Part shown: piece by piece, positions 1 to 32,000 of the stretch | Numbering within the stretch: position 1 is the stretch's first letter | How the letters are laid out: each line of letters opens with the position of its first letter | From: Archaeoglobus fulgidus DSM 4304 | Lineage (GTDB): Archaea > Halobacteriota > Archaeoglobi > Archaeoglobales > Archaeoglobaceae | Direction: 5' to 3' | NCBI RefSeq assembly: GCF_000008665.1 | Contig: NC_000917.1 | Coordinates: forward strand, 1,470,001-1,502,000 | DNA: 32,000 nt | Translations under genes and position numbers: made by a program | The notes under the pieces: model-generated | Told to the model about the DNA's origin: nothing | Databases searched by the model: none | The model's input: only the letters and a program-made list of their open reading frames with translations

Positions 1-83
1 CAATCCCGCTGGAGGAGCATGCAAAGCAGCATCCGGAGCTACAGGCCGCTCTGGAGAAGTGGGGCAGGGTTACGCCAATCTAA
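1..83 (+). CDS. 3' end of a gene that starts upstream of the window; the C-terminal peptide resembles an archaeal form III RuBisCO large subunit
   Basis: The frame is open from the window edge and reads IPLEEHAKQHPELQAALEKWGRVTPI, then TAA at 81-83. The ...ALEKWG.VTP. ending matches my recollection of archaeal RbcL C-termini. Only 26 codons are visible, so the product call is tentative. Confidence 0.4.
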   Translation, partial: IPLEEHAKQHPELQAALEKWGRVTPI

Positions 84-85
84 AA

Positions 86-100
86 TTTTTTAAATTTTTT
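86..100 (+). terminator. Two T6 runs immediately after the upstream stop codon (archaeal oligo-T termination signal)
   Basis: TTTTTT at 86-91 and 95-100 directly follow TAA at 81-83. Archaeal RNA polymerase terminates at oligo-T tracts. Confidence 0.35.
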
Positions 101-1085
101 GAGTACTTTTACCGTGAACTGGAAAAAATTCCTTGAAGAGTTACCGGCAGGGGTAGCAATTCTGGATGAGAATTTCAACGTTTTACTGCTTAACAGCAGA
201 ATAGCTGAAAAGACCGGCCTGACAGCTGAAACCGTGAAAAATCCTCTGCAAACCGTGCATCCCGAAGACCTACCGAAGGCTATGGAAGCGTTTGGAAAAA
301 TCAGAGCGGGAAAAGAAGATGAGGTTGAATACCCCCTCCTCCTAAGGGTTGTAAGAAAGGGCGGTTACCAGTGGAACGAGATAAGGTGGAAGGTTGTTGA
401 GGATGGGGGGAAGAGGTACTATTTGTTTGTATTCACCGATGTTACCCAAAGGATTGAAATGCAGAAAAGGATCGAAGACCTTCTCGAGTACGTCAGGCTG
501 CTCAACAGCATTTTGAGGCACGACATTCTGAACATTTTAACCACGATAAGCTCCTACGCTGAACTGCTGGAGGATGGGTTCAACAGGAAGTTTCTGGACA
601 AGATAAAGGAGGCGGTATCCAAAGGAGTTGAGCTTATAAAGAAAATCCGTGAGCTTGAAACCTCAACAAGTGAGAGTCTGAGGCCCTTTAATCTGAGGGA
701 TGTCATCGAAGAGGCTGCGAAGGGATACGATGTTGAGGTTATTGTTGAGGGCAACGCTTCGGTTCTCGCAAACGACGGAATTTACAGCGTATTTGAGAAC
801 CTAATAGGAAACTCCGTGAAGCACGGAGGGGCAGGCAGAATAGAGGTTAAGATTGAAGCGTCAGACCGGGTTTACGTGGCATACAGGGATGATGGGACAG
901 GAATTCCGATAAATGTTGTGGACAGAGTGTTTGAGAAAGGGTTTTCCACGGCAGGAAGCACGGGAATGGGGCTTTTTATCGTAAAGAAGCTTGTGGAGAG
1001 CTTTGGAGGTGAAATCAGGCTTGAGAATTCGAACAGGGGGGCGAGGTTCGTCCTGACCTTCCCCTTACTCGAAAATCGAACCTAA
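99..1085 (+). CDS. PAS-domain sensor histidine kinase
   Basis: 328-aa ORF with an N-terminal PAS-like region and an H-box (LRHDILNILTTISSYAELL). HATPase_c boxes are present (GNSVKHGG, DDGTGIP, GMGLFIVKKLVESFGG). The start is TTG at 99 (alternative GTG at 114). There is no adjacent response regulator. Confidence 0.85.
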   Translation: MSTFTVNWKKFLEELPAGVAILDENFNVLLLNSRIAEKTGLTAETVKNPLQTVHPEDLPKAMEAFGKIRAGKEDEVEYPLLLRVVRKGGYQWNEIRWKVVEDGGKRYYLFVFTDVTQRIEMQKRIEDLLEYVRLLNSILRHDILNILTTISSYAELLEDGFNRKFLDKIKEAVSKGVELIKKIRELETSTSESLRPFNLRDVIEEAAKGYDVEVIVEGNASVLANDGIYSVFENLIGNSVKHGGAGRIEVKIEASDRVYVAYRDDGTGIPINVVDRVFEKGFSTAGSTGMGLFIVKKLVESFGGEIRLENSNRGARFVLTFPLLENRT

Positions 1086-1116
1086 ATTTTTTATTCTTTT
1101 AAACATTGTGTTGTTC

Positions 1117-1629
1117 ATGGTTGTGAAAAAGCAGATGACGAGGAAGTTTTTGGAGGATGCCTTTGCTGGAGAAAGCCAGGCACACATGCGCTACATGATT
1201 TTCGCAGATGTGGCGGAGAATGAAGGATATCCGAAAATTGCAAAGCTTTTCAGGGCTATTGCCTTTGCAGAGCTCGTTCACGCGAGGAATCACTACAGAG
1301 CTCTGGGCAATGTCGGCAGCACGGTCGACAATCTTCAGAAGGCGATTGAGGGTGAGAGCTACGAGGTTGAGGAGATGTATCCCGTTTTCAACAACGCCGC
1401 AAAGTTCCAGGGGGAGAGCGAAGCTGAAAAGTCCACCTATTACGCCCTGTCGGCAGAGAAAATCCACGAGGAGCTTTACAGGAAGGCTAAAGAGCTTGCG
1501 AGTCAGGAAAAAGACATGGAGCTTGAAAAGGTCTTCATCTGCCCCGTCTGCGGTTTCACGGCGGTTGATGAGGCGCCTGAATTCTGCCCAGTTTGCGGCA
1601 CAAAGAGGGAAATGTTTGTTGAATTTTAG
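1117..1629 (+). CDS. rbr: Rubrerythrin (diiron four-helix bundle plus C-terminal rubredoxin-like CxxC...CxxC)
   Basis: FAGESQAHMRYMIF, ELVHARNHY and EGESYEVEEMYP are diiron ligand motifs, and CPVCG...CPVCG lies at the C-terminus. Candidate starts are GTG 1108, ATG 1117 and ATG 1134. A TATA-like TTTTAAA at about 1096-1102 favours one of the two ATGs. Confidence 0.9.
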   Translation: MVVKKQMTRKFLEDAFAGESQAHMRYMIFADVAENEGYPKIAKLFRAIAFAELVHARNHYRALGNVGSTVDNLQKAIEGESYEVEEMYPVFNNAAKFQGESEAEKSTYYALSAEKIHEELYRKAKELASQEKDMELEKVFICPVCGFTAVDEAPEFCPVCGTKREMFVEF

Positions 1630-1663
1630 TTTTATTTTTTGGCTTTATCGTTACCACTCCTTT

Positions 1664-2428
1664 TCATTCCCACATCGGCTCCCTTTTCTCAAAGAAGGCC
1701 CTTATCCCCTCTTTAGCATCTTCCGTGGAGCTGTACAGTGAAATGGACTCTGTTGCAAAGGCCAATGCCTGAAAGTCCTCCATAAATAGCTGCTTGTAGA
1801 AGAACCTCTTTCCCGATTCAAGGACATTTAGGCTGTATCTCGCAACACTTTCGGCAAGCTTCATGGTTTCCTCCTCAAGCTTTTCATCCTCAACAACCCT
1901 GTTTACGAGCCCGAACTGCAAAGCTTCATCAGCAGTAATGAATTCCCCCGTGAAGCCCATCTCAAAGGCTTTCTTCCGTCCAACCGCTCTGCTTACGAAG
2001 GCTATTGGCGTGTAGCAGAAGAGGCCTATTTTTACACCGGGAGTTGCAAAGAGGGCGGATTTTGCCGCTACAGCCATATCGCAAGCTGCTACGAGTTGAC
2101 AGCCTGCGGCAGTGGCAACACCCTGAACCATGGCGATGTAGGGCTGAGGTGCATCTCTAATGGCGAGCATCGCCCTGTAGCACTGGTTGAAGAGTTTCTC
2201 AACCTCTATCGGATGCCTGTCGAGAATCTCTTTGAGGTCGTGCCCGGAGGAGAAAGCCCTTCCCTCTCCCCTAATTACTACGACTCTCACAAGCCTTTCC
2301 TCGGATATTTTCCTTATCAGGTCTTCAAGCTCTTGAAGAAGTTCGAGAGACAGAGCGTTTCTGGTTTCGGGCCGGTTTAGTGAAATTATCCCGACTTTCC
2401 CCCTTTCCTGGTACTTCAGATTTTTCAT
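1664..2428 (-). CDS. Enoyl-CoA hydratase/isomerase (crotonase) family protein
   Basis: 254-aa ORF with typical crotonase signatures (LNRPETRNAL, VVVIRGEGRAFSSGHDLKE, AMVQGVATAAGCQLVAACD). Confidence 0.85.
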   Translation of the reverse strand: MKNLKYQERGKVGIISLNRPETRNALSLELLQELEDLIRKISEERLVRVVVIRGEGRAFSSGHDLKEILDRHPIEVEKLFNQCYRAMLAIRDAPQPYIAMVQGVATAAGCQLVAACDMAVAAKSALFATPGVKIGLFCYTPIAFVSRAVGRKKAFEMGFTGEFITADEALQFGLVNRVVEDEKLEEETMKLAESVARYSLNVLESGKRFFYKQLFMEDFQALAFATESISLYSSTEDAKEGIRAFFEKREPMWE

Positions 2429-2459
2429 GAATGGATAAGGTTATGATTAATTAAAAAAC

Positions 2460-3695
2460 TTACTGAAGGATGCTGAAAAGCTCCTCCTCAGCCACAACAA
2501 CCTGCTCCTGCGTTTCGAGGTTCTTTATCGCAACTCTCCCACTCTTAACCTCATCCGGGCCGAGTATGACCGCATACTTTACCCCCATTTCGCTGGCAAA
2601 GCTCATCTGCTTTTTCAGATTTCTCCCCATCACATCGACAACAGCAGTGAAGCCCCTTTCCCTCAGCATGCTTGCAACCCTGAAGGCCTGGCTTTCCAGC
2701 CCCTTAAAGGAGACGACGGCAACAACACTCTTTTCTCCCGCTTCAACGCTGCAAGCCTCACAAACCCTGTCAAAGCCTATAGCGAATCCCGTCGAAGGAG
2801 TTACAGGCCCGCCGAAAAGTGAGGAAAGCTCGTAGCTCCCTCCACCGCAAACCTGCTTCTGCGCTCCGAGCCCTTCAGCGTAGCACTCAAATACGACGCC
2901 CGTGTAGTAGTCGAGCCCCCTCGCTATTCCGAGGTTGAGCGTGAAGTCCACGCCAACATCTCTGAGAAGTGCGGAAAGACTCTCAAGATGCCCGAAGTCG
3001 TAGTCAATAATCTCCTTGGCCTCTTCAATAACCGACTCGTCTCCCTTTAGCTCAAGCAGGCTGAAGATTTTGTCCCTCAAATCTTCATTGACCCTGATTT
3101 CGGCAAGGTAGCTTTCAAGCCCCTCCCTGTCCCCCTTATCAATCAGCCTCATCACCTTTGAAGCCCTATCCTCACCGATGGGCTTCAGGAGGTGCCTCAT
3201 GATGCCGACGTGGCCTATTTCAAGGCTGAAATTCACTCCCACATCTTTCAGGATTTTATCTGCAAGGATTATGACTTCAGCATCTGCGAGGTACGATTCA
3301 GAACCAATCAGCTCAACGCCGAACTGCCAGAATTCTCGATACCTTCCCTTCTGCGGCCTCTCGTAGCGGAAGCAGTTTGCGAAGTAGTAAAAGCGGAGGG
3401 GCTTTGGCATCACGCTGCACTCGTTTACAAACATCCTCATTACCGGAGCGGTAAGCTCAGGCCTTAGAGCGAGGTCTCTGCCAGATTTGTCCTTGAAAAC
3501 GTACATCTCCTCAATAATCCCCTCCCCGGACTTCCTCGTGAAAAGCTCGAGGTACTCGAAAGTTGGCGTTGCAACCTCCCTGTATCCGAAGCTCTCGGCG
3601 ATTTTTCTCATTCGCTTCTCTATTTCTCTCCTTCTCTCCATCTCGTCAGGAAGAAAATCTCTCGTGCCTCTGGGTCGTTCGATTTTCACGCTCAA
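2460..3695 (-). CDS. hisS: Histidine--tRNA ligase
   Basis: 411-aa ORF with class II aaRS/HisRS motifs (RGTRDFLP, ALRPELTAP, FRYERPQKGRYREF, CGGGSYE, GFAIGFDR) and a C-terminal anticodon-binding domain. The start is TTG 3695 or GTG 3689. Confidence 0.92.
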   Translation of the reverse strand: MSVKIERPRGTRDFLPDEMERRREIEKRMRKIAESFGYREVATPTFEYLELFTRKSGEGIIEEMYVFKDKSGRDLALRPELTAPVMRMFVNECSVMPKPLRFYYFANCFRYERPQKGRYREFWQFGVELIGSESYLADAEVIILADKILKDVGVNFSLEIGHVGIMRHLLKPIGEDRASKVMRLIDKGDREGLESYLAEIRVNEDLRDKIFSLLELKGDESVIEEAKEIIDYDFGHLESLSALLRDVGVDFTLNLGIARGLDYYTGVVFECYAEGLGAQKQVCGGGSYELSSLFGGPVTPSTGFAIGFDRVCEACSVEAGEKSVVAVVSFKGLESQAFRVASMLRERGFTAVVDVMGRNLKKQMSFASEMGVKYAVILGPDEVKSGRVAIKNLETQEQVVVAEEELFSILQ

Positions 3696-3762
3696 GCTTC
3701 GGCAAGGGTGTTTAAAAGGTTTTAGAGTTGAGCGAATTTGTGGGCATAAAAACTCAAAAAAA

Positions 3763-3770
3763 CTTTATTT
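3763..3770 (+). promoter_or_regulatory. TATA-like box (CTTTATTT) 20 nt upstream of ATG 3791; leaderless-type geometry
   Basis: An A/T-rich octamer ends 20 nt before the ATG and no SD lies in between. The same spacing is seen at 15622-15629 and 24847-24856. Confidence 0.35.
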
Positions 3771-3790
3771 GTTTGAAGCGCACATTCAGC

Positions 3791-5020
3791 ATGAACCTCC
3801 GCGATGCAATCTCCGTTGCGAATCCGGTTCAACTTGAGGAGGAAATAAAACACGATGAGGTAGTATCTTTCCTCAAATCGAAAAATCTGCTTGATAAGCC
3901 CGTAATTCTTAACGTTGAGGGGAAGAAGGTTGCCAAGAATTTTGTTTCGTCGAGGGAAACCCTTGGAAAGTATCTGGGTGTTGACGCTTACAGCATCGCC
4001 AGAGAGCTGTCCAAAATCGAGGACAGAGAAGCTGAGATTCGCGTTGAGCCCTTTTCATCTCTTGCGATGAAGAAGGTTGACGTCAACCTTCAGGAGCTTC
4101 CCGTCATCAAGTATTTCCCCCGCGATGGGGGGAGGTACATCACGGCCGGAATCGTTATAGCTCAGAGAAATGGCGTTTACAATGCCAGCATCCACCGAAT
4201 GCTCCTTCTTGATGAAAGTAGAGTTGCAGCCCGCCTTGTACCCCCGAGACACACTTATCTTATGTGGAGGGAGGCTGTTGAGCGGGAAGAGGAGCTTGAG
4301 GTGGCTGTTGTTATAGGCACCCACCCCCTCTTCCTCTTCGCCTCTGCCACAAGAGTTCCCTCAGGGAAGGAGTTCAGCTATGCTGCAGGCTTAATGGGGA
4401 GACTAACTCTCTACAGAAAAGGTGAGATGCTCGTTCCCGACTCCGAGATAATCCTCTTTGGCAGAATCACGGCTGAGACAGCTAAGGAAGGGCCTTTTGT
4501 TGACATCACGGGCACCTACGATATTGTGAGAGACGAGCCGGTCATAGTTTTCGACGAGATGTACGTAAAGGAGGATTACATCTACTACTCAATAACCCCC
4601 GCAGGAAAGGAGCACCAGATGCTCATGGGTGTGCCTTACGAGCCGGTCATTTACAGATTCGTCTCCAACGTGTGCAAGGTTAAGAACGTCATAACCACTC
4701 CGGGAAGCTGCCACTACTTCCACTGCGTGGTTCAGATTGAAAAGAAGTCTGAAGGAGACGGAAAAAATGCAATAATAGCTGCGCTCGCAGCGAATCCGAG
4801 CATGAAGGGTGTTGTGGTTGTTGATGACGACATCGACATTCTCAGCTACGAGGACATGGAGTTCGCCATTGCAACGAGATTTCAGCCGGATAGGGATCTG
4901 GTGGTGGTGAAGGGAGCGAGGGGCAGCAGCCTCGACCCCTCTGCCGACAAAACAACCTCAAAGTGGGGCATAGATGCCACAAAGCCCCTGGGAAAGGAAG
5001 GCTTCGATAGAGTTGTTTAG
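3791..5020 (+). CDS. UbiD-family (prFMN-dependent) decarboxylase, short archaeal form
   Basis: The ORF track gives 3728-5020. I prefer ATG 3791 (MNLRDAISV..., 409 aa) because of the TATA geometry. UbiD-like blocks are present: PRDGGRYITAGIVI, ASIHRMLL, EGPFVDITGTYD, VVVVDDDIDI, RFQPDRDLVVV. Confidence 0.8.
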   Translation: MNLRDAISVANPVQLEEEIKHDEVVSFLKSKNLLDKPVILNVEGKKVAKNFVSSRETLGKYLGVDAYSIARELSKIEDREAEIRVEPFSSLAMKKVDVNLQELPVIKYFPRDGGRYITAGIVIAQRNGVYNASIHRMLLLDESRVAARLVPPRHTYLMWREAVEREEELEVAVVIGTHPLFLFASATRVPSGKEFSYAAGLMGRLTLYRKGEMLVPDSEIILFGRITAETAKEGPFVDITGTYDIVRDEPVIVFDEMYVKEDYIYYSITPAGKEHQMLMGVPYEPVIYRFVSNVCKVKNVITTPGSCHYFHCVVQIEKKSEGDGKNAIIAALAANPSMKGVVVVDDDIDILSYEDMEFAIATRFQPDRDLVVVKGARGSSLDPSADKTTSKWGIDATKPLGKEGFDRVV

Positions 5021-5055
5021 CAAAGGGTTAAAAGGCTAAGAATAAAGGTGTGCCA

Positions 5056-6372
5056 ATGGAGGTTGAAAGAGACCTCGAAATGCTGGAGGATGGAAAGTTC
5101 AGATATTTTCAGAAAGCAGAAGATGAGCTTAGAGAGCTCTATTACGATTACAAGTGGTGTAATGGATGTGGAATTTGTGTTTATGCCTGCCCTGTCAACG
5201 CAATCGAGCTTGGGCCCGTTCACGATATCGCGATAGGGCTCGACATGCCCCCTGTGATTATAGACCACCTCAAATGCGCCTACTGCGGAATCTGCTACTC
5301 CTTCTGCCCATTCAACGCCCTTGATTTTTACATCAATGGAGAGAGGGTGGATAAATCTTCTCTAACTCTCTCGCCCGTGATGTACACCTACAAGTACGAG
5401 ACATGCAGAGAGTGCACACTCTGCTACAAGGTCTGCCCCACCAATGCCATTAAGAGGGAAGTAAAGATTACACGCCAGCAGATTGAGGAGAAGAACGAGG
5501 GGATTGAGGGGAAGGTTGAGATTGACAGGGATAAGTGCAATTTGTGCGGAATATGTGCAGAATTCTGCGAAGTTTTCAAGATGGTTGAGAAGGAGCCGCA
5601 CCCTGAGGATGTGATGCCCTACTCAGACATTCTGATTGACGAAACTGCCTGCGACTACTGCAAGCTCTGTGAAGAGGTTTGCCCTGAGGAGGCCATAAAG
5701 GTTGAGGGGAAGAGAATATCCTTCCAGCTTCCCGAAAAAATTGCCGAGATAACCATTGATCAGGAGCTATGCTCTCACTGCTCCTACTGCGAGGAGGTTT
5801 GCCCATACGATGCTGCGAAAACCATAAAGCCGATGGAAGGGAAGCTCGAGCTTTTTGAGGCGAGAATGGCTCGCTGCGATCCAGTAGGATGTGCAGCCTG
5901 CATAATAATCTGCAAGCACAACAGGGTTTGGTACGTTTCGAAGGATAAGGGAAGGGTGCACTTCAACGAGAAGTTCTGCATTTACTGCGGTGCGTGCGAG
6001 AATGCCTGCCCGTATGACCTGATAAAGGTCACAAGAAAGAGCTACTTCACCAAGGAGGTTGCAACAGACGCTCCCTGGAGAGAAGCTTGGGAGGAGGCTG
6101 TTGAGAGAATTGTGGAGAAGAGTAGAGTCGAGGAGCCGTTCAAGTTCTTCATAGAGGAGGAGGAGCTTGAGGTTGAGGAGGAGGAGCTTGTTGTTCAGCC
6201 AGTTGATGAGTTAAGGCTGAAGGCACTCCAGGAGAGAATCGGAGTTTTGGAGAATGTCTTAAAAAAGGCGAGGTATAGAAGGGCTCTGGAGAGCGGGGAT
6301 TCAGAGGTGTTTGTGAGAGGTGTTAAGCGTGCACTTGGAGAGGATAAGGGGGAGGAGAAGCAGAAAGCTTGA
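5056..6372 (+). CDS. Polyferredoxin with eight [4Fe-4S]-type cysteine motifs and an acidic coiled C-terminal tail
   Basis: Seven canonical CxxCxxCxxxC(P/E) motifs are present (CNGCGICVYACP, CAYCGICYSFCP, CRECTLCYKVCP, CNLCGICAEFCE, CDYCKLCEEVCP, CSHCSYCEEVCP, CIYCGACENACP), plus a variant (CDPVGCAACIIICK). SD AAGGTG at 5045-5050 favours ATG 5056 over GTG 5050. Confidence 0.85.
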   Translation: MEVERDLEMLEDGKFRYFQKAEDELRELYYDYKWCNGCGICVYACPVNAIELGPVHDIAIGLDMPPVIIDHLKCAYCGICYSFCPFNALDFYINGERVDKSSLTLSPVMYTYKYETCRECTLCYKVCPTNAIKREVKITRQQIEEKNEGIEGKVEIDRDKCNLCGICAEFCEVFKMVEKEPHPEDVMPYSDILIDETACDYCKLCEEVCPEEAIKVEGKRISFQLPEKIAEITIDQELCSHCSYCEEVCPYDAAKTIKPMEGKLELFEARMARCDPVGCAACIIICKHNRVWYVSKDKGRVHFNEKFCIYCGACENACPYDLIKVTRKSYFTKEVATDAPWREAWEEAVERIVEKSRVEEPFKFFIEEEELEVEEEELVVQPVDELRLKALQERIGVLENVLKKARYRRALESGDSEVFVRGVKRALGEDKGEEKQKA

Positions 6373-7534
6373 GAGGAAAAAGATAGTACTCGGTGTTACG
6401 GGCAGCATTGCGGCAGTTGAGACGGTTAAGCTTGCAAGGGAGCTTGTTAGGAGAGGGGCTGACGTTACAGCGGTGATGAGCAGGGCTGCAAGGAAAATTA
6501 TTCATCCCTACGCTCTCGAGTTTGCCACGGGGAAGAGAGTGGTCACGGAGATAACGGGGAGCATAGAGCACGTCAACCTCCTCGGGGAGTACGGGGATGC
6601 GGACCTGTTTCTGATTGCACCCTGCACGGCCAACACCATCTCCAAGATTGCTCAGGGAATTGACGACACACCCGTCACGACCTTCGCAACAACAGCTTTG
6701 GGCTCAGGGAAGCCGATAATAATCGTCCCTGCGATGCACGAGGCCATGATGAGAAACAAGGCAGTTCTGGAGAACATTCAGAGGCTAATTGACATGGGCA
6801 TCGAGTTCGTCCAGCCAAGGATAGAGGAGGGGAAGGCAAAGTTCCCAAGCACTGAAACGATCTGTCTGCACGTGGAGAGGGAGCTTTATCCGAAGGAAAT
6901 GAAGGGGAAGAGGGTTGTTGTAACTTCCGGTCCAACTTACGAGCAGATCGACCCGATAAGGTTCATCAGCAACAAAAGCTCGGGCAGAATGGGGCTTGAG
7001 ATAGCCCTTGAATTCTGGAGGAGAGGGGCGGATGTTGTACACGTAACCTCAAAGCCCTCCGGCATGAGCCTGCCGAATTACAAGGAGATAAGGGTGTGGT
7101 CGGTAGAGGACATGATGAAGGCGGTTCTTTACGAAATCGGAAAGGGATGCGACCTGTTTGTATCCTCCGCCGCTGCGGCAGACTTCATCGTTGACGCGGA
7201 AGCGAAGAAGATCAAGACAGCTCCTGAGCTGGTTTTAAAGCTGAAGGAGTCTCCGAAAATCATTAAGGAAGTAAGGAAGATTTACAGCGGGCACATCATC
7301 GGCTTCAAGGCCGAAACGGGCATGAGTGATGATGAGCTCTTGAAGGTGGCATCAGAGAAGATGGCCGACGACAACCTGAACATGGTTGTTGCGAACGACG
7401 TTCTTGAGAGGGGGATGGGGACGGAAGACACTAGAGTGCTCATTTTAACTCCGAAAAGGCAGGAGTGGGTTGAGGGGCTTAAGCAGCACGTTGCAGAGAG
7501 AATTGTTGAGGCTTACCTTGAAGATTGCCTATGA
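6329..7534 (+). CDS. coaBC: Bifunctional phosphopantothenoylcysteine decarboxylase / phosphopantothenate-cysteine ligase
   Basis: The N-terminal flavoprotein domain (KIVLGVTGSIAAVETVKLARELVRRGADVTAVMS, PCTANTISKIAQGIDD) is followed by a CoaB domain (VTSGPTYEQIDPIRFISNKSSGRMG, AAAADF). The start must be at or before 6335 to keep the GVTGS motif. GAGGTG at 6317-6322 favours GTG 6329. The 5' end overlaps the polyferredoxin 3' end by about 44 nt. Confidence 0.88.
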   Translation: MHLERIRGRRSRKLERKKIVLGVTGSIAAVETVKLARELVRRGADVTAVMSRAARKIIHPYALEFATGKRVVTEITGSIEHVNLLGEYGDADLFLIAPCTANTISKIAQGIDDTPVTTFATTALGSGKPIIIVPAMHEAMMRNKAVLENIQRLIDMGIEFVQPRIEEGKAKFPSTETICLHVERELYPKEMKGKRVVVTSGPTYEQIDPIRFISNKSSGRMGLEIALEFWRRGADVVHVTSKPSGMSLPNYKEIRVWSVEDMMKAVLYEIGKGCDLFVSSAAAADFIVDAEAKKIKTAPELVLKLKESPKIIKEVRKIYSGHIIGFKAETGMSDDELLKVASEKMADDNLNMVVANDVLERGMGTEDTRVLILTPKRQEWVEGLKQHVAERIVEAYLEDCL

Positions 7535-8316
7535 TTTTTGCACCTGCAAGCATAACCTGCATTTTTTCACCTCATGTTGACAGCAATCCGAAAAACTCGG
7601 GAAGCATCGGAGTGGGATTTACCATTGAAAGGGGCTTGCAAGCCTCCCCATCCAGAAAGACAACGATAAATGGGGAGGAGTGGAACTTTCCAACTCTCGA
7701 CGACGTTCTTGAAAAGGTGGGGCTGGAGGGTGTGGAGATAAAGGCTTCCCTCCCCTTCGGCTGCGGTTTTGGGATGAGTGGTGCTGCAGCCCTCGCCACT
7801 GCTGTTCTGGGTAATTTGGGCTACATTGAGGCTGCCGACATTGCCCATGTTGCAGAGGTGGAAAACTTTACGGGCCTTGGTGATGTTGTCACCCAAACCT
7901 TTGGTGGGGTGGTGGTGAGAAAGAGCGCAGCCTGCCCCTCAAGAGCAGAACTTGAGAGGTTTTTCTGGAATGCCGAGTTTGATTTTGTCGTCATGGGGGA
8001 GATTTCAACAAAGGATGTGATTGGGGACGAGCTAAAGCGGAGGAGAATCGGTGAGGCGGGAAAGCGCTGGACGAAGGAGTTTCTCAAAAAGCCCACTCTT
8101 GAGAACCTCTTCCACTGCTCCAATGGCTTTGCAAGAGAAACGGGGCTGCTGGAGCTTGTTGGCGATGCGGTGGAGGCTGTTGAGAGCGCTGGTGGTAAAG
8201 CAGCTATGGTAATGCTCGGCAAAACTGTTTTTGCGGTAAATGGGTTTGAAGCGCTGAAAGAATTTGGGGAGCCTTTCAAAGCCAGACTGGACTGCTGCGG
8301 CGTGAGGAGGTTGTGA
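7531..8316 (+). CDS. GHMP-kinase family protein, probable archaeal pantoate kinase
   Basis: GHMP motif LPFGCGFGMSGAAALATA and N-terminal APASITCIF. ATG 7531 overlaps the coaBC stop (ATGA). The position next to coaBC fits the archaeal pantoate kinase/phosphopantothenate synthetase route. The family is clear; the substrate is inferred from context. Confidence 0.65.
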   Translation: MIFAPASITCIFSPHVDSNPKNSGSIGVGFTIERGLQASPSRKTTINGEEWNFPTLDDVLEKVGLEGVEIKASLPFGCGFGMSGAAALATAVLGNLGYIEAADIAHVAEVENFTGLGDVVTQTFGGVVVRKSAACPSRAELERFFWNAEFDFVVMGEISTKDVIGDELKRRRIGEAGKRWTKEFLKKPTLENLFHCSNGFARETGLLELVGDAVEAVESAGGKAAMVMLGKTVFAVNGFEALKEFGEPFKARLDCCGVRRL

Positions 8317-9089
8317 TGAAGCTGGCAGCGATTCAGTGCAGGATTGGAGATTTTGGAAGTGCTGAAAGGCTGGCGATGGCTGCGGTTGAAGGTGGGGCTG
8401 AGCTCCTGCTCTTCCCGGAGTACTTCTCGTATTCAAGACTCGCTCCAGAGGTACTGGATGAAACTCTCTCTTTTTTAAAGCGAATAAGCTCTGAGCATGG
8501 TGTTGTTGTCTCGGGAAACGCTGTGGTTGACGAAAACGGATACAGGAACAGGTCATTCCTTTTTGACAGCGGAGAGCTTATCGGAGTTCAGGACAAGATT
8601 CATCCAACGAGAGTTGAGAGGGAGCTTGGAATTCAGTGCGGGACAAAGCTTCAGGTTTTTGAGGTCAGGGGGGCCATGATAAGCACTTTAGTTTGTGCCG
8701 ATATTCTGTATCCAGAAATATGCAGGGTTGCCGCCCTTAAGGGGGCTGAAATCGTCCTTAATCCCGTTGTTTCCTTCAGAAAATCCGAGCTGCCGGGTGA
8801 GGAGTACAGGTACTGCCTTTACTTCACCCGCTCCTTCGACAACGCCTACGCAATAGTCAAGGCTGGGGGGGTTGGCACAACCTTCACTGGCAGTGAAGCG
8901 GTGGGAAGAAGCCTCATCGCCAGCTTCGACGGCATTCTGGCGAGGTTCAGGGATGAGAATGCTGAGGAAGTTGTGATTGCTGATGTTGATTTGAAAAGGA
9001 TAAGGGAGTACAAGACGATAAACTACTCCCTCGTTGACAGAAATGTCAGGGCATACGAAGAGTTGCTGAACAAAAATTTTAAATCATAA
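8316..9089 (+). CDS. Carbon-nitrogen hydrolase (nitrilase superfamily) protein
   Basis: Glu-Lys-Cys triad context is present (LLLFPEYF, VQDKIHP, LVCADILYPE). SD GAGGAGG lies at 8304-8310. The start ATG 8316 abuts the stop of the upstream gene (TGATG). Confidence 0.8.
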   Translation: MKLAAIQCRIGDFGSAERLAMAAVEGGAELLLFPEYFSYSRLAPEVLDETLSFLKRISSEHGVVVSGNAVVDENGYRNRSFLFDSGELIGVQDKIHPTRVERELGIQCGTKLQVFEVRGAMISTLVCADILYPEICRVAALKGAEIVLNPVVSFRKSELPGEEYRYCLYFTRSFDNAYAIVKAGGVGTTFTGSEAVGRSLIASFDGILARFRDENAEEVVIADVDLKRIREYKTINYSLVDRNVRAYEELLNKNFKS

Positions 9090-9105
9090 TCATCTTTCAA
9101 GTTTC

Positions 9106-10017
9106 ATGGACAGCAGTCTTGCTAACATCAACCAAATTGATGTTCCGTCCAAGTATCTTCGACTCCTCCGCCCCGTTGCGTGGCTCTGCTTCCTGCTTCC
9201 TTACGCCGTGGGATTTGGATTCGGGATAACTCCAAACGCAAGCCTTCAGCACGCTGTTCTTGGCCTGCTCTCCTTTGCCTTCTGGATGGCCTTCAGCTTC
9301 ACGATAAATGCTTTATACGACAGAGATGTTGACAGGCTGCACGACGGCAGGGTGAAGGATTTGAACCTCTCCATGCAGCCGCTCGTTACCGGAGAGATCT
9401 CTGTGAGGGAGGCGTGGCTTTACTGCATTGCTTTCCTCGCCCTATCCCTCGCAACCGCCGCAGCAATCAACGAGAAGTTCTTCCTCGCAATGCTCGGGGC
9501 AAACATAATTGGCTATGTCTATTCTGCCCCTCCACGGTTCAAAGCTTGGCCTGTAATGGATGTTATCTGCAACGCCCTCGCAGCCGTTCTCGCCTTCTAC
9601 GCTGGGCTGAGCATTGGCGGGGCTGAGGTGCCGATTGCAATTTACCCTGCAGCCTTCTTCCTCGCGGCAACCTTCTACATCCCCACCGCCGTTTCGGACT
9701 ACGAGTTTGACAAAAAGGCGGGCTTGAAAAACACCCCGGTTTTCTTCGGCCCCGAGAGGGCTCTGAAGTCCCTGTACCCGCTTTCAGCCATAACCGTCAT
9801 TCTATGGGCCTACGTTTTTTTGATGGCTGAAAGAATTGAGATTAAAGTAATATCACCCCTCATAATCGCCTACACTCTGATTTACACCTTCATTATCAAC
9901 TCAAGGTGGGATGGCGAGAAGCTGAACGTTTCGCCAAACCTAATTCTGACACCTTTCGGCATAATATCTGCCCTATTCATCGCATACGGTTTTGCGGTAA
10001 TTTCGGTGTTGGGCTAA
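9106..10017 (+). CDS. UbiA-family integral membrane prenyltransferase
   Basis: 303-aa polytopic hydrophobic protein with two Asp-rich motifs (NALYDRDVD and DYEFDKKAG). The substrate cannot be assigned from sequence alone. Confidence 0.85.
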   Translation: MDSSLANINQIDVPSKYLRLLRPVAWLCFLLPYAVGFGFGITPNASLQHAVLGLLSFAFWMAFSFTINALYDRDVDRLHDGRVKDLNLSMQPLVTGEISVREAWLYCIAFLALSLATAAAINEKFFLAMLGANIIGYVYSAPPRFKAWPVMDVICNALAAVLAFYAGLSIGGAEVPIAIYPAAFFLAATFYIPTAVSDYEFDKKAGLKNTPVFFGPERALKSLYPLSAITVILWAYVFLMAERIEIKVISPLIIAYTLIYTFIINSRWDGEKLNVSPNLILTPFGIISALFIAYGFAVISVLG

Positions 10018-10066
10018 AAGGTAGAAACAGCAAAAGAATTTTAATTTAATTGCACAAGTATTTATC

Positions 10067-10537
10067 ATGGCGCTCACTCCAATGGACATTTACAAGCTTT
10101 TGCCGAAAACAAACTGCAAGAAATGCGGAGAGGCAACATGCATGAGCTTCGCTTTTAAGCTCCTCAACAGGGAAAAGAAGCTGGAAGATTGTAAGCCGCT
10201 TTACGAGGATAAGAAGTATGAGAGGCAGAGAAAGAAGCTGGAGGAGATGCTTAAACCGCTTGAGCAGGCAACAGAGACTGGTCTTATAGTGGATGAAAGC
10301 CTCTGCGTAGGTTGCGGTAACTGCGTTGTTGTCTGCCCCGTTCACGTTGAGAAAGACCCCAAGGGTGCTGCCATTGGCAACGGCCCTACCATTGAGGACC
10401 CGATTCTTAGAGTGGAGAATGGTGTTGTTAAGGTTGTGAACATGCAGGCCTGCAGGAGATACGGCAAAAACCGCGTCCTCTGTGTGGTTTGCAGGGAGAA
10501 CTGTCCGAGCGATGCGATAAGATTTCTGGAGGGATGA
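10067..10537 (+). CDS. Fe-S protein: N-terminal AcsC/CdhE/RnfB-type Fe-S cluster domain fused to a 2x[4Fe-4S] ferredoxin domain
   Basis: MALTPMDIYKLLPKTNCKKCGEATCMSFAFKLL...EDCKPL matches the LPKxNCxxCGxxTCxAFA Fe-S domain. CVGCGNCVVVCP and a second cluster region (CRRYG..CVVCRENCP) follow. The stop overlaps the fwdB start (ATGA). Confidence 0.75.
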   Translation: MALTPMDIYKLLPKTNCKKCGEATCMSFAFKLLNREKKLEDCKPLYEDKKYERQRKKLEEMLKPLEQATETGLIVDESLCVGCGNCVVVCPVHVEKDPKGAAIGNGPTIEDPILRVENGVVKVVNMQACRRYGKNRVLCVVCRENCPSDAIRFLEG

Positions 10538-11733
10538 TTATGATCTGCCCAGGTTGTTCCTGTCTGTGTGATGATATCTACATCAAGGACGGAAAGGTCT
10601 TCAACGCCTGCAGGAGAGGTGAGGAGATTTTTGCGAAGTACAACGAGAACAGGGCTGTAGCGAGGGTTGATGGAAAGGAGGTGGATGTTGACACAGCCAT
10701 AGAGAAGGCCATTGAAATTCTCAAGGATGCGAAGAATCCCGCAATTTACGGCCTCGATACGACAGTTGTTGAGGCTCAGAGTCTGGCGATAGAGGTTGCG
10801 GAGAAGCTCAACGGCTACATCGACGACAACTCCTCCTTCTGCCTTGGGGAGCTTGTTGAGGCTGTGCTTAAAGGGGAAATTCCGACAACAACGCTTGATG
10901 AGGTGAGGGACAACGCATACGTTCTGGTTTACTGGGGAACAAACCCCTACCACAGCCTTTCGAGGCACATGTCCAAGTACACCTACTATCCGAGGGGAAA
11001 GAGGAGGCCGAGGGGTTACGATGAGGACCGCTACTTAGTTGTTGTTGATGTGAGGAAAAGCGAGACTGCAAAGCTTGCTAAGAAGAACGCGAAGTTCATT
11101 CAGGTTGAAAGCGACGCTGAGCTTGTGGACTCCTTCATGAAGGTTGTTGATGGGAAAGCAGCGAAATACGCCAAGGAGGCTGGTGCGATAATCACGGAGA
11201 TGAAGAAGGCAGATTTCAACGTAATTTTCGGTGGTCTGGGTCTTAAATACGGCCTTAAAGACTTGAACATGTTCAAGGAGATGGTTAAAAAGCTGAATGA
11301 GGTGGCCAAGGTTTACTTCATTCCCGCAGGCTTCCACGGCAACATGAGGGGCTTCAACGAAACCCTCTTCGAGAAGGTTGGCTATGTGAACAAATACAGC
11401 TTCAGAGATGGTAAGAGCGGAGAGGAGTTTGCCTTCACGGAGCTTCTGAAGAACGAGAAGATTGACGCTGCCCTAATAGTGGGAACGGATCCAGTTTACT
11501 CACTCCCCTTCGACGTGTCATCCAAGCTCGGCAAGGTGAAAACCATAGTTATCGACCCGAGGATGAGCTTTACTGCCAGAATAGCGGATGTGGTCATTCC
11601 TTCAGCAATATCTGGCATAGAGGCAGGGGGAACGATGGTCAGGAGCGACGGTGTGAGGGTGATGCTTGAGCCTCTGGAAGAGAAAGAGGTTAACGACGTT
11701 TACATCCTTCAGAGGATTAAGGAGGGATTGTGA
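10534..11733 (+). CDS. fwdB: Formylmethanofuran dehydrogenase subunit B-like molybdo/tungstopterin oxidoreductase
   Basis: The N-terminal Cys cluster is MICPGCSCLCDD...C, with a candidate metal-ligand Cys in DDNSSFCLGE and MopB-type blocks (VLVYWGTNPYHS, ALIVGTDPVYSLP). The real start is ATG 10534 or 10540, not 10489. There is no in-frame TGA. Confidence 0.8.
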   Translation: MIMICPGCSCLCDDIYIKDGKVFNACRRGEEIFAKYNENRAVARVDGKEVDVDTAIEKAIEILKDAKNPAIYGLDTTVVEAQSLAIEVAEKLNGYIDDNSSFCLGELVEAVLKGEIPTTTLDEVRDNAYVLVYWGTNPYHSLSRHMSKYTYYPRGKRRPRGYDEDRYLVVVDVRKSETAKLAKKNAKFIQVESDAELVDSFMKVVDGKAAKYAKEAGAIITEMKKADFNVIFGGLGLKYGLKDLNMFKEMVKKLNEVAKVYFIPAGFHGNMRGFNETLFEKVGYVNKYSFRDGKSGEEFAFTELLKNEKIDAALIVGTDPVYSLPFDVSSKLGKVKTIVIDPRMSFTARIADVVIPSAISGIEAGGTMVRSDGVRVMLEPLEEKEVNDVYILQRIKEGL

Positions 11734-12092
11734 TGATGCGCTTTTCCAAGTTTCTGAAAGTTGAGGCAGACATCGTCGTGGCAAGGCACGCTCTGGTGAT
11801 GGACGAGACGAAGAGCAAAGCTGAGCCCGTCATATTCCTCCATCCTGAATTCGCCAAGAGGAGCGGTGTGAAGGAGGGGGATGTGGTTGAGGTTGAGGCT
11901 AACGGCAGAACTGTGAAGCTTAGAGCAAAGCTATCAGAAAACGCTCCCGAGAATGGTGGGATAATGCCCAACGGCATCTTCGCGAGCTACCTGACAGGCT
12001 TTGATGGTTTCAAGAGGTTCAAGGCCAATATTGAGGTGGCTGAGGGGGAGCCGACATCGTTTGAGGAGATTCTCGAAAAAATAAAAGGTTAA
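11733..12092 (+). CDS. fwdD: Formylmethanofuran dehydrogenase subunit D-like (molybdopterin dinucleotide-binding beta-barrel domain)
   Basis: About 119 aa with the typical FwdD/molydop_binding pattern (VIFLHPEFAKRSGVKEGDVVEVEANGRTVKLRAKLSENAPENGGIMP). SD AAGGAGGG lies at 11719-11726. The start overlaps the fwdB stop. Confidence 0.8.
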   Translation: MMRFSKFLKVEADIVVARHALVMDETKSKAEPVIFLHPEFAKRSGVKEGDVVEVEANGRTVKLRAKLSENAPENGGIMPNGIFASYLTGFDGFKRFKANIEVAEGEPTSFEEILEKIKG

Positions 12093-14821
12093 GAAACAAC
12101 AATATTTTTCACAACCACTTTTACAACCTTGTAGCTATAGTCAATCACGGCCATTTTCACCGTGTACTCCCCCGGTGAGCCGAAGGACATTGTTGTTGTT
12201 GCCCCCATCCTCATTCGGCCGTTGCTGAACACCCAGATGATCTGTTTATAGTTTATTCCTTCAACGTAGGCCTTGAAAGTAATTCTTTGACCTGCCTTTG
12301 GCTCTTCTGGCGTGTAGGTGAAGTCGGCAACAACCGCTTTCTCTTCGTAGGTGTAGCTTCCAACATTGCCCGCAAGGTCTTCCATGGTTATCTTAATGGT
12401 TGAATCTGCGATGCTGCACTTCCAGACGTCTCCTTCTCTCTGCATCTCAATACCGTTGGCCCTGGCCCACTTCAACTCTTCCGACGGTTTTACGATGAGC
12501 GTGTCGCTATTCTTTTCTACACTGAGAACTTCAGGTGGCTTTGTATCGAGAGTAAAGGTTAGCCTTTCACTTGCCGCATTCAAAGCTTCAACCCACCACG
12601 TGTGGTCTCCGTCAGCAATGTTTGCGTTTACAGTAATTTCCCCTGAACCATAGCCCTCATACACGGCGTTGCCGTCAACGTAGAGCGTAAAGGCAGCTTC
12701 AACGGGCAGCACAAATTTGAATTCTGCCTTGTTTGTTACGCCACTCGGCTCAAGCAGCTCTATCTGAATTTCAGGTAGGTTTATTTCAATGCTGTTAGCA
12801 TTTCCGGCCTTGTCAATAGCGGTGAGCTTTGCATGGGTTGATTTGACCACAACATCCCAGCTAATTCCGTCTCCACTTACACTGCAGTCACCTTCATCTA
12901 CTCTCAGCTCAACTTCTTCCGAGGTTCTGAGAACGACCTTGTAGCCATTATCGCTCCACCCCTCCTCAACTACAGTTATTTCAGGCTTGGTGATATCAAC
13001 TGTAATCAGAACGGTTTCTTCAGCCTTGTTTCCGTCATGGTCGATGGCGACAACTTTGACCTCATGTTTTCCTTCCGTGAGGGTGAGCTCCGGGGCTGTT
13101 TCAACACCATCCAGCAGGTAAATCACCTCATCCACCGCAGTTTCCGCATCATAGGCGCTGACAGCTAAGCTTAGCTCTGTGTAGTTTATGTACTCTGGAA
13201 GGGCCGGAAGCTCAATGACGGGTGTGTTGATGTCCCTGAGTGTTATATTGACGGTCATGTCGCCATCCGCTATGAAGGTGTGCTCAGCATAGCCCTCGGC
13301 AGAAACTGTTACAACAGCACCCTTTTCAACCATCAACGTGAAATAACCGTCATCATCCGTCTTTGTCATTTCTGAGCCCGCTTCAACAACCGCATCAACA
13401 GGCTTTCCGAGGGAGTTGAGAACGTAGCCCTCAACGGTAACCATAGGCTCATAAACTCTCAGGATTGTGGTTGTTGAGTTCTTTAACCCCTTGTCGTCGC
13501 ATGCGGTGATTTTGACCTGATACTCCCCACTCTTCTCGTAAACGTGGTTGATTCCCGGAGCTACCCACGAAGTTCCATCGCCGAACTCCCACTTAACCCA
13601 GACAACTTTACCATCCGGGTCGTAGGATAGGGATTTGAAGAATACCGGCTCTCCTGCCACCGGCTTTTCGGGAGTAATTTCGAAGAGAACCACTGGTGGC
13701 TGATTCTTTGAAACCTGCATGTTCATAGCTGCTGCAAAGGCCCTGTAAGCGTCAACGATACCGCTGCCCGACTTAACGTCCTTCCCAGCAATCTCAATGT
13801 CCGTTGCTGATTCTTCAATTGCCCTCTTAACGTCTTCTGGCGTAAAATCGGTATTTGCCTGAAGCAGTAGCGCAGCTATTCCCGAAACATGCGGTGTTGC
13901 CATTGACGTGCCTGAAAGGGAAGCGTAGCCCCCATCCTTCCACGTTGAAACAACCGCCACACCCGGAGCGACGACGTCGGGCTTAATGTACTCTGGATTG
14001 TAGCCAACAGGCCCGCGGCTGCTGAAGTAAGCAACTTTGCCGGCTTTGTCCACAGCTCCAACAGTTATTGCGTTCTCTGCCGAGCCGGGAGAGGCTATGC
14101 TCCTTTCCCCAAGCTCTCCCGAGTTCCCTGCAGCGATTACCGCCACAACTCCCCTTCTCACAATGTCGTTCACAGCCTCGCTCAGTATGTCGTGTCCGTT
14201 GGACGGGTAAACCACGTAGGCTGTAACGTCTGCCTCAACCTTTCTGTCTCCCGAATTTGTGAGCCTGATGGTCCAGTTGCCCTTTTCGAGGACAGTCGAT
14301 GGTGAATACTGGCAGTCGAAGTAAGAACTTGTGACGGTGCACTGAGGCTTTACTGCAGTCCCTGACGGTGAGATGAGCTGGAATTCGAAGCTTTCGGGAA
14401 TTTCTTTGGACAACGTGTGCATTACGATGAACCAGCCATTTGCAGTCCAGCCAGCGTTGCCGGTCTCAACGTCATCGTAAAAGCCGATTTCGGGTATTGC
14501 TATGTTGTCTATCCAGACATAGTTGTCACCGTACGACTCAAAAATTAGCCTTCCCGCAGTGCTGGAGCTTAACTGTATGCTCTTCCAGCTGTTGTAGGTT
14601 GCAGAAGACAGAGAGAGCAGCTCCTTGGTTTCCCCGTTCGCCTCAAGCTTAACAACAAAGCTCCCTCTCACATACCCTATAATGTCGAACTTAAGCGTGA
14701 AGGGCCTGTCAACGTCCATTTCAAGGGTCCTTGTTCCACCGTAAGGCGGCGCAGCCCAGACGTAGTTCACCGTGTCGGGATTAACCCTCAGCTTAATGTA
14801 ACTCGGCACGAAGTTGTCCAT
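12089..14821 (-). CDS. S8 protease, C-terminal fragment (inserted domains, Asn/Ser catalytic motifs, PKD, CarboxypepD_reg-like and Ig-like repeats)
   Basis: AAGNSG and GTSMATPHVSG are present, plus a PKD motif (WEFGDGT), a GYVLNSLGKPV...TDDDGYF domain and a second PKD-like domain at the C-terminus. The frame stays open upstream of ATG 14821, up to about 14958. Confidence 0.8.
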   Translation of the reverse strand: MDNFVPSYIKLRVNPDTVNYVWAAPPYGGTRTLEMDVDRPFTLKFDIIGYVRGSFVVKLEANGETKELLSLSSATYNSWKSIQLSSSTAGRLIFESYGDNYVWIDNIAIPEIGFYDDVETGNAGWTANGWFIVMHTLSKEIPESFEFQLISPSGTAVKPQCTVTSSYFDCQYSPSTVLEKGNWTIRLTNSGDRKVEADVTAYVVYPSNGHDILSEAVNDIVRRGVVAVIAAGNSGELGERSIASPGSAENAITVGAVDKAGKVAYFSSRGPVGYNPEYIKPDVVAPGVAVVSTWKDGGYASLSGTSMATPHVSGIAALLLQANTDFTPEDVKRAIEESATDIEIAGKDVKSGSGIVDAYRAFAAAMNMQVSKNQPPVVLFEITPEKPVAGEPVFFKSLSYDPDGKVVWVKWEFGDGTSWVAPGINHVYEKSGEYQVKITACDDKGLKNSTTTILRVYEPMVTVEGYVLNSLGKPVDAVVEAGSEMTKTDDDGYFTLMVEKGAVVTVSAEGYAEHTFIADGDMTVNITLRDINTPVIELPALPEYINYTELSLAVSAYDAETAVDEVIYLLDGVETAPELTLTEGKHEVKVVAIDHDGNKAEETVLITVDITKPEITVVEEGWSDNGYKVVLRTSEEVELRVDEGDCSVSGDGISWDVVVKSTHAKLTAIDKAGNANSIEINLPEIQIELLEPSGVTNKAEFKFVLPVEAAFTLYVDGNAVYEGYGSGEITVNANIADGDHTWWVEALNAASERLTFTLDTKPPEVLSVEKNSDTLIVKPSEELKWARANGIEMQREGDVWKCSIADSTIKITMEDLAGNVGSYTYEEKAVVADFTYTPEEPKAGQRITFKAYVEGINYKQIIWVFSNGRMRMGATTTMSFGSPGEYTVKMAVIDYSYKVVKVVVKNIVVS

Positions 14822-15600
14822 GTCATCGTAAACTTCTCCGAGGCTCGAATAAACCGGAAGATTAATTTCGTAGCTCTCTCCTGAGTTGAGAACTTTTCCG
14901 TAGCTCCCCCCAATCCGGGCAATGCTCCAAGACTCATGCTTATCACGTCCGCACCATTTTCATAGGCCCACTGTATCCCCATGAGAACGGTTGAGAGCTT
15001 CCCGCTCCCCCTGCTGTCGAGAACCTTTGCTGCCATGATTTCCGCTTCCGGAGCGACTCCTGTTATCTCTCCAGCGATTGTTCCTGCAACGTGAGTTCCG
15101 TGTCCGTTATCGTCGTAGGGCTCAGTTTGCCCGTTGACGAAGTCAGCAAAGGCTACGATTCTATCAGCAAAATCCGGGTGCCTCGCAACGCCGGTGTCTA
15201 TGACGGCAACCTTAACCCCGCTACCCTTGTAGCCCATTTTCCATACTCCCGAGACGTTTATGAAGTCAAGGTTCCACACGTCTGCTTCACTGACAGACGT
15301 TGCTGTGGTGGAGAAGAGATCAGGCATGGATAGCATCTGTATTTCGTCAACGGCCTTTACGTCGACGTCGGGATAGACTCCTTCAACATAGGGATTCTCC
15401 GACAGCTTTTTGATTTCATCTTCACTCAAATCAGCCGCAATGACGCTGAACAGCTCTATTTTCTTTGCTCCGTGCATTGTGGCAGCAACGTCATCCAGAT
15501 ATCCGTCCGCAACCTTTATAATCACTGGAACTCCTGCTGCCGTTTGGAGACTCACTATTATCACCAAGCTCATTATTATTATTGTCCTTATACTCATCAT
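14788..15600 (-). CDS. S8 protease, N-terminal fragment (signal peptide, propeptide, Asp and His catalytic motifs)
   Basis: MMSIRTIIIMSLVIIVSLQTAAG is the signal, and DTGV, HGTHVAG and SMSLG motifs follow. The last 37 codons after ...LGG (ATEKF...) look out of frame. Confidence 0.8.
   Translation of the reverse strand: MMSIRTIIIMSLVIIVSLQTAAGVPVIIKVADGYLDDVAATMHGAKKIELFSVIAADLSEDEIKKLSENPYVEGVYPDVDVKAVDEIQMLSMPDLFSTTATSVSEADVWNLDFINVSGVWKMGYKGSGVKVAVIDTGVARHPDFADRIVAFADFVNGQTEPYDDNGHGTHVAGTIAGEITGVAPEAEIMAAKVLDSRGSGKLSTVLMGIQWAYENGADVISMSLGALPGLGGATEKFSTQERATKLIFRFIRASEKFTMTWTTSCRVTLS
14906..14911 (-). other. C6 (plus) / G6 (minus) homopolymer at the protease frameshift; the minus strand reads G_GGG_GGA in the upstream frame
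   Basis: The minus strand reads ccc gga ttG GGG GGA gct. A -1 shift, or one extra G, gives ...LGGSYGKVLNSGESYEINLP..., which is continuous with the 910-aa ORF. Confidence 0.8.
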
Positions 15601-15621
15601 GAAAATCGGTCAAACCTTCCG

Positions 15622-15629
15622 TAAATAAA
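15622..15629 (-). promoter_or_regulatory. TATA-like box (TTTATTTA on the minus strand) 21 nt upstream of the protease ATG
   Basis: It lies in the 151-bp AT-rich spacer 15601-15751 and has the same leaderless-type spacing as 3763-3770 and 24847-24856. Confidence 0.3.
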
Positions 15630-15751
15630 TTTTTCTCACAAAATAGTAAATACCGAAAAAATTAGAATAACAAATTTAAGAATTAGTTAAAAAATATTAA
15701 CAACATTAAAAAAATTTATCCAAACTCAAGATAAAATTTCGAAATTGCTAC

Positions 15752-16741
15752 TCATTTTTCTCTGCAGTAGTAGAGCACACCGCCATGTATGAAGAAAAAC
15801 ACACCCTTCTCTCTGTCATAGAACAGATGCTCGAACGTCTCTTCAGCGGCCTTTGAAATGTCCTCAAACCTCTCCACCTCAACCATTTCCAGATTTGTTT
15901 CAGGCATTCTGGCAAAGGAAACTTCTTTCAGCTTCTTTTCCCAAGAAACTCTTTCTATTTCCCTTTCAAGGGAGGAAACATCGCTGTATTTAGTTCTGTA
16001 AACTACCGACAGGCCGGCGAAGATTATAGAAACTGTGCATAATGCTGCCGGAATTACCTTCATATGCAGCGGTTTTTGAACTTCAACGACTCTGGTGGAA
16101 GGCATTTCAAAATCTCTTGTCTCGTTAAGCGTTGAGAAGGAGTAGTAGGTGCTCTGCACGTCTATTGGTATCTTAAAGCTTAATGTTTCGTCAACGTCTT
16201 TGCCCGTAATCTTTCCGTAGTAATGCACGCTGACATCGATTCTGGCCCCTGTTTTTCCAAGATAAACACCAAAGGAGTTCTGAGCTTCGTTAATTTTTGA
16301 CTTTAGGTCTGTGACATTTATTTTGAAGTTCGTTTTGATTTCTCCTCTGGATGTGTTGGATGCAGCGTAGTATACCTTCTCCCAGACGGGAGCGTCGCTA
16401 ACCTCGTAGAAGTAAACGATTTTTGCTTCAGTTTCGATGGTTATATCCCCTCTTGGAGCTGTTGTGAAGTAAAATTCTCCTGAATATTCGGGGGTGAGGG
16501 AGTAGGAGTACACCGGGAGGGTGACGAAGGACCCATTAGCCCATATCGGGTTGTCCTTCTTGACCTCTGCCCCACCGCTGAAGTATGCGAGTGCGGAGTA
16601 GTGCCTGATACTAATTTGAGTTTCCTTTGTCTCGGGGATTGTGGCCCAGTAAAGTGCGTAGGCTGATGCAACCAGCGTGATGAGCGAGATTATCAGAACC
16701 GGGATATACCATTTTCTCACGATTAGTTTAAAATTATTCAT
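15752..16741 (-). CDS. Bitopic membrane protein of unknown function; last gene of the TasA-like operon
   Basis: 329 aa. TM1 spans about residues 11-32 and is followed by a beta-rich domain of about 190 aa, predicted external. TM2 spans about 228-248 (VIPAALCTVSIIFAGLSVVY), followed by an acidic cytoplasmic tail of about 80 aa. The external domain contains SALAYFSGG. Confidence 0.6.
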   Translation of the reverse strand: MNNFKLIVRKWYIPVLIISLITLVASAYALYWATIPETKETQISIRHYSALAYFSGGAEVKKDNPIWANGSFVTLPVYSYSLTPEYSGEFYFTTAPRGDITIETEAKIVYFYEVSDAPVWEKVYYAASNTSRGEIKTNFKINVTDLKSKINEAQNSFGVYLGKTGARIDVSVHYYGKITGKDVDETLSFKIPIDVQSTYYSFSTLNETRDFEMPSTRVVEVQKPLHMKVIPAALCTVSIIFAGLSVVYRTKYSDVSSLEREIERVSWEKKLKEVSFARMPETNLEMVEVERFEDISKAAEETFEHLFYDREKGVFFFIHGGVLYYCREK

Positions 16742-16750
16742 GTTATTTTT

Positions 16751-17623
16751 TCACCCTCCTCCTATATGTTTCTTTCGAGGTTTGTAGTAAACTGGTTTGA
16801 GCAGCAGCGTTGCAATTGCTGAGGTAACGAGGGGTGTGAGCCAGAGGATGCCCAGCCTGTAGAGGGGATAGAGGAGGATTAAAGGCATTGCACCGTTGAT
16901 GGCGGTGTTGAAGCTGTAGCTTGCAGACTCGCCCGGGTTGAGAACGGAGTAGTAAGGGGGCTCGGAGTGGAAAAGATAAACAGTGAGGAAGCCTTTGTTG
17001 ATTACACCCCCATCAACGACCTCAAGCGTGGGATTGAAAGCGGCGAAGGAAATAATCAGCGCTGCAGCGAAGGTTACAACCAAATAGTGTGTTTTTAGAG
17101 CTTTTTTGTTTCTTCTCTCATGCATTAACTTGATTCTTTCCCTCCTTTTCAGTATCTTTTCCTCCATTGTGAGATTCCTGAACTCTGAAGCCATCAAAAC
17201 AGATGCGGGGATGAGAATGAACAGCAGGTACATCATAATATTCCGGTTCTTGAATTCGTGGAAGAGGTAGCCAATGTAAGGTATTCCGAATAGAAATTTG
17301 CCGTAAACGTCTTTTTCGTGCACATCAAAGGGGTCAACATCCTCAACAGCATCGCCCTTCGTCTTAAAGTAGCCATCCCCTATTTCCACAACTCTGTGGG
17401 TTATCAAAACGGACTTCTTCCCCGAAGGGTCCTTGAATGCCACAACATCCCCCAGAGAAACGTCCGAGCTTCTTTTAACAACAATAAGGTCTCCCGGATG
17501 CATGAGCGGCTCCATGCTGCTGCTCAGAACGACGAGGATGCGCACATCATCGCTATAAACCTCATAGGCGGAAAAGAGGATGAAAACAACAAATAGAGCA
17601 GTTATCAAACCACTAATATTCAT
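16751..17623 (-). CDS. Signal peptidase I, S26B (SipW/Sec11 type), long form with a multi-TM C-terminal extension
   Basis: After an N-terminal TM come Ser box VLSSSMEP, His box LITHRVV and TKGDAVEDVD. Residues from about 146 to 290 add a basic helix (RRERIKLMHERRNKK) and roughly three more hydrophobic segments. Confidence 0.8.
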   Translation of the reverse strand: MNISGLITALFVVFILFSAYEVYSDDVRILVVLSSSMEPLMHPGDLIVVKRSSDVSLGDVVAFKDPSGKKSVLITHRVVEIGDGYFKTKGDAVEDVDPFDVHEKDVYGKFLFGIPYIGYLFHEFKNRNIMMYLLFILIPASVLMASEFRNLTMEEKILKRRERIKLMHERRNKKALKTHYLVVTFAAALIISFAAFNPTLEVVDGGVINKGFLTVYLFHSEPPYYSVLNPGESASYSFNTAINGAMPLILLYPLYRLGILWLTPLVTSAIATLLLKPVYYKPRKKHIGGG

Positions 17624-17624
17624 T

Positions 17625-18059
17625 CTACTCCTCCAGAGTTATTGTCACGGGAATTTCAACGACCTTATATGGGTAAGAGGGATATGAGATGGTGAGTTCT
17701 CCGACATAGGTTCCGTTTGTTTGTGGAGAAAGGTGCATTCCGACCTCCCAGTCATTCACGTTCTTCCTCAAAGAAAACTGAACAAAATCATCCCCATCCC
17801 AGCTCAGCTTTGGTATTCCGGGAGCATCAACTATTCTGAAAATTACATCGTAGCTGTACTCCTCATTGGGCTTACCGTAGAAATCTATTTTTACAGGGCT
17901 CTCCTTTTTTACAAAGCTCACGGTGGGGTAGATTTCAGAGGCCCAGTGCCCGCTTTTGAATGTGCTTCTCTGAGACTCTACGTCGTAGAAGTAGCTAAGA
18001 GTTCCTGAGACCATTATAAGGAATCCTATTACGGTTGCGAAGAGCAGAATTTTTCTCAT
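17625..18059 (-). CDS. Small secreted protein with a SipW-type signal motif (possible minor fibre subunit)
   Basis: 144 aa. MRKILLFATVIGFLIMVSGTLSYFYDVES shares the N-terminal motif with the four TasA-like ORFs, but the protein lacks their C-terminal YQGD motif. Both gene junctions overlap or abut the neighbours. Confidence 0.65.
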   Translation of the reverse strand: MRKILLFATVIGFLIMVSGTLSYFYDVESQRSTFKSGHWASEIYPTVSFVKKESPVKIDFYGKPNEEYSYDVIFRIVDAPGIPKLSWDGDDFVQFSLRKNVNDWEVGMHLSPQTNGTYVGELTISYPSYPYKVVEIPVTITLEE

Positions 18060-18511
18060 TTCAACTCACCAACTATACTCTTTATCTCAATAATTAATAA
18101 AGCTATTCCCGGGATGAGGATTAAGAGCAGATAACCCGGCAGAGTTCTAACAACACTGCCAAGCAATCCAAGCTTCGGGATTTTTGCCACATAAACCCCA
18201 ACAACGCTGTCATAGCTTACGGGCTCATCCTCTCTCGGCAGGTTGTCACCTTTCGTGATTATCGCCTCGGACGTTTTCTCAACCACTCTGTGCGTGATGA
18301 GGTATGTTTTTCCATCAATGGTTTTCTTGTAGGTTACGATATCCCCTACTTCCACATCGGAAGGATTTTTGGGGAAAATTAAAATCAGGTCTCCCGTCTC
18401 CAGTTCGGGGAGCATGGAAGTGCCGTAGGTGTTCAGAACCCTCACTCCACTAAGGTAGAGGGCCAGAATTGTCAGAAGAATGGCTGATAGAAGATAAAGT
18501 TTCGGCCTCAT
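18056..18511 (-). CDS. Signal peptidase I, S26B (SipW/Sec11 type), short form
   Basis: 151 aa with an N-terminal TM, Ser box YGTSMLP, His box LITHRVV, TKGDNLPREDEP and a C-terminal TM. ATGA overlaps occur at both ends. Confidence 0.85.
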   Translation of the reverse strand: MRPKLYLLSAILLTILALYLSGVRVLNTYGTSMLPELETGDLILIFPKNPSDVEVGDIVTYKKTIDGKTYLITHRVVEKTSEAIITKGDNLPREDEPVSYDSVVGVYVAKIPKLGLLGSVVRTLPGYLLLILIPGIALLIIEIKSIVGELK

Positions 18512-19440
18512 CTCACAACAACTCCGTGGGCGGCGATGCAGTTGCCGTAGTCAACCACGTACTCATCAAAGTTAGAATTTAGCCCCTCGTGTTTGTAGGG
18601 GAATTTTCCCGGAGCGGACTTGGGAGGTGGACAGTCTCCGACGTAGAGGTGGGTTTCAGTCAGCATCCATCCACCATTTACGCTGTATTTCACCCTTATT
18701 TTCCCGCCAGCATCCTCGACTGTCAGGGAGCCCACGTGAATGTGCCGACCTGCGTAAATGGGAACCTGCAGCCCTCCACCGGTGTATGTGAAGTAACCAC
18801 CCCATCCCTGTCCAAACTCATGGAAATCTCCGCCTATCGCCCAGCAGGTCTCCTCCTCACCTCCATTGCCATCAACCTGCTCAAGGGACAGCTCAAGGTC
18901 AAACTTTGCCAAATCTCCCTGATACTCATTCTCAGCACTGCTGTTGATGTGGAAGGTGAAGTGGACGTCGCAAACCTCCCCCGGAGCAATGGGTGAGGTG
19001 TAGAATTTTAAATCCTCAAGTTCCCTCAGCGTTTTGTTGTCGTTCTCCACAATCAACTGGGAAAAGCTCTCGCACTCCACCCATATGCCAGTGAAGGTCT
19101 GATAGGAGATGTTGTTTATTTCATTAAGATAGTCGAATCTCGCCTCTTCCTCTGTAAACACTCCTCCAAAGTCCCTCACGTTGAAGATTTTAAGGTCAAC
19201 AACAGCCGGATTGTTTCCGGCGTTCTTAATCCTTATTATCTTCTCTTTGTATTCGCAGGGCTTCGCCTCGATGTCGATGAGCTTACCCGGGTTGTCAACC
19301 CATCCGTTTTGCCAAACTTTGAGGTCAATGTAGCCTGTTGTGTAGGTTGATGGGGAAGATTCAGCATCTGAAAAGTAGGCCAGAGTGCTTCCGGCAAATA
19401 AAATTAAAGAAATTGAAAAAAATATAAGGTAATTTCTCAT
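18508..19440 (-). CDS. TasA/camelysin-like secreted protein fused to an extra C-terminal Gly/aromatic-rich domain
   Basis: The TasA-like core is STLAYFSDAES, TGYIDLKV, AKPCEYK, IKNAGNNPAVV and ENEYQGDLAKFDLELSLEQ. A GNGGEEE linker follows, then about 114 further residues (18511-18852). Confidence 0.75.
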   Translation of the reverse strand: MRNYLIFFSISLILFAGSTLAYFSDAESSPSTYTTGYIDLKVWQNGWVDNPGKLIDIEAKPCEYKEKIIRIKNAGNNPAVVDLKIFNVRDFGGVFTEEEARFDYLNEINNISYQTFTGIWVECESFSQLIVENDNKTLRELEDLKFYTSPIAPGEVCDVHFTFHINSSAENEYQGDLAKFDLELSLEQVDGNGGEEETCWAIGGDFHEFGQGWGGYFTYTGGGLQVPIYAGRHIHVGSLTVEDAGGKIRVKYSVNGGWMLTETHLYVGDCPPPKSAPGKFPYKHEGLNSNFDEYVVDYGNCIAAHGVVVR

Positions 19441-20192
19441 TATTCGCTCGCCACCTGCTCAAGCTTCACGATGATGTCGAAGAAAGTTATGTCGCCCTGA
19501 TACTTGTTGCCTGCGTCAGTTGAAAAGTCGATGTACATGGCCAATTCGAGGTAGCTGTCGGTTCCGTTGTACCAACCGTCGTTGTCTATTTCTGGCGGAG
19601 GTATGTTGTCAAAGCCTGTCATCGCCAAATCCTCCAAATCCATGTAGCCGTTGGAGTTTGCGTCAACGAGGTTGTAAGGTGCAGCAAGTCCGGTGGCTGT
19701 TGGCTGATAGTTGTCTATAATCTTGTCGTCCCTGACCAGAGCGTTATTGGTGTACCACTTGAAGTGCAGATGATGTAGTTTGATGTAGGCCCCCATTCCG
19801 TTAGCTCCAAGATGTCCGGTGGCGTAAGGGACGCCAATTATGGGAGACTGGCTGACGTCCGAATCACTCTCTGGCCCCGCAACAAATCCATCTGTTGCAT
19901 TGCCGTTGTCATCCTCGTAGTACTCAAAGCTGAAGTTTATCTCAAGATGGTCTCCTTTGTTCTCCCCCCAGTTCCATATTCTCAGCTTCCCGTCCTCTCC
20001 GGGCTCGCCCGGCTTCCAGTCATAGATGTCGAGTGCAACGTGCCCCGGAATATCATTGGTAAGGCCTATGTCCATCGTTCCCGCTTCAAAGTAGTTCTCT
20101 CCCGTCTCTTCCACATCAGCAAAGTAGGCGTAGGTGCTGAGGGTTGCCATCGCTATGGCAGCGATAAACACAAAGGCTGCAGCGGTCTTCAT
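19440..20192 (-). CDS. TasA/camelysin-like secreted protein with Asp-rich, Ca-binding-like insertions
   Basis: [27 protein letters not shown] and [19 protein letters not shown] are present. SD GAGGTG lies 6 nt upstream. An EF-hand/dockerin-like loop [12 protein letters not shown] lies at 19629-19664. Confidence 0.75.
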
Positions 20193-20202
20193 TTTTCACA
20201 CC

Positions 20203-20802
20203 TCAGTATGGGGCACCGTCATCATTAACCTGGAAGGCCTTGAAGACGATGTCAAACTGCATCTGGTCGCCCTGATACTCGTTTCCTGCATCGCTTTTCA
20301 TGTGGAAGCTGAACAGCACATTCACGCACTCGTCTGGCTGAAGTGTTGTCAGCTCGTACCAAGTTCCCTCAACGTCCCTCACTGTCAAAACTCCTTCCTT
20401 AACAAGAACGTTCCAGCCTTCACCTTTGTTGTAGGCCAAGTCAAACCACGTCACGTTCGAAAGGTCGTTTATCAGCCCACTTGGGTCAGCTTCAAGCTCC
20501 GGCTCGGTAACTTCATTGTTCGACTCGGTGATGTTGTCTATTCTCGTGTAAACGACGGCCGGATTTGTTCCATTGTTGCAGACGAGCTTGTAAACGCAGA
20601 AGTTCAAGCTCGGCTTTGCGTCATCCGTAACAATCACAGATGTAGTCCATGGATTCTCGCCGTCAACTGAGATATCAATGGTGCCCGCAGTGATGGTGTT
20701 GTTGTCGCTCACCTCAACGTCGTAGAAGTAGGTGAGGGTGCCAGTAGCAATCACTGCCATCATGAATCCGATGGAAAGGATGCTGAGCAGCAGTTTTCTC
20801 AT
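20203..20802 (-). CDS. TasA/camelysin-like secreted protein
   Basis: GTLTYFYDVEVS, AGTIDISV, DDAKPS, CNNGTNPAVV and GNEYQGDQMQFDIVFKAFQ are present. I prefer ATG 20802 (SD GGTGA 5 nt upstream) to GTG 20811. Confidence 0.75.
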   Translation of the reverse strand: MRKLLLSILSIGFMMAVIATGTLTYFYDVEVSDNNTITAGTIDISVDGENPWTTSVIVTDDAKPSLNFCVYKLVCNNGTNPAVVYTRIDNITESNNEVTEPELEADPSGLINDLSNVTWFDLAYNKGEGWNVLVKEGVLTVRDVEGTWYELTTLQPDECVNVLFSFHMKSDAGNEYQGDQMQFDIVFKAFQVNDDGAPY

Positions 20803-20829
20803 TTCACTCACCTGAAAAAATTAGAGGAG

Positions 20830-21582
20830 TCACTCGAAGGGGTTGCTGTCGTCGTTGAGCTGCGTAACGGCAAACTTCAGGGTTGCTCCCCAGCTATCAG
20901 ACTGGGCCATGTTGTCAGTATCGGTAGGTGTCCACTCCCAGTAGATGCCGAAGCAGTATGTCTGGCATGCTTCCATGTATCCTCCCGGTAGATACTGGCT
21001 GAGGTTGAAGTTCGCATCGGAGATATCTTTCAGGTATCCGCTCCACAGCAGCTGTTCGCTGCCATCTCCGTTTCCATCAACAAACGTATCCCTACAGCCG
21101 AAAGGACAACCATCGTAGAAGTCATACTTGTTGTCGCAGTCGTCATCCCTCCAGATCATCACGTGGATGTACTCATCAAGCTCTCCATACCAAGCTCCAT
21201 CTGTGGTATCTCCTGCTTCCTGCTCTGGCTCCGTAAGGCCATTGTCATCGTCTTCCGTAACATCAACGGCAAACCACAGATAGCCTGGGTTGTTGTAGAG
21301 GTGCAGGCTAACTGTCATCTCTCCGCTATCTCCCGGCTTCACATCGTCGAGCTGCCAGAAGTAGTCCACAGATGCATTAAGGTCTTTCTCGCTAAAGTTG
21401 TGGTGGTAAACCTGACCATCCCACTTCCAGTATGTGCTGTTCAGGTCCACTTTCAGGTCGAGGCTGCCAGCCGTGAAGGTTCCCGGCGCCATTTCGGTGT
21501 CGCTGAAGTAGGCAAGGGTTCCCGCTCCAAGCCCAATTCCAATCAGCCCCACTACAAGGAGGCTGTACCAAACCTTTTTCAC
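20830..21582 (-). CDS. TasA/camelysin-like secreted protein with an Asp/Cys-rich insertion; first gene of the operon
   Basis: [20 protein letters not shown] and VKPGDSGE are present, with a degenerate C-terminal motif ([14 protein letters not shown]). SD GAGGTGA lies 6 nt upstream of GTG 21582; the ORF track starts at TTG 21588. Confidence 0.7.
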
Positions 21583-21616
21583 TTCCAATCACCTCAAGAT
21601 GAAAAACGTCTTCATT

Positions 21617-21649
21617 TTTAATATGCTTATTGAAATATAATTATGAATC
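21617..21649 (-). promoter_or_regulatory. Promoter module of the TasA-like operon: upstream element CATAATTATA.TTCAA plus TATA-like CATATTAAA
   Basis: The minus strand reads GATTCATAATTATATTTCAATAAGCATATTAAA, ending 34 nt upstream of GTG 21582. It matches 21948-21980 at 27 of 33 positions. Confidence 0.55.
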
Positions 21650-21715
21650 AAAAATAAGTATTGCAAATTCGGATTGAAAATCGGGAAAGAAGCTGTGTAT
21701 TCATTTTAGGTAACA

Positions 21716-21928
21716 CTAATACACATCAAGCCTAACCAACCTCCGCCCACTTTCGCTGAGCTTCAGCTTCAGGTTTGCTCTTTCGACGAAATCCATCTCC
21801 ATCAGAAACTCCAGCACTTTTCTCAGCATCGCCCTCTCAACCCTCAGTTTTTCGGCCAATTCCCTTTCGGTCATCTCCTCCTCATTCAGAATGAGCAGAA
21901 TCTCATCGATAAGTTCTGGAACTTTCAT
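21716..21928 (-). CDS. Small winged-helix DNA-binding protein (putative transcriptional regulator)
   Basis: A 70-aa form starts MKVPELIDEILLILNEEEMTERELAEKLRVERAMLRKVLEFLMEMDFVER, which is an HTH-like pattern. The 89-aa form in the ORF track would place the conserved promoter module inside the coding region. Confidence 0.6.
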   Translation of the reverse strand: MKVPELIDEILLILNEEEMTERELAEKLRVERAMLRKVLEFLMEMDFVERANLKLKLSESGRRLVRLDVY

Positions 21929-21947
21929 AATACTAATTTTCCTAAGA

Positions 21948-21980
21948 TTTAATATGAATTTTGAAGTATAATTATGGATT
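21948..21980 (-). promoter_or_regulatory. Promoter module of the small wHTH gene, paralogous to the operon promoter
   Basis: The minus strand reads AATCCATAATTATACTTCAAAATTCATATTAAA, ending 19 nt upstream of ATG 21928. The TATA-like element is about 24 nt from the ATG, giving leaderless geometry. Confidence 0.55.
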
Positions 21981-22049
21981 TGCATTAAGTAACTGTCTTA
22001 CGAAATCATTTTTCGTATTTGGGCTTATCGCAAAGACCAAAAAATATTG

Positions 22050-22340
22050 TCAAAAAATTGAGTTTTCAACGGCATTTTTCAAAGCCTGAAGGTCTTCCTC
22101 AATTTCGCTGAATTTTTGTATGAATTCCCTTCCCTTTTCAGTTGTTCTGTACTTCGTTCTTTTACCATCAGTAACTGGCTCAATAAATCCTTCCTTCAAA
22201 AGGCAGTTAATGTAATCCTGAGCAACCTTAGAGTTCAAATTCACTCTGTAAACAATTTTGGTAATGTTAACTCCATTTCCGGAGCACGTCTGAAGAATTT
22301 CAGCCATGATTTCGATTTTGGACCTTCTCATTTCTGCCAC
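22050..22340 (-). CDS. Winged-helix transcriptional regulator (archaeal small wHTH family)
   Basis: SKIEIMAEILQTCSGNGVNITKIVYRVNLNSKVAQDYINCLLKEGFIE...RTKYRTTEKGREFIQ is typical of small archaeal wHTH proteins. The start is GTG 22340 or ATG 22331 (SD GGGTGG). Confidence 0.7.
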   Translation of the reverse strand: MAEMRRSKIEIMAEILQTCSGNGVNITKIVYRVNLNSKVAQDYINCLLKEGFIEPVTDGKRTKYRTTEKGREFIQKFSEIEEDLQALKNAVENSIF

Positions 22341-22470
22341 CCTACGAGCCTTTGCAGATGTGGAATGTTATGTTTATGTTTTTAATGATATTTATAGATT
22401 TTGTTGAATTGTAACTACCATAATGATGAGAGCCTTAAATTAATTGTATAAAAATTATTTTTATAAGCCC

Positions 22471-24729
22471 TCAACCGCACCTCGTAAACCCGCAGAACCT
22501 GCAGGTTGCGCAACCCTCCCCGTACTCAAGAACATTCCCGCATTCAGGACACACTCCGCCAATCTGCTTCGTCCTCGGCTCCTCTCTCTCCTCAGCCTCG
22601 CCGGTGAAGGCCGTGAGGGGCTTGATTCCCTCAACTTCGAACTTTATTTTCTTGTACTCTCCCTTTAGGTGCTTTTCGAGAACCTTTGCCACTCCATCCG
22701 CGCAGGATGTTATGACCTCTCCGTTGTCGAATCCTGGCGAGGGACAGCGTATGTTCTTGAGCTGCCTTATCAGCACCTCAGGGTCAATCCAACTCCTAAG
22801 CGCGACTGAAAGCAGCCTCCCCATTGCCTCTGTCTGCGACGCAGCGCAGCCTCCGCTTTTTCCAAGCTGCACGAAGACTTCGGCAATCCCGTACTCGTCC
22901 TCGTTGATGGTCACATACAGGGAACCGCAGCCTGTTCTGGTCTCAATCGTTCTGCCGGTGGTTATCCTCGGCCTCGGCCTCGGCTCGATGTACTTGGCAG
23001 GGGGTCTCGGCTTCGCCTCCTTCTTCTCCTCCTCAGCCTTCTTTATTCTGAGAACCTGCTCCTCTCTGCTGCCATCTCTGTAAACGGTTATGCCCTTACA
23101 TCCAAGCTCGTATGCCAGCAGGAAAGCCTTCTCAACGTCTTTCCGCGTAGCAGAGTTCGGCATATTTATGGTTTTGCTGACCGCATTGTCCGTGTACTTC
23201 TGGAAGGCCGCCTGCATTCTCACATGCCACTCTGGAGAGATGTCGAGAGCGCACTTGAAGACCCTCCTTATGTCCTCGGGAATCTCCTCTATTTCCTGAA
23301 TGCTGCCTTTTTCGGCAACTTTCTCAATCAGCTCATCTGTGTACAGCCCTCTTCTCCTTAAAACTTCCTCGAATATCTCATTTATCTCGAAGAACTCTTC
23401 TCCGTCAAGAATGTTCGTTCTCTTGTATGCTAAAGCGAAAATCGGCTCTATTCCGCTTGAACAGCCAGCGATAATGCTTATCGTTCCCGTTGGTGCGATT
23501 GTTGTTGTCGTTGCGTTCCTCATCTTTATTCCCTTCTTCTCCCACACGCTGCCCTTCCAGTTGGGGAAAACACCCCTCTCCTCCGCCAGCTGCTGCGAAG
23601 CCCTGTGACTTTCCTCCTGAATGAACTTCATCACCTTCTCAGCAAGCTGGATGGCTTCATCGCTGTCGTAGGGGATGTTGAGCAGAAAGAGCATGTCAGC
23701 CCAGCCCATAACTCCGAGACCTATTTTGCGGTTGGCTTTGGTCATCTGCTCGATTTCGGGAATGGGGTAGCTGTTGACATCGATAACGTCATCCAAAAAC
23801 CTCACGGCAATCCAGACAACCTCCCTGAGCCCATCCCAGTCGATTTCCCCATCTTTAACGAACTTTGCGAGGTTTATGCTGCCAAGGTTGCAGGATTCGT
23901 AGGGCAGGAGCGGTTGCTCTCCGCAGGGGTTTGTTGCTTCAATCTGTCCCACGTGCGGAGTGGGGTTGAAGCGGTTTATGGTGTCGATGAAAATCATTCC
24001 CGGCTCTCCGTTGCGCCATGCTCCCTCCACAATCAAATTGAATATCTTTCTGGCGGGAACTCTCCTTACAACCTCCCCCGTTCTGGGGTTGATGAGGTCG
24101 TAATCATCATCTTTCTTCAAAGCTTCCATGAAGGCGTCGGTTGCGGCAACGCTGATGTTGAAGTTTCTCAGCACCCCCTCCTCCCATTTCGCCTTTATGA
24201 ATTCCTCAATGTCCGGGTGGTGGACGTTCAGAACGCCCATGTTTGCCCCTCTTCTCCTCCCTCCCTGCTTTATCTGCTCCGTCGCAGCATCAAATATTTT
24301 CATGAAGCTTACCGGTCCGCTTGCAACGCCCATTGTGGATTTTACTATATCTCCCTTCGGTCTCAGCCTTGAAAAGCTGAATCCCGTCCCTCCCCCGCTC
24401 TTTTGAACCTTCGCCATATCCCAGAGGGCCTTGAAAATGCCGTCAATGGAGTCCTCAACGGGGATGACGAAGCATGCAGAAAGCTGATTCAGCTCCGTCC
24501 CCGCATTCATCAGCGTTGGGGAGTTGGGCATGAACTTCTGCTCCCAGAGGAGCTTGAAGAACTTTTCAGCCCACTCTTCAGCATTGTTTCCGTAATTCTC
24601 CTCAGCCTTTGCAATTGCCCTGGCAACCCTCCAGCACATCTCTTCTGGAGTCTCAATTACGTTACCTTCATCATCCTTGAGAAGATACCTCTTTCTGAGC
24701 ACAGTTTCAGCAGTACGATTGAGCTTCAT
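22471..24729 (-). CDS. nrdJ: Class II (adenosylcobalamin-dependent) ribonucleotide reductase
   Basis: 752 aa with N-terminal VLRKRYL, the active-site block ATNPCGEQPLLPYESCNLGSINL, and a C-terminal zinc ribbon CPECG...CATCRFCG. There is no intein-like insertion. Confidence 0.9.
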   Translation of the reverse strand: MKLNRTAETVLRKRYLLKDDEGNVIETPEEMCWRVARAIAKAEENYGNNAEEWAEKFFKLLWEQKFMPNSPTLMNAGTELNQLSACFVIPVEDSIDGIFKALWDMAKVQKSGGGTGFSFSRLRPKGDIVKSTMGVASGPVSFMKIFDAATEQIKQGGRRRGANMGVLNVHHPDIEEFIKAKWEEGVLRNFNISVAATDAFMEALKKDDDYDLINPRTGEVVRRVPARKIFNLIVEGAWRNGEPGMIFIDTINRFNPTPHVGQIEATNPCGEQPLLPYESCNLGSINLAKFVKDGEIDWDGLREVVWIAVRFLDDVIDVNSYPIPEIEQMTKANRKIGLGVMGWADMLFLLNIPYDSDEAIQLAEKVMKFIQEESHRASQQLAEERGVFPNWKGSVWEKKGIKMRNATTTTIAPTGTISIIAGCSSGIEPIFALAYKRTNILDGEEFFEINEIFEEVLRRRGLYTDELIEKVAEKGSIQEIEEIPEDIRRVFKCALDISPEWHVRMQAAFQKYTDNAVSKTINMPNSATRKDVEKAFLLAYELGCKGITVYRDGSREEQVLRIKKAEEEKKEAKPRPPAKYIEPRPRPRITTGRTIETRTGCGSLYVTINEDEYGIAEVFVQLGKSGGCAASQTEAMGRLLSVALRSWIDPEVLIRQLKNIRCPSPGFDNGEVITSCADGVAKVLEKHLKGEYKKIKFEVEGIKPLTAFTGEAEEREEPRTKQIGGVCPECGNVLEYGEGCATCRFCGFTRCG

Positions 24730-24846
24730 CAGTTATGGTAGATAAGAAAGATAAAACAATTTTGCCTGCCCTTCGAGAGCATCTATTGAAGGAAAAATTG
24801 AATAGAAAAATTTTTCTTACAGCATCTCAAGAAAACTTGACATTAA

Positions 24847-24856
24847 CTTTAATACT
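24847..24856 (+). promoter_or_regulatory. TATA-like box (ACTTTAATAC) 20 nt upstream of ATG 24877
   Basis: Same spacing as the other leaderless-type promoters in this window, with no SD in between. Confidence 0.3.
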
Positions 24857-24876
24857 TTTCAAGAAGACAGGACATC

Positions 24877-25845
24877 ATGGAGACTCTTATTTTGACTCAG
24901 GAGGAAGTAGAATCCCTGATATCGATGGACGAGGCGATGAATGCTGTTGAGGAGGCGTTCAGACTTTACGCTCTTGGTAAAGCTCAAATGCCGCCAAAGG
25001 TGTATCTTGAGTTCGAAAAAGGCGATTTAAGGGCTATGCCGGCGCATTTAATGGGGTACGCAGGATTGAAGTGGGTGAACTCCCATCCCGGAAATCCGGA
25101 TAAAGGCCTGCCAACAGTCATGGCGTTGATGATACTGAACAGCCCTGAGACGGGGTTTCCCTTGGCTGTGATGGACGCAACCTACACGACCTCTCTGAGA
25201 ACCGGTGCTGCTGGAGGAATAGCGGCGAAGTATCTGGCAAGGAAGAACAGCAGCGTTTTTGGATTTATCGGCTGCGGAACTCAGGCGTATTTCCAGCTCG
25301 AAGCTCTGAGGAGAGTGTTTGATATAGGAGAAGTCAAGGCCTACGATGTTAGGGAAAAGGCAGCGAAAAAGTTCGTTAGCTATTGCGAAGATAGGGGAAT
25401 CTCAGCTTCCGTGCAGCCTGCTGAGGAGGCGAGCAGATGCGATGTCCTTGTCACCACAACTCCGTCACGAAAACCAGTTGTTAAGGCTGAGTGGGTTGAG
25501 GAGGGGACGCACATAAACGCAATCGGTGCGGACGGGCCTGGAAAGCAGGAACTGGATGTAGAAATACTTAAAAAGGCTAAAATTGTTGTCGATGACCTTG
25601 AACAGGCCAAGCACGGCGGGGAGATTAATGTGGCGGTTTCAAAAGGCGTCATAGGTGTTGAAGATGTTCACGCAACCATCGGGGAGGTTATAGCCGGTCT
25701 GAAGGATGGAAGGGAGAGCGATGAGGAGATTACAATCTTCGACTCCACAGGCTTGGCGATTCAGGACGTGGCTGTTGCAAAAGTCGTTTATGAGAACGCC
25801 CTTAGCAAGAACGTGGGGAGTAAAATAAAGTTTTTCAGGATATGA
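24877..25845 (+). CDS. ala: Ornithine cyclodeaminase/mu-crystallin family NAD-dependent dehydrogenase; matches the Archaeoglobus-type alanine dehydrogenase
   Basis: 322 aa with an OCD/mu-crystallin pattern (RTGAAGGIAAKYLA, GFIGCGTQA Rossmann motif). The sequence METLILTQEEVESLISMDEAMNAVEEAF... matches my memory of the structurally characterised A. fulgidus AlaDH. Confidence 0.8.
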   Translation: METLILTQEEVESLISMDEAMNAVEEAFRLYALGKAQMPPKVYLEFEKGDLRAMPAHLMGYAGLKWVNSHPGNPDKGLPTVMALMILNSPETGFPLAVMDATYTTSLRTGAAGGIAAKYLARKNSSVFGFIGCGTQAYFQLEALRRVFDIGEVKAYDVREKAAKKFVSYCEDRGISASVQPAEEASRCDVLVTTTPSRKPVVKAEWVEEGTHINAIGADGPGKQELDVEILKKAKIVVDDLEQAKHGGEINVAVSKGVIGVEDVHATIGEVIAGLKDGRESDEEITIFDSTGLAIQDVAVAKVVYENALSKNVGSKIKFFRI

Positions 25846-26510
25846 AGGTAGCGGCACTGATTTCAGGAGGAAAGGACTCAATTCTAGCGCTGCACAAGGT
25901 TGCGGAAAAGCACGAGGTTATCTCTCTGGTGGGAATTTTTCCAGAGAATGAGGATTCTTACATGTTCCACTCCGTGAACCTCCACATGCTTGATGTTGTT
26001 GCCGAGTCTCTGGGTTTGCCGCTGAAGAAGCTCTACGTCTCCGGCGAGGAAGAGAAAGAAGTGGATGAGCTTGCAGGGCAGATTGGGGAAGTTGACGCTG
26101 ACGCGCTGTGTATTGGCGGAATAGAGTCGAATTATCAGAAAAAGAGATTTGAAAAGGTTTGCAGGGAGGTGGGAATGAAGCTGATCGCCCCTCTGTGGAA
26201 AGCGAACCCCGAAAAGCTGATGTATGAGGTTGCTGAAAAATTTGAGGCGATAATTGTCAGCGTTTCGGCAATGGGGCTTGATGAAAGCTTTCTGGGAAGA
26301 AGGATTGATAAGGAATGCATTGAAGACCTTAAAAGGCTAAACGAGAAGTACAGCGTGCATTTGGCTGGAGAAGGGGGAGAATTTGAGACGCTCGTCCTCG
26401 ACGCCCCGCTTTACAGGTTTAGGATAAAAGTTGACAGCATTAGAAAGTTCTGGGACGGGGTGAGGGGTTACTGTTTAATTGAACGATATTCAAAAATTTC
26501 GAAAACCTGA
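25842..26510 (+). CDS. PP-loop ATP pyrophosphatase of the MJ0570/Dph6 family (probable diphthine-ammonia ligase)
   Basis: MKVAALISGGKDS is the PP-loop, and EGGEFETLVLDAP is also present. The ATGA start overlaps the upstream stop. Confidence 0.7.
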   Translation: MKVAALISGGKDSILALHKVAEKHEVISLVGIFPENEDSYMFHSVNLHMLDVVAESLGLPLKKLYVSGEEEKEVDELAGQIGEVDADALCIGGIESNYQKKRFEKVCREVGMKLIAPLWKANPEKLMYEVAEKFEAIIVSVSAMGLDESFLGRRIDKECIEDLKRLNEKYSVHLAGEGGEFETLVLDAPLYRFRIKVDSIRKFWDGVRGYCLIERYSKISKT

Positions 26511-26588
26511 GTAGAAAATTTTTTGAACTCCTTTGCCTTTTATTTTCGAAGAGTTTGAAAATTGCGCGGTTTTGAATGTCTTTGAAAA

Positions 26589-26634
26589 TTCGAAAACCTT
26601 TAATCATTAAAATATTTTTCGAAACCTTTATATA
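26589..26634 (+). promoter_or_regulatory. sat operon promoter region: tandem TTCGAAA(A)CCTTTA elements, the second merging into TATA box TTTATATA (26627-26634)
   Basis: TTCGAAAACCTTTAAT lies at 26589-26604 and TTCGAAACCTTTATAT at 26619-26634. The TATA box is 43 nt upstream of ATG 26678, which would leave a leader of about 20 nt carrying SD AGGAGGTG (26664-26671). Confidence 0.5.
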
Positions 26635-26677
26635 AGGCTGTGAAAAAAAATACATCATAGGTTAGGAGGTGGAAGAG

Positions 26678-28048
26678 ATGCCTTTAATTAAAACACCGCC
26701 ACCGCACGGCGGAAAACTTGTTGAGAGAGTTGTTAAAAAGAGAGACATTGCTGAAAAAATGATTGCTGGATGCCCAACTTATGAACTGAAGCCCACAACG
26801 CTGCCCGATGGTACACCAATTCGCCACGTTTACAGAGAGATAATGTCCGTCTGTTACGGCTTTTTCAGCCCCGTTGAGGGATCGATGGTGCAGAACGAGC
26901 TTGAGAGAGTTCTTAACGAGAGGAGATTGCTGAGCGAATGGATTTTCCCCTATCCGATTCTCTTCGACATCAGCGAGGAGGACTACAAGGCTCTCGACGT
27001 CAAAGAGGGAGACAGGCTCTTGCTCATGCTTAAAGGTCAGCCCTTTGCAACTCTCGACATCGAGGAAGTTTACAAGATTGACCCCGTAGATGTTGCAACC
27101 CGCACCTTTGGCACTCCGGAAAAGAACCCTGAAGTTGTGAGAGAGCCATTTGACGACAAGCATCCGGGATACGTGATTTACAAGATGCACAATCCAATCA
27201 TTCTTGCAGGAAAGTACACGATTGTGAACGAGCCCAAGTTCAAGGAGCCCTACGACAGGTTCTGGTTCCCACCGTCAAAATGCAGAGAAGTAATTAAGAA
27301 CGAGAAGAAGTGGAGAACGGTCATTGCCCACCAGACGAGAAACGTCCCCCACGTGGGGCATGAGATGCTGATGAAGTGTGCTGCTTACACCGGCGACATC
27401 GAGCCGTGCCACGGAATTCTCGTAAACGCCATCATTGGAGCAAAGAGGAGAGGTGACTATCCGGATGAGGCAATCCTTGAGGGGCATGAGGCTGTAAACA
27501 AGTACGGCTACATCAAGCCTGAGAGGCACATGGTCACCTTCACGCTCTGGGACATGAGGTACGGCAACCCGATTGAGTCGCTGCTGCACGGAGTTATCAG
27601 GCAGAATATGGGATGTACGCACCACATGTTCGGCAGAGACCACGCTGCGGTTGGAGAGTACTACGACATGTACGCGACGCAGATACTCTGGAGCCAGGGC
27701 ATTCCGAGCTTCGGCTTCGAAGCTCCGCCCAATGAGGTGGACTACGGCCTGAAGATTATCCCACAGAACATGGCTGAGTTCTGGTACTGCCCAATCTGCC
27801 AGGAAATCGCCTACAGCGAAAACTGTGGCCACACCGATGCGAAGCAGAAGTTCAGCGGAAGCTTCCTGAGAGGAATGGTTGCCGAGGGAGTCTTCCCGCC
27901 GAGAGTTGTCATGAGGCCTGAGGTTTACAAGCAAATCGTAAAGTGGTGGAAAGTGTACAACTACCCCTTCGTCAACAGAAAGTACCTCGAACTCAAGAAC
28001 AAGGAGCTTGAGATCGACCTCCCGGCGATGGAGGTTCCCAAGGCGTGA
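26678..28048 (+). CDS. sat: Sulfate adenylyltransferase (dissimilatory ATP sulfurylase)
   Basis: IAHQTRNVPHVGHEMLMK is the ATP-sulfurylase HxxH region, GxxRDHAAVG is present (here FGRDHAAVG), and there is a CPIC...C.H zinc site. It is followed by aprBA. A strong SD favours ATG 26678 (456 aa) over GTG 26669. Confidence 0.93.
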   Translation: MPLIKTPPPHGGKLVERVVKKRDIAEKMIAGCPTYELKPTTLPDGTPIRHVYREIMSVCYGFFSPVEGSMVQNELERVLNERRLLSEWIFPYPILFDISEEDYKALDVKEGDRLLLMLKGQPFATLDIEEVYKIDPVDVATRTFGTPEKNPEVVREPFDDKHPGYVIYKMHNPIILAGKYTIVNEPKFKEPYDRFWFPPSKCREVIKNEKKWRTVIAHQTRNVPHVGHEMLMKCAAYTGDIEPCHGILVNAIIGAKRRGDYPDEAILEGHEAVNKYGYIKPERHMVTFTLWDMRYGNPIESLLHGVIRQNMGCTHHMFGRDHAAVGEYYDMYATQILWSQGIPSFGFEAPPNEVDYGLKIIPQNMAEFWYCPICQEIAYSENCGHTDAKQKFSGSFLRGMVAEGVFPPRVVMRPEVYKQIVKWWKVYNYPFVNRKYLELKNKELEIDLPAMEVPKA

Positions 28049-28052
28049 GGTG

Positions 28053-28406
28053 ATGGAGATGCCGCACTACATTTCCGTTTTCCTGGATGATGAGAGGTAC
28101 GAGAAAATCAAGGGAACACCGCTTGAGGAGAAAATCACGTACCTCTTTGGTGGCCAGCTTAAATCTCTGATCGTAGAGGTGCCGGAAGAGAAATCAGAGC
28201 AGATTCTCAAGGCCTTTGACAAGGCAAGAATTGACTCAAGGGGCTACATCGAAGATGTACCAGTAGCTTTCAGAAGAGCACTGTTCGAGGAAATTGCAAA
28301 GGCAAAGTCTTTGGATGTCATAGACAAGGTCCTTGAAAGGCTGGATGAGCTGGTGGAGGCAGCAAAGAAGGAGGATGAGTACATACCTCCACCAGATATA
28401 GAGTAA
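28053..28406 (+). CDS. Small acidic hypothetical protein between sat and aprB
   Basis: An ORF of about 117 aa (MEMPHYISVFLDDERYEKIKG...). SD GAGGTG lies at 28047-28052, so ATG 28053 or 28059 rather than 28008. No recognisable motifs. Confidence 0.6.
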   Translation: MEMPHYISVFLDDERYEKIKGTPLEEKITYLFGGQLKSLIVEVPEEKSEQILKAFDKARIDSRGYIEDVPVAFRRALFEEIAKAKSLDVIDKVLERLDELVEAAKKEDEYIPPPDIE

Positions 28407-28411
28407 TTTAA

Positions 28412-28420
28412 TTTTTTTTT
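28412..28420 (+). terminator. T9 tract 6 nt after the ORF2 stop, between sat-ORF2 and aprBA
   Basis: TTTTTTTTT lies at 28412-28420, and SD GGAGGTGA at 28442-28449 serves aprB. This could be a partial archaeal terminator or attenuation point. Confidence 0.3.
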
Positions 28421-28454
28421 AGAAAAATGTATGAAAAGGTTGGAGGTGAGTTGA

Positions 28455-28907
28455 ATGCCATCGTTTGTAAACCCGGAAAAGTGTGACGGATGTAAGGCGT
28501 TGGAGAGAACGGCGTGTGAGTACATCTGCCCCAACGACTTGATGACACTCGATAAAGAGAAGATGAAAGCGTACAACAGAGAGCCGGACATGTGCTGGGA
28601 GTGCTACAGCTGTGTTAAGATGTGCCCGCAGGGCGCAATTGACGTGAGAGGCTACGTGGACTACTCCCCGCTTGGCGGAGCCTGTGTGCCAATGAGAGGA
28701 ACCTCAGACATCATGTGGACGGTCAAGTACAGAAACGGAAAGGTTCTGAGGTTCAAGTTCGCCATCAGAACAACCCCGTGGGGCTCAATTCAGCCCTTCG
28801 AGGGATTCCCTGAGCCGACCGAGGAGGCATTGAAGAGCGAACTGCTTGCTGGAGAACCCGAGATTATTGGAACGAGCGAGTTCCCGCAGGTAAAGAAGAA
28901 GGCTTAA
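28455..28907 (+). CDS. aprB: Adenylylsulfate (APS) reductase beta subunit (2x[4Fe-4S])
   Basis: MPSFVNPEKCDGCKALERTACEYICPNDLM...CWECYSCVKMCPQGAI matches AprB, including the C-terminal tail that wraps AprA. Confidence 0.95.
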   Translation: MPSFVNPEKCDGCKALERTACEYICPNDLMTLDKEKMKAYNREPDMCWECYSCVKMCPQGAIDVRGYVDYSPLGGACVPMRGTSDIMWTVKYRNGKVLRFKFAIRTTPWGSIQPFEGFPEPTEEALKSELLAGEPEIIGTSEFPQVKKKA

Positions 28908-28923
28908 AGGTGAGGTGGTAGAA

Positions 28924-30855
28924 ATGGTATATTATCCGAAAAAGTATGAGTTGTATAAGGCAGATGAAGTGCCGACAGAGGTTGTGGAGACGGACATCTT
29001 GATTATCGGAGGAGGTTTCTCCGGCTGTGGTGCAGCGTACGAGGCTGCCTACTGGGCAAAGCTTGGCGGTTTGAAGGTTACGCTTGTTGAGAAAGCAGCA
29101 GTTGAGAGAAGCGGAGCTGTTGCCCAGGGTCTTTCAGCCATTAACACATACATCGACCTTACCGGCAGGTCCGAGAGGCAGAACACCCTTGAGGATTACG
29201 TCAGATACGTCACCCTCGACATGATGGGATTGGCGAGAGAGGACCTTGTTGCTGACTACGCAAGGCATGTTGACGGAACGGTCCACCTCTTCGAGAAGTG
29301 GGGACTGCCCATCTGGAAGACTCCCGATGGGAAGTACGTCAGAGAGGGACAGTGGCAGATAATGATTCACGGTGAGAGCTACAAGCCAATCATCGCAGAA
29401 GCTGCGAAGATGGCAGTCGGTGAGGAGAACATCTACGAGAGAGTTTTCATCTTCGAGCTTCTGAAGGACAAGAACGACCCCAACGCTGTGGCCGGAGCCG
29501 TCGGTTTCAGCGTTAGAGAGCCCAAGTTCTACGTGTTCAAGGCGAAAGCCGTCATTCTGGCAACCGGAGGTGCAACACTGCTCTTCAGGCCGAGAAGCAC
29601 TGGCGAAGCAGCAGGAAGGACATGGTATGCAATCTTCGACACTGGCAGCGGTTACTACATGGGCTTGAAGGCCGGAGCGATGCTCACGCAGTTTGAACAC
29701 CGCTTCATACCCTTCAGGTTCAAGGACGGTTACGGCCCAGTTGGAGCATGGTTCCTGTTCTTCAAGTGTAAGGCCAAGAACGCGTATGGAGAGGAGTACA
29801 TCAAGACAAGGGCTGCAGAGCTTGAGAAGTACAAGCCCTACGGTGCAGCCCAGCCAATCCCGACACCGCTGAGAAACCACCAGGTCATGCTCGAAATCAT
29901 GGACGGCAACCAGCCAATCTACATGCACACTGAGGAGGCTCTCGCTGAGCTGGCTGGAGGAGACAAGAAGAAGCTGAAGCACATCTACGAGGAGGCTTTC
30001 GAGGACTTCCTCGACATGACAGTCAGCCAGGCTCTGCTGTGGGCCTGCCAGAACATCGACCCGCAGGAGCAGCCGTCTGAAGCTGCACCGGCTGAGCCCT
30101 ACATCATGGGTTCACACAGCGGTGAGGCAGGTTTCTGGGTATGCGGTCCTGAGGATCTGATGCCGGAGGAGTACGCAAAGCTCTTCCCGCTGAAGTACAA
30201 CAGGATGACCACAGTCAAGGGACTCTTCGCCATCGGTGACTGTGCTGGTGCCAACCCGCACAAGTTCTCCAGCGGTTCGTTCACTGAGGGCAGGATTGCA
30301 GCGAAGGCCGCAGTGAGGTTCATCCTCGAGCAGAAGCCCAACCCAGAAATTGACGATGCGGTCGTTGAGGAACTCAAGAAGAAGGCCTACGCACCGATGG
30401 AGAGGTTCATGCAGTACAAGGACCTCTCAACTGCCGATGACGTCAACCCAGAGTACATCCTGCCGTGGCAGGGTCTTGTCAGGCTGCAGAAGATCATGGA
30501 CGAGTATGCTGCTGGAATTGCAACAATCTACAAGACCAACGAGAAGATGCTGCAGAGAGCTCTTGAGCTGCTCGCCTTCCTGAAGGAGGACCTCGAGAAG
30601 CTCGCTGCAAGAGACCTCCACGAGCTGATGAGAGCATGGGAGCTTGTCCACAGAGTCTGGACTGCTGAGGCACACGTCAGGCACATGCTCTTCAGAAAGG
30701 AAACCAGATGGCCCGGATACTACTACAGAACCGACTACCCAGAGCTCAACGACGAGGAGTGGAAGTGCTTCGTCTGCAGCAAGTACGACGCTGAGAAGGA
30801 CGAGTGGACCTTCGAGAAAGTGCCGTACGTGCAGGTCATCGAGTGGAGCTTCTAA
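28924..30855 (+). CDS. aprA: Adenylylsulfate (APS) reductase alpha subunit (FAD)
   Basis: The FAD dinucleotide fold TDILIIGGGFSGCGAAYEAAYW is present and the protein is AprA-like throughout. ATG 28924 (MVYYPKKYELYK...) is preferred to GTG 28915. Confidence 0.95.
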   Translation: MVYYPKKYELYKADEVPTEVVETDILIIGGGFSGCGAAYEAAYWAKLGGLKVTLVEKAAVERSGAVAQGLSAINTYIDLTGRSERQNTLEDYVRYVTLDMMGLAREDLVADYARHVDGTVHLFEKWGLPIWKTPDGKYVREGQWQIMIHGESYKPIIAEAAKMAVGEENIYERVFIFELLKDKNDPNAVAGAVGFSVREPKFYVFKAKAVILATGGATLLFRPRSTGEAAGRTWYAIFDTGSGYYMGLKAGAMLTQFEHRFIPFRFKDGYGPVGAWFLFFKCKAKNAYGEEYIKTRAAELEKYKPYGAAQPIPTPLRNHQVMLEIMDGNQPIYMHTEEALAELAGGDKKKLKHIYEEAFEDFLDMTVSQALLWACQNIDPQEQPSEAAPAEPYIMGSHSGEAGFWVCGPEDLMPEEYAKLFPLKYNRMTTVKGLFAIGDCAGANPHKFSSGSFTEGRIAAKAAVRFILEQKPNPEIDDAVVEELKKKAYAPMERFMQYKDLSTADDVNPEYILPWQGLVRLQKIMDEYAAGIATIYKTNEKMLQRALELLAFLKEDLEKLAARDLHELMRAWELVHRVWTAEAHVRHMLFRKETRWPGYYYRTDYPELNDEEWKCFVCSKYDAEKDEWTFEKVPYVQVIEWSF

Positions 30856-30865
30856 AGCTCTAAAA

Positions 30866-30895
30866 TTTTTCTTTTTTCTAAATCTAAAAGTTTTT
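30866..30895 (+). terminator. Cluster of oligo-T runs downstream of aprA
   Basis: T5 at 30866-30870, T6 at 30872-30877 and T5 at 30891-30895 all lie within 45 nt of the aprA stop. Confidence 0.45.
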
Positions 30896-30919
30896 ATTGC
30901 ATTGCCTTAACTCTGCATC

Positions 30920-32000
30920 ATGTACTGGAACCCTGCCATTGAGAGGCTAAATGCCAAGGAGCTTGAGGAGATACAGGAGCGCAAGCTCAAGGCCTTGGTA
31001 AGCACAGTCTATCAGTATTCCCCCTTCTATCGCCAGAGGTTCAGGGAGGCTGGAGTAACACCTGACGACATCAAAAGTCTGAACGATTTGCCCAAGCTGC
31101 CCTTCACGAAGAAGCAGGATTTGAGGGACACCTATCCCTTCGGAATGTTCTGCGTTCCGCTATCTCAGGTTGTGAGATTTCACGCTTCAAGCGGAACAAC
31201 TGGCAAGCCAACGGTTGTGGGGTACACTGCCAACGACATTCGCAACTGGGTTGAGAGCCTTTGCAGGGCTCTTGTTAGCTGCGGTGTGAGCAGCGACGAC
31301 ATAATGCAGATTGCCTACGGTTATGGGCTCTTCACAGGCGGTTTGGGCTTTCACTACGCTGCGGAAAGGCTTGGTGCTACTGTTTTGCCAATCTCAGCCG
31401 GAAACACTGCAAGGCAGATTGAGCTGATGAAGGATTTGGGCAGCACGGTTATGGCGTGCACGCCCTCTTACATGATTTACCTCGCTGAGTATGCGTCGCA
31501 GATGGGTGTTGACATCGCCGAGGACACGAATCTGAGGGCTGGGATTTTTGGAGCGGAGCCGTGGAGTGAGGAGACGAGAAAGAGGATTGAGGATAAGACC
31601 GGAATTACCGCATACGATGTTTACGGCACATCAGAGCTAAGTGGCCCCCTGTTCACGGAATGCACTGAGAGGCAGGGGCTGCACATCTGGGCTGACATGT
31701 TCCTGATAGAGATAATCGACCCCAAGACAGGGGAGCAGGTTGGTGAGGGAGAGAAGGGAGAGCTTGTTGTTACAACGCTAACGAAGGAGGCTTTACCGCT
31801 GATAAGGTGGAGGACTGGGGACATAACCTACATGGAGACCGACAAGTGCGCTTGCGGGAGAACTCATCCGAGGATAATGCGCATCCTTGGAAGAGCGGAC
31901 GACATGCTGATTATAAGAGGTGTCAACGTCTTCCCGAGCCAGATTGAGCACGTCCTTATGCAGATTCCGGAAGTGGGGGAGCACTACATGATAATCGTTG
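30920..32000 (+). CDS. paaK: Phenylacetate-CoA ligase family adenylate-forming enzyme (3' end beyond the window)
   Basis: Absent from the ORF track because no stop codon is reached. Manual translation from ATG 30920 gives [27 protein letters not shown]...[18 protein letters not shown]...YGTSE..., which is the PaaK/AMP-binding signature. Confidence 0.85.

Follow-up and report, generated by a model that had tools for sequence, protein, structure and literature searches.

Described filament systems of the TasA type

In Bacillus, TasA-type subunits are encoded together with a dedicated S26B peptidase, in tapA-sipW-tasA of B. subtilis and sipW-tasA-calY (camelysin) of B. cereus, and TasA assembles via donor-strand exchange (PMC9674648). 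The locus AF_1654–AF_1661 of Archaeoglobus fulgidus, contained in the window of 32,000 nucleotides that we analysed (the whole stretch of DNA presented above), shares with these operons the subunit family (PF12389 plus the TIGR04088 signal peptide), the dedicated peptidase, an N-terminal strand of the form ...F-x-D...T-F-x-x-G-T-L-D-L and a C-terminal N-x-YQG motif. It has four paralogous subunits, whereas Bacillus has one or two, and adds an S8 protease, wHTH regulators and DUF5305 as a partner; of its two peptidases, one has four TM segments. The B. subtilis equivalog models for TasA and SipW score 14-23 bits against a cut-off of 450 and 61-68 against 190, respectively, so far below that there is no orthology to the B. 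subtilis proteins.

The haloarchaeal Tat-fimbriae (Tafi), described in Natrinema sp. J7-2 and Haloarcula hispanica, have the same processing module, and so do the taf-like genes AF_2076-AF_2083 of A. fulgidus; in it the TafD peptidase stands beside the DUF5305 protein TafG (PMC11821415, PMC12337348). All seven taf genes are required for assembly in Haloferax volcanii, and deletion of tafA or tafD leads to loss of Tafi (PMC11821415); TafE pili are assembled by strand donation and promote biofilms (PMC12337348). Our locus resembles Tafi also in its small transcription regulator, its several secreted, presumably donor-strand subunits and, as in the non-halophilic versions, its Sec signal. In contrast, its subunits are PF12389/TasA-like and not of the TafA/TafE/DUF1102 kind, they carry no Tat motif, one short peptidase is added, and a TafF-like TM terminator is missing. 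It is a second locus, separate from AF_2076-AF_2083 in the same genome and unmentioned in both Tafi papers.

AbpX of Pyrodictium abyssi is likewise a TasA-superfamily fibril subunit with an adjoining dedicated SPase I, and the larger AbpX-like loci include minor subunits, tip proteins and DUF5305 (bioRxiv 10.64898/2026.01.04.697558). A possible calcium dependence is a further likeness, whereas with its ten TM helices the peptidase of AbpX differs from those here, which have two and four. The cluster map of that preprint places Methanobacteriota TasA-like proteins beside bacterial TasA, in an uncharacterised cluster of their own, and archaeal PF12389 proteins are described as uncharacterised so far. 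The bundling pili of Pyrobaculum calidifontis (AbpA/AbpB) are donor-strand filaments of TasA-superfamily jelly-rolls, with a wHTH gene in the operon and a proposed role in biofilms (PMC9245690). Their operon lacks a dedicated peptidase, however, the relation to AbpA is remote (profile-profile level), and AbpB is a TapA-like three-domain protein.

The first-pass annotation had proposed an uncharacterised system, which is valid for the whole but not for its parts. NCBI already names the proteins 'TasA family protein', TasA homologues from Archaeoglobales appear in the list of PMC9245690, and one A. fulgidus protein serves as TasA-superfamily representative (10.1101/2024.12.30.630787). Loci with TasA-superfamily subunits, minor subunits, SPase I and DUF5305 have been described for Tafi (PMC11821415) and AbpX (bioRxiv 10.64898/2026.01.04.697558), and experiments on the peptidase/DUF5305 module have been done with Tafi, in a work that discusses a different A. 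fulgidus locus (PMC11821415). The NCBI naming, the published homologues and the studied module therefore make the novelty modest; what the literature has yet to describe is the pairing of the peptidases and the complete locus.

Gene organization and transcription signals

Eight consecutive, tightly packed genes, all on the minus strand, occupy positions 15752–21588; we call them g1 (AF_1661) to g8, with the locus tags of g2–g8 given by gene order. The intergenic distances from g1 to g8 are 27, 10, -1, -4, -4, +1 and +9 nt, and the ORF listing agrees exactly with the genes and junctions reported in the first pass. Both Shine-Dalgarno sites noted there are also read in the sequence: GAGGTGA (21589..21595, minus strand), which is invariant in the upstream alignment, and TGAGGTG overlapping the g2 stop. 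The former lies 6 nt before a GTG at 21582, a more likely start for g1 (250 aa) than the TTG at 21588 (20830-21588).

Upstream of g1, a block at 21614..21658 (minus strand) with a TATA-like TAATTATATTT at 21643-21633 is almost unchanged across four Archaeoglobaceae genomes in which the cluster proteins are just 52-90% identical. We read this block as a candidate promoter/operator of g1. Three oligo-T runs (T7, T6, T6) follow g8 at 15656..15714 (minus strand), a likely archaeal terminator region. Inside the 5.8-kb operon there are only three runs of T>=5, and besides those after g8 the sole terminator-like run of the unit is a T6 at 20820, after g1. Both this placement and the overlapping junctions argue for a single transcription unit. 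The eight genes proposed earlier would form a unit, to which the two upstream wHTH genes and the conserved downstream S8 protease probably also belong.

The subunits

The TasA-family subunits, all on the minus strand, are g1 (20830..21582), with Asp/Cys-rich insertions; g2 (AF_1660, 20203..20802), a minimal version of 199 aa from ATG; g3 (AF_1659, 19440..20192; 250 aa), with a long insertion and an EF-hand-like loop, its Ca-loop being read by eye only; and g4 (AF_1658, 18508..19440; 310 aa). They match PF12389 (Pfam Peptidase_M73/TasA, cut-off 22.5 bits) with 32.5, 39.4, 28.8 and 37 bits, respectively (E 1e-6 to 8e-10), the last match being full-length. TIGR04088 (cut-off 19 bits) gives 27-41 bits, with 41.4 for g1 and 27.4 for g3. 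The products g1–g4 are acidic; judging from these profiles, they are TasA/Peptidase_M73-family proteins with a SipW-type signal peptide, as the first reading of the motifs had suggested. Three of its four common elements, G-T-L-x-Y-F-x-D-x-E, AG(S/T)xD(L/I) and KPG/KP, are present in all four products; the C-terminal N-x-YQGD has its exact form in g2–g4 only, and is divergent in g1.

The family profile matches the B. subtilis TasA structures 5of1/8aur across the whole domain (E 4e-7), and AbpX weakly (E 0.004). The expected fold is also obtained for the AF2 monomer model of g2 (pLDDT 85), whose top Foldseek match is the TasA fibre 8aur (prob 1.00, with a moderate TM of 0.53 and 16% identity); CanA and the Saci_0406 thread appear at lower ranks. 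In the alignment of 76 family sequences, most invariant or near-invariant columns fall at residues 26-44, which presumably comprise the cleavage site and the donor strand. Subunit identity among Archaeoglobaceae is 70-90% (73-79% for g1 and 75-85% for g3), which we count as evidence of selection. TM prediction found no C-terminal TM segment or other anchor in any subunit, nor does the locus show an evident subunit for membrane anchoring or for attachment to the cell wall.

In g4 the TasA-family domain (residues 9-192) is followed by a C-terminal domain of ~118 aa, for which a Pfam search gave zero matches; a stand-alone homologue of this domain sits in a Hadarchaeota TasA-like locus. The gene is missing from the related loci L010 and L013.

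The first-pass count of five TasA-like subunits has to be reduced to four. The fifth, g6 (AF_1656, 17625..18059, minus strand), is a small secreted protein of 144 aa, in which the signal peptide and the N-terminal strand are of TasA type and the part after them is an Ig-like sandwich. It scores 14.2 bits with PF12389 and 18.3 with TIGR04088, under both cut-offs. In hhalign its likeness to the TasA profile is confined to residues 1-39, and its AF2 model (pLDDT 82) matches filamin, Rib and Ig domains in Foldseek, so that a TasA-like jelly-roll is ruled out. TapA resembles g6 in that its N-terminal strand is TasA-like and its beta-sandwich body is of another kind; its structure (6HQC) is absent from the 50 best Foldseek matches of g6. 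Homologues of g6 occur in Archaeoglobaceae only.

Signal peptidases and the DUF5305 protein

The two SipW-type peptidases proposed for the locus are well recognized by TIGR02228 (cut-off 51.85 bits). The short one, g5 (AF_1657, 18056..18511, minus strand; 151 aa, 2 TM), reaches 84.8 bits, with invariant Ser32, His74, Asp89 and Asp95. The long one, g7 (AF_1655, 16751..17623, minus strand; 290 aa, 4 TM), reaches 80.8 bits; with a small second extracellular domain it has the architecture reported for TafD (two domains, four TM segments), and it groups in the tree with other long peptidases, one of them haloarchaeal. Ser/His/Asp are invariant in short and long forms, and the best solved relative is SEC11A (E 6e-23). 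By these matches, g5 and g7 are Sec11/SipW-type (S26B) signal peptidases with intact catalytic residues.

The membrane protein of the earlier description, g8 (AF_1654, 15752..16741, minus strand; 329 aa, 2 TM), can now be specified as a TafG-type DUF5305 protein (PF17231, 83.4 bits, cut-off 29). Its gene always follows that of the long peptidase, with a 4-nt overlap in L013 and L042. We propose it as a TafG-like accessory subunit of the peptidase, following PMC11821415 and the AbpX preprint (bioRxiv 10.64898/2026.01.04.697558).

Proposed assembly and alternatives

We think that the locus is a TasA-superfamily filament biogenesis operon, whose Sec-secreted subunits would be cut by their own peptidases and form a donor-strand-exchange fibre; we give this reading a probability of about 0.7. 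After export by Sec, the peptidases would cut past the small residues of G-T-L-(A/T/S), immediately before Y-F-x-D-x-E, the long one possibly in a membrane complex with the DUF5305 protein, as proposed for TafD/TafG. Cleavage would release the conserved mature N-terminus (…T-F-T-A-G-x-L-D-L…), and the freed strand could enter the beta-sandwich of the next subunit, thereby allowing extracellular polymerisation without chaperone or ATP. By analogy, g1–g3, present in every related locus, would build the shaft, and g1 is possibly the most abundant subunit, being the first gene, with a strong SD and a T6 run after it. Accessory roles analogous to TapA or TafC may fall to g4, a candidate tip or adhesin subunit in view of its extra domain, and to g6, a candidate nucleator or cap with a donor-type strand on an Ig-like body. 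The fibre would likely scaffold biofilms and let cells adhere to one another or to surfaces.

The same parts might instead build a short, cell-anchored Tafi-type heteropolymeric pilus for attachment, ordered tip-adaptor-shaft-terminator, in contrast to a released TasA-like matrix scaffold made mainly of one subunit. We hold this possible, yet clearly the less probable product: several distinct paralogous subunits, one with two domains (g4), and the Tafi hallmark of a TafD-like four-TM peptidase with DUF5305 speak for it, whereas the subunits lack an anchor, belong to PF12389 and not to the DUF1102/TafA family, and related loci do without g4 and g6. We consider it unlikely that the TasA-like proteins are secreted without polymerising, as monomeric surface/matrix proteins or camelysin-like metalloproteases. 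The Pfam name Peptidase_M73 denotes a protease, and the large secreted S8 protease conserved next door makes a proteolytic theme conceivable; however, g1–g4 and g6 contain no HExxH or other metalloprotease motif, in structure and sequence the proteins match best TasA and AbpX, which form fibres, and conservation peaks in the donor-strand region, not at any catalytic-looking site. Least probable is that g5 and g7 are general signal peptidases merely adjoining secreted-protein genes, the eight genes not being one system: every archaeal signal peptidase is of Sec11/SipW type and HMM matches alone therefore do not show dedication, but the linkage claimed for this locus proves general, with a peptidase gene flanking 63 of 80 related TasA-like loci (archaea, CPR bacteria, Chloroflexota), the order short peptidase, long peptidase, DUF5305 is kept over phylum-level distances, start/stop overlaps couple the genes, and the separate taf-like locus gives A. 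fulgidus at least one additional peptidase, AF_2078.

Neighbouring genes

A layout of wHTH, three TasA-like genes, short peptidase, long peptidase and DUF5305 recurs in Archaeoglobaceae, in an uncultured archaeon (L019) and in ANME-1 (L042). In the filament operon that we favour, two upstream wHTH proteins would exert control. The candidate cluster regulator is an HTH_45 protein (22050..22340, minus strand; PF14947, 82 bits), whose homologues share the strand of the cluster and lie immediately upstream of it in L010, L011, L013, L019 and L042, but are divergently oriented in the Bathyarchaeales locus L007. The other, for which PF01978 gives 27 bits (cut-off 25.6), is a small TrmB/ArsR-like protein (21716..21985, minus strand). 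Gene calls on related contigs start it at the ATG at 21928, which makes it 70 aa long, and in this place it is conserved in Archaeoglobaceae only.

Downstream lies a subtilisin-like protease of family S8 (12089..15600, minus strand), in which Pfam recognizes an I9 propeptide and PKD domains. It is found in every recurrence of the layout except ANME-1 and would be a conserved partner. Intact orthologues of 1052-1176 aa follow DUF5305 in L001, L010, L011, L013 and L019; here the gene is split by a frameshift from a 1-nt shorter G-run near 14911.

Gene Layout and Identity of the Locus

Eight minus-strand open reading frames (ORFs) stand in a row at 15752–21588 in the ORF listing of the window, in exact agreement with the cluster and junctions described in the first-pass annotation. 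They are named here g1 to g8 by gene order. The first one, g1, spans 20830–21588 from a TTG codon or 20830–21582 from a GTG codon. The GTG start, which gives 250 aa, is preferable, and the Shine-Dalgarno sequence GAGGTGA (21595–21589, minus) is placed 6 nt ahead of it. It is followed on the same strand by g2 (20203–20802, 199 aa), g3 (19440–20192, 250 aa), g4 (18508–19440, 310 aa), g5 (18056–18511, 151 aa), g6 (17625–18059, 144 aa), g7 (16751–17623, 290 aa) and g8 (15752–16741, 329 aa), with intergenic junctions of 27, 10, -1, -4, -4, +1 and +9 nt. The sequence TGAGGTG overlaps the stop codon of g2.

The g1 product is UniProt "AF_1661" and NCBI "TasA family protein [Archaeoglobus fulgidus]"; therefore, following the gene order, the locus is AF_1654–AF_1661. 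A. fulgidus CP006577.1 and several metagenome contigs encode an identical g8 protein. A literature search for AF1654–AF1661 by locus tag gave no relevant paper, accession-number noise aside. The novelty first attributed to the system does not stand, because the family is already present in public annotation and in the literature, and there is experimental work on the peptidase/DUF5305 module of the haloarchaeal Tat-fimbriae (Tafi). Still undescribed are the locus taken as a whole, the pairing of a short with a long peptidase, the Ig-like strand-bearing protein and the conserved protease neighbour.

TasA-Family Subunits

The products of g1–g4 all score above the gathering score of PF12389 (Peptidase_M73; 22.5 bits), with 32.5, 39.4, 28.8 and 37.0 bits, respectively, and this is their sole Pfam match at E<=1. 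They also pass TIGR04088, the "SipW-dependent-type signal peptide" model, with 27.4–41.4 bits for a cut-off of 19 bits, so that the family assignment made at first sight is supported by both models. On the other hand, they reach only 14–23 bits with the equivalog model of B. subtilis TasA (NF046066, cut-off 450). On these scores, g1–g4 are classified as members of the TasA/camelysin family and not as orthologues of B. subtilis TasA. The four proteins are strongly acidic and have one N-terminal hydrophobic segment apiece. The motifs that had been proposed as common to them are real in g1–g4, except that the C-terminal N-x-YQGD motif is divergent in g1.

Most invariant or near-invariant columns of a 76-sequence alignment built on g2 fall within residues 26–44, which comprise the predicted cleavage site (G-T-L-A/T/S before Y-F-x-D-x-E) and the ensuing T-F-T-A-G-T-L-D-L strand. 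The profile of this alignment matches B. subtilis TasA in the PDB (5of1/8aur, E 4e-7) over the whole domain, including the ATFASGTLDL and NKYQGNSIKLQFSFEATQ stretches of TasA. A family profile is required for such detection, as the single-sequence search of the PDB with g4 gave no match. Moreover, the TasA-like jelly-roll anticipated in the first-pass annotation is found in the AlphaFold2 model of g2, the one subunit modelled among g1–g4. This model is a beta-sandwich (pLDDT 85.3, pTM 0.73), whose top PDB match is the TasA fibre 8aur_A (E 6.5e-5, prob 1.00, TM 0.53), with TasA 5of1 (prob 1.00), CanA and the Saci_0406 thread at lower rank.

Among Archaeoglobaceae the subunits are 70–90% identical, whereas the processing proteins are 52–69% identical. 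Compared by eye with the minimal subunit g2, g1 and g3 have insertions rich in Asp, Asn and Gly, which include DGNGDGSE in g1 (20830–21582) and an EF-hand-like loop in g3 (19440–20192). These loops are possible Ca2+ sites, and they are of interest since the assembly of cannulae and of AbpX, the TasA-superfamily fibril subunit of Pyrodictium abyssi, is triggered by calcium.

The subunit g4 has in addition a C-terminal domain of ~118 aa (18508–18861, minus) with no Pfam match. In a Hadarchaeota MAG, a TasA-like locus contains a clear stand-alone homologue of this domain (182 aa, E 4e-22; 10378–10926 of L008/L086), which suggests a mobile accessory module of TasA-like loci. The whole g4 gene is missing in two Archaeoglobaceae relatives.

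The g6 Protein

The g6 product had been counted as a fifth TasA-like subunit, but it remains under both family cut-offs: 14.2 bits for PF12389 (cut-off 22.5) and, just short, 18.3 bits for TIGR04088 (cut-off 19). Its hhalign alignment with the TasA profile is limited to residues 1–39 (prob 95.6), and its model (pLDDT 82.4) is an Ig-like sandwich that resembles filamin, Rib and similar domains, with neither TasA nor TapA among the top 50 structural matches. The body of g6 is therefore unrelated to the TasA family, and the short alignment together with the Ig-like model rules out a truncated TasA. Thus, g6 is a small secreted protein in which a TasA-family signal peptide and a variant of the N-terminal strand, F-x-S-G-H-W-A-S-E-I, are joined to an unrelated body. 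This strand is invariant across its orthologues, which are confined to Archaeoglobaceae (7 proteins; 2 clusters among 1.84 billion representatives). Weak matches of the mature domain to Rib-repeat giants were put down to generic Ig-like similarity and not to reliable homology.

Signal Peptidases and DUF5305 Protein

Two SipW-type signal peptidases had been proposed in the cluster, and both g5 (84.8 bits) and g7 (80.8 bits) indeed pass TIGR02228 (cut-off 51.85 bits) while falling below the cut-off of the bacterial-type model TIGR02227. Their profile is matched by eukaryotic SEC11A with E 6.5e-23 (SEC11A/C ~1e-22) versus 5.5e-4 for bacterial signal peptidase I, and Ser32, His74, Asp89 and Asp95 (g5 numbering) are invariant across 12 short and long peptidases. 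By sequence, g5 and g7 belong to the SipW/Sec11-type signal peptidases I (MEROPS S26B), nearer to Sec11 than to the LepB type. Orthology to Bacillus SipW is not indicated, as they score 61.5 and 67.7 bits with the NF046067 equivalog model (cut-off 190). The short peptidase g5 has 2 hydrophobic segments. The long one, g7, has 4; its cytoplasmic loop is basic, and TM3 and TM4 are separated by a second external segment of ~55 aa.

The last gene, g8, encodes a DUF5305 protein (PF17231, 83.4 bits) with 2 TM, of which a large portion is external and the C-terminal portion cytoplasmic. A word-indexed homologue search with g8 retrieved 5 Archaeoglobi proteins only, no match by sequence was found in the PDB with a profile made from 7 DUF5305 proteins, and the literature searched contains few mentions of the domain. 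In Tafi, DUF5305 corresponds to TafG; it is a proposed partner of the peptidase, to which it is sometimes fused (PMC11821415; AbpX preprint, bioRxiv 10.64898/2026.01.04.697558).

Relatives and Conserved Gene Order

Scanning genomes with the alignment of the g2 family gave 339 relatives. The best 80 loci belong to Archaeoglobaceae, Patescibacteria, Dehalococcoidales, Nanoarchaeia, Methanomassiliicoccales, ANME-1, Hadarchaeota and Bathyarchaeia. Among these 80, the order of three TasA-like genes, short peptidase, long peptidase and DUF5305 is found only in Archaeoglobaceae (L010–L013), in L019 of an uncultured archaeon and in L042, a contig of Methanophagales/ANME-1. All of these have an HTH_45 gene upstream of the cluster, and all bar L042 have an S8/PKD protease after DUF5305. 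In L010 the upstream neighbourhood is different, yet HTH_45 through protease are retained as a block. In a neighbour-joining tree without support values, the long peptidases, including a haloarchaeal one, form one clade, and the short ones are dispersed among the peptidases of other TasA-like loci.

The closest g2 relatives outside Archaeoglobi (L014–L091, 30–37% identity) come mostly from Patescibacteria/CPR, Dehalococcoidales and DPANN, and nearly always have a short Sec11/SipW-type peptidase adjoining. This distribution points to broad cross-domain exchange of a TasA-plus-peptidase module. The theme is elaborated differently in a haloarchaeal locus, on a Halolamina litorea contig (L009, 6413–15134), which encodes a long Sec11-type peptidase of 359 aa, vWA-domain proteins, one of them fused to a TasA-like N-terminus, a protein with collagen-like repeats and a further TIGR04088 protein.

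Comparison with Known Systems

The TafD/TafG pair of Tafi is matched, by architecture and family, by the adjacent g7 (4 TM, two-domain) and g8 (PF17231); TafD is described with the same 4-TM, two-domain layout (PMC11821415). However, the Tafi pilins TafA and TafE are DUF1102-related, whereas g1–g4 belong to PF12389. The Tafi pilins carry a Tat signal, and the N-termini of g1–g4 (MKKVW.., MRKLL.., MKTAA.., MRNYL..) have no RR motif, although taf-like loci of non-halophiles are likewise of Sec type (PMC11821415). For Tafi, tafA and tafD are genetically required, and assembly depends on the full set of seven genes. The same work assigns the taf-like cluster of A. fulgidus, with DUF1102 subunits, to AF_2076–AF_2083 and leaves AF_1654–1661 unmentioned (PMC11821415).

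AbpX-type loci differ in having a dedicated signal peptidase I with ten TM, in comparison with 2 and 4 in g5 and g7, and the subunits studied here fall outside the AbpX clade (profile match with E 0.0043, over 55 positions only). The AbpX preprint reports loci that combine minor subunits, tip proteins, signal peptidase I and DUF5305, and an uncharacterised TasA-like cluster of Methanobacteriota. It also places archaeal PF12389 proteins, none of them characterised, as the TasA-superfamily branch nearest to bacterial TasA (bioRxiv 10.64898/2026.01.04.697558). PF12389 homologues are listed for Archaeoglobales (PMC9245690), and "TasA from Archaeoglobus fulgidus (A0A075WE38)" is used as a superfamily representative in the cannulae preprint (10.1101/2024.12.30.630787). 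TasA fibres assemble via donor-strand exchange (PMC9674648); TapA acts as their nucleator through an N-terminal strand of its own, and both TapA and TasA are processed by SipW.

Proposed Filament System

We think that the locus encodes a Sec-dependent, peptidase-processed, donor-strand filament system of the TasA superfamily, with a probability of roughly 70%. The original interpretation holds overall, with three corrections, on what g6 is, on how g7 and g8 are identified and on how far the unit extends. The subunits are proposed to polymerise by N-terminal donor-strand exchange, for which the conservation of residues 26–44 is indirect support. The shaft of the filament would be built by g1–g3, with g4 and g6 as accessory units specific to the lineage; g5, g7 and g8 would act as processing machinery and possibly as platform, and the wHTH proteins would be regulators.

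The product may be either an anchored heteropolymeric pilus or a scaffold shed into a matrix. That the TasA-like proteins do not polymerise, or that they are proteases, is unlikely; their Pfam family carries the name Peptidase_M73, but the camelysin-type metalloprotease reading is rejected because no HExxH motif was found in the subunit proteins. Nor are g5 and g7, their likeness to Sec11 notwithstanding, likely to be housekeeping peptidases; with locally built HMMs, a Sec11/SipW-type peptidase is detected in the flank of 63 of the best 80 loci (of 339 relatives).

A bolder and rather improbable extension of the filament reading is that g5, g7 and DUF5305 form a dedicated hetero-oligomeric signal-peptidase complex, which would also serve as the membrane platform that cleaves the TasA-like subunits and passes them straight into the growing fibre. 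The locus would then be a bacterial-type TasA/SipW module fused with an archaeal TafD/TafG module, and the S8 protease, always its neighbour, would be a partner in function, e.g., in maturation, release or display on the fibre.

To our knowledge, no matrix protein or non-type-IV filament has been identified so far in Archaeoglobales. AF_1654–AF_1661, together with the separate taf-like AF_2076–2083, are obvious candidates for the matrix or filament of the A. fulgidus biofilm, which is stress-induced according to work cited in PMC9245690. A thermostable multi-subunit version of TasA with its own peptidases would help to reconstruct when and along which path TasA fibres spread across domains and would allow the role of DUF5305 to be tested; besides, it could yield a thermostable self-assembling protein material. 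The finding changes no concept; its value is that of a well-defined, testable target.

Putative Transcription Signals and Downstream Protease

Upstream of g1 there is a 45-nt AT-rich block (21658–21614, minus) that contains TAATTATATTT. It is nearly invariant in four Archaeoglobaceae genomes, in which the proteins are 52–90% identical and the Shine-Dalgarno sequence of g1 is also invariant. This block is a candidate promoter and binding site for the adjacent wHTH proteins. The 5.8 kb of g1–g8 sense strand contain only three runs of T>=5, one of them a T6 in the g1–g2 spacer (20815–20820), possibly a partial terminator that would lift the g1 transcript above the downstream genes. The 151-nt spacer after g8 holds T7, T6 and T6 runs and then a TATA-like element ahead of the protease gene. 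The placement of these elements fits a single g1–g8 transcription unit that may be attenuated past g1, the protease having a promoter of its own.

Scans of the window for Rfam families, tRNAs and tandem repeats found nothing relevant. At 15660–15700, between g8 and the protease gene, an AT-rich unit of 21 nt is weakly repeated in tandem (2 copies, 80% match), probably as low-complexity sequence of a terminator or promoter. The gene of the S8 subtilisin/PKD protease (12089–15600, minus) is frameshifted at a G6 run near 14911 into ORFs of 270 and 910 aa. CP006577.1 has G7 at the same run and an intact gene for a 1170-aa protease, and the split form recurs in two other assemblies (L002 and L005); the frameshift could be a real homopolymer strain variant or a sequencing error.

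Follow-up and report, generated by a model that had tools for sequence, protein, structure and literature searches.

A candidate TasA-type fibre operon in Archaeoglobus fulgidus, marked by one motif at the predicted cleavage sites of five secreted proteins

Why should five neighbouring secreted proteins of Archaeoglobus fulgidus carry nearly the same short sequence just where their signal peptides end? In the six-frame translation of the window, by which we mean the whole 32-kb stretch of DSM 4304 DNA analysed here (NC_000917.1, positions 1,470,001 to 1,502,000), the core YF[SYA]D[VAT]E is present five times in all, against 0.002 copies expected from composition, and 200 shuffles of the window produced none. 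Each copy comes right after a hydrophobic N-terminal segment, in five adjacent minus-strand genes, AF_1661 and four downstream of it, whose products we call P1 to P5. The ten-residue motifs lie on the minus strand at 21493-21522 (P1), 20713-20742 (P2, GTLTYFYDVE), 20109-20138 (P3), 19360-19389 (P4, STLAYFSDAE) and 17976-18005 (P5, GTLSYFYDVE). The original prediction of five paralogues with one common motif near the cleavage site is borne out by these counts, and its gene models agree in starts and ends with those called independently on A. fulgidus contigs of identical sequence.

Conservation had been predicted to peak at or just past the end of the hydrophobic segment, and it does. In a motif-anchored alignment all five proteins agree at T(-3), Y(+1), F(+2), D(+4) and E(+6), whereas no position of the hydrophobic segment is common to more than three of them. 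Among 116 homologues T(-3) is kept in 92% and A(-1) in 88%, while F(+2), D(+4) and E(+6) each reach 100%; the family remains strongly conserved as far as +28. Another conserved block, (F/I/Y)-x-(A/T/S)-G-x-(I/L/M/W)-D, lies 11-19 residues past the predicted cut and in P1-P5 corresponds to TasA F39-ASGTLD; the N-terminal listing in the original prediction covered only part of it. The motif is not peculiar to these paralogues, being a hallmark of the TasA or "SipW-cognate signal" family. P2 has Thr at -1, an uncommon residue at a signal-peptidase site, where several of its orthologues have Ala.

How firmly do the five proteins belong to this family? TIGR04088, the model of the SipW-dependent-type signal peptide (cutoff 19 bits), had been suggested as a check, and P1-P4 pass it at 27.4-41.4 bits, while P5 stays just under it at 18.3; two of five P5 homologues pass. 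P1 (AF_1661, 250 aa; 20830..21582, minus strand, as are all genes below), the first gene of the operon, scores 41.4 bits and matches PF12389 at 32.5 bits, and is annotated in NCBI and UniRef as 'TasA family protein [A. fulgidus]'. P2 (199 aa; 20203..20802) is a minimal TasA-like jelly-roll subunit (38.7 and 39.4 bits, respectively), and P3 (250 aa; 19440..20192; 27.4 and 28.8 bits) has large insertions and a C-terminal N-x-YQGD...Q motif, as in its paralogues. In P4 (310 aa; 18508..19440; TIGR04088 30.1 bits) PF12389 spans residues 9-192, and the further C-terminal domain, some 120 aa long, has no match in Pfam or among PDB sequences. Both Pfam, with PF12389 above its cutoff in each of P1-P4, and a profile search of PDB sequences place these four in the TasA family, and for P2 the predicted fold does so too: the AF2 model (pLDDT 90.3, residues 28-43 forming an unpacked coil) has the TasA fibre 8aur_A as its sole significant match in the PDB (E=1.8e-4), with TM 0.53 at a low 15% identity in the structural alignment with TasA. 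Outside the motifs P1-P4 are only 25-33% identical to one another. The predicted mature proteins P1, P2 and P3 start with YFSDTE, YFYDVE and YFADVE and are very acidic, with a pI of about 4.05 and 17-20% Asp+Glu (4.05 and 20% in P1).

P5 (144 aa; 17625..18059) was said to keep just the shared N-terminus, and this stands. It combines the family's signal-peptide end and N-terminal extension (YFYDVE...SGHW) with a small Ig-like beta-sandwich, and hhalign relates it to the TasA family (95.8%) over residues 1-38 only. Its AF2 model, built from five sequences and of moderate confidence (pLDDT 72), places strands in 42-142, with residues 24-40 below 50, and finds generic Ig-like matches only in the PDB (E about 1e-3). 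Close homologues of P5 come from Archaeoglobus-type contigs, where the source is named. Hydropathy shows no membrane anchor at the C-terminus of any of the five, which counts against the fibre reading as regards attachment to the cell.

The genes form an eight-gene operon, from AF_1661 to a DUF5305 gene, in which neighbours overlap or lie 1-27 nt apart, and which is kept in two other Archaeoglobaceae lineages, L007 and L008, with P4 missing from L008. Two of its genes encode signal peptidase I of the archaeal type (TIGR02228, cutoff 51.85 bits), and together with the TIGR04088 scores of P1-P4 they support the predicted SipW-cognate nature of the signals. The 151-aa peptidase (18056..18511; 84.8 bits) is a SipW-like minimal form with two hydrophobic ends and invariant Ser32, His74, Asp89 and Asp95, and its gene overlaps those of P4 and P5 through start/stop codons (ATGA). 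The 290-aa enzyme (16751..17623; 80.8 bits) has conserved Ser36 and His76-Arg77, and by hydropathy has, beside its catalytic domain, three more hydrophobic segments and a brief extracytoplasmic stretch, a layout matching that described for TafD (PMC11821415). The DUF5305 protein (329 aa, two membrane segments; 15752..16741; PF17231, 83.4 bits) has its counterpart in TafG, proposed in the Tafi literature as a signal-peptidase accessory subunit. All related bacterial loci that we examined have a motif-bearing protein and an adjoining peptidase candidate with an S-x-SM-x-P/SGSMEP catalytic-serine motif. An S8 subtilisin gene with PKD domains (12089..15600, from the ORF list and domain matches) lies 151 nt downstream; it consists of two ORFs here (270 and 910 aa) and is intact in DSM 8774 (1170 aa) and L008 (1178 aa). 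We regard it as a conserved neighbour, and as a candidate member of the system only.

Upstream of the operon, a window search located two copies of a 29-nt A/T-rich element, CATAATTATAYTTCAAWAWKCATATTAAA, where none is expected: one at 21948..21976, upstream of a small TrmB/MarR-like winged-helix regulator gene, and one at 21617..21645, whose end lies 34 nt before the start codon of P1 (both minus strand). L008 has an exact copy about 29 nt upstream of P1, and L007 one exact copy further upstream. The element is a candidate shared promoter or operator, its second copy serving the operon. The TrmB/MarR-like gene itself (21716..21928; PF01978, 27 bits; 70 aa by gene call on identical contigs) lies directly 5' of P1, and a second winged-helix gene, HTH_45 (22050..22340; PF14947, 82.4 bits), which holds the equivalent position in other A. 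fulgidus contigs, is a candidate regulator of the operon. The 27-nt P1-P2 spacer contains a T6 tract (20815..20820, minus strand) that L007 and L008 retain although their spacers have otherwise diverged. It is possibly an archaeal oligo-T attenuator, which would favour the P1 transcript.

What could hold the motif so constant? In a PDB sequence search, a profile of 12 family members retrieves TasA both as a fibre (8aur_A, E=3.3e-5) and as a monomer (5of1), and its Phe26, the invariant Phe of the family, aligns with chain residue 2, Phe29 of mature Bacillus subtilis TasA. The SipW cut of TasA, before Ala28, thus maps just before the motif Tyr, and the predicted cut falls between T-x-(A/T/S) and Y-F-x-D-x-E. 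Residues 28-38 of TasA are its donor strand, with Phe29 a key contact, and their deletion has been tested as a donor-strand mutant (PMC9674648); by homology, the motif would be the start of the donor strand linking TasA-type subunits. Pro64 and Gln191 of P2, invariant in 121 sequences, align with TasA Pro62 and Gln232, two residues described as conserved at the interface between protomers (PMC10151520). The original prediction ascribed conservation of the residues flanking the cut to recognition by the peptidase. The conservation is there, but its reach to +28 and the other invariant residues at the TasA interface make a donor-strand role the more likely reason for it past the cut.

Another possibility is that the motif is a recognition determinant only, borne by five independent secreted monomers, such as surface or matrix proteins or camelysin-like proteases, that form no fibre. 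PF12389 does carry the Pfam name Peptidase_M73 / camelysin, the motif always adjoins a SipW-type peptidase, and dedicated peptidases are known to be needed at the TasA cut site owing to the unusual residues around it (PMC10269814). We nevertheless consider such monomers very improbable, given that no HExxH motif is present in any of P1-P5, that the P2 model matches the TasA fibre and that the remaining invariant residues fall at the subunit interface. A peptidase-recognition signal, moreover, is expected within a few residues around the cut, a footprint that the conserved stretch exceeds. Donor-strand subunits could also form one homopolymer per paralogue, or serve as alternative major subunits under different conditions, with no mixed fibre. 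The low identity of P1-P4 outside the motifs, the lack of P4 in L008 and the variation of the Tafi major subunit between species (Tafi literature) would suit this arrangement, which is unlikely all the same: the genes form a single tightly coupled operon behind one conserved candidate promoter element, a complete Ig fold would keep P5 from polymerising by itself, and mixed tip, adaptor and major-subunit models have been proposed for Tafi and AbpX loci.

We favour a mixed fibre, and the operon most probably builds a Sec-dependent extracellular fibre of TasA type; the literature that we searched holds no experimental data on this locus. In the scheme that we infer, which extends to where the precursors are cut, whether they polymerise, what each subunit does and any dependence on calcium, P1-P5 would be exported via signal peptides of the SipW-cognate class and cut between the small residue and Tyr by one of the two Ser/His signal peptidases of the operon, or by both. 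Most of the motif would then be the new N-terminus and, by TasA homology, a strand donated into the beta-sandwich of the next subunit, with the invariant Phe as its hydrophobic anchor and the Asp and Glu perhaps making polar or metal-mediated contacts. As the strand is nearly identical on all five, P1-P5 could fit the same type of groove: P1 is the candidate major subunit, P2 and P3 would be further subunits, and P4, through its extra domain, is a candidate tip or adhesin. In archaeal Tafi pili, the 290-aa peptidase and the DUF5305 protein would have their equivalents in the TafD/TafG processing module.

P5, having the strand but a closed Ig-like fold, would be a strand donor only, and could start or cap the fibre as TapA does for TasA; its modelled architecture resembles that described for TapA, in which a flexible N-terminus like that of TasA precedes a complete Ig fold (PMC10151520). 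Might it instead terminate the fibre, or serve near the cell as an adaptor between the fibre and a membrane protein, be it the DUF5305 protein or the 290-aa peptidase through its extracytoplasmic part? In favour are the position of its gene, with a peptidase gene on either side and translational coupling to both, the lack of a membrane anchor in every subunit, and the resemblance to a pilin domain that is reported for the extracytoplasmic part of TafD in Tafi. This placement has a small though appreciable chance of being right; against it, a closed-fold strand donor fits only the groove-exposing fibre end, where TapA initiates, and contact of P5 with membrane proteins has no support. The initiator or cap remains our candidate role.

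The locus is a probable further member of the known TasA-type fibre operons. Like B. subtilis tapA-sipW-tasA (PDB 8AUR, 5OF1), it combines PF12389 jelly-roll subunits, signal peptides of the SipW-cognate class, a dedicated Ser/His signal peptidase in the operon and a mature x-F-x-D start (AFND there, YFSD predicted here). It differs in its archaeal host, its four TasA-like paralogues and two peptidases in place of one each, its added DUF5305 protein and its very acidic mature proteins. P5 recalls TapA as a small accessory protein with the subunits' N-terminal strand on a complete Ig-like fold and a gene translationally coupled to a peptidase gene, but is not detectably homologous to it and has no disordered C-terminal tail.

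The haloarchaeal Tafi pili (TafA-G), and the Tafi-like loci of Thermococcales and Archaeoglobales, resemble it in their signal peptidase, a multi-span enzyme of the TafD type, and in a DUF5305 protein like TafG. In common, too, are several proposed strand-donating subunits, among them a candidate tip of two domains, and nearby genes for small winged-helix regulators; the Thermococcales and Archaeoglobales versions are Sec-dependent, as here. The subunits here, however, belong to PF12389/TasA rather than DUF1102/TafA/TafE and lack a twin-arginine signal; the locus has a minimal SipW-like peptidase in addition, and no TafF-like anchored subunit. The A. fulgidus Tafi-like locus described earlier, AF_2076-AF_2081 (PMC11821415), is a separate one. 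The AbpX fibres of Pyrodictium abyssi and AbpX-like loci (bioRxiv 10.64898/2026.01.04.697558), calcium-dependent and likewise of the TasA superfamily, share several features with the A. fulgidus locus: a mature pI of about 4 with at least 15% acidic residues, a donor-strand start with a conserved aromatic residue and an acidic one two positions on, and, in the larger loci, a signal peptidase and DUF5305 together with a tip and minor subunits. Their peptidase, though, is described with ten membrane helices and AbpX forms a separate clade, whereas P1-P4 match PF12389/TasA directly in sequence. The AbpA/AbpB bundling pili of Pyrobaculum calidifontis pair a TasA-related pilin and N-terminal strand donation with a TapA-like partner, as proposed here, but AbpA is related to TasA at the profile or structure level only, and no dedicated signal peptidase is encoded at its locus (PMC9245690). 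The A. fulgidus locus stands much closer to bacterial TasA.

Five neighbouring minus-strand genes of Archaeoglobus fulgidus, P1 to P5, encode secreted proteins that share the motif core YF[SYA]D[VAT]E, and the original prediction read this core as the signature of a SipW-cognate signal peptide placed ahead of a TasA-like donor strand. The shared motif is correct as described: the six-frame translation of the 32-kb window contains exactly five copies, one in each of P1–P5, where composition predicts 0.002 and 200 shuffles produced none, and in 5/5 proteins the motif directly follows the hydrophobic N-terminal segment. Conservation also peaks where it had been said to peak, at and after the end of the hydrophobic segment and not within it. 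With positions counted from the predicted cut, Thr at −3, Tyr at +1, Phe at +2, Asp at +4 and Glu at +6 are identical in the motif-anchored alignment, and no hydrophobic-core position is common to more than 3/5 of the proteins. The n-regions read MKK, MRK, MK, MRN and MRK, and none of the five contains the RR pair of a twin-arginine signal.

Scoring against TIGR04088, the model of SipW-dependent-type signal peptides, bears out the class assignment for P1–P4 (41.4, 38.7, 27.4 and 30.1 bits against a curated cutoff of 19 bits) and leaves P5 just below the cutoff at 18.3 bits; two of five P5 homologues pass it (26.1 and 20.3 bits). The same division is seen with PF12389 (TasA / Peptidase_M73), whose gathering threshold of 22.5 bits is passed by P1 (32.5), P2 (39.4), P3 (28.8) and P4 (37.0) and missed by P5 (14.2). 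A set of 116 homologues, drawn mainly from candidate-phyla bacteria, DPANN-type archaea, Dehalococcoidales and Bacillota, yields T-x-A / Y-F-S-D-T-E-T-S-x-G-N-T-F-T-A-G-T-I-D-I-S-V-D-G-E-N-P-W as its consensus; Phe(+2), Asp(+4) and Glu(+6) occur in 116/116, and conservation remains high out to +28. In every related locus examined, other phyla included, the motif-bearing gene adjoins a candidate peptidase whose catalytic-serine motif reads S-x-SM-x-P/SGSMEP.

These matches, together with the existing public annotation, identify the motif as a known hallmark of the known TasA/SipW-cognate family, not a peculiarity of P1–P5. Public sources already label these proteins ‘TasA family protein’ or ‘SipW-cognate class signal peptide’ proteins, P1 bears the UniRef name AF_1661, and PF12389 proteins in Archaeoglobales were noted by a 2022 survey. 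The JGI name ‘predicted ribosomally synthesized peptide with SipW-like signal peptide’ was set aside as a statement of function, the products being folded proteins of 144–310 aa. We found no paper treating the P1–P5 locus itself in the literature, where locus-tag queries gave unrelated papers only. The locus is new to study; its signature and family are already known and annotated.

The five genes belong to a run of eight minus-strand genes that overlap or lie 1–27 nt apart: P1 (20830–21582), P2 (20203–20802), P3 (19440–20192), P4 (18508–19440), a 151-aa signal peptidase (18056–18511), P5 (17625–18059), a 290-aa signal peptidase (16751–17623) and a DUF5305 protein (15752–16741). ATGA overlaps mark both junctions of the 151-aa peptidase gene, with P4 and with P5. 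Against TIGR02228, the model of archaeal signal peptidase I, the two peptidases score 84.8 and 80.8 bits (cutoff 51.85 bits), and an alignment of four sequences shows that both retain the Ser, His and Asp positions. The 151-aa enzyme, with about two hydrophobic segments, is of the minimal SipW-like form; the 290-aa enzyme has about four (three extra), a short extracytoplasmic stretch and an HR catalytic motif, a layout that, likened by description, is that of TafD of the haloarchaeal Tafi pili (PMC11821415). The DUF5305 protein (PF17231, 83.4 bits) corresponds to TafG, the proposed peptidase accessory subunit of that system (PMC11821415).

The kinship of P1–P4 with TasA is apparent in sequence and, for P2, in modelled structure. 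A 12-member family profile compared with PDB sequences recovers the TasA fibre 8aur_A (E=3.3e-5) and the monomer 5of1 (about 4e-5). The model of P2, built on 121 sequences (pLDDT 90.3), consists of a signal helix (residues 2–27), an unpacked coil (28–43) and a beta-rich domain, and its sole match in the PDB at E<=1e-3 is again 8aur_A (E=1.8e-4, TMq 0.53, 15% identity). As modelled for P2 among P1–P4, the fold appears to be a TasA-like jelly roll. Single-sequence searches of PDB sequences behave differently: P4 has no match, and P2 retrieves GlmU and repebodies only. The former arises from the N-terminal extension of P2 (GTLTYFYDVEVSDNNTITAGTIDISVDG, residues 20–62), which resembles the GlmU hexapeptide-repeat left-handed beta-helix at about 1e-4; this match of a short repeat-like segment is spurious, disappearing with the family profile that found TasA, and is a possible trap for automated annotation. 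The literal meaning of Peptidase_M73, a camelysin-type metalloprotease, was rejected, as none of P1–P5 contains an HExxH motif and P2 contains just one His residue. In mature form the proteins are very acidic (pI 4.05–4.76, 15–20% Asp+Glu), and a C-terminal membrane segment is absent from all five.

What could be the role of the conserved residues that follow the cut? The cut itself is predicted by alignment to mature TasA, which is known experimentally to start at Ala28 (PMC9674648, PMC10151520): Phe26 of the family profile falls on the second residue of the mature chain, TasA Phe29, placing the predicted mature start at the motif Tyr and the cut at T-x-(A/T/S) | Y-F-x-D-x-E. In TasA fibres residues 28–38 act as donor strand, completing the sheet of the following subunit, and Phe29 makes a main hydrophobic contact (PMC9674648), and the first residues of TapA, AFHDI, mimic the AFNDI of TasA (PMC10151520). 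P2 F26, D28, P64 and Q191 correspond to TasA F29, D31, P62 and Q232 and are invariant in 121 sequences including P1, P3 and P4; Pro62 and Gln232 of TasA belong to the conserved pocket that surrounds Phe29 where protomers meet (PMC10151520). AbpX-like fibres likewise conserve, at the start of the donor strand, an aromatic residue and, two positions on, an acidic one that binds calcium at the strand-groove interface (bioRxiv 10.64898/2026.01.04.697558), and by homology assembly in A. fulgidus may be calcium-dependent as well. The original prediction had invoked both peptidase recognition and strand donation. The T-x-A part of the motif does look like a peptidase −3/−1 site, and the residues after the cut would be best explained, by homology, as a donor strand, because their conservation to +28 outreaches the cut; for these residues we therefore give more weight to strand donation.

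P5, the 144-aa protein, was supposed to keep only the motif and possibly to be analogous in role to TapA. It is indeed the N-terminal module alone that has been retained, but this comprises a whole extension (YFYDVE...F-x-SGHW) reaching beyond the six residues of the core: profile-profile comparison finds homology with the TasA family over residues 1–38 only (95.8%, E=8e-9). The P5 model, based on five sequences only and of moderate confidence (pLDDT 72), has pLDDT below 50 in residues 24–40 and an eight-strand sandwich spanning residues 42–142. Its Foldseek matches in the PDB are generic Ig-like, PapD-like and Rib-like domains only (E about 1e-3), with no TapA structure among the top 50; NCBIfam and Pfam give no TapA family match, and an exhaustive search with the mature domain yielded only two close relatives, besides weak similarity to the Rib-domain repeats found in large surface proteins of bacteria. 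TapA has a complete Ig fold unable to accept a strand, and its flexible TasA-like N-terminus starts fibre growth (PMC10151520). The modelled P5 would share this architecture, a TasA-like N-terminal strand on a flexible extension joined to a complete Ig-type fold. In architecture P5 is TapA-like, but it does not belong to the TapA family.

The operon is shared by relatives. Two MAGs, L007 from Archaeoglobus and L008 from Archaeoglobaceae, have it with the same gene order and all motifs kept, and the 199-aa P2 is identical on the DSM 8774 chromosome (CP006577) and on several metagenomic contigs. In L008 the P4 gene is wholly absent from an otherwise identical operon (L008 9605–10857). P4 also carries an additional domain, about 120 aa long, at its C-terminus (18508–18870 on the minus strand), Cys- and Gly-rich and matching no Pfam or PDB sequence; on account of this domain and of the absence from L008, P4 is, on the analogy of TafC, a candidate for a variable tip. 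Outside Archaeoglobaceae, the closest relatives of P2 (L009–L018) occur in candidate-phyla bacteria (Nealsonbacteria and WWE3), in Dehalococcoidales and Bacillota, and in Nanoarchaeia-type archaea; many of them are extended at the C-terminus by a different stretch of about 130 aa, and this patchy distribution suggests horizontal transfer.

Two small winged-helix regulator genes lie upstream of the operon. A 29-nt A/T-rich element, CATAATTATAYTTCAAWAWKCATATTAAA, occurs twice on the minus strand, at 21617–21645 upstream of P1 and at 21948–21976 upstream of the TrmB-like regulator gene; the chance expectation for such a pair in the window is 0. Exact copies are found directly upstream of P1 in L008 and, as one copy, farther upstream of P1 in L007. 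The element probably serves the TrmB-like regulator and the fibre operon as a common promoter or operator that couples them. Within the short P1–P2 spacer a T6 tract (20815–20820; about 8975–8981 in L007 and 8981–8987 in L008) is kept in 3/3 lineages, the remainder of the spacer having diverged, and this faintly hints at an archaeal oligo-T attenuator that might make P1 the most abundant product.

An S8 subtilisin gene with PKD domains (12089–15600, minus strand) lies 151 nt downstream and adjoins the operon in all loci seen. In the window it is split into 270-aa and 910-aa ORFs overlapping at 14788–14821; it is intact in strain DSM 8774 (1170 aa) and in L008 (1178 aa), and the split is a frameshift or sequencing error in this strain. 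Inside this peptidase GFYDDVETGNAGWTANGW (14465–14482, minus strand; conserved as GFHDDVENGNAGWTADGW in L008) is loosely motif-like. Its FYDDVE was considered as a sixth substrate and dropped, since it is internal, follows no signal peptide, and 0.4–0.5 loose matches are expected by chance; it probably marks where an inserted beta-sandwich domain begins. The wider neighbourhood, by correspondence with the related locus L001, includes a class II ribonucleotide reductase gene and an alanine dehydrogenase-type OCD/mu-crystallin gene adjoining the operon, and sulfate-activation genes for ATP sulfurylase and APS reductase subunits at about 26700–30800 on the plus strand, all of which look like ordinary core metabolism.

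We infer the following course of assembly from these correspondences. P1–P5 would be exported by Sec, one or both of the operon's peptidases would cleave them ahead of Tyr, and the new N-terminal strand of one subunit would then insert into the sheet of the next. P5 would give a strand without accepting one and so start or cap the fibre, with P4 possibly at the tip. Other arrangements can be built from the same parts: P1–P5 could act as secreted monomers, the several subunits could form separate homopolymers, or P5 could serve as a terminator or an anchor adaptor. Donor-strand polymerisation is the reading suggested by the correspondence of P2 with the TasA strand and pocket, and an initiating or capping P5 the one suggested by its modelled resemblance to TapA.

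A more ambitious version, which we consider rather unlikely in its entirety, is a hitherto undescribed hybrid fibre machine in which TasA-family subunits would be processed and assembled by a Tafi-type TafD/TafG membrane module together with a second, SipW-like peptidase. As parts of this joint proposal, P5, an Ig-like protein of 122 residues specific to the lineage, would have come independently to the initiator or cap role of TapA, and the peptidases would divide their labour, one only cleaving and the other forming with the DUF5305 protein a membrane platform for assembly or anchoring. If true, it would explain how a fibre without an anchored subunit is attached to the cell.

Bacillus biofilms are held together by TasA-type fibres, strand-exchange fibres related to TasA have been found in archaea only recently, and A. 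fulgidus is a cultivable hyperthermophile that forms biofilms under stress. The operon is a concrete candidate for its biofilm matrix fibre, with four subunits, a TapA-like mini-subunit, two dedicated peptidases and an accessory protein as candidate parts. It lends itself to asking why such fibres need a signal peptidase of their own and how their growth starts without a chaperone-usher machine. Overall, the finding behind the original prediction is real and its interpretation largely right; since family models and annotations already capture the signature, what is gained is a clearly delimited target for experiments and no new principle.

Compared with known systems, the locus links the bacterial TasA and archaeal Tafi systems, and what is somewhat unusual about it is the combination of TasA-family subunits with a Tafi-type processing module and a second peptidase, along with a lineage-restricted mini-subunit, P5, of TapA-like architecture. 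As in Tafi (TafA–G), a DUF5305 protein (TafG) stands beside a multi-span signal peptidase (TafD); the subunits differ, those of Tafi (TafA/TafE) being DUF1102-related and those of the P1–P5 operon belonging to PF12389 with no DUF1102 match. Haloarchaeal Tafi proteins carry a twin-arginine signal, whereas P1–P5, without RR, agree with the Sec-type variants of Archaeoglobales and Thermococcales. The Tafi-like locus described in A. fulgidus, AF_2076–AF_2081 with DUF1102 subunits (PMC11821415), is a different one from the P1–P5 operon. From the AbpX clade, with its ten-membrane-helix peptidase, the operon is set apart by peptidases of about two and four hydrophobic segments, but it resembles that clade in the acidity of its mature P proteins and in the aromatic and acidic residues of Y-F-x-D-x-E at their predicted N-terminus.

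Follow-up and report, generated by a model that had tools for sequence, protein, structure and literature searches.

Phr of Pyrococcus furiosus and HSR1 (AF1298) of Archaeoglobus fulgidus are autoregulated winged-helix-turn-helix (wHTH) proteins, each with an extended operator at its own promoter and at a few target promoters. Their operators are clear palindromes (e.g. CTAAC-N5-GTTAG) that overlap or follow the TATA box or the transcription start site (TSS), and they act in repression. The Lrs14-type protein AbfR1 controls biofilm and motility in Sulfolobus. In Bacillus subtilis, genes for the regulators SinR, SinI and SlrR are adjacent to the tapA-sipW-tasA operon, and the operon and a regulator gene carry one type of operator. 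LaPaglia and Hartzell are said to have described in 1997 a stress-induced biofilm of A. fulgidus.

A wHTH activator of the archaellum operon is EarA of Methanococcus maripaludis and P. furiosus. Its binding sites are short motifs directly adjoining the BRE on the upstream side, and its action makes up for the weakness of the core promoter (PMC5512572, PMC10665913, PMC10117864). Sso10a proteins are described in the available part of PMC4941522 mainly as architectural chromatin proteins. TasA-like fibres are a matrix component common to bacteria and archaea, and homologues have been noted in Archaeoglobales, with a putative function (PMC9245690). Our literature search returned no paper on the AF1661-AF1663 locus and no TSS map of A. 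fulgidus.

We analysed a 32-kb stretch of the A. fulgidus genome (the window), in which an operon for TasA-like fibre proteins and a neighbouring small wHTH gene are preceded by two copies of one promoter module. As with Phr and HSR1, the element lies at the own promoter of a wHTH gene and at a target promoter, close to BRE and TATA box, and the regulon would be very small. The locus differs from these systems in that symmetry is limited to an AT core of 8-10 bp and the putative site lies upstream of the BRE; moreover, the two wHTH proteins encoded here (AF1662 and AF1663) showed, so far as tested, no homology to Phr or HSR1. The position of the distal element, which ends at the BRE, resembles EarA sites, and a silent default state would fit an EarA-like mode of action. 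EarA sites are, however, repeated 6-bp motifs of the TACATA type, the available parts of the EarA reports mention no shared module at the earA promoter, and the proteins found here are a member of the Sso10a/HTH_45 family and an unclassified minimal wHTH protein of 70 aa. With B. subtilis the locus has in common a TasA-type operon, a dedicated SipW-type peptidase and adjoining genes for small DNA-binding regulators, whereas the archaeal promoters depend on TBP/TFB instead of sigma-A, regulator folds and operators are unrelated, and the archaeal operon holds four TasA paralogues and two peptidases. Judged from its sequence and conservation, the module is a genuine cis-regulatory element; features of this kind are well known and the instance is new. 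The structural reading given in the initial annotation held in all sequence comparisons that bear on it. The mechanism, a regulator gene and its target with a common cis element, is an ordinary one.

Gene content and transcription units

The operon AF1661-AF1654 encodes four TasA/camelysin-like proteins with SipW-type signal peptides, two S26 signal peptidases, a DUF5305 protein and a 144-aa protein that also carries a SipW-type signal. Four PF12389 proteins together with two S26 peptidases characterize it as a TasA/SipW fibre operon, and NCBIfam matches above the cut-offs were obtained in it for TIGR04088 (cognate_SipW) and TIGR02228 (sigpep_I_arch). Synteny of the operon is retained in the related loci L011 and L016. 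The tags AF1661-AF1664 were inferred from gene order. To the right, the sat/apr genes correspond to the published tags AF1667-AF1670, and the alanine dehydrogenase gene (24877-25845) gave a full-length match to PDB 1OMO (705 bits). Table 1 gives an overview of the features of the locus.

Both AF1663 and AF1662 have T-tracts 3′ of the stop codon, which behind AF1662 come after a hairpin-capable inverted repeat. The T-rich sequence TTTCCCRATTTTCAAT after the AF1662 stop codon is common to the window and L011. According to these T-tracts and the repeat behind AF1662, the genes AF1663 and AF1662 and the operon probably form three units with separate promoters, the candidate terminator being the probable boundary between the transcription units of regulator and operon. 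An Rfam search gave no match. A scan for bacterial sigma-70 promoters and terminators was disregarded, since it is not applicable to an archaeon.

Table 1 Coordinates of genes, module copies and predicted promoter elements in the window
Feature	Position	Strand	Remarks
AF1664	24729-22471	-	ribonucleotide reductase (RNR)
Conserved block CTCATCATTATGGTAGTTACAAT	22408..22430	-	upstream of the HTH_45 promoter; holds the third core copy
YCATMATTAT	22420-22429	-	upstream of AF1663
TATA-like TATAAATA of the HTH_45 promoter, CAAAATC 5′	22389..22396	-	invariant in three lineages
AF1663	22331-22050	-	93-aa HTH_45/Sso10a-family winged-helix protein; own promoter and SD
Module copy 2	21948..21991 (33-nt core 21948-21980)	-	upstream of the 70-aa wHTH gene
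Distal element copy 2, ATCCATAATTATACTTCAA	21961..21979	-	distal weight matrix 30.4 bits
YCATMATTAT	21968-21977	-	upstream of AF1662
wHTH promoter, predicted: BRE-like CAAAAT-T-CATATTAA	21949..21962	-	from the geometry of six SD-less genes
AF1662	21928-21716	-	70-aa minimal winged-helix gene; 89 aa in the type-strain annotation
Hairpin-capable inverted repeat I7, then T-tracts	21676..21725	-	3′ of the wHTH stop codon; candidate terminator
Module copy 1	21617..21660 (33-nt core 21617-21649)	-	upstream of the TasA-like fibre operon
Distal element copy 1, ATTCATAATTATATTTCAA	21630..21648	-	distal weight matrix 33.9 bits; putative regulator site
YCATMATTAT	21637-21646	-	upstream of the operon
Operon promoter, predicted: BRE-like AATAAG and TATA-like CATATTAA	21618..21631	-	from alignment with copy 2 and analogy to local promoters
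Predicted TSS (~21597-21594), SD GAGGTGA (21595-21589), GTG (21582-21580)	21580..21597	-	first TasA-like gene
Fibre operon AF1661-AF1654	21582-15752	-	Pfam and NCBIfam

Two copies of a promoter module

The minus strand reads GATTCATAATTATATTTCAATAAGCATATTAAA upstream of the fibre operon (21649-21617) and AATCCATAATTATACTTCAAAATTCATATTAAA upstream of the 70-aa wHTH gene (21980-21948). An identity of 27 out of 33 positions had been given for this pair in the initial annotation, and our comparison agrees (6 mismatches). A repeat search extended the copies without gaps to 44 nt, of which 34 are identical (77%; 21617-21660 vs 21948-21991), with a spacing of 331 nt between the copies. For comparison, 2000 dinucleotide-preserving shuffles of the two intergenic regions (133 and 121 nt, 26-28% GC) were evaluated. 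The best ungapped 33-nt match reached 19.7 ± 1.1 identities in the shuffles (maximum 24) and 27 in the actual sequences; for 44 nt the values were 24.0 ± 1.3 (maximum 29) and 34. Since none of the 2000 shuffles reached the observed match, the repeat of the module is real and beyond chance.

Within the window the 16-mer CATAATTATAYTTCAA, taken from the initial annotation, occurs exactly only at the two module sites, and its expected count in the window at up to two mismatches is 0.05. A weight matrix was built from seven orthologous and paralogous module copies. It scored the two copies at 52-54 bits and every other site of the window below 15 bits, and a third full or distal site was not found in the 32 kb. 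A weak match at 9082-9100, located between TATA box and ATG of another gene, was judged to be due to chance. In viral contigs the distal 16-mer produced, among the matches listed, chance ones.

Ten A. fulgidus-type loci have zero substitutions in either module, in contrast to variable intergenic sites close by. With the first TasA-like protein as query, three Archaeoglobaceae lineages of greater distance were obtained (80%, 79% and 73% identical to this protein). Across four lineages the operon copy (44 nt) has a pairwise identity of 89%, compared to 47% in the upstream flank and 41% in the 21-nt spacer to the SD; SD and start codon of the operon are 93% identical. The regulator copy of L011 extends over 45 nt and is 78% identical to the L011 operon copy at a spacing of 332, and the one of L016 over 56 nt with 77% identity to its operon counterpart at a spacing of 318. 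Copy 2 of the window matches its orthologues at 31/33 positions in L011 and 24/33 in L016. Paralogous copies are as alike as orthologous ones (31/33 between the L016 operon copy and the regulator copy of the window), and the pair is therefore older than these lineages and has been maintained by selection. An extended element is thus found at the own promoter of a wHTH gene and at the operon promoter, and is kept in relatives. With both copies 77-94% identical across lineages and flanks at 41-47%, the sequence comparison shows purifying selection on the module in related Archaeoglobaceae, in front of the regulator gene as well as the operon.

In a genome collection from which A. fulgidus itself is absent, the full-module pattern was detected at this locus only, in two Archaeoglobaceae metagenome-assembled genomes (MAGs); the remaining two matches there were chance ones in AT-rich bacteria with no fibre or regulator gene nearby. 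A DNA-pattern scan of metagenomes likewise gave two matches, both by chance and without a fibre or regulator gene in the vicinity. Because the full pattern in this collection is confined to the locus, the module is neither a dispersed repeat nor a common promoter. The end of a mobile element was rejected together with a dispersed repeat, given the single locus in the two related MAGs and no third site in the window.

Core promoters and start sites

The proximal half of each copy consists of a BRE-like CAAAAT or AATAAG and a following TATA-like CATATTAA. This predicted purine/A-rich BRE is AATAAG in the operon copies of the window and L011, and CAAAAT in the regulator copy and in the operon copies of L016 and L023. 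CAAAAT is also present directly 5′ of the TATA box at the RNR and HTH_45 promoters. Other local promoters have boxes of the TTTWAWWW type, from which CATATTAA deviates, and no other promoter of the window uses CATATTAA, and CATATTAAA is kept in 6 of the 7 module copies. The consensus TATA form to set beside CATATTAA is TTTATATA.

In the wHTH promoter CATATTAA ends 20 nt upstream of the AF1662 ATG. The distances underlying the initial annotation hold, as 19 nt separate the end of CATATTAAA from the ATG at 21928; in the operon copy, the corresponding distance to the SD GAGGTGA (21595-21589) is 21 nt, and the GTG start follows at 21582. Six other genes of the window without SD were used as reference, namely those starting at 2428 (1664-2428, minus strand), 9106 and 10067, the alanine dehydrogenase and ribonucleotide reductase genes and the subtilisin gene at 15600. 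The start of their best TATA-like 8-mer falls within -30 to -24 relative to the ATG; the proximal element of AF1662 has the same position, about 20-21 nt before the ATG. No SD-like motif common to three lineages was found in the 19-22 nt between module and ATG. Because of this missing SD and the geometry of the SD-less genes, a leaderless AF1662 mRNA, which had been proposed from the TATA position, is plausible and is the best reading of the sequence. More generally, the analysis points to leaderless transcripts as a common feature of this region of the genome.

For the operon a leader carrying the SD had been proposed, with a length of 15-20 nt. The distance between module and SD is free of indels in four lineages despite the diverged spacer sequence, in agreement with a short leader, but its length would rather be about 13-16 nt. 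If the spacing of the regulator copy is applied to the operon copy, transcription is predicted to start at about 21597-21594, at the 5′ edge of the conserved SD. Two contigs of the L011 lineage begin 17 nt before the TasA1 start; contig ends were set aside as evidence for a TSS, and no comparable clustering of ends was seen among A. fulgidus contigs.

The shorter start of AF1662 at 21928 proved to be right. Orthologues carry in-frame stop codons (TAA in L011, TAG in L016) within the extension that leads to the 89-aa annotation, and thus the gene product is corrected from 89 to 70 aa.

The distal element

Directly upstream of the BRE lies the distal half of the module, ATTCATAATTATAYTTCAA, with a length of 19 bp. 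Its centre is located about 45 nt upstream of the predicted TSS in copy 1 and about 43 nt upstream of the ATG in copy 2. The weight matrix revealed nothing comparable to ATTCATAATTATAYTTCAA at the remaining promoters of the window. The distal half is the locus-specific part of the module, and likely to represent the site of a regulator. The element includes CATAATTAT and TTCAA.

Dyad symmetry is restricted to the core CATAATTATR (9/10 of a perfect palindrome). A TTGA..TCAA extension of the dyad exists in the A. fulgidus operon copy only, and the flanks are asymmetric in most lineages. The palindrome noted in the initial annotation is thus present, but it is confined to an AT core of 8-10 bp and argues only weakly for a dimer operator. 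In L016 the distal core of the regulator copy is altered at two positions (CTTAATAAT), while the L016 operon copy is intact.

A related core, YCATMATTAT, has exactly three exact matches in the 32 kb, all on the gene strand and one upstream of each of three consecutive promoters. The third match lies in a conserved block upstream of AF1663. This block is conserved in L011, where it holds two core copies, and degenerate in L016. Outside the core the AF1663 promoter is unlike the module: its TATA-like element is TATAAATA, which at -65..-58 relative to the ATG gave the best TATA-like score, and the expected leader spans about 35 nt and includes an SD. Since a related core is also found upstream of AF1663, the three consecutive promoters may be linked in one small circuit.

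Candidate binding proteins

AF1662 matched Pfam TrmB with 27.8 bits, showed weak matches to ArsR, MarR and HTH_45, and its similarity to the Sta1 and Lrs14 families is weak and below their cut-offs. In word-based and exhaustive searches, homologues were found only in close Archaeoglobaceae, which precluded a wider comparison of regulators and operators; a protein search of metagenome contigs with the wHTH alignment yielded no relative. A single-sequence AlphaFold model was poor (pLDDT 66). AF1662 as a truncated HTH_45 paralogue was not accepted, as the support was marginal (17% identity, E = 0.022; Pfam HTH_45 E = 3.8e-4, below the cut-off). The protein is 35% identical in L016, and its recognition helix is poorly conserved between lineages. 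This variable helix, set beside a near-invariant element at the operon, argues against the 70-aa protein as the binder.

AF1663 matched PF14947 with 82.4 bits (cut-off 25.5), the NCBIfam family Sso10a_fam NF053610 with 81.6 bits (cut-off 60) and PDB 4hw0, Sso10a-2, with E = 1.9e-10, and belongs to the Sso10a/HTH_45 family by the NCBIfam score. It is better conserved than AF1662 (52%). Of five TasA-like loci of distant archaea, two (L149 and L150) encode an HTH_45 protein beside the TasA-like genes, once as a fusion to a receiver domain; the other three lack it. AF1663 reaches the threshold of a family known for architectural proteins, but its gene is linked to the fibre operon, and this linkage suggests a specific regulator. 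Because of its recurrence beside distant TasA-like genes and the related core upstream of its own gene, AF1663 is at least as good a candidate binder as AF1662.

Discussion

The reading we prefer, with a confidence somewhat better than even, is that paralogous two-part modules drive AF1662 and the fibre operon and that their distal site is bound by a local winged-helix protein. The two modules would be copies of one archaeal promoter module in front of two adjacent, separate units, each with a core promoter (CAAAAT or AATAAG and the unusual CATATTAA) and with ATTCATAATTATAYTTCAA, whose centre would lie some 43-45 nt upstream of the predicted start. The AF1662 mRNA would be leaderless, its 5′ end coinciding with the ATG at 21928 or lying no more than 1-3 nt away; the operon mRNA would begin at about 21595, its leader of about 13 nt being the SD. 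The distal element would most likely be bound by AF1663, the Sso10a-type HTH_45 protein, or by AF1662 itself, and regulator and fibre genes would switch together. With the related core upstream of AF1663, all three consecutive promoters could be part of one circuit.

As to the sign of control, activation by recruitment of a factor is slightly favoured over repression, because the site lies upstream of the BRE, the TATA-like element deviates from the consensus and planktonic cultures hardly express the distal genes of the operon. AF1654-AF1657 were expressed at 0-0.2 times the array mean under five planktonic culture conditions, and the subtilisin genes downstream of the operon are expressed independently (PMC3949148 Table S3; the rows used cover AF1654-AF1657 and leave out AF1658-AF1675). 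PMC5512572 places archaeal activators typically just upstream of the BRE, at promoters with a weak BRE or TATA box, and has repressors cover TATA/BRE or the start.

A repressor would be a wHTH protein that occupies both CATAWT-containing halves of the module, covers TATA/BRE and blocks TBP/TFB, so that operon and regulator gene stay off until a signal releases the protein. Silence of the distal operon genes in all five culture conditions fits this as well, and CATATTAAA, being invariant in 6 of 7 copies, is unusually constant for a mere TATA box. AF1662 has its sub-threshold similarity to the Lrs14/Sta1 families, and Lrs14 represses its own promoter by occlusion of TATA/BRE. An internal repeat of AATTCATAAT and AATTCATATT, 20 bp or two helical turns apart, could accommodate such a protein; it is clearest in L016, L023 and the regulator copies, but weak in the operon copies of A. 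fulgidus and L011 (only CATA.T.A). Furthermore, the most specific conserved part of the module lies upstream of the BRE, the typical position of an activator site (PMC5512572). We therefore regard repression through both halves as unlikely, though worth serious consideration. The assignment of the TATA box could also be reversed, because a good TATA-like sequence, TAATTATA, is also present within the distal element and scores equal to the proximal element against the TATA consensus. Distal ATAATTATA would then be the TATA box, or a second one in a tandem promoter, the start sites would shift upstream by about 20 nt (to near 21613 and 21944), and CATATTAAA, then at about -16 to -4, would act as operator or initiator-proximal element. 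Equal conservation of both module halves upstream of the operon is compatible with this arrangement. Nevertheless, the sequences 5′ of the distal element (GATTC, AATCC, AATTTG) are not A-rich, unlike the CAAAAT at the RNR, HTH_45 and regulator promoters, and AF1662 would gain a leader of 15-18 nt that lacks an SD in any lineage. In the regulator copy of L016, the distal core is degraded and the proximal element improves to TATAATTA, and the fixed spacing of the proximal element to ATG or SD equals the local norm of leaderless genes, which makes a reversed or tandem promoter decidedly improbable.

It is also conceivable that no dedicated regulator is involved. The repeat could be the relic of a local duplication by which the small gene came under a second version of the operon promoter, as direct repeats flank exactly one small, lineage-restricted gene, or the two modules could be generic A. 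fulgidus promoters, whose BRE/TATA half is similar in layout to those of other local promoters. Against both stands the divergence of the flanks (41-47%) while both copies are kept (77-94%) across lineages, which requires selection on both copies. Moreover, neither the distal element nor CATATTAA has an equivalent at any other promoter of the window, and the full module is absent elsewhere in related genomes. This explanation thus appears very improbable.

The module is a precise, short and conserved target on the way to the putative switch of the fibre operon, with no more than two small proteins and two or three fragments of promoter DNA involved. A more far-reaching version, which we consider a long shot, is that a CATAATTATG-like operator common to AF1663, AF1662 and the operon constitutes a feed-forward, positive-feedback on/off switch for fibres and biofilm matrix of this hyperthermophile. 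If true, such a cascade would correspond in an archaeon to what the SinR/SlrR switch is in Bacillus, and members of the Sso10a/HTH_45 family would act as specific regulators and not solely as architectural proteins.

Repeated elements in and around the promoter modules

Inspection of the two 33-nt promoter modules (minus strand, 21617–21649 upstream of the TasA-like fibre operon and 21948–21980 upstream of the winged-helix gene AF1662) revealed that the degenerate sequence WWTYCATAWT occurs twice in each of them, as a distal copy CATAATTA and a proximal copy CATATTAA that are 20 bp apart. The two occurrences might serve as a pair of binding sites lying on the same helical face, or else as alternative TATA boxes.

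A scan of the window with the distal matrix, a weight matrix derived from seven module copies, gave AATCATAATCATCTTTCAA at 9082–9100 (plus strand, 16.8 bits) as the only other, weak match. [quoted passage not shown]

In locus L011, from an Archaeoglobus sp. MAG (positions 3123–3188, upstream of the HTH_45 gene), the TCATAATTAT core is present twice owing to a tandem duplication of 32–34 nt. Two contigs of the same lineage (L014 and L015) begin with their first base (position 1; TTTCGAGGTGA...) exactly 17 nt upstream of the start codon of TasA1, the first TasA-like gene of the operon. Both contig starts are near the predicted transcription start, and the source runs may be RNA or low-coverage DNA.

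Subtilisin-like protease and leaderless-type genes

Two overlapping ORFs (window 12089–15600, minus strand) constitute one split subtilisin-like protease, and the split could be due to a frameshift, pseudogene formation or a sequencing error. Both AF1653 and AF1652 were detected on published arrays, at 0.2–1.6 times the mean. The subtilisin gene is preceded by its own leaderless-type promoter (window 15601–15680, minus strand), consisting of GAGAAAAA and TTTATTTA 21 nt 5′ of the ATG. Such a separate promoter fits the finding that the subtilisin gene is expressed independently of the fibre operon, which lies upstream of it and is silent.

Six genes of the window lack a Shine-Dalgarno sequence and have a TATA-like box 20–22 nt 5′ of the ATG, so that leaderless transcripts seem to be frequent in this part of A. 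fulgidus DNA.

Positions of protease ORFs, gene starts and regulator genes
Feature	Position	Strand	Remarks
Subtilisin-like protease, first ORF (AF1653)	15600–14788	minus	270 aa; Asp and His motifs
Subtilisin-like protease, second ORF (AF1652)	14821–12089	minus	910 aa; Asn and Ser motifs
Gene start without SD	2428	minus	
Gene start without SD	9106	plus	
Gene start without SD	10067	plus	
Gene start without SD	24877	plus	
Gene start without SD	24729	minus	
Gene start without SD	15600	minus	
HTH_45 (Sso10a-type) gene	L149:3071–3790		distant archaeal MAG; just upstream of TasA-like genes
HTH_45 (Sso10a-type) gene	L150:3166–3417		distant archaeal MAG; just upstream of TasA-like genes

TasA-like loci of distant archaea

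The distant TasA-like locus L154 encodes (5166–7277) a 703-aa S26 peptidase fusion with PF27237, a domain named after AF_1625 of A. fulgidus. Therefore, a second related locus may exist in A. fulgidus outside the window.

An association of HTH_45 and TasA-like genes was absent in L152, L154 and L155. The L149 gene encodes a fusion of HTH_45 with a response-regulator receiver domain, and the gene order in L149 and L150 hints at a recurrent association between regulator and fibre genes.
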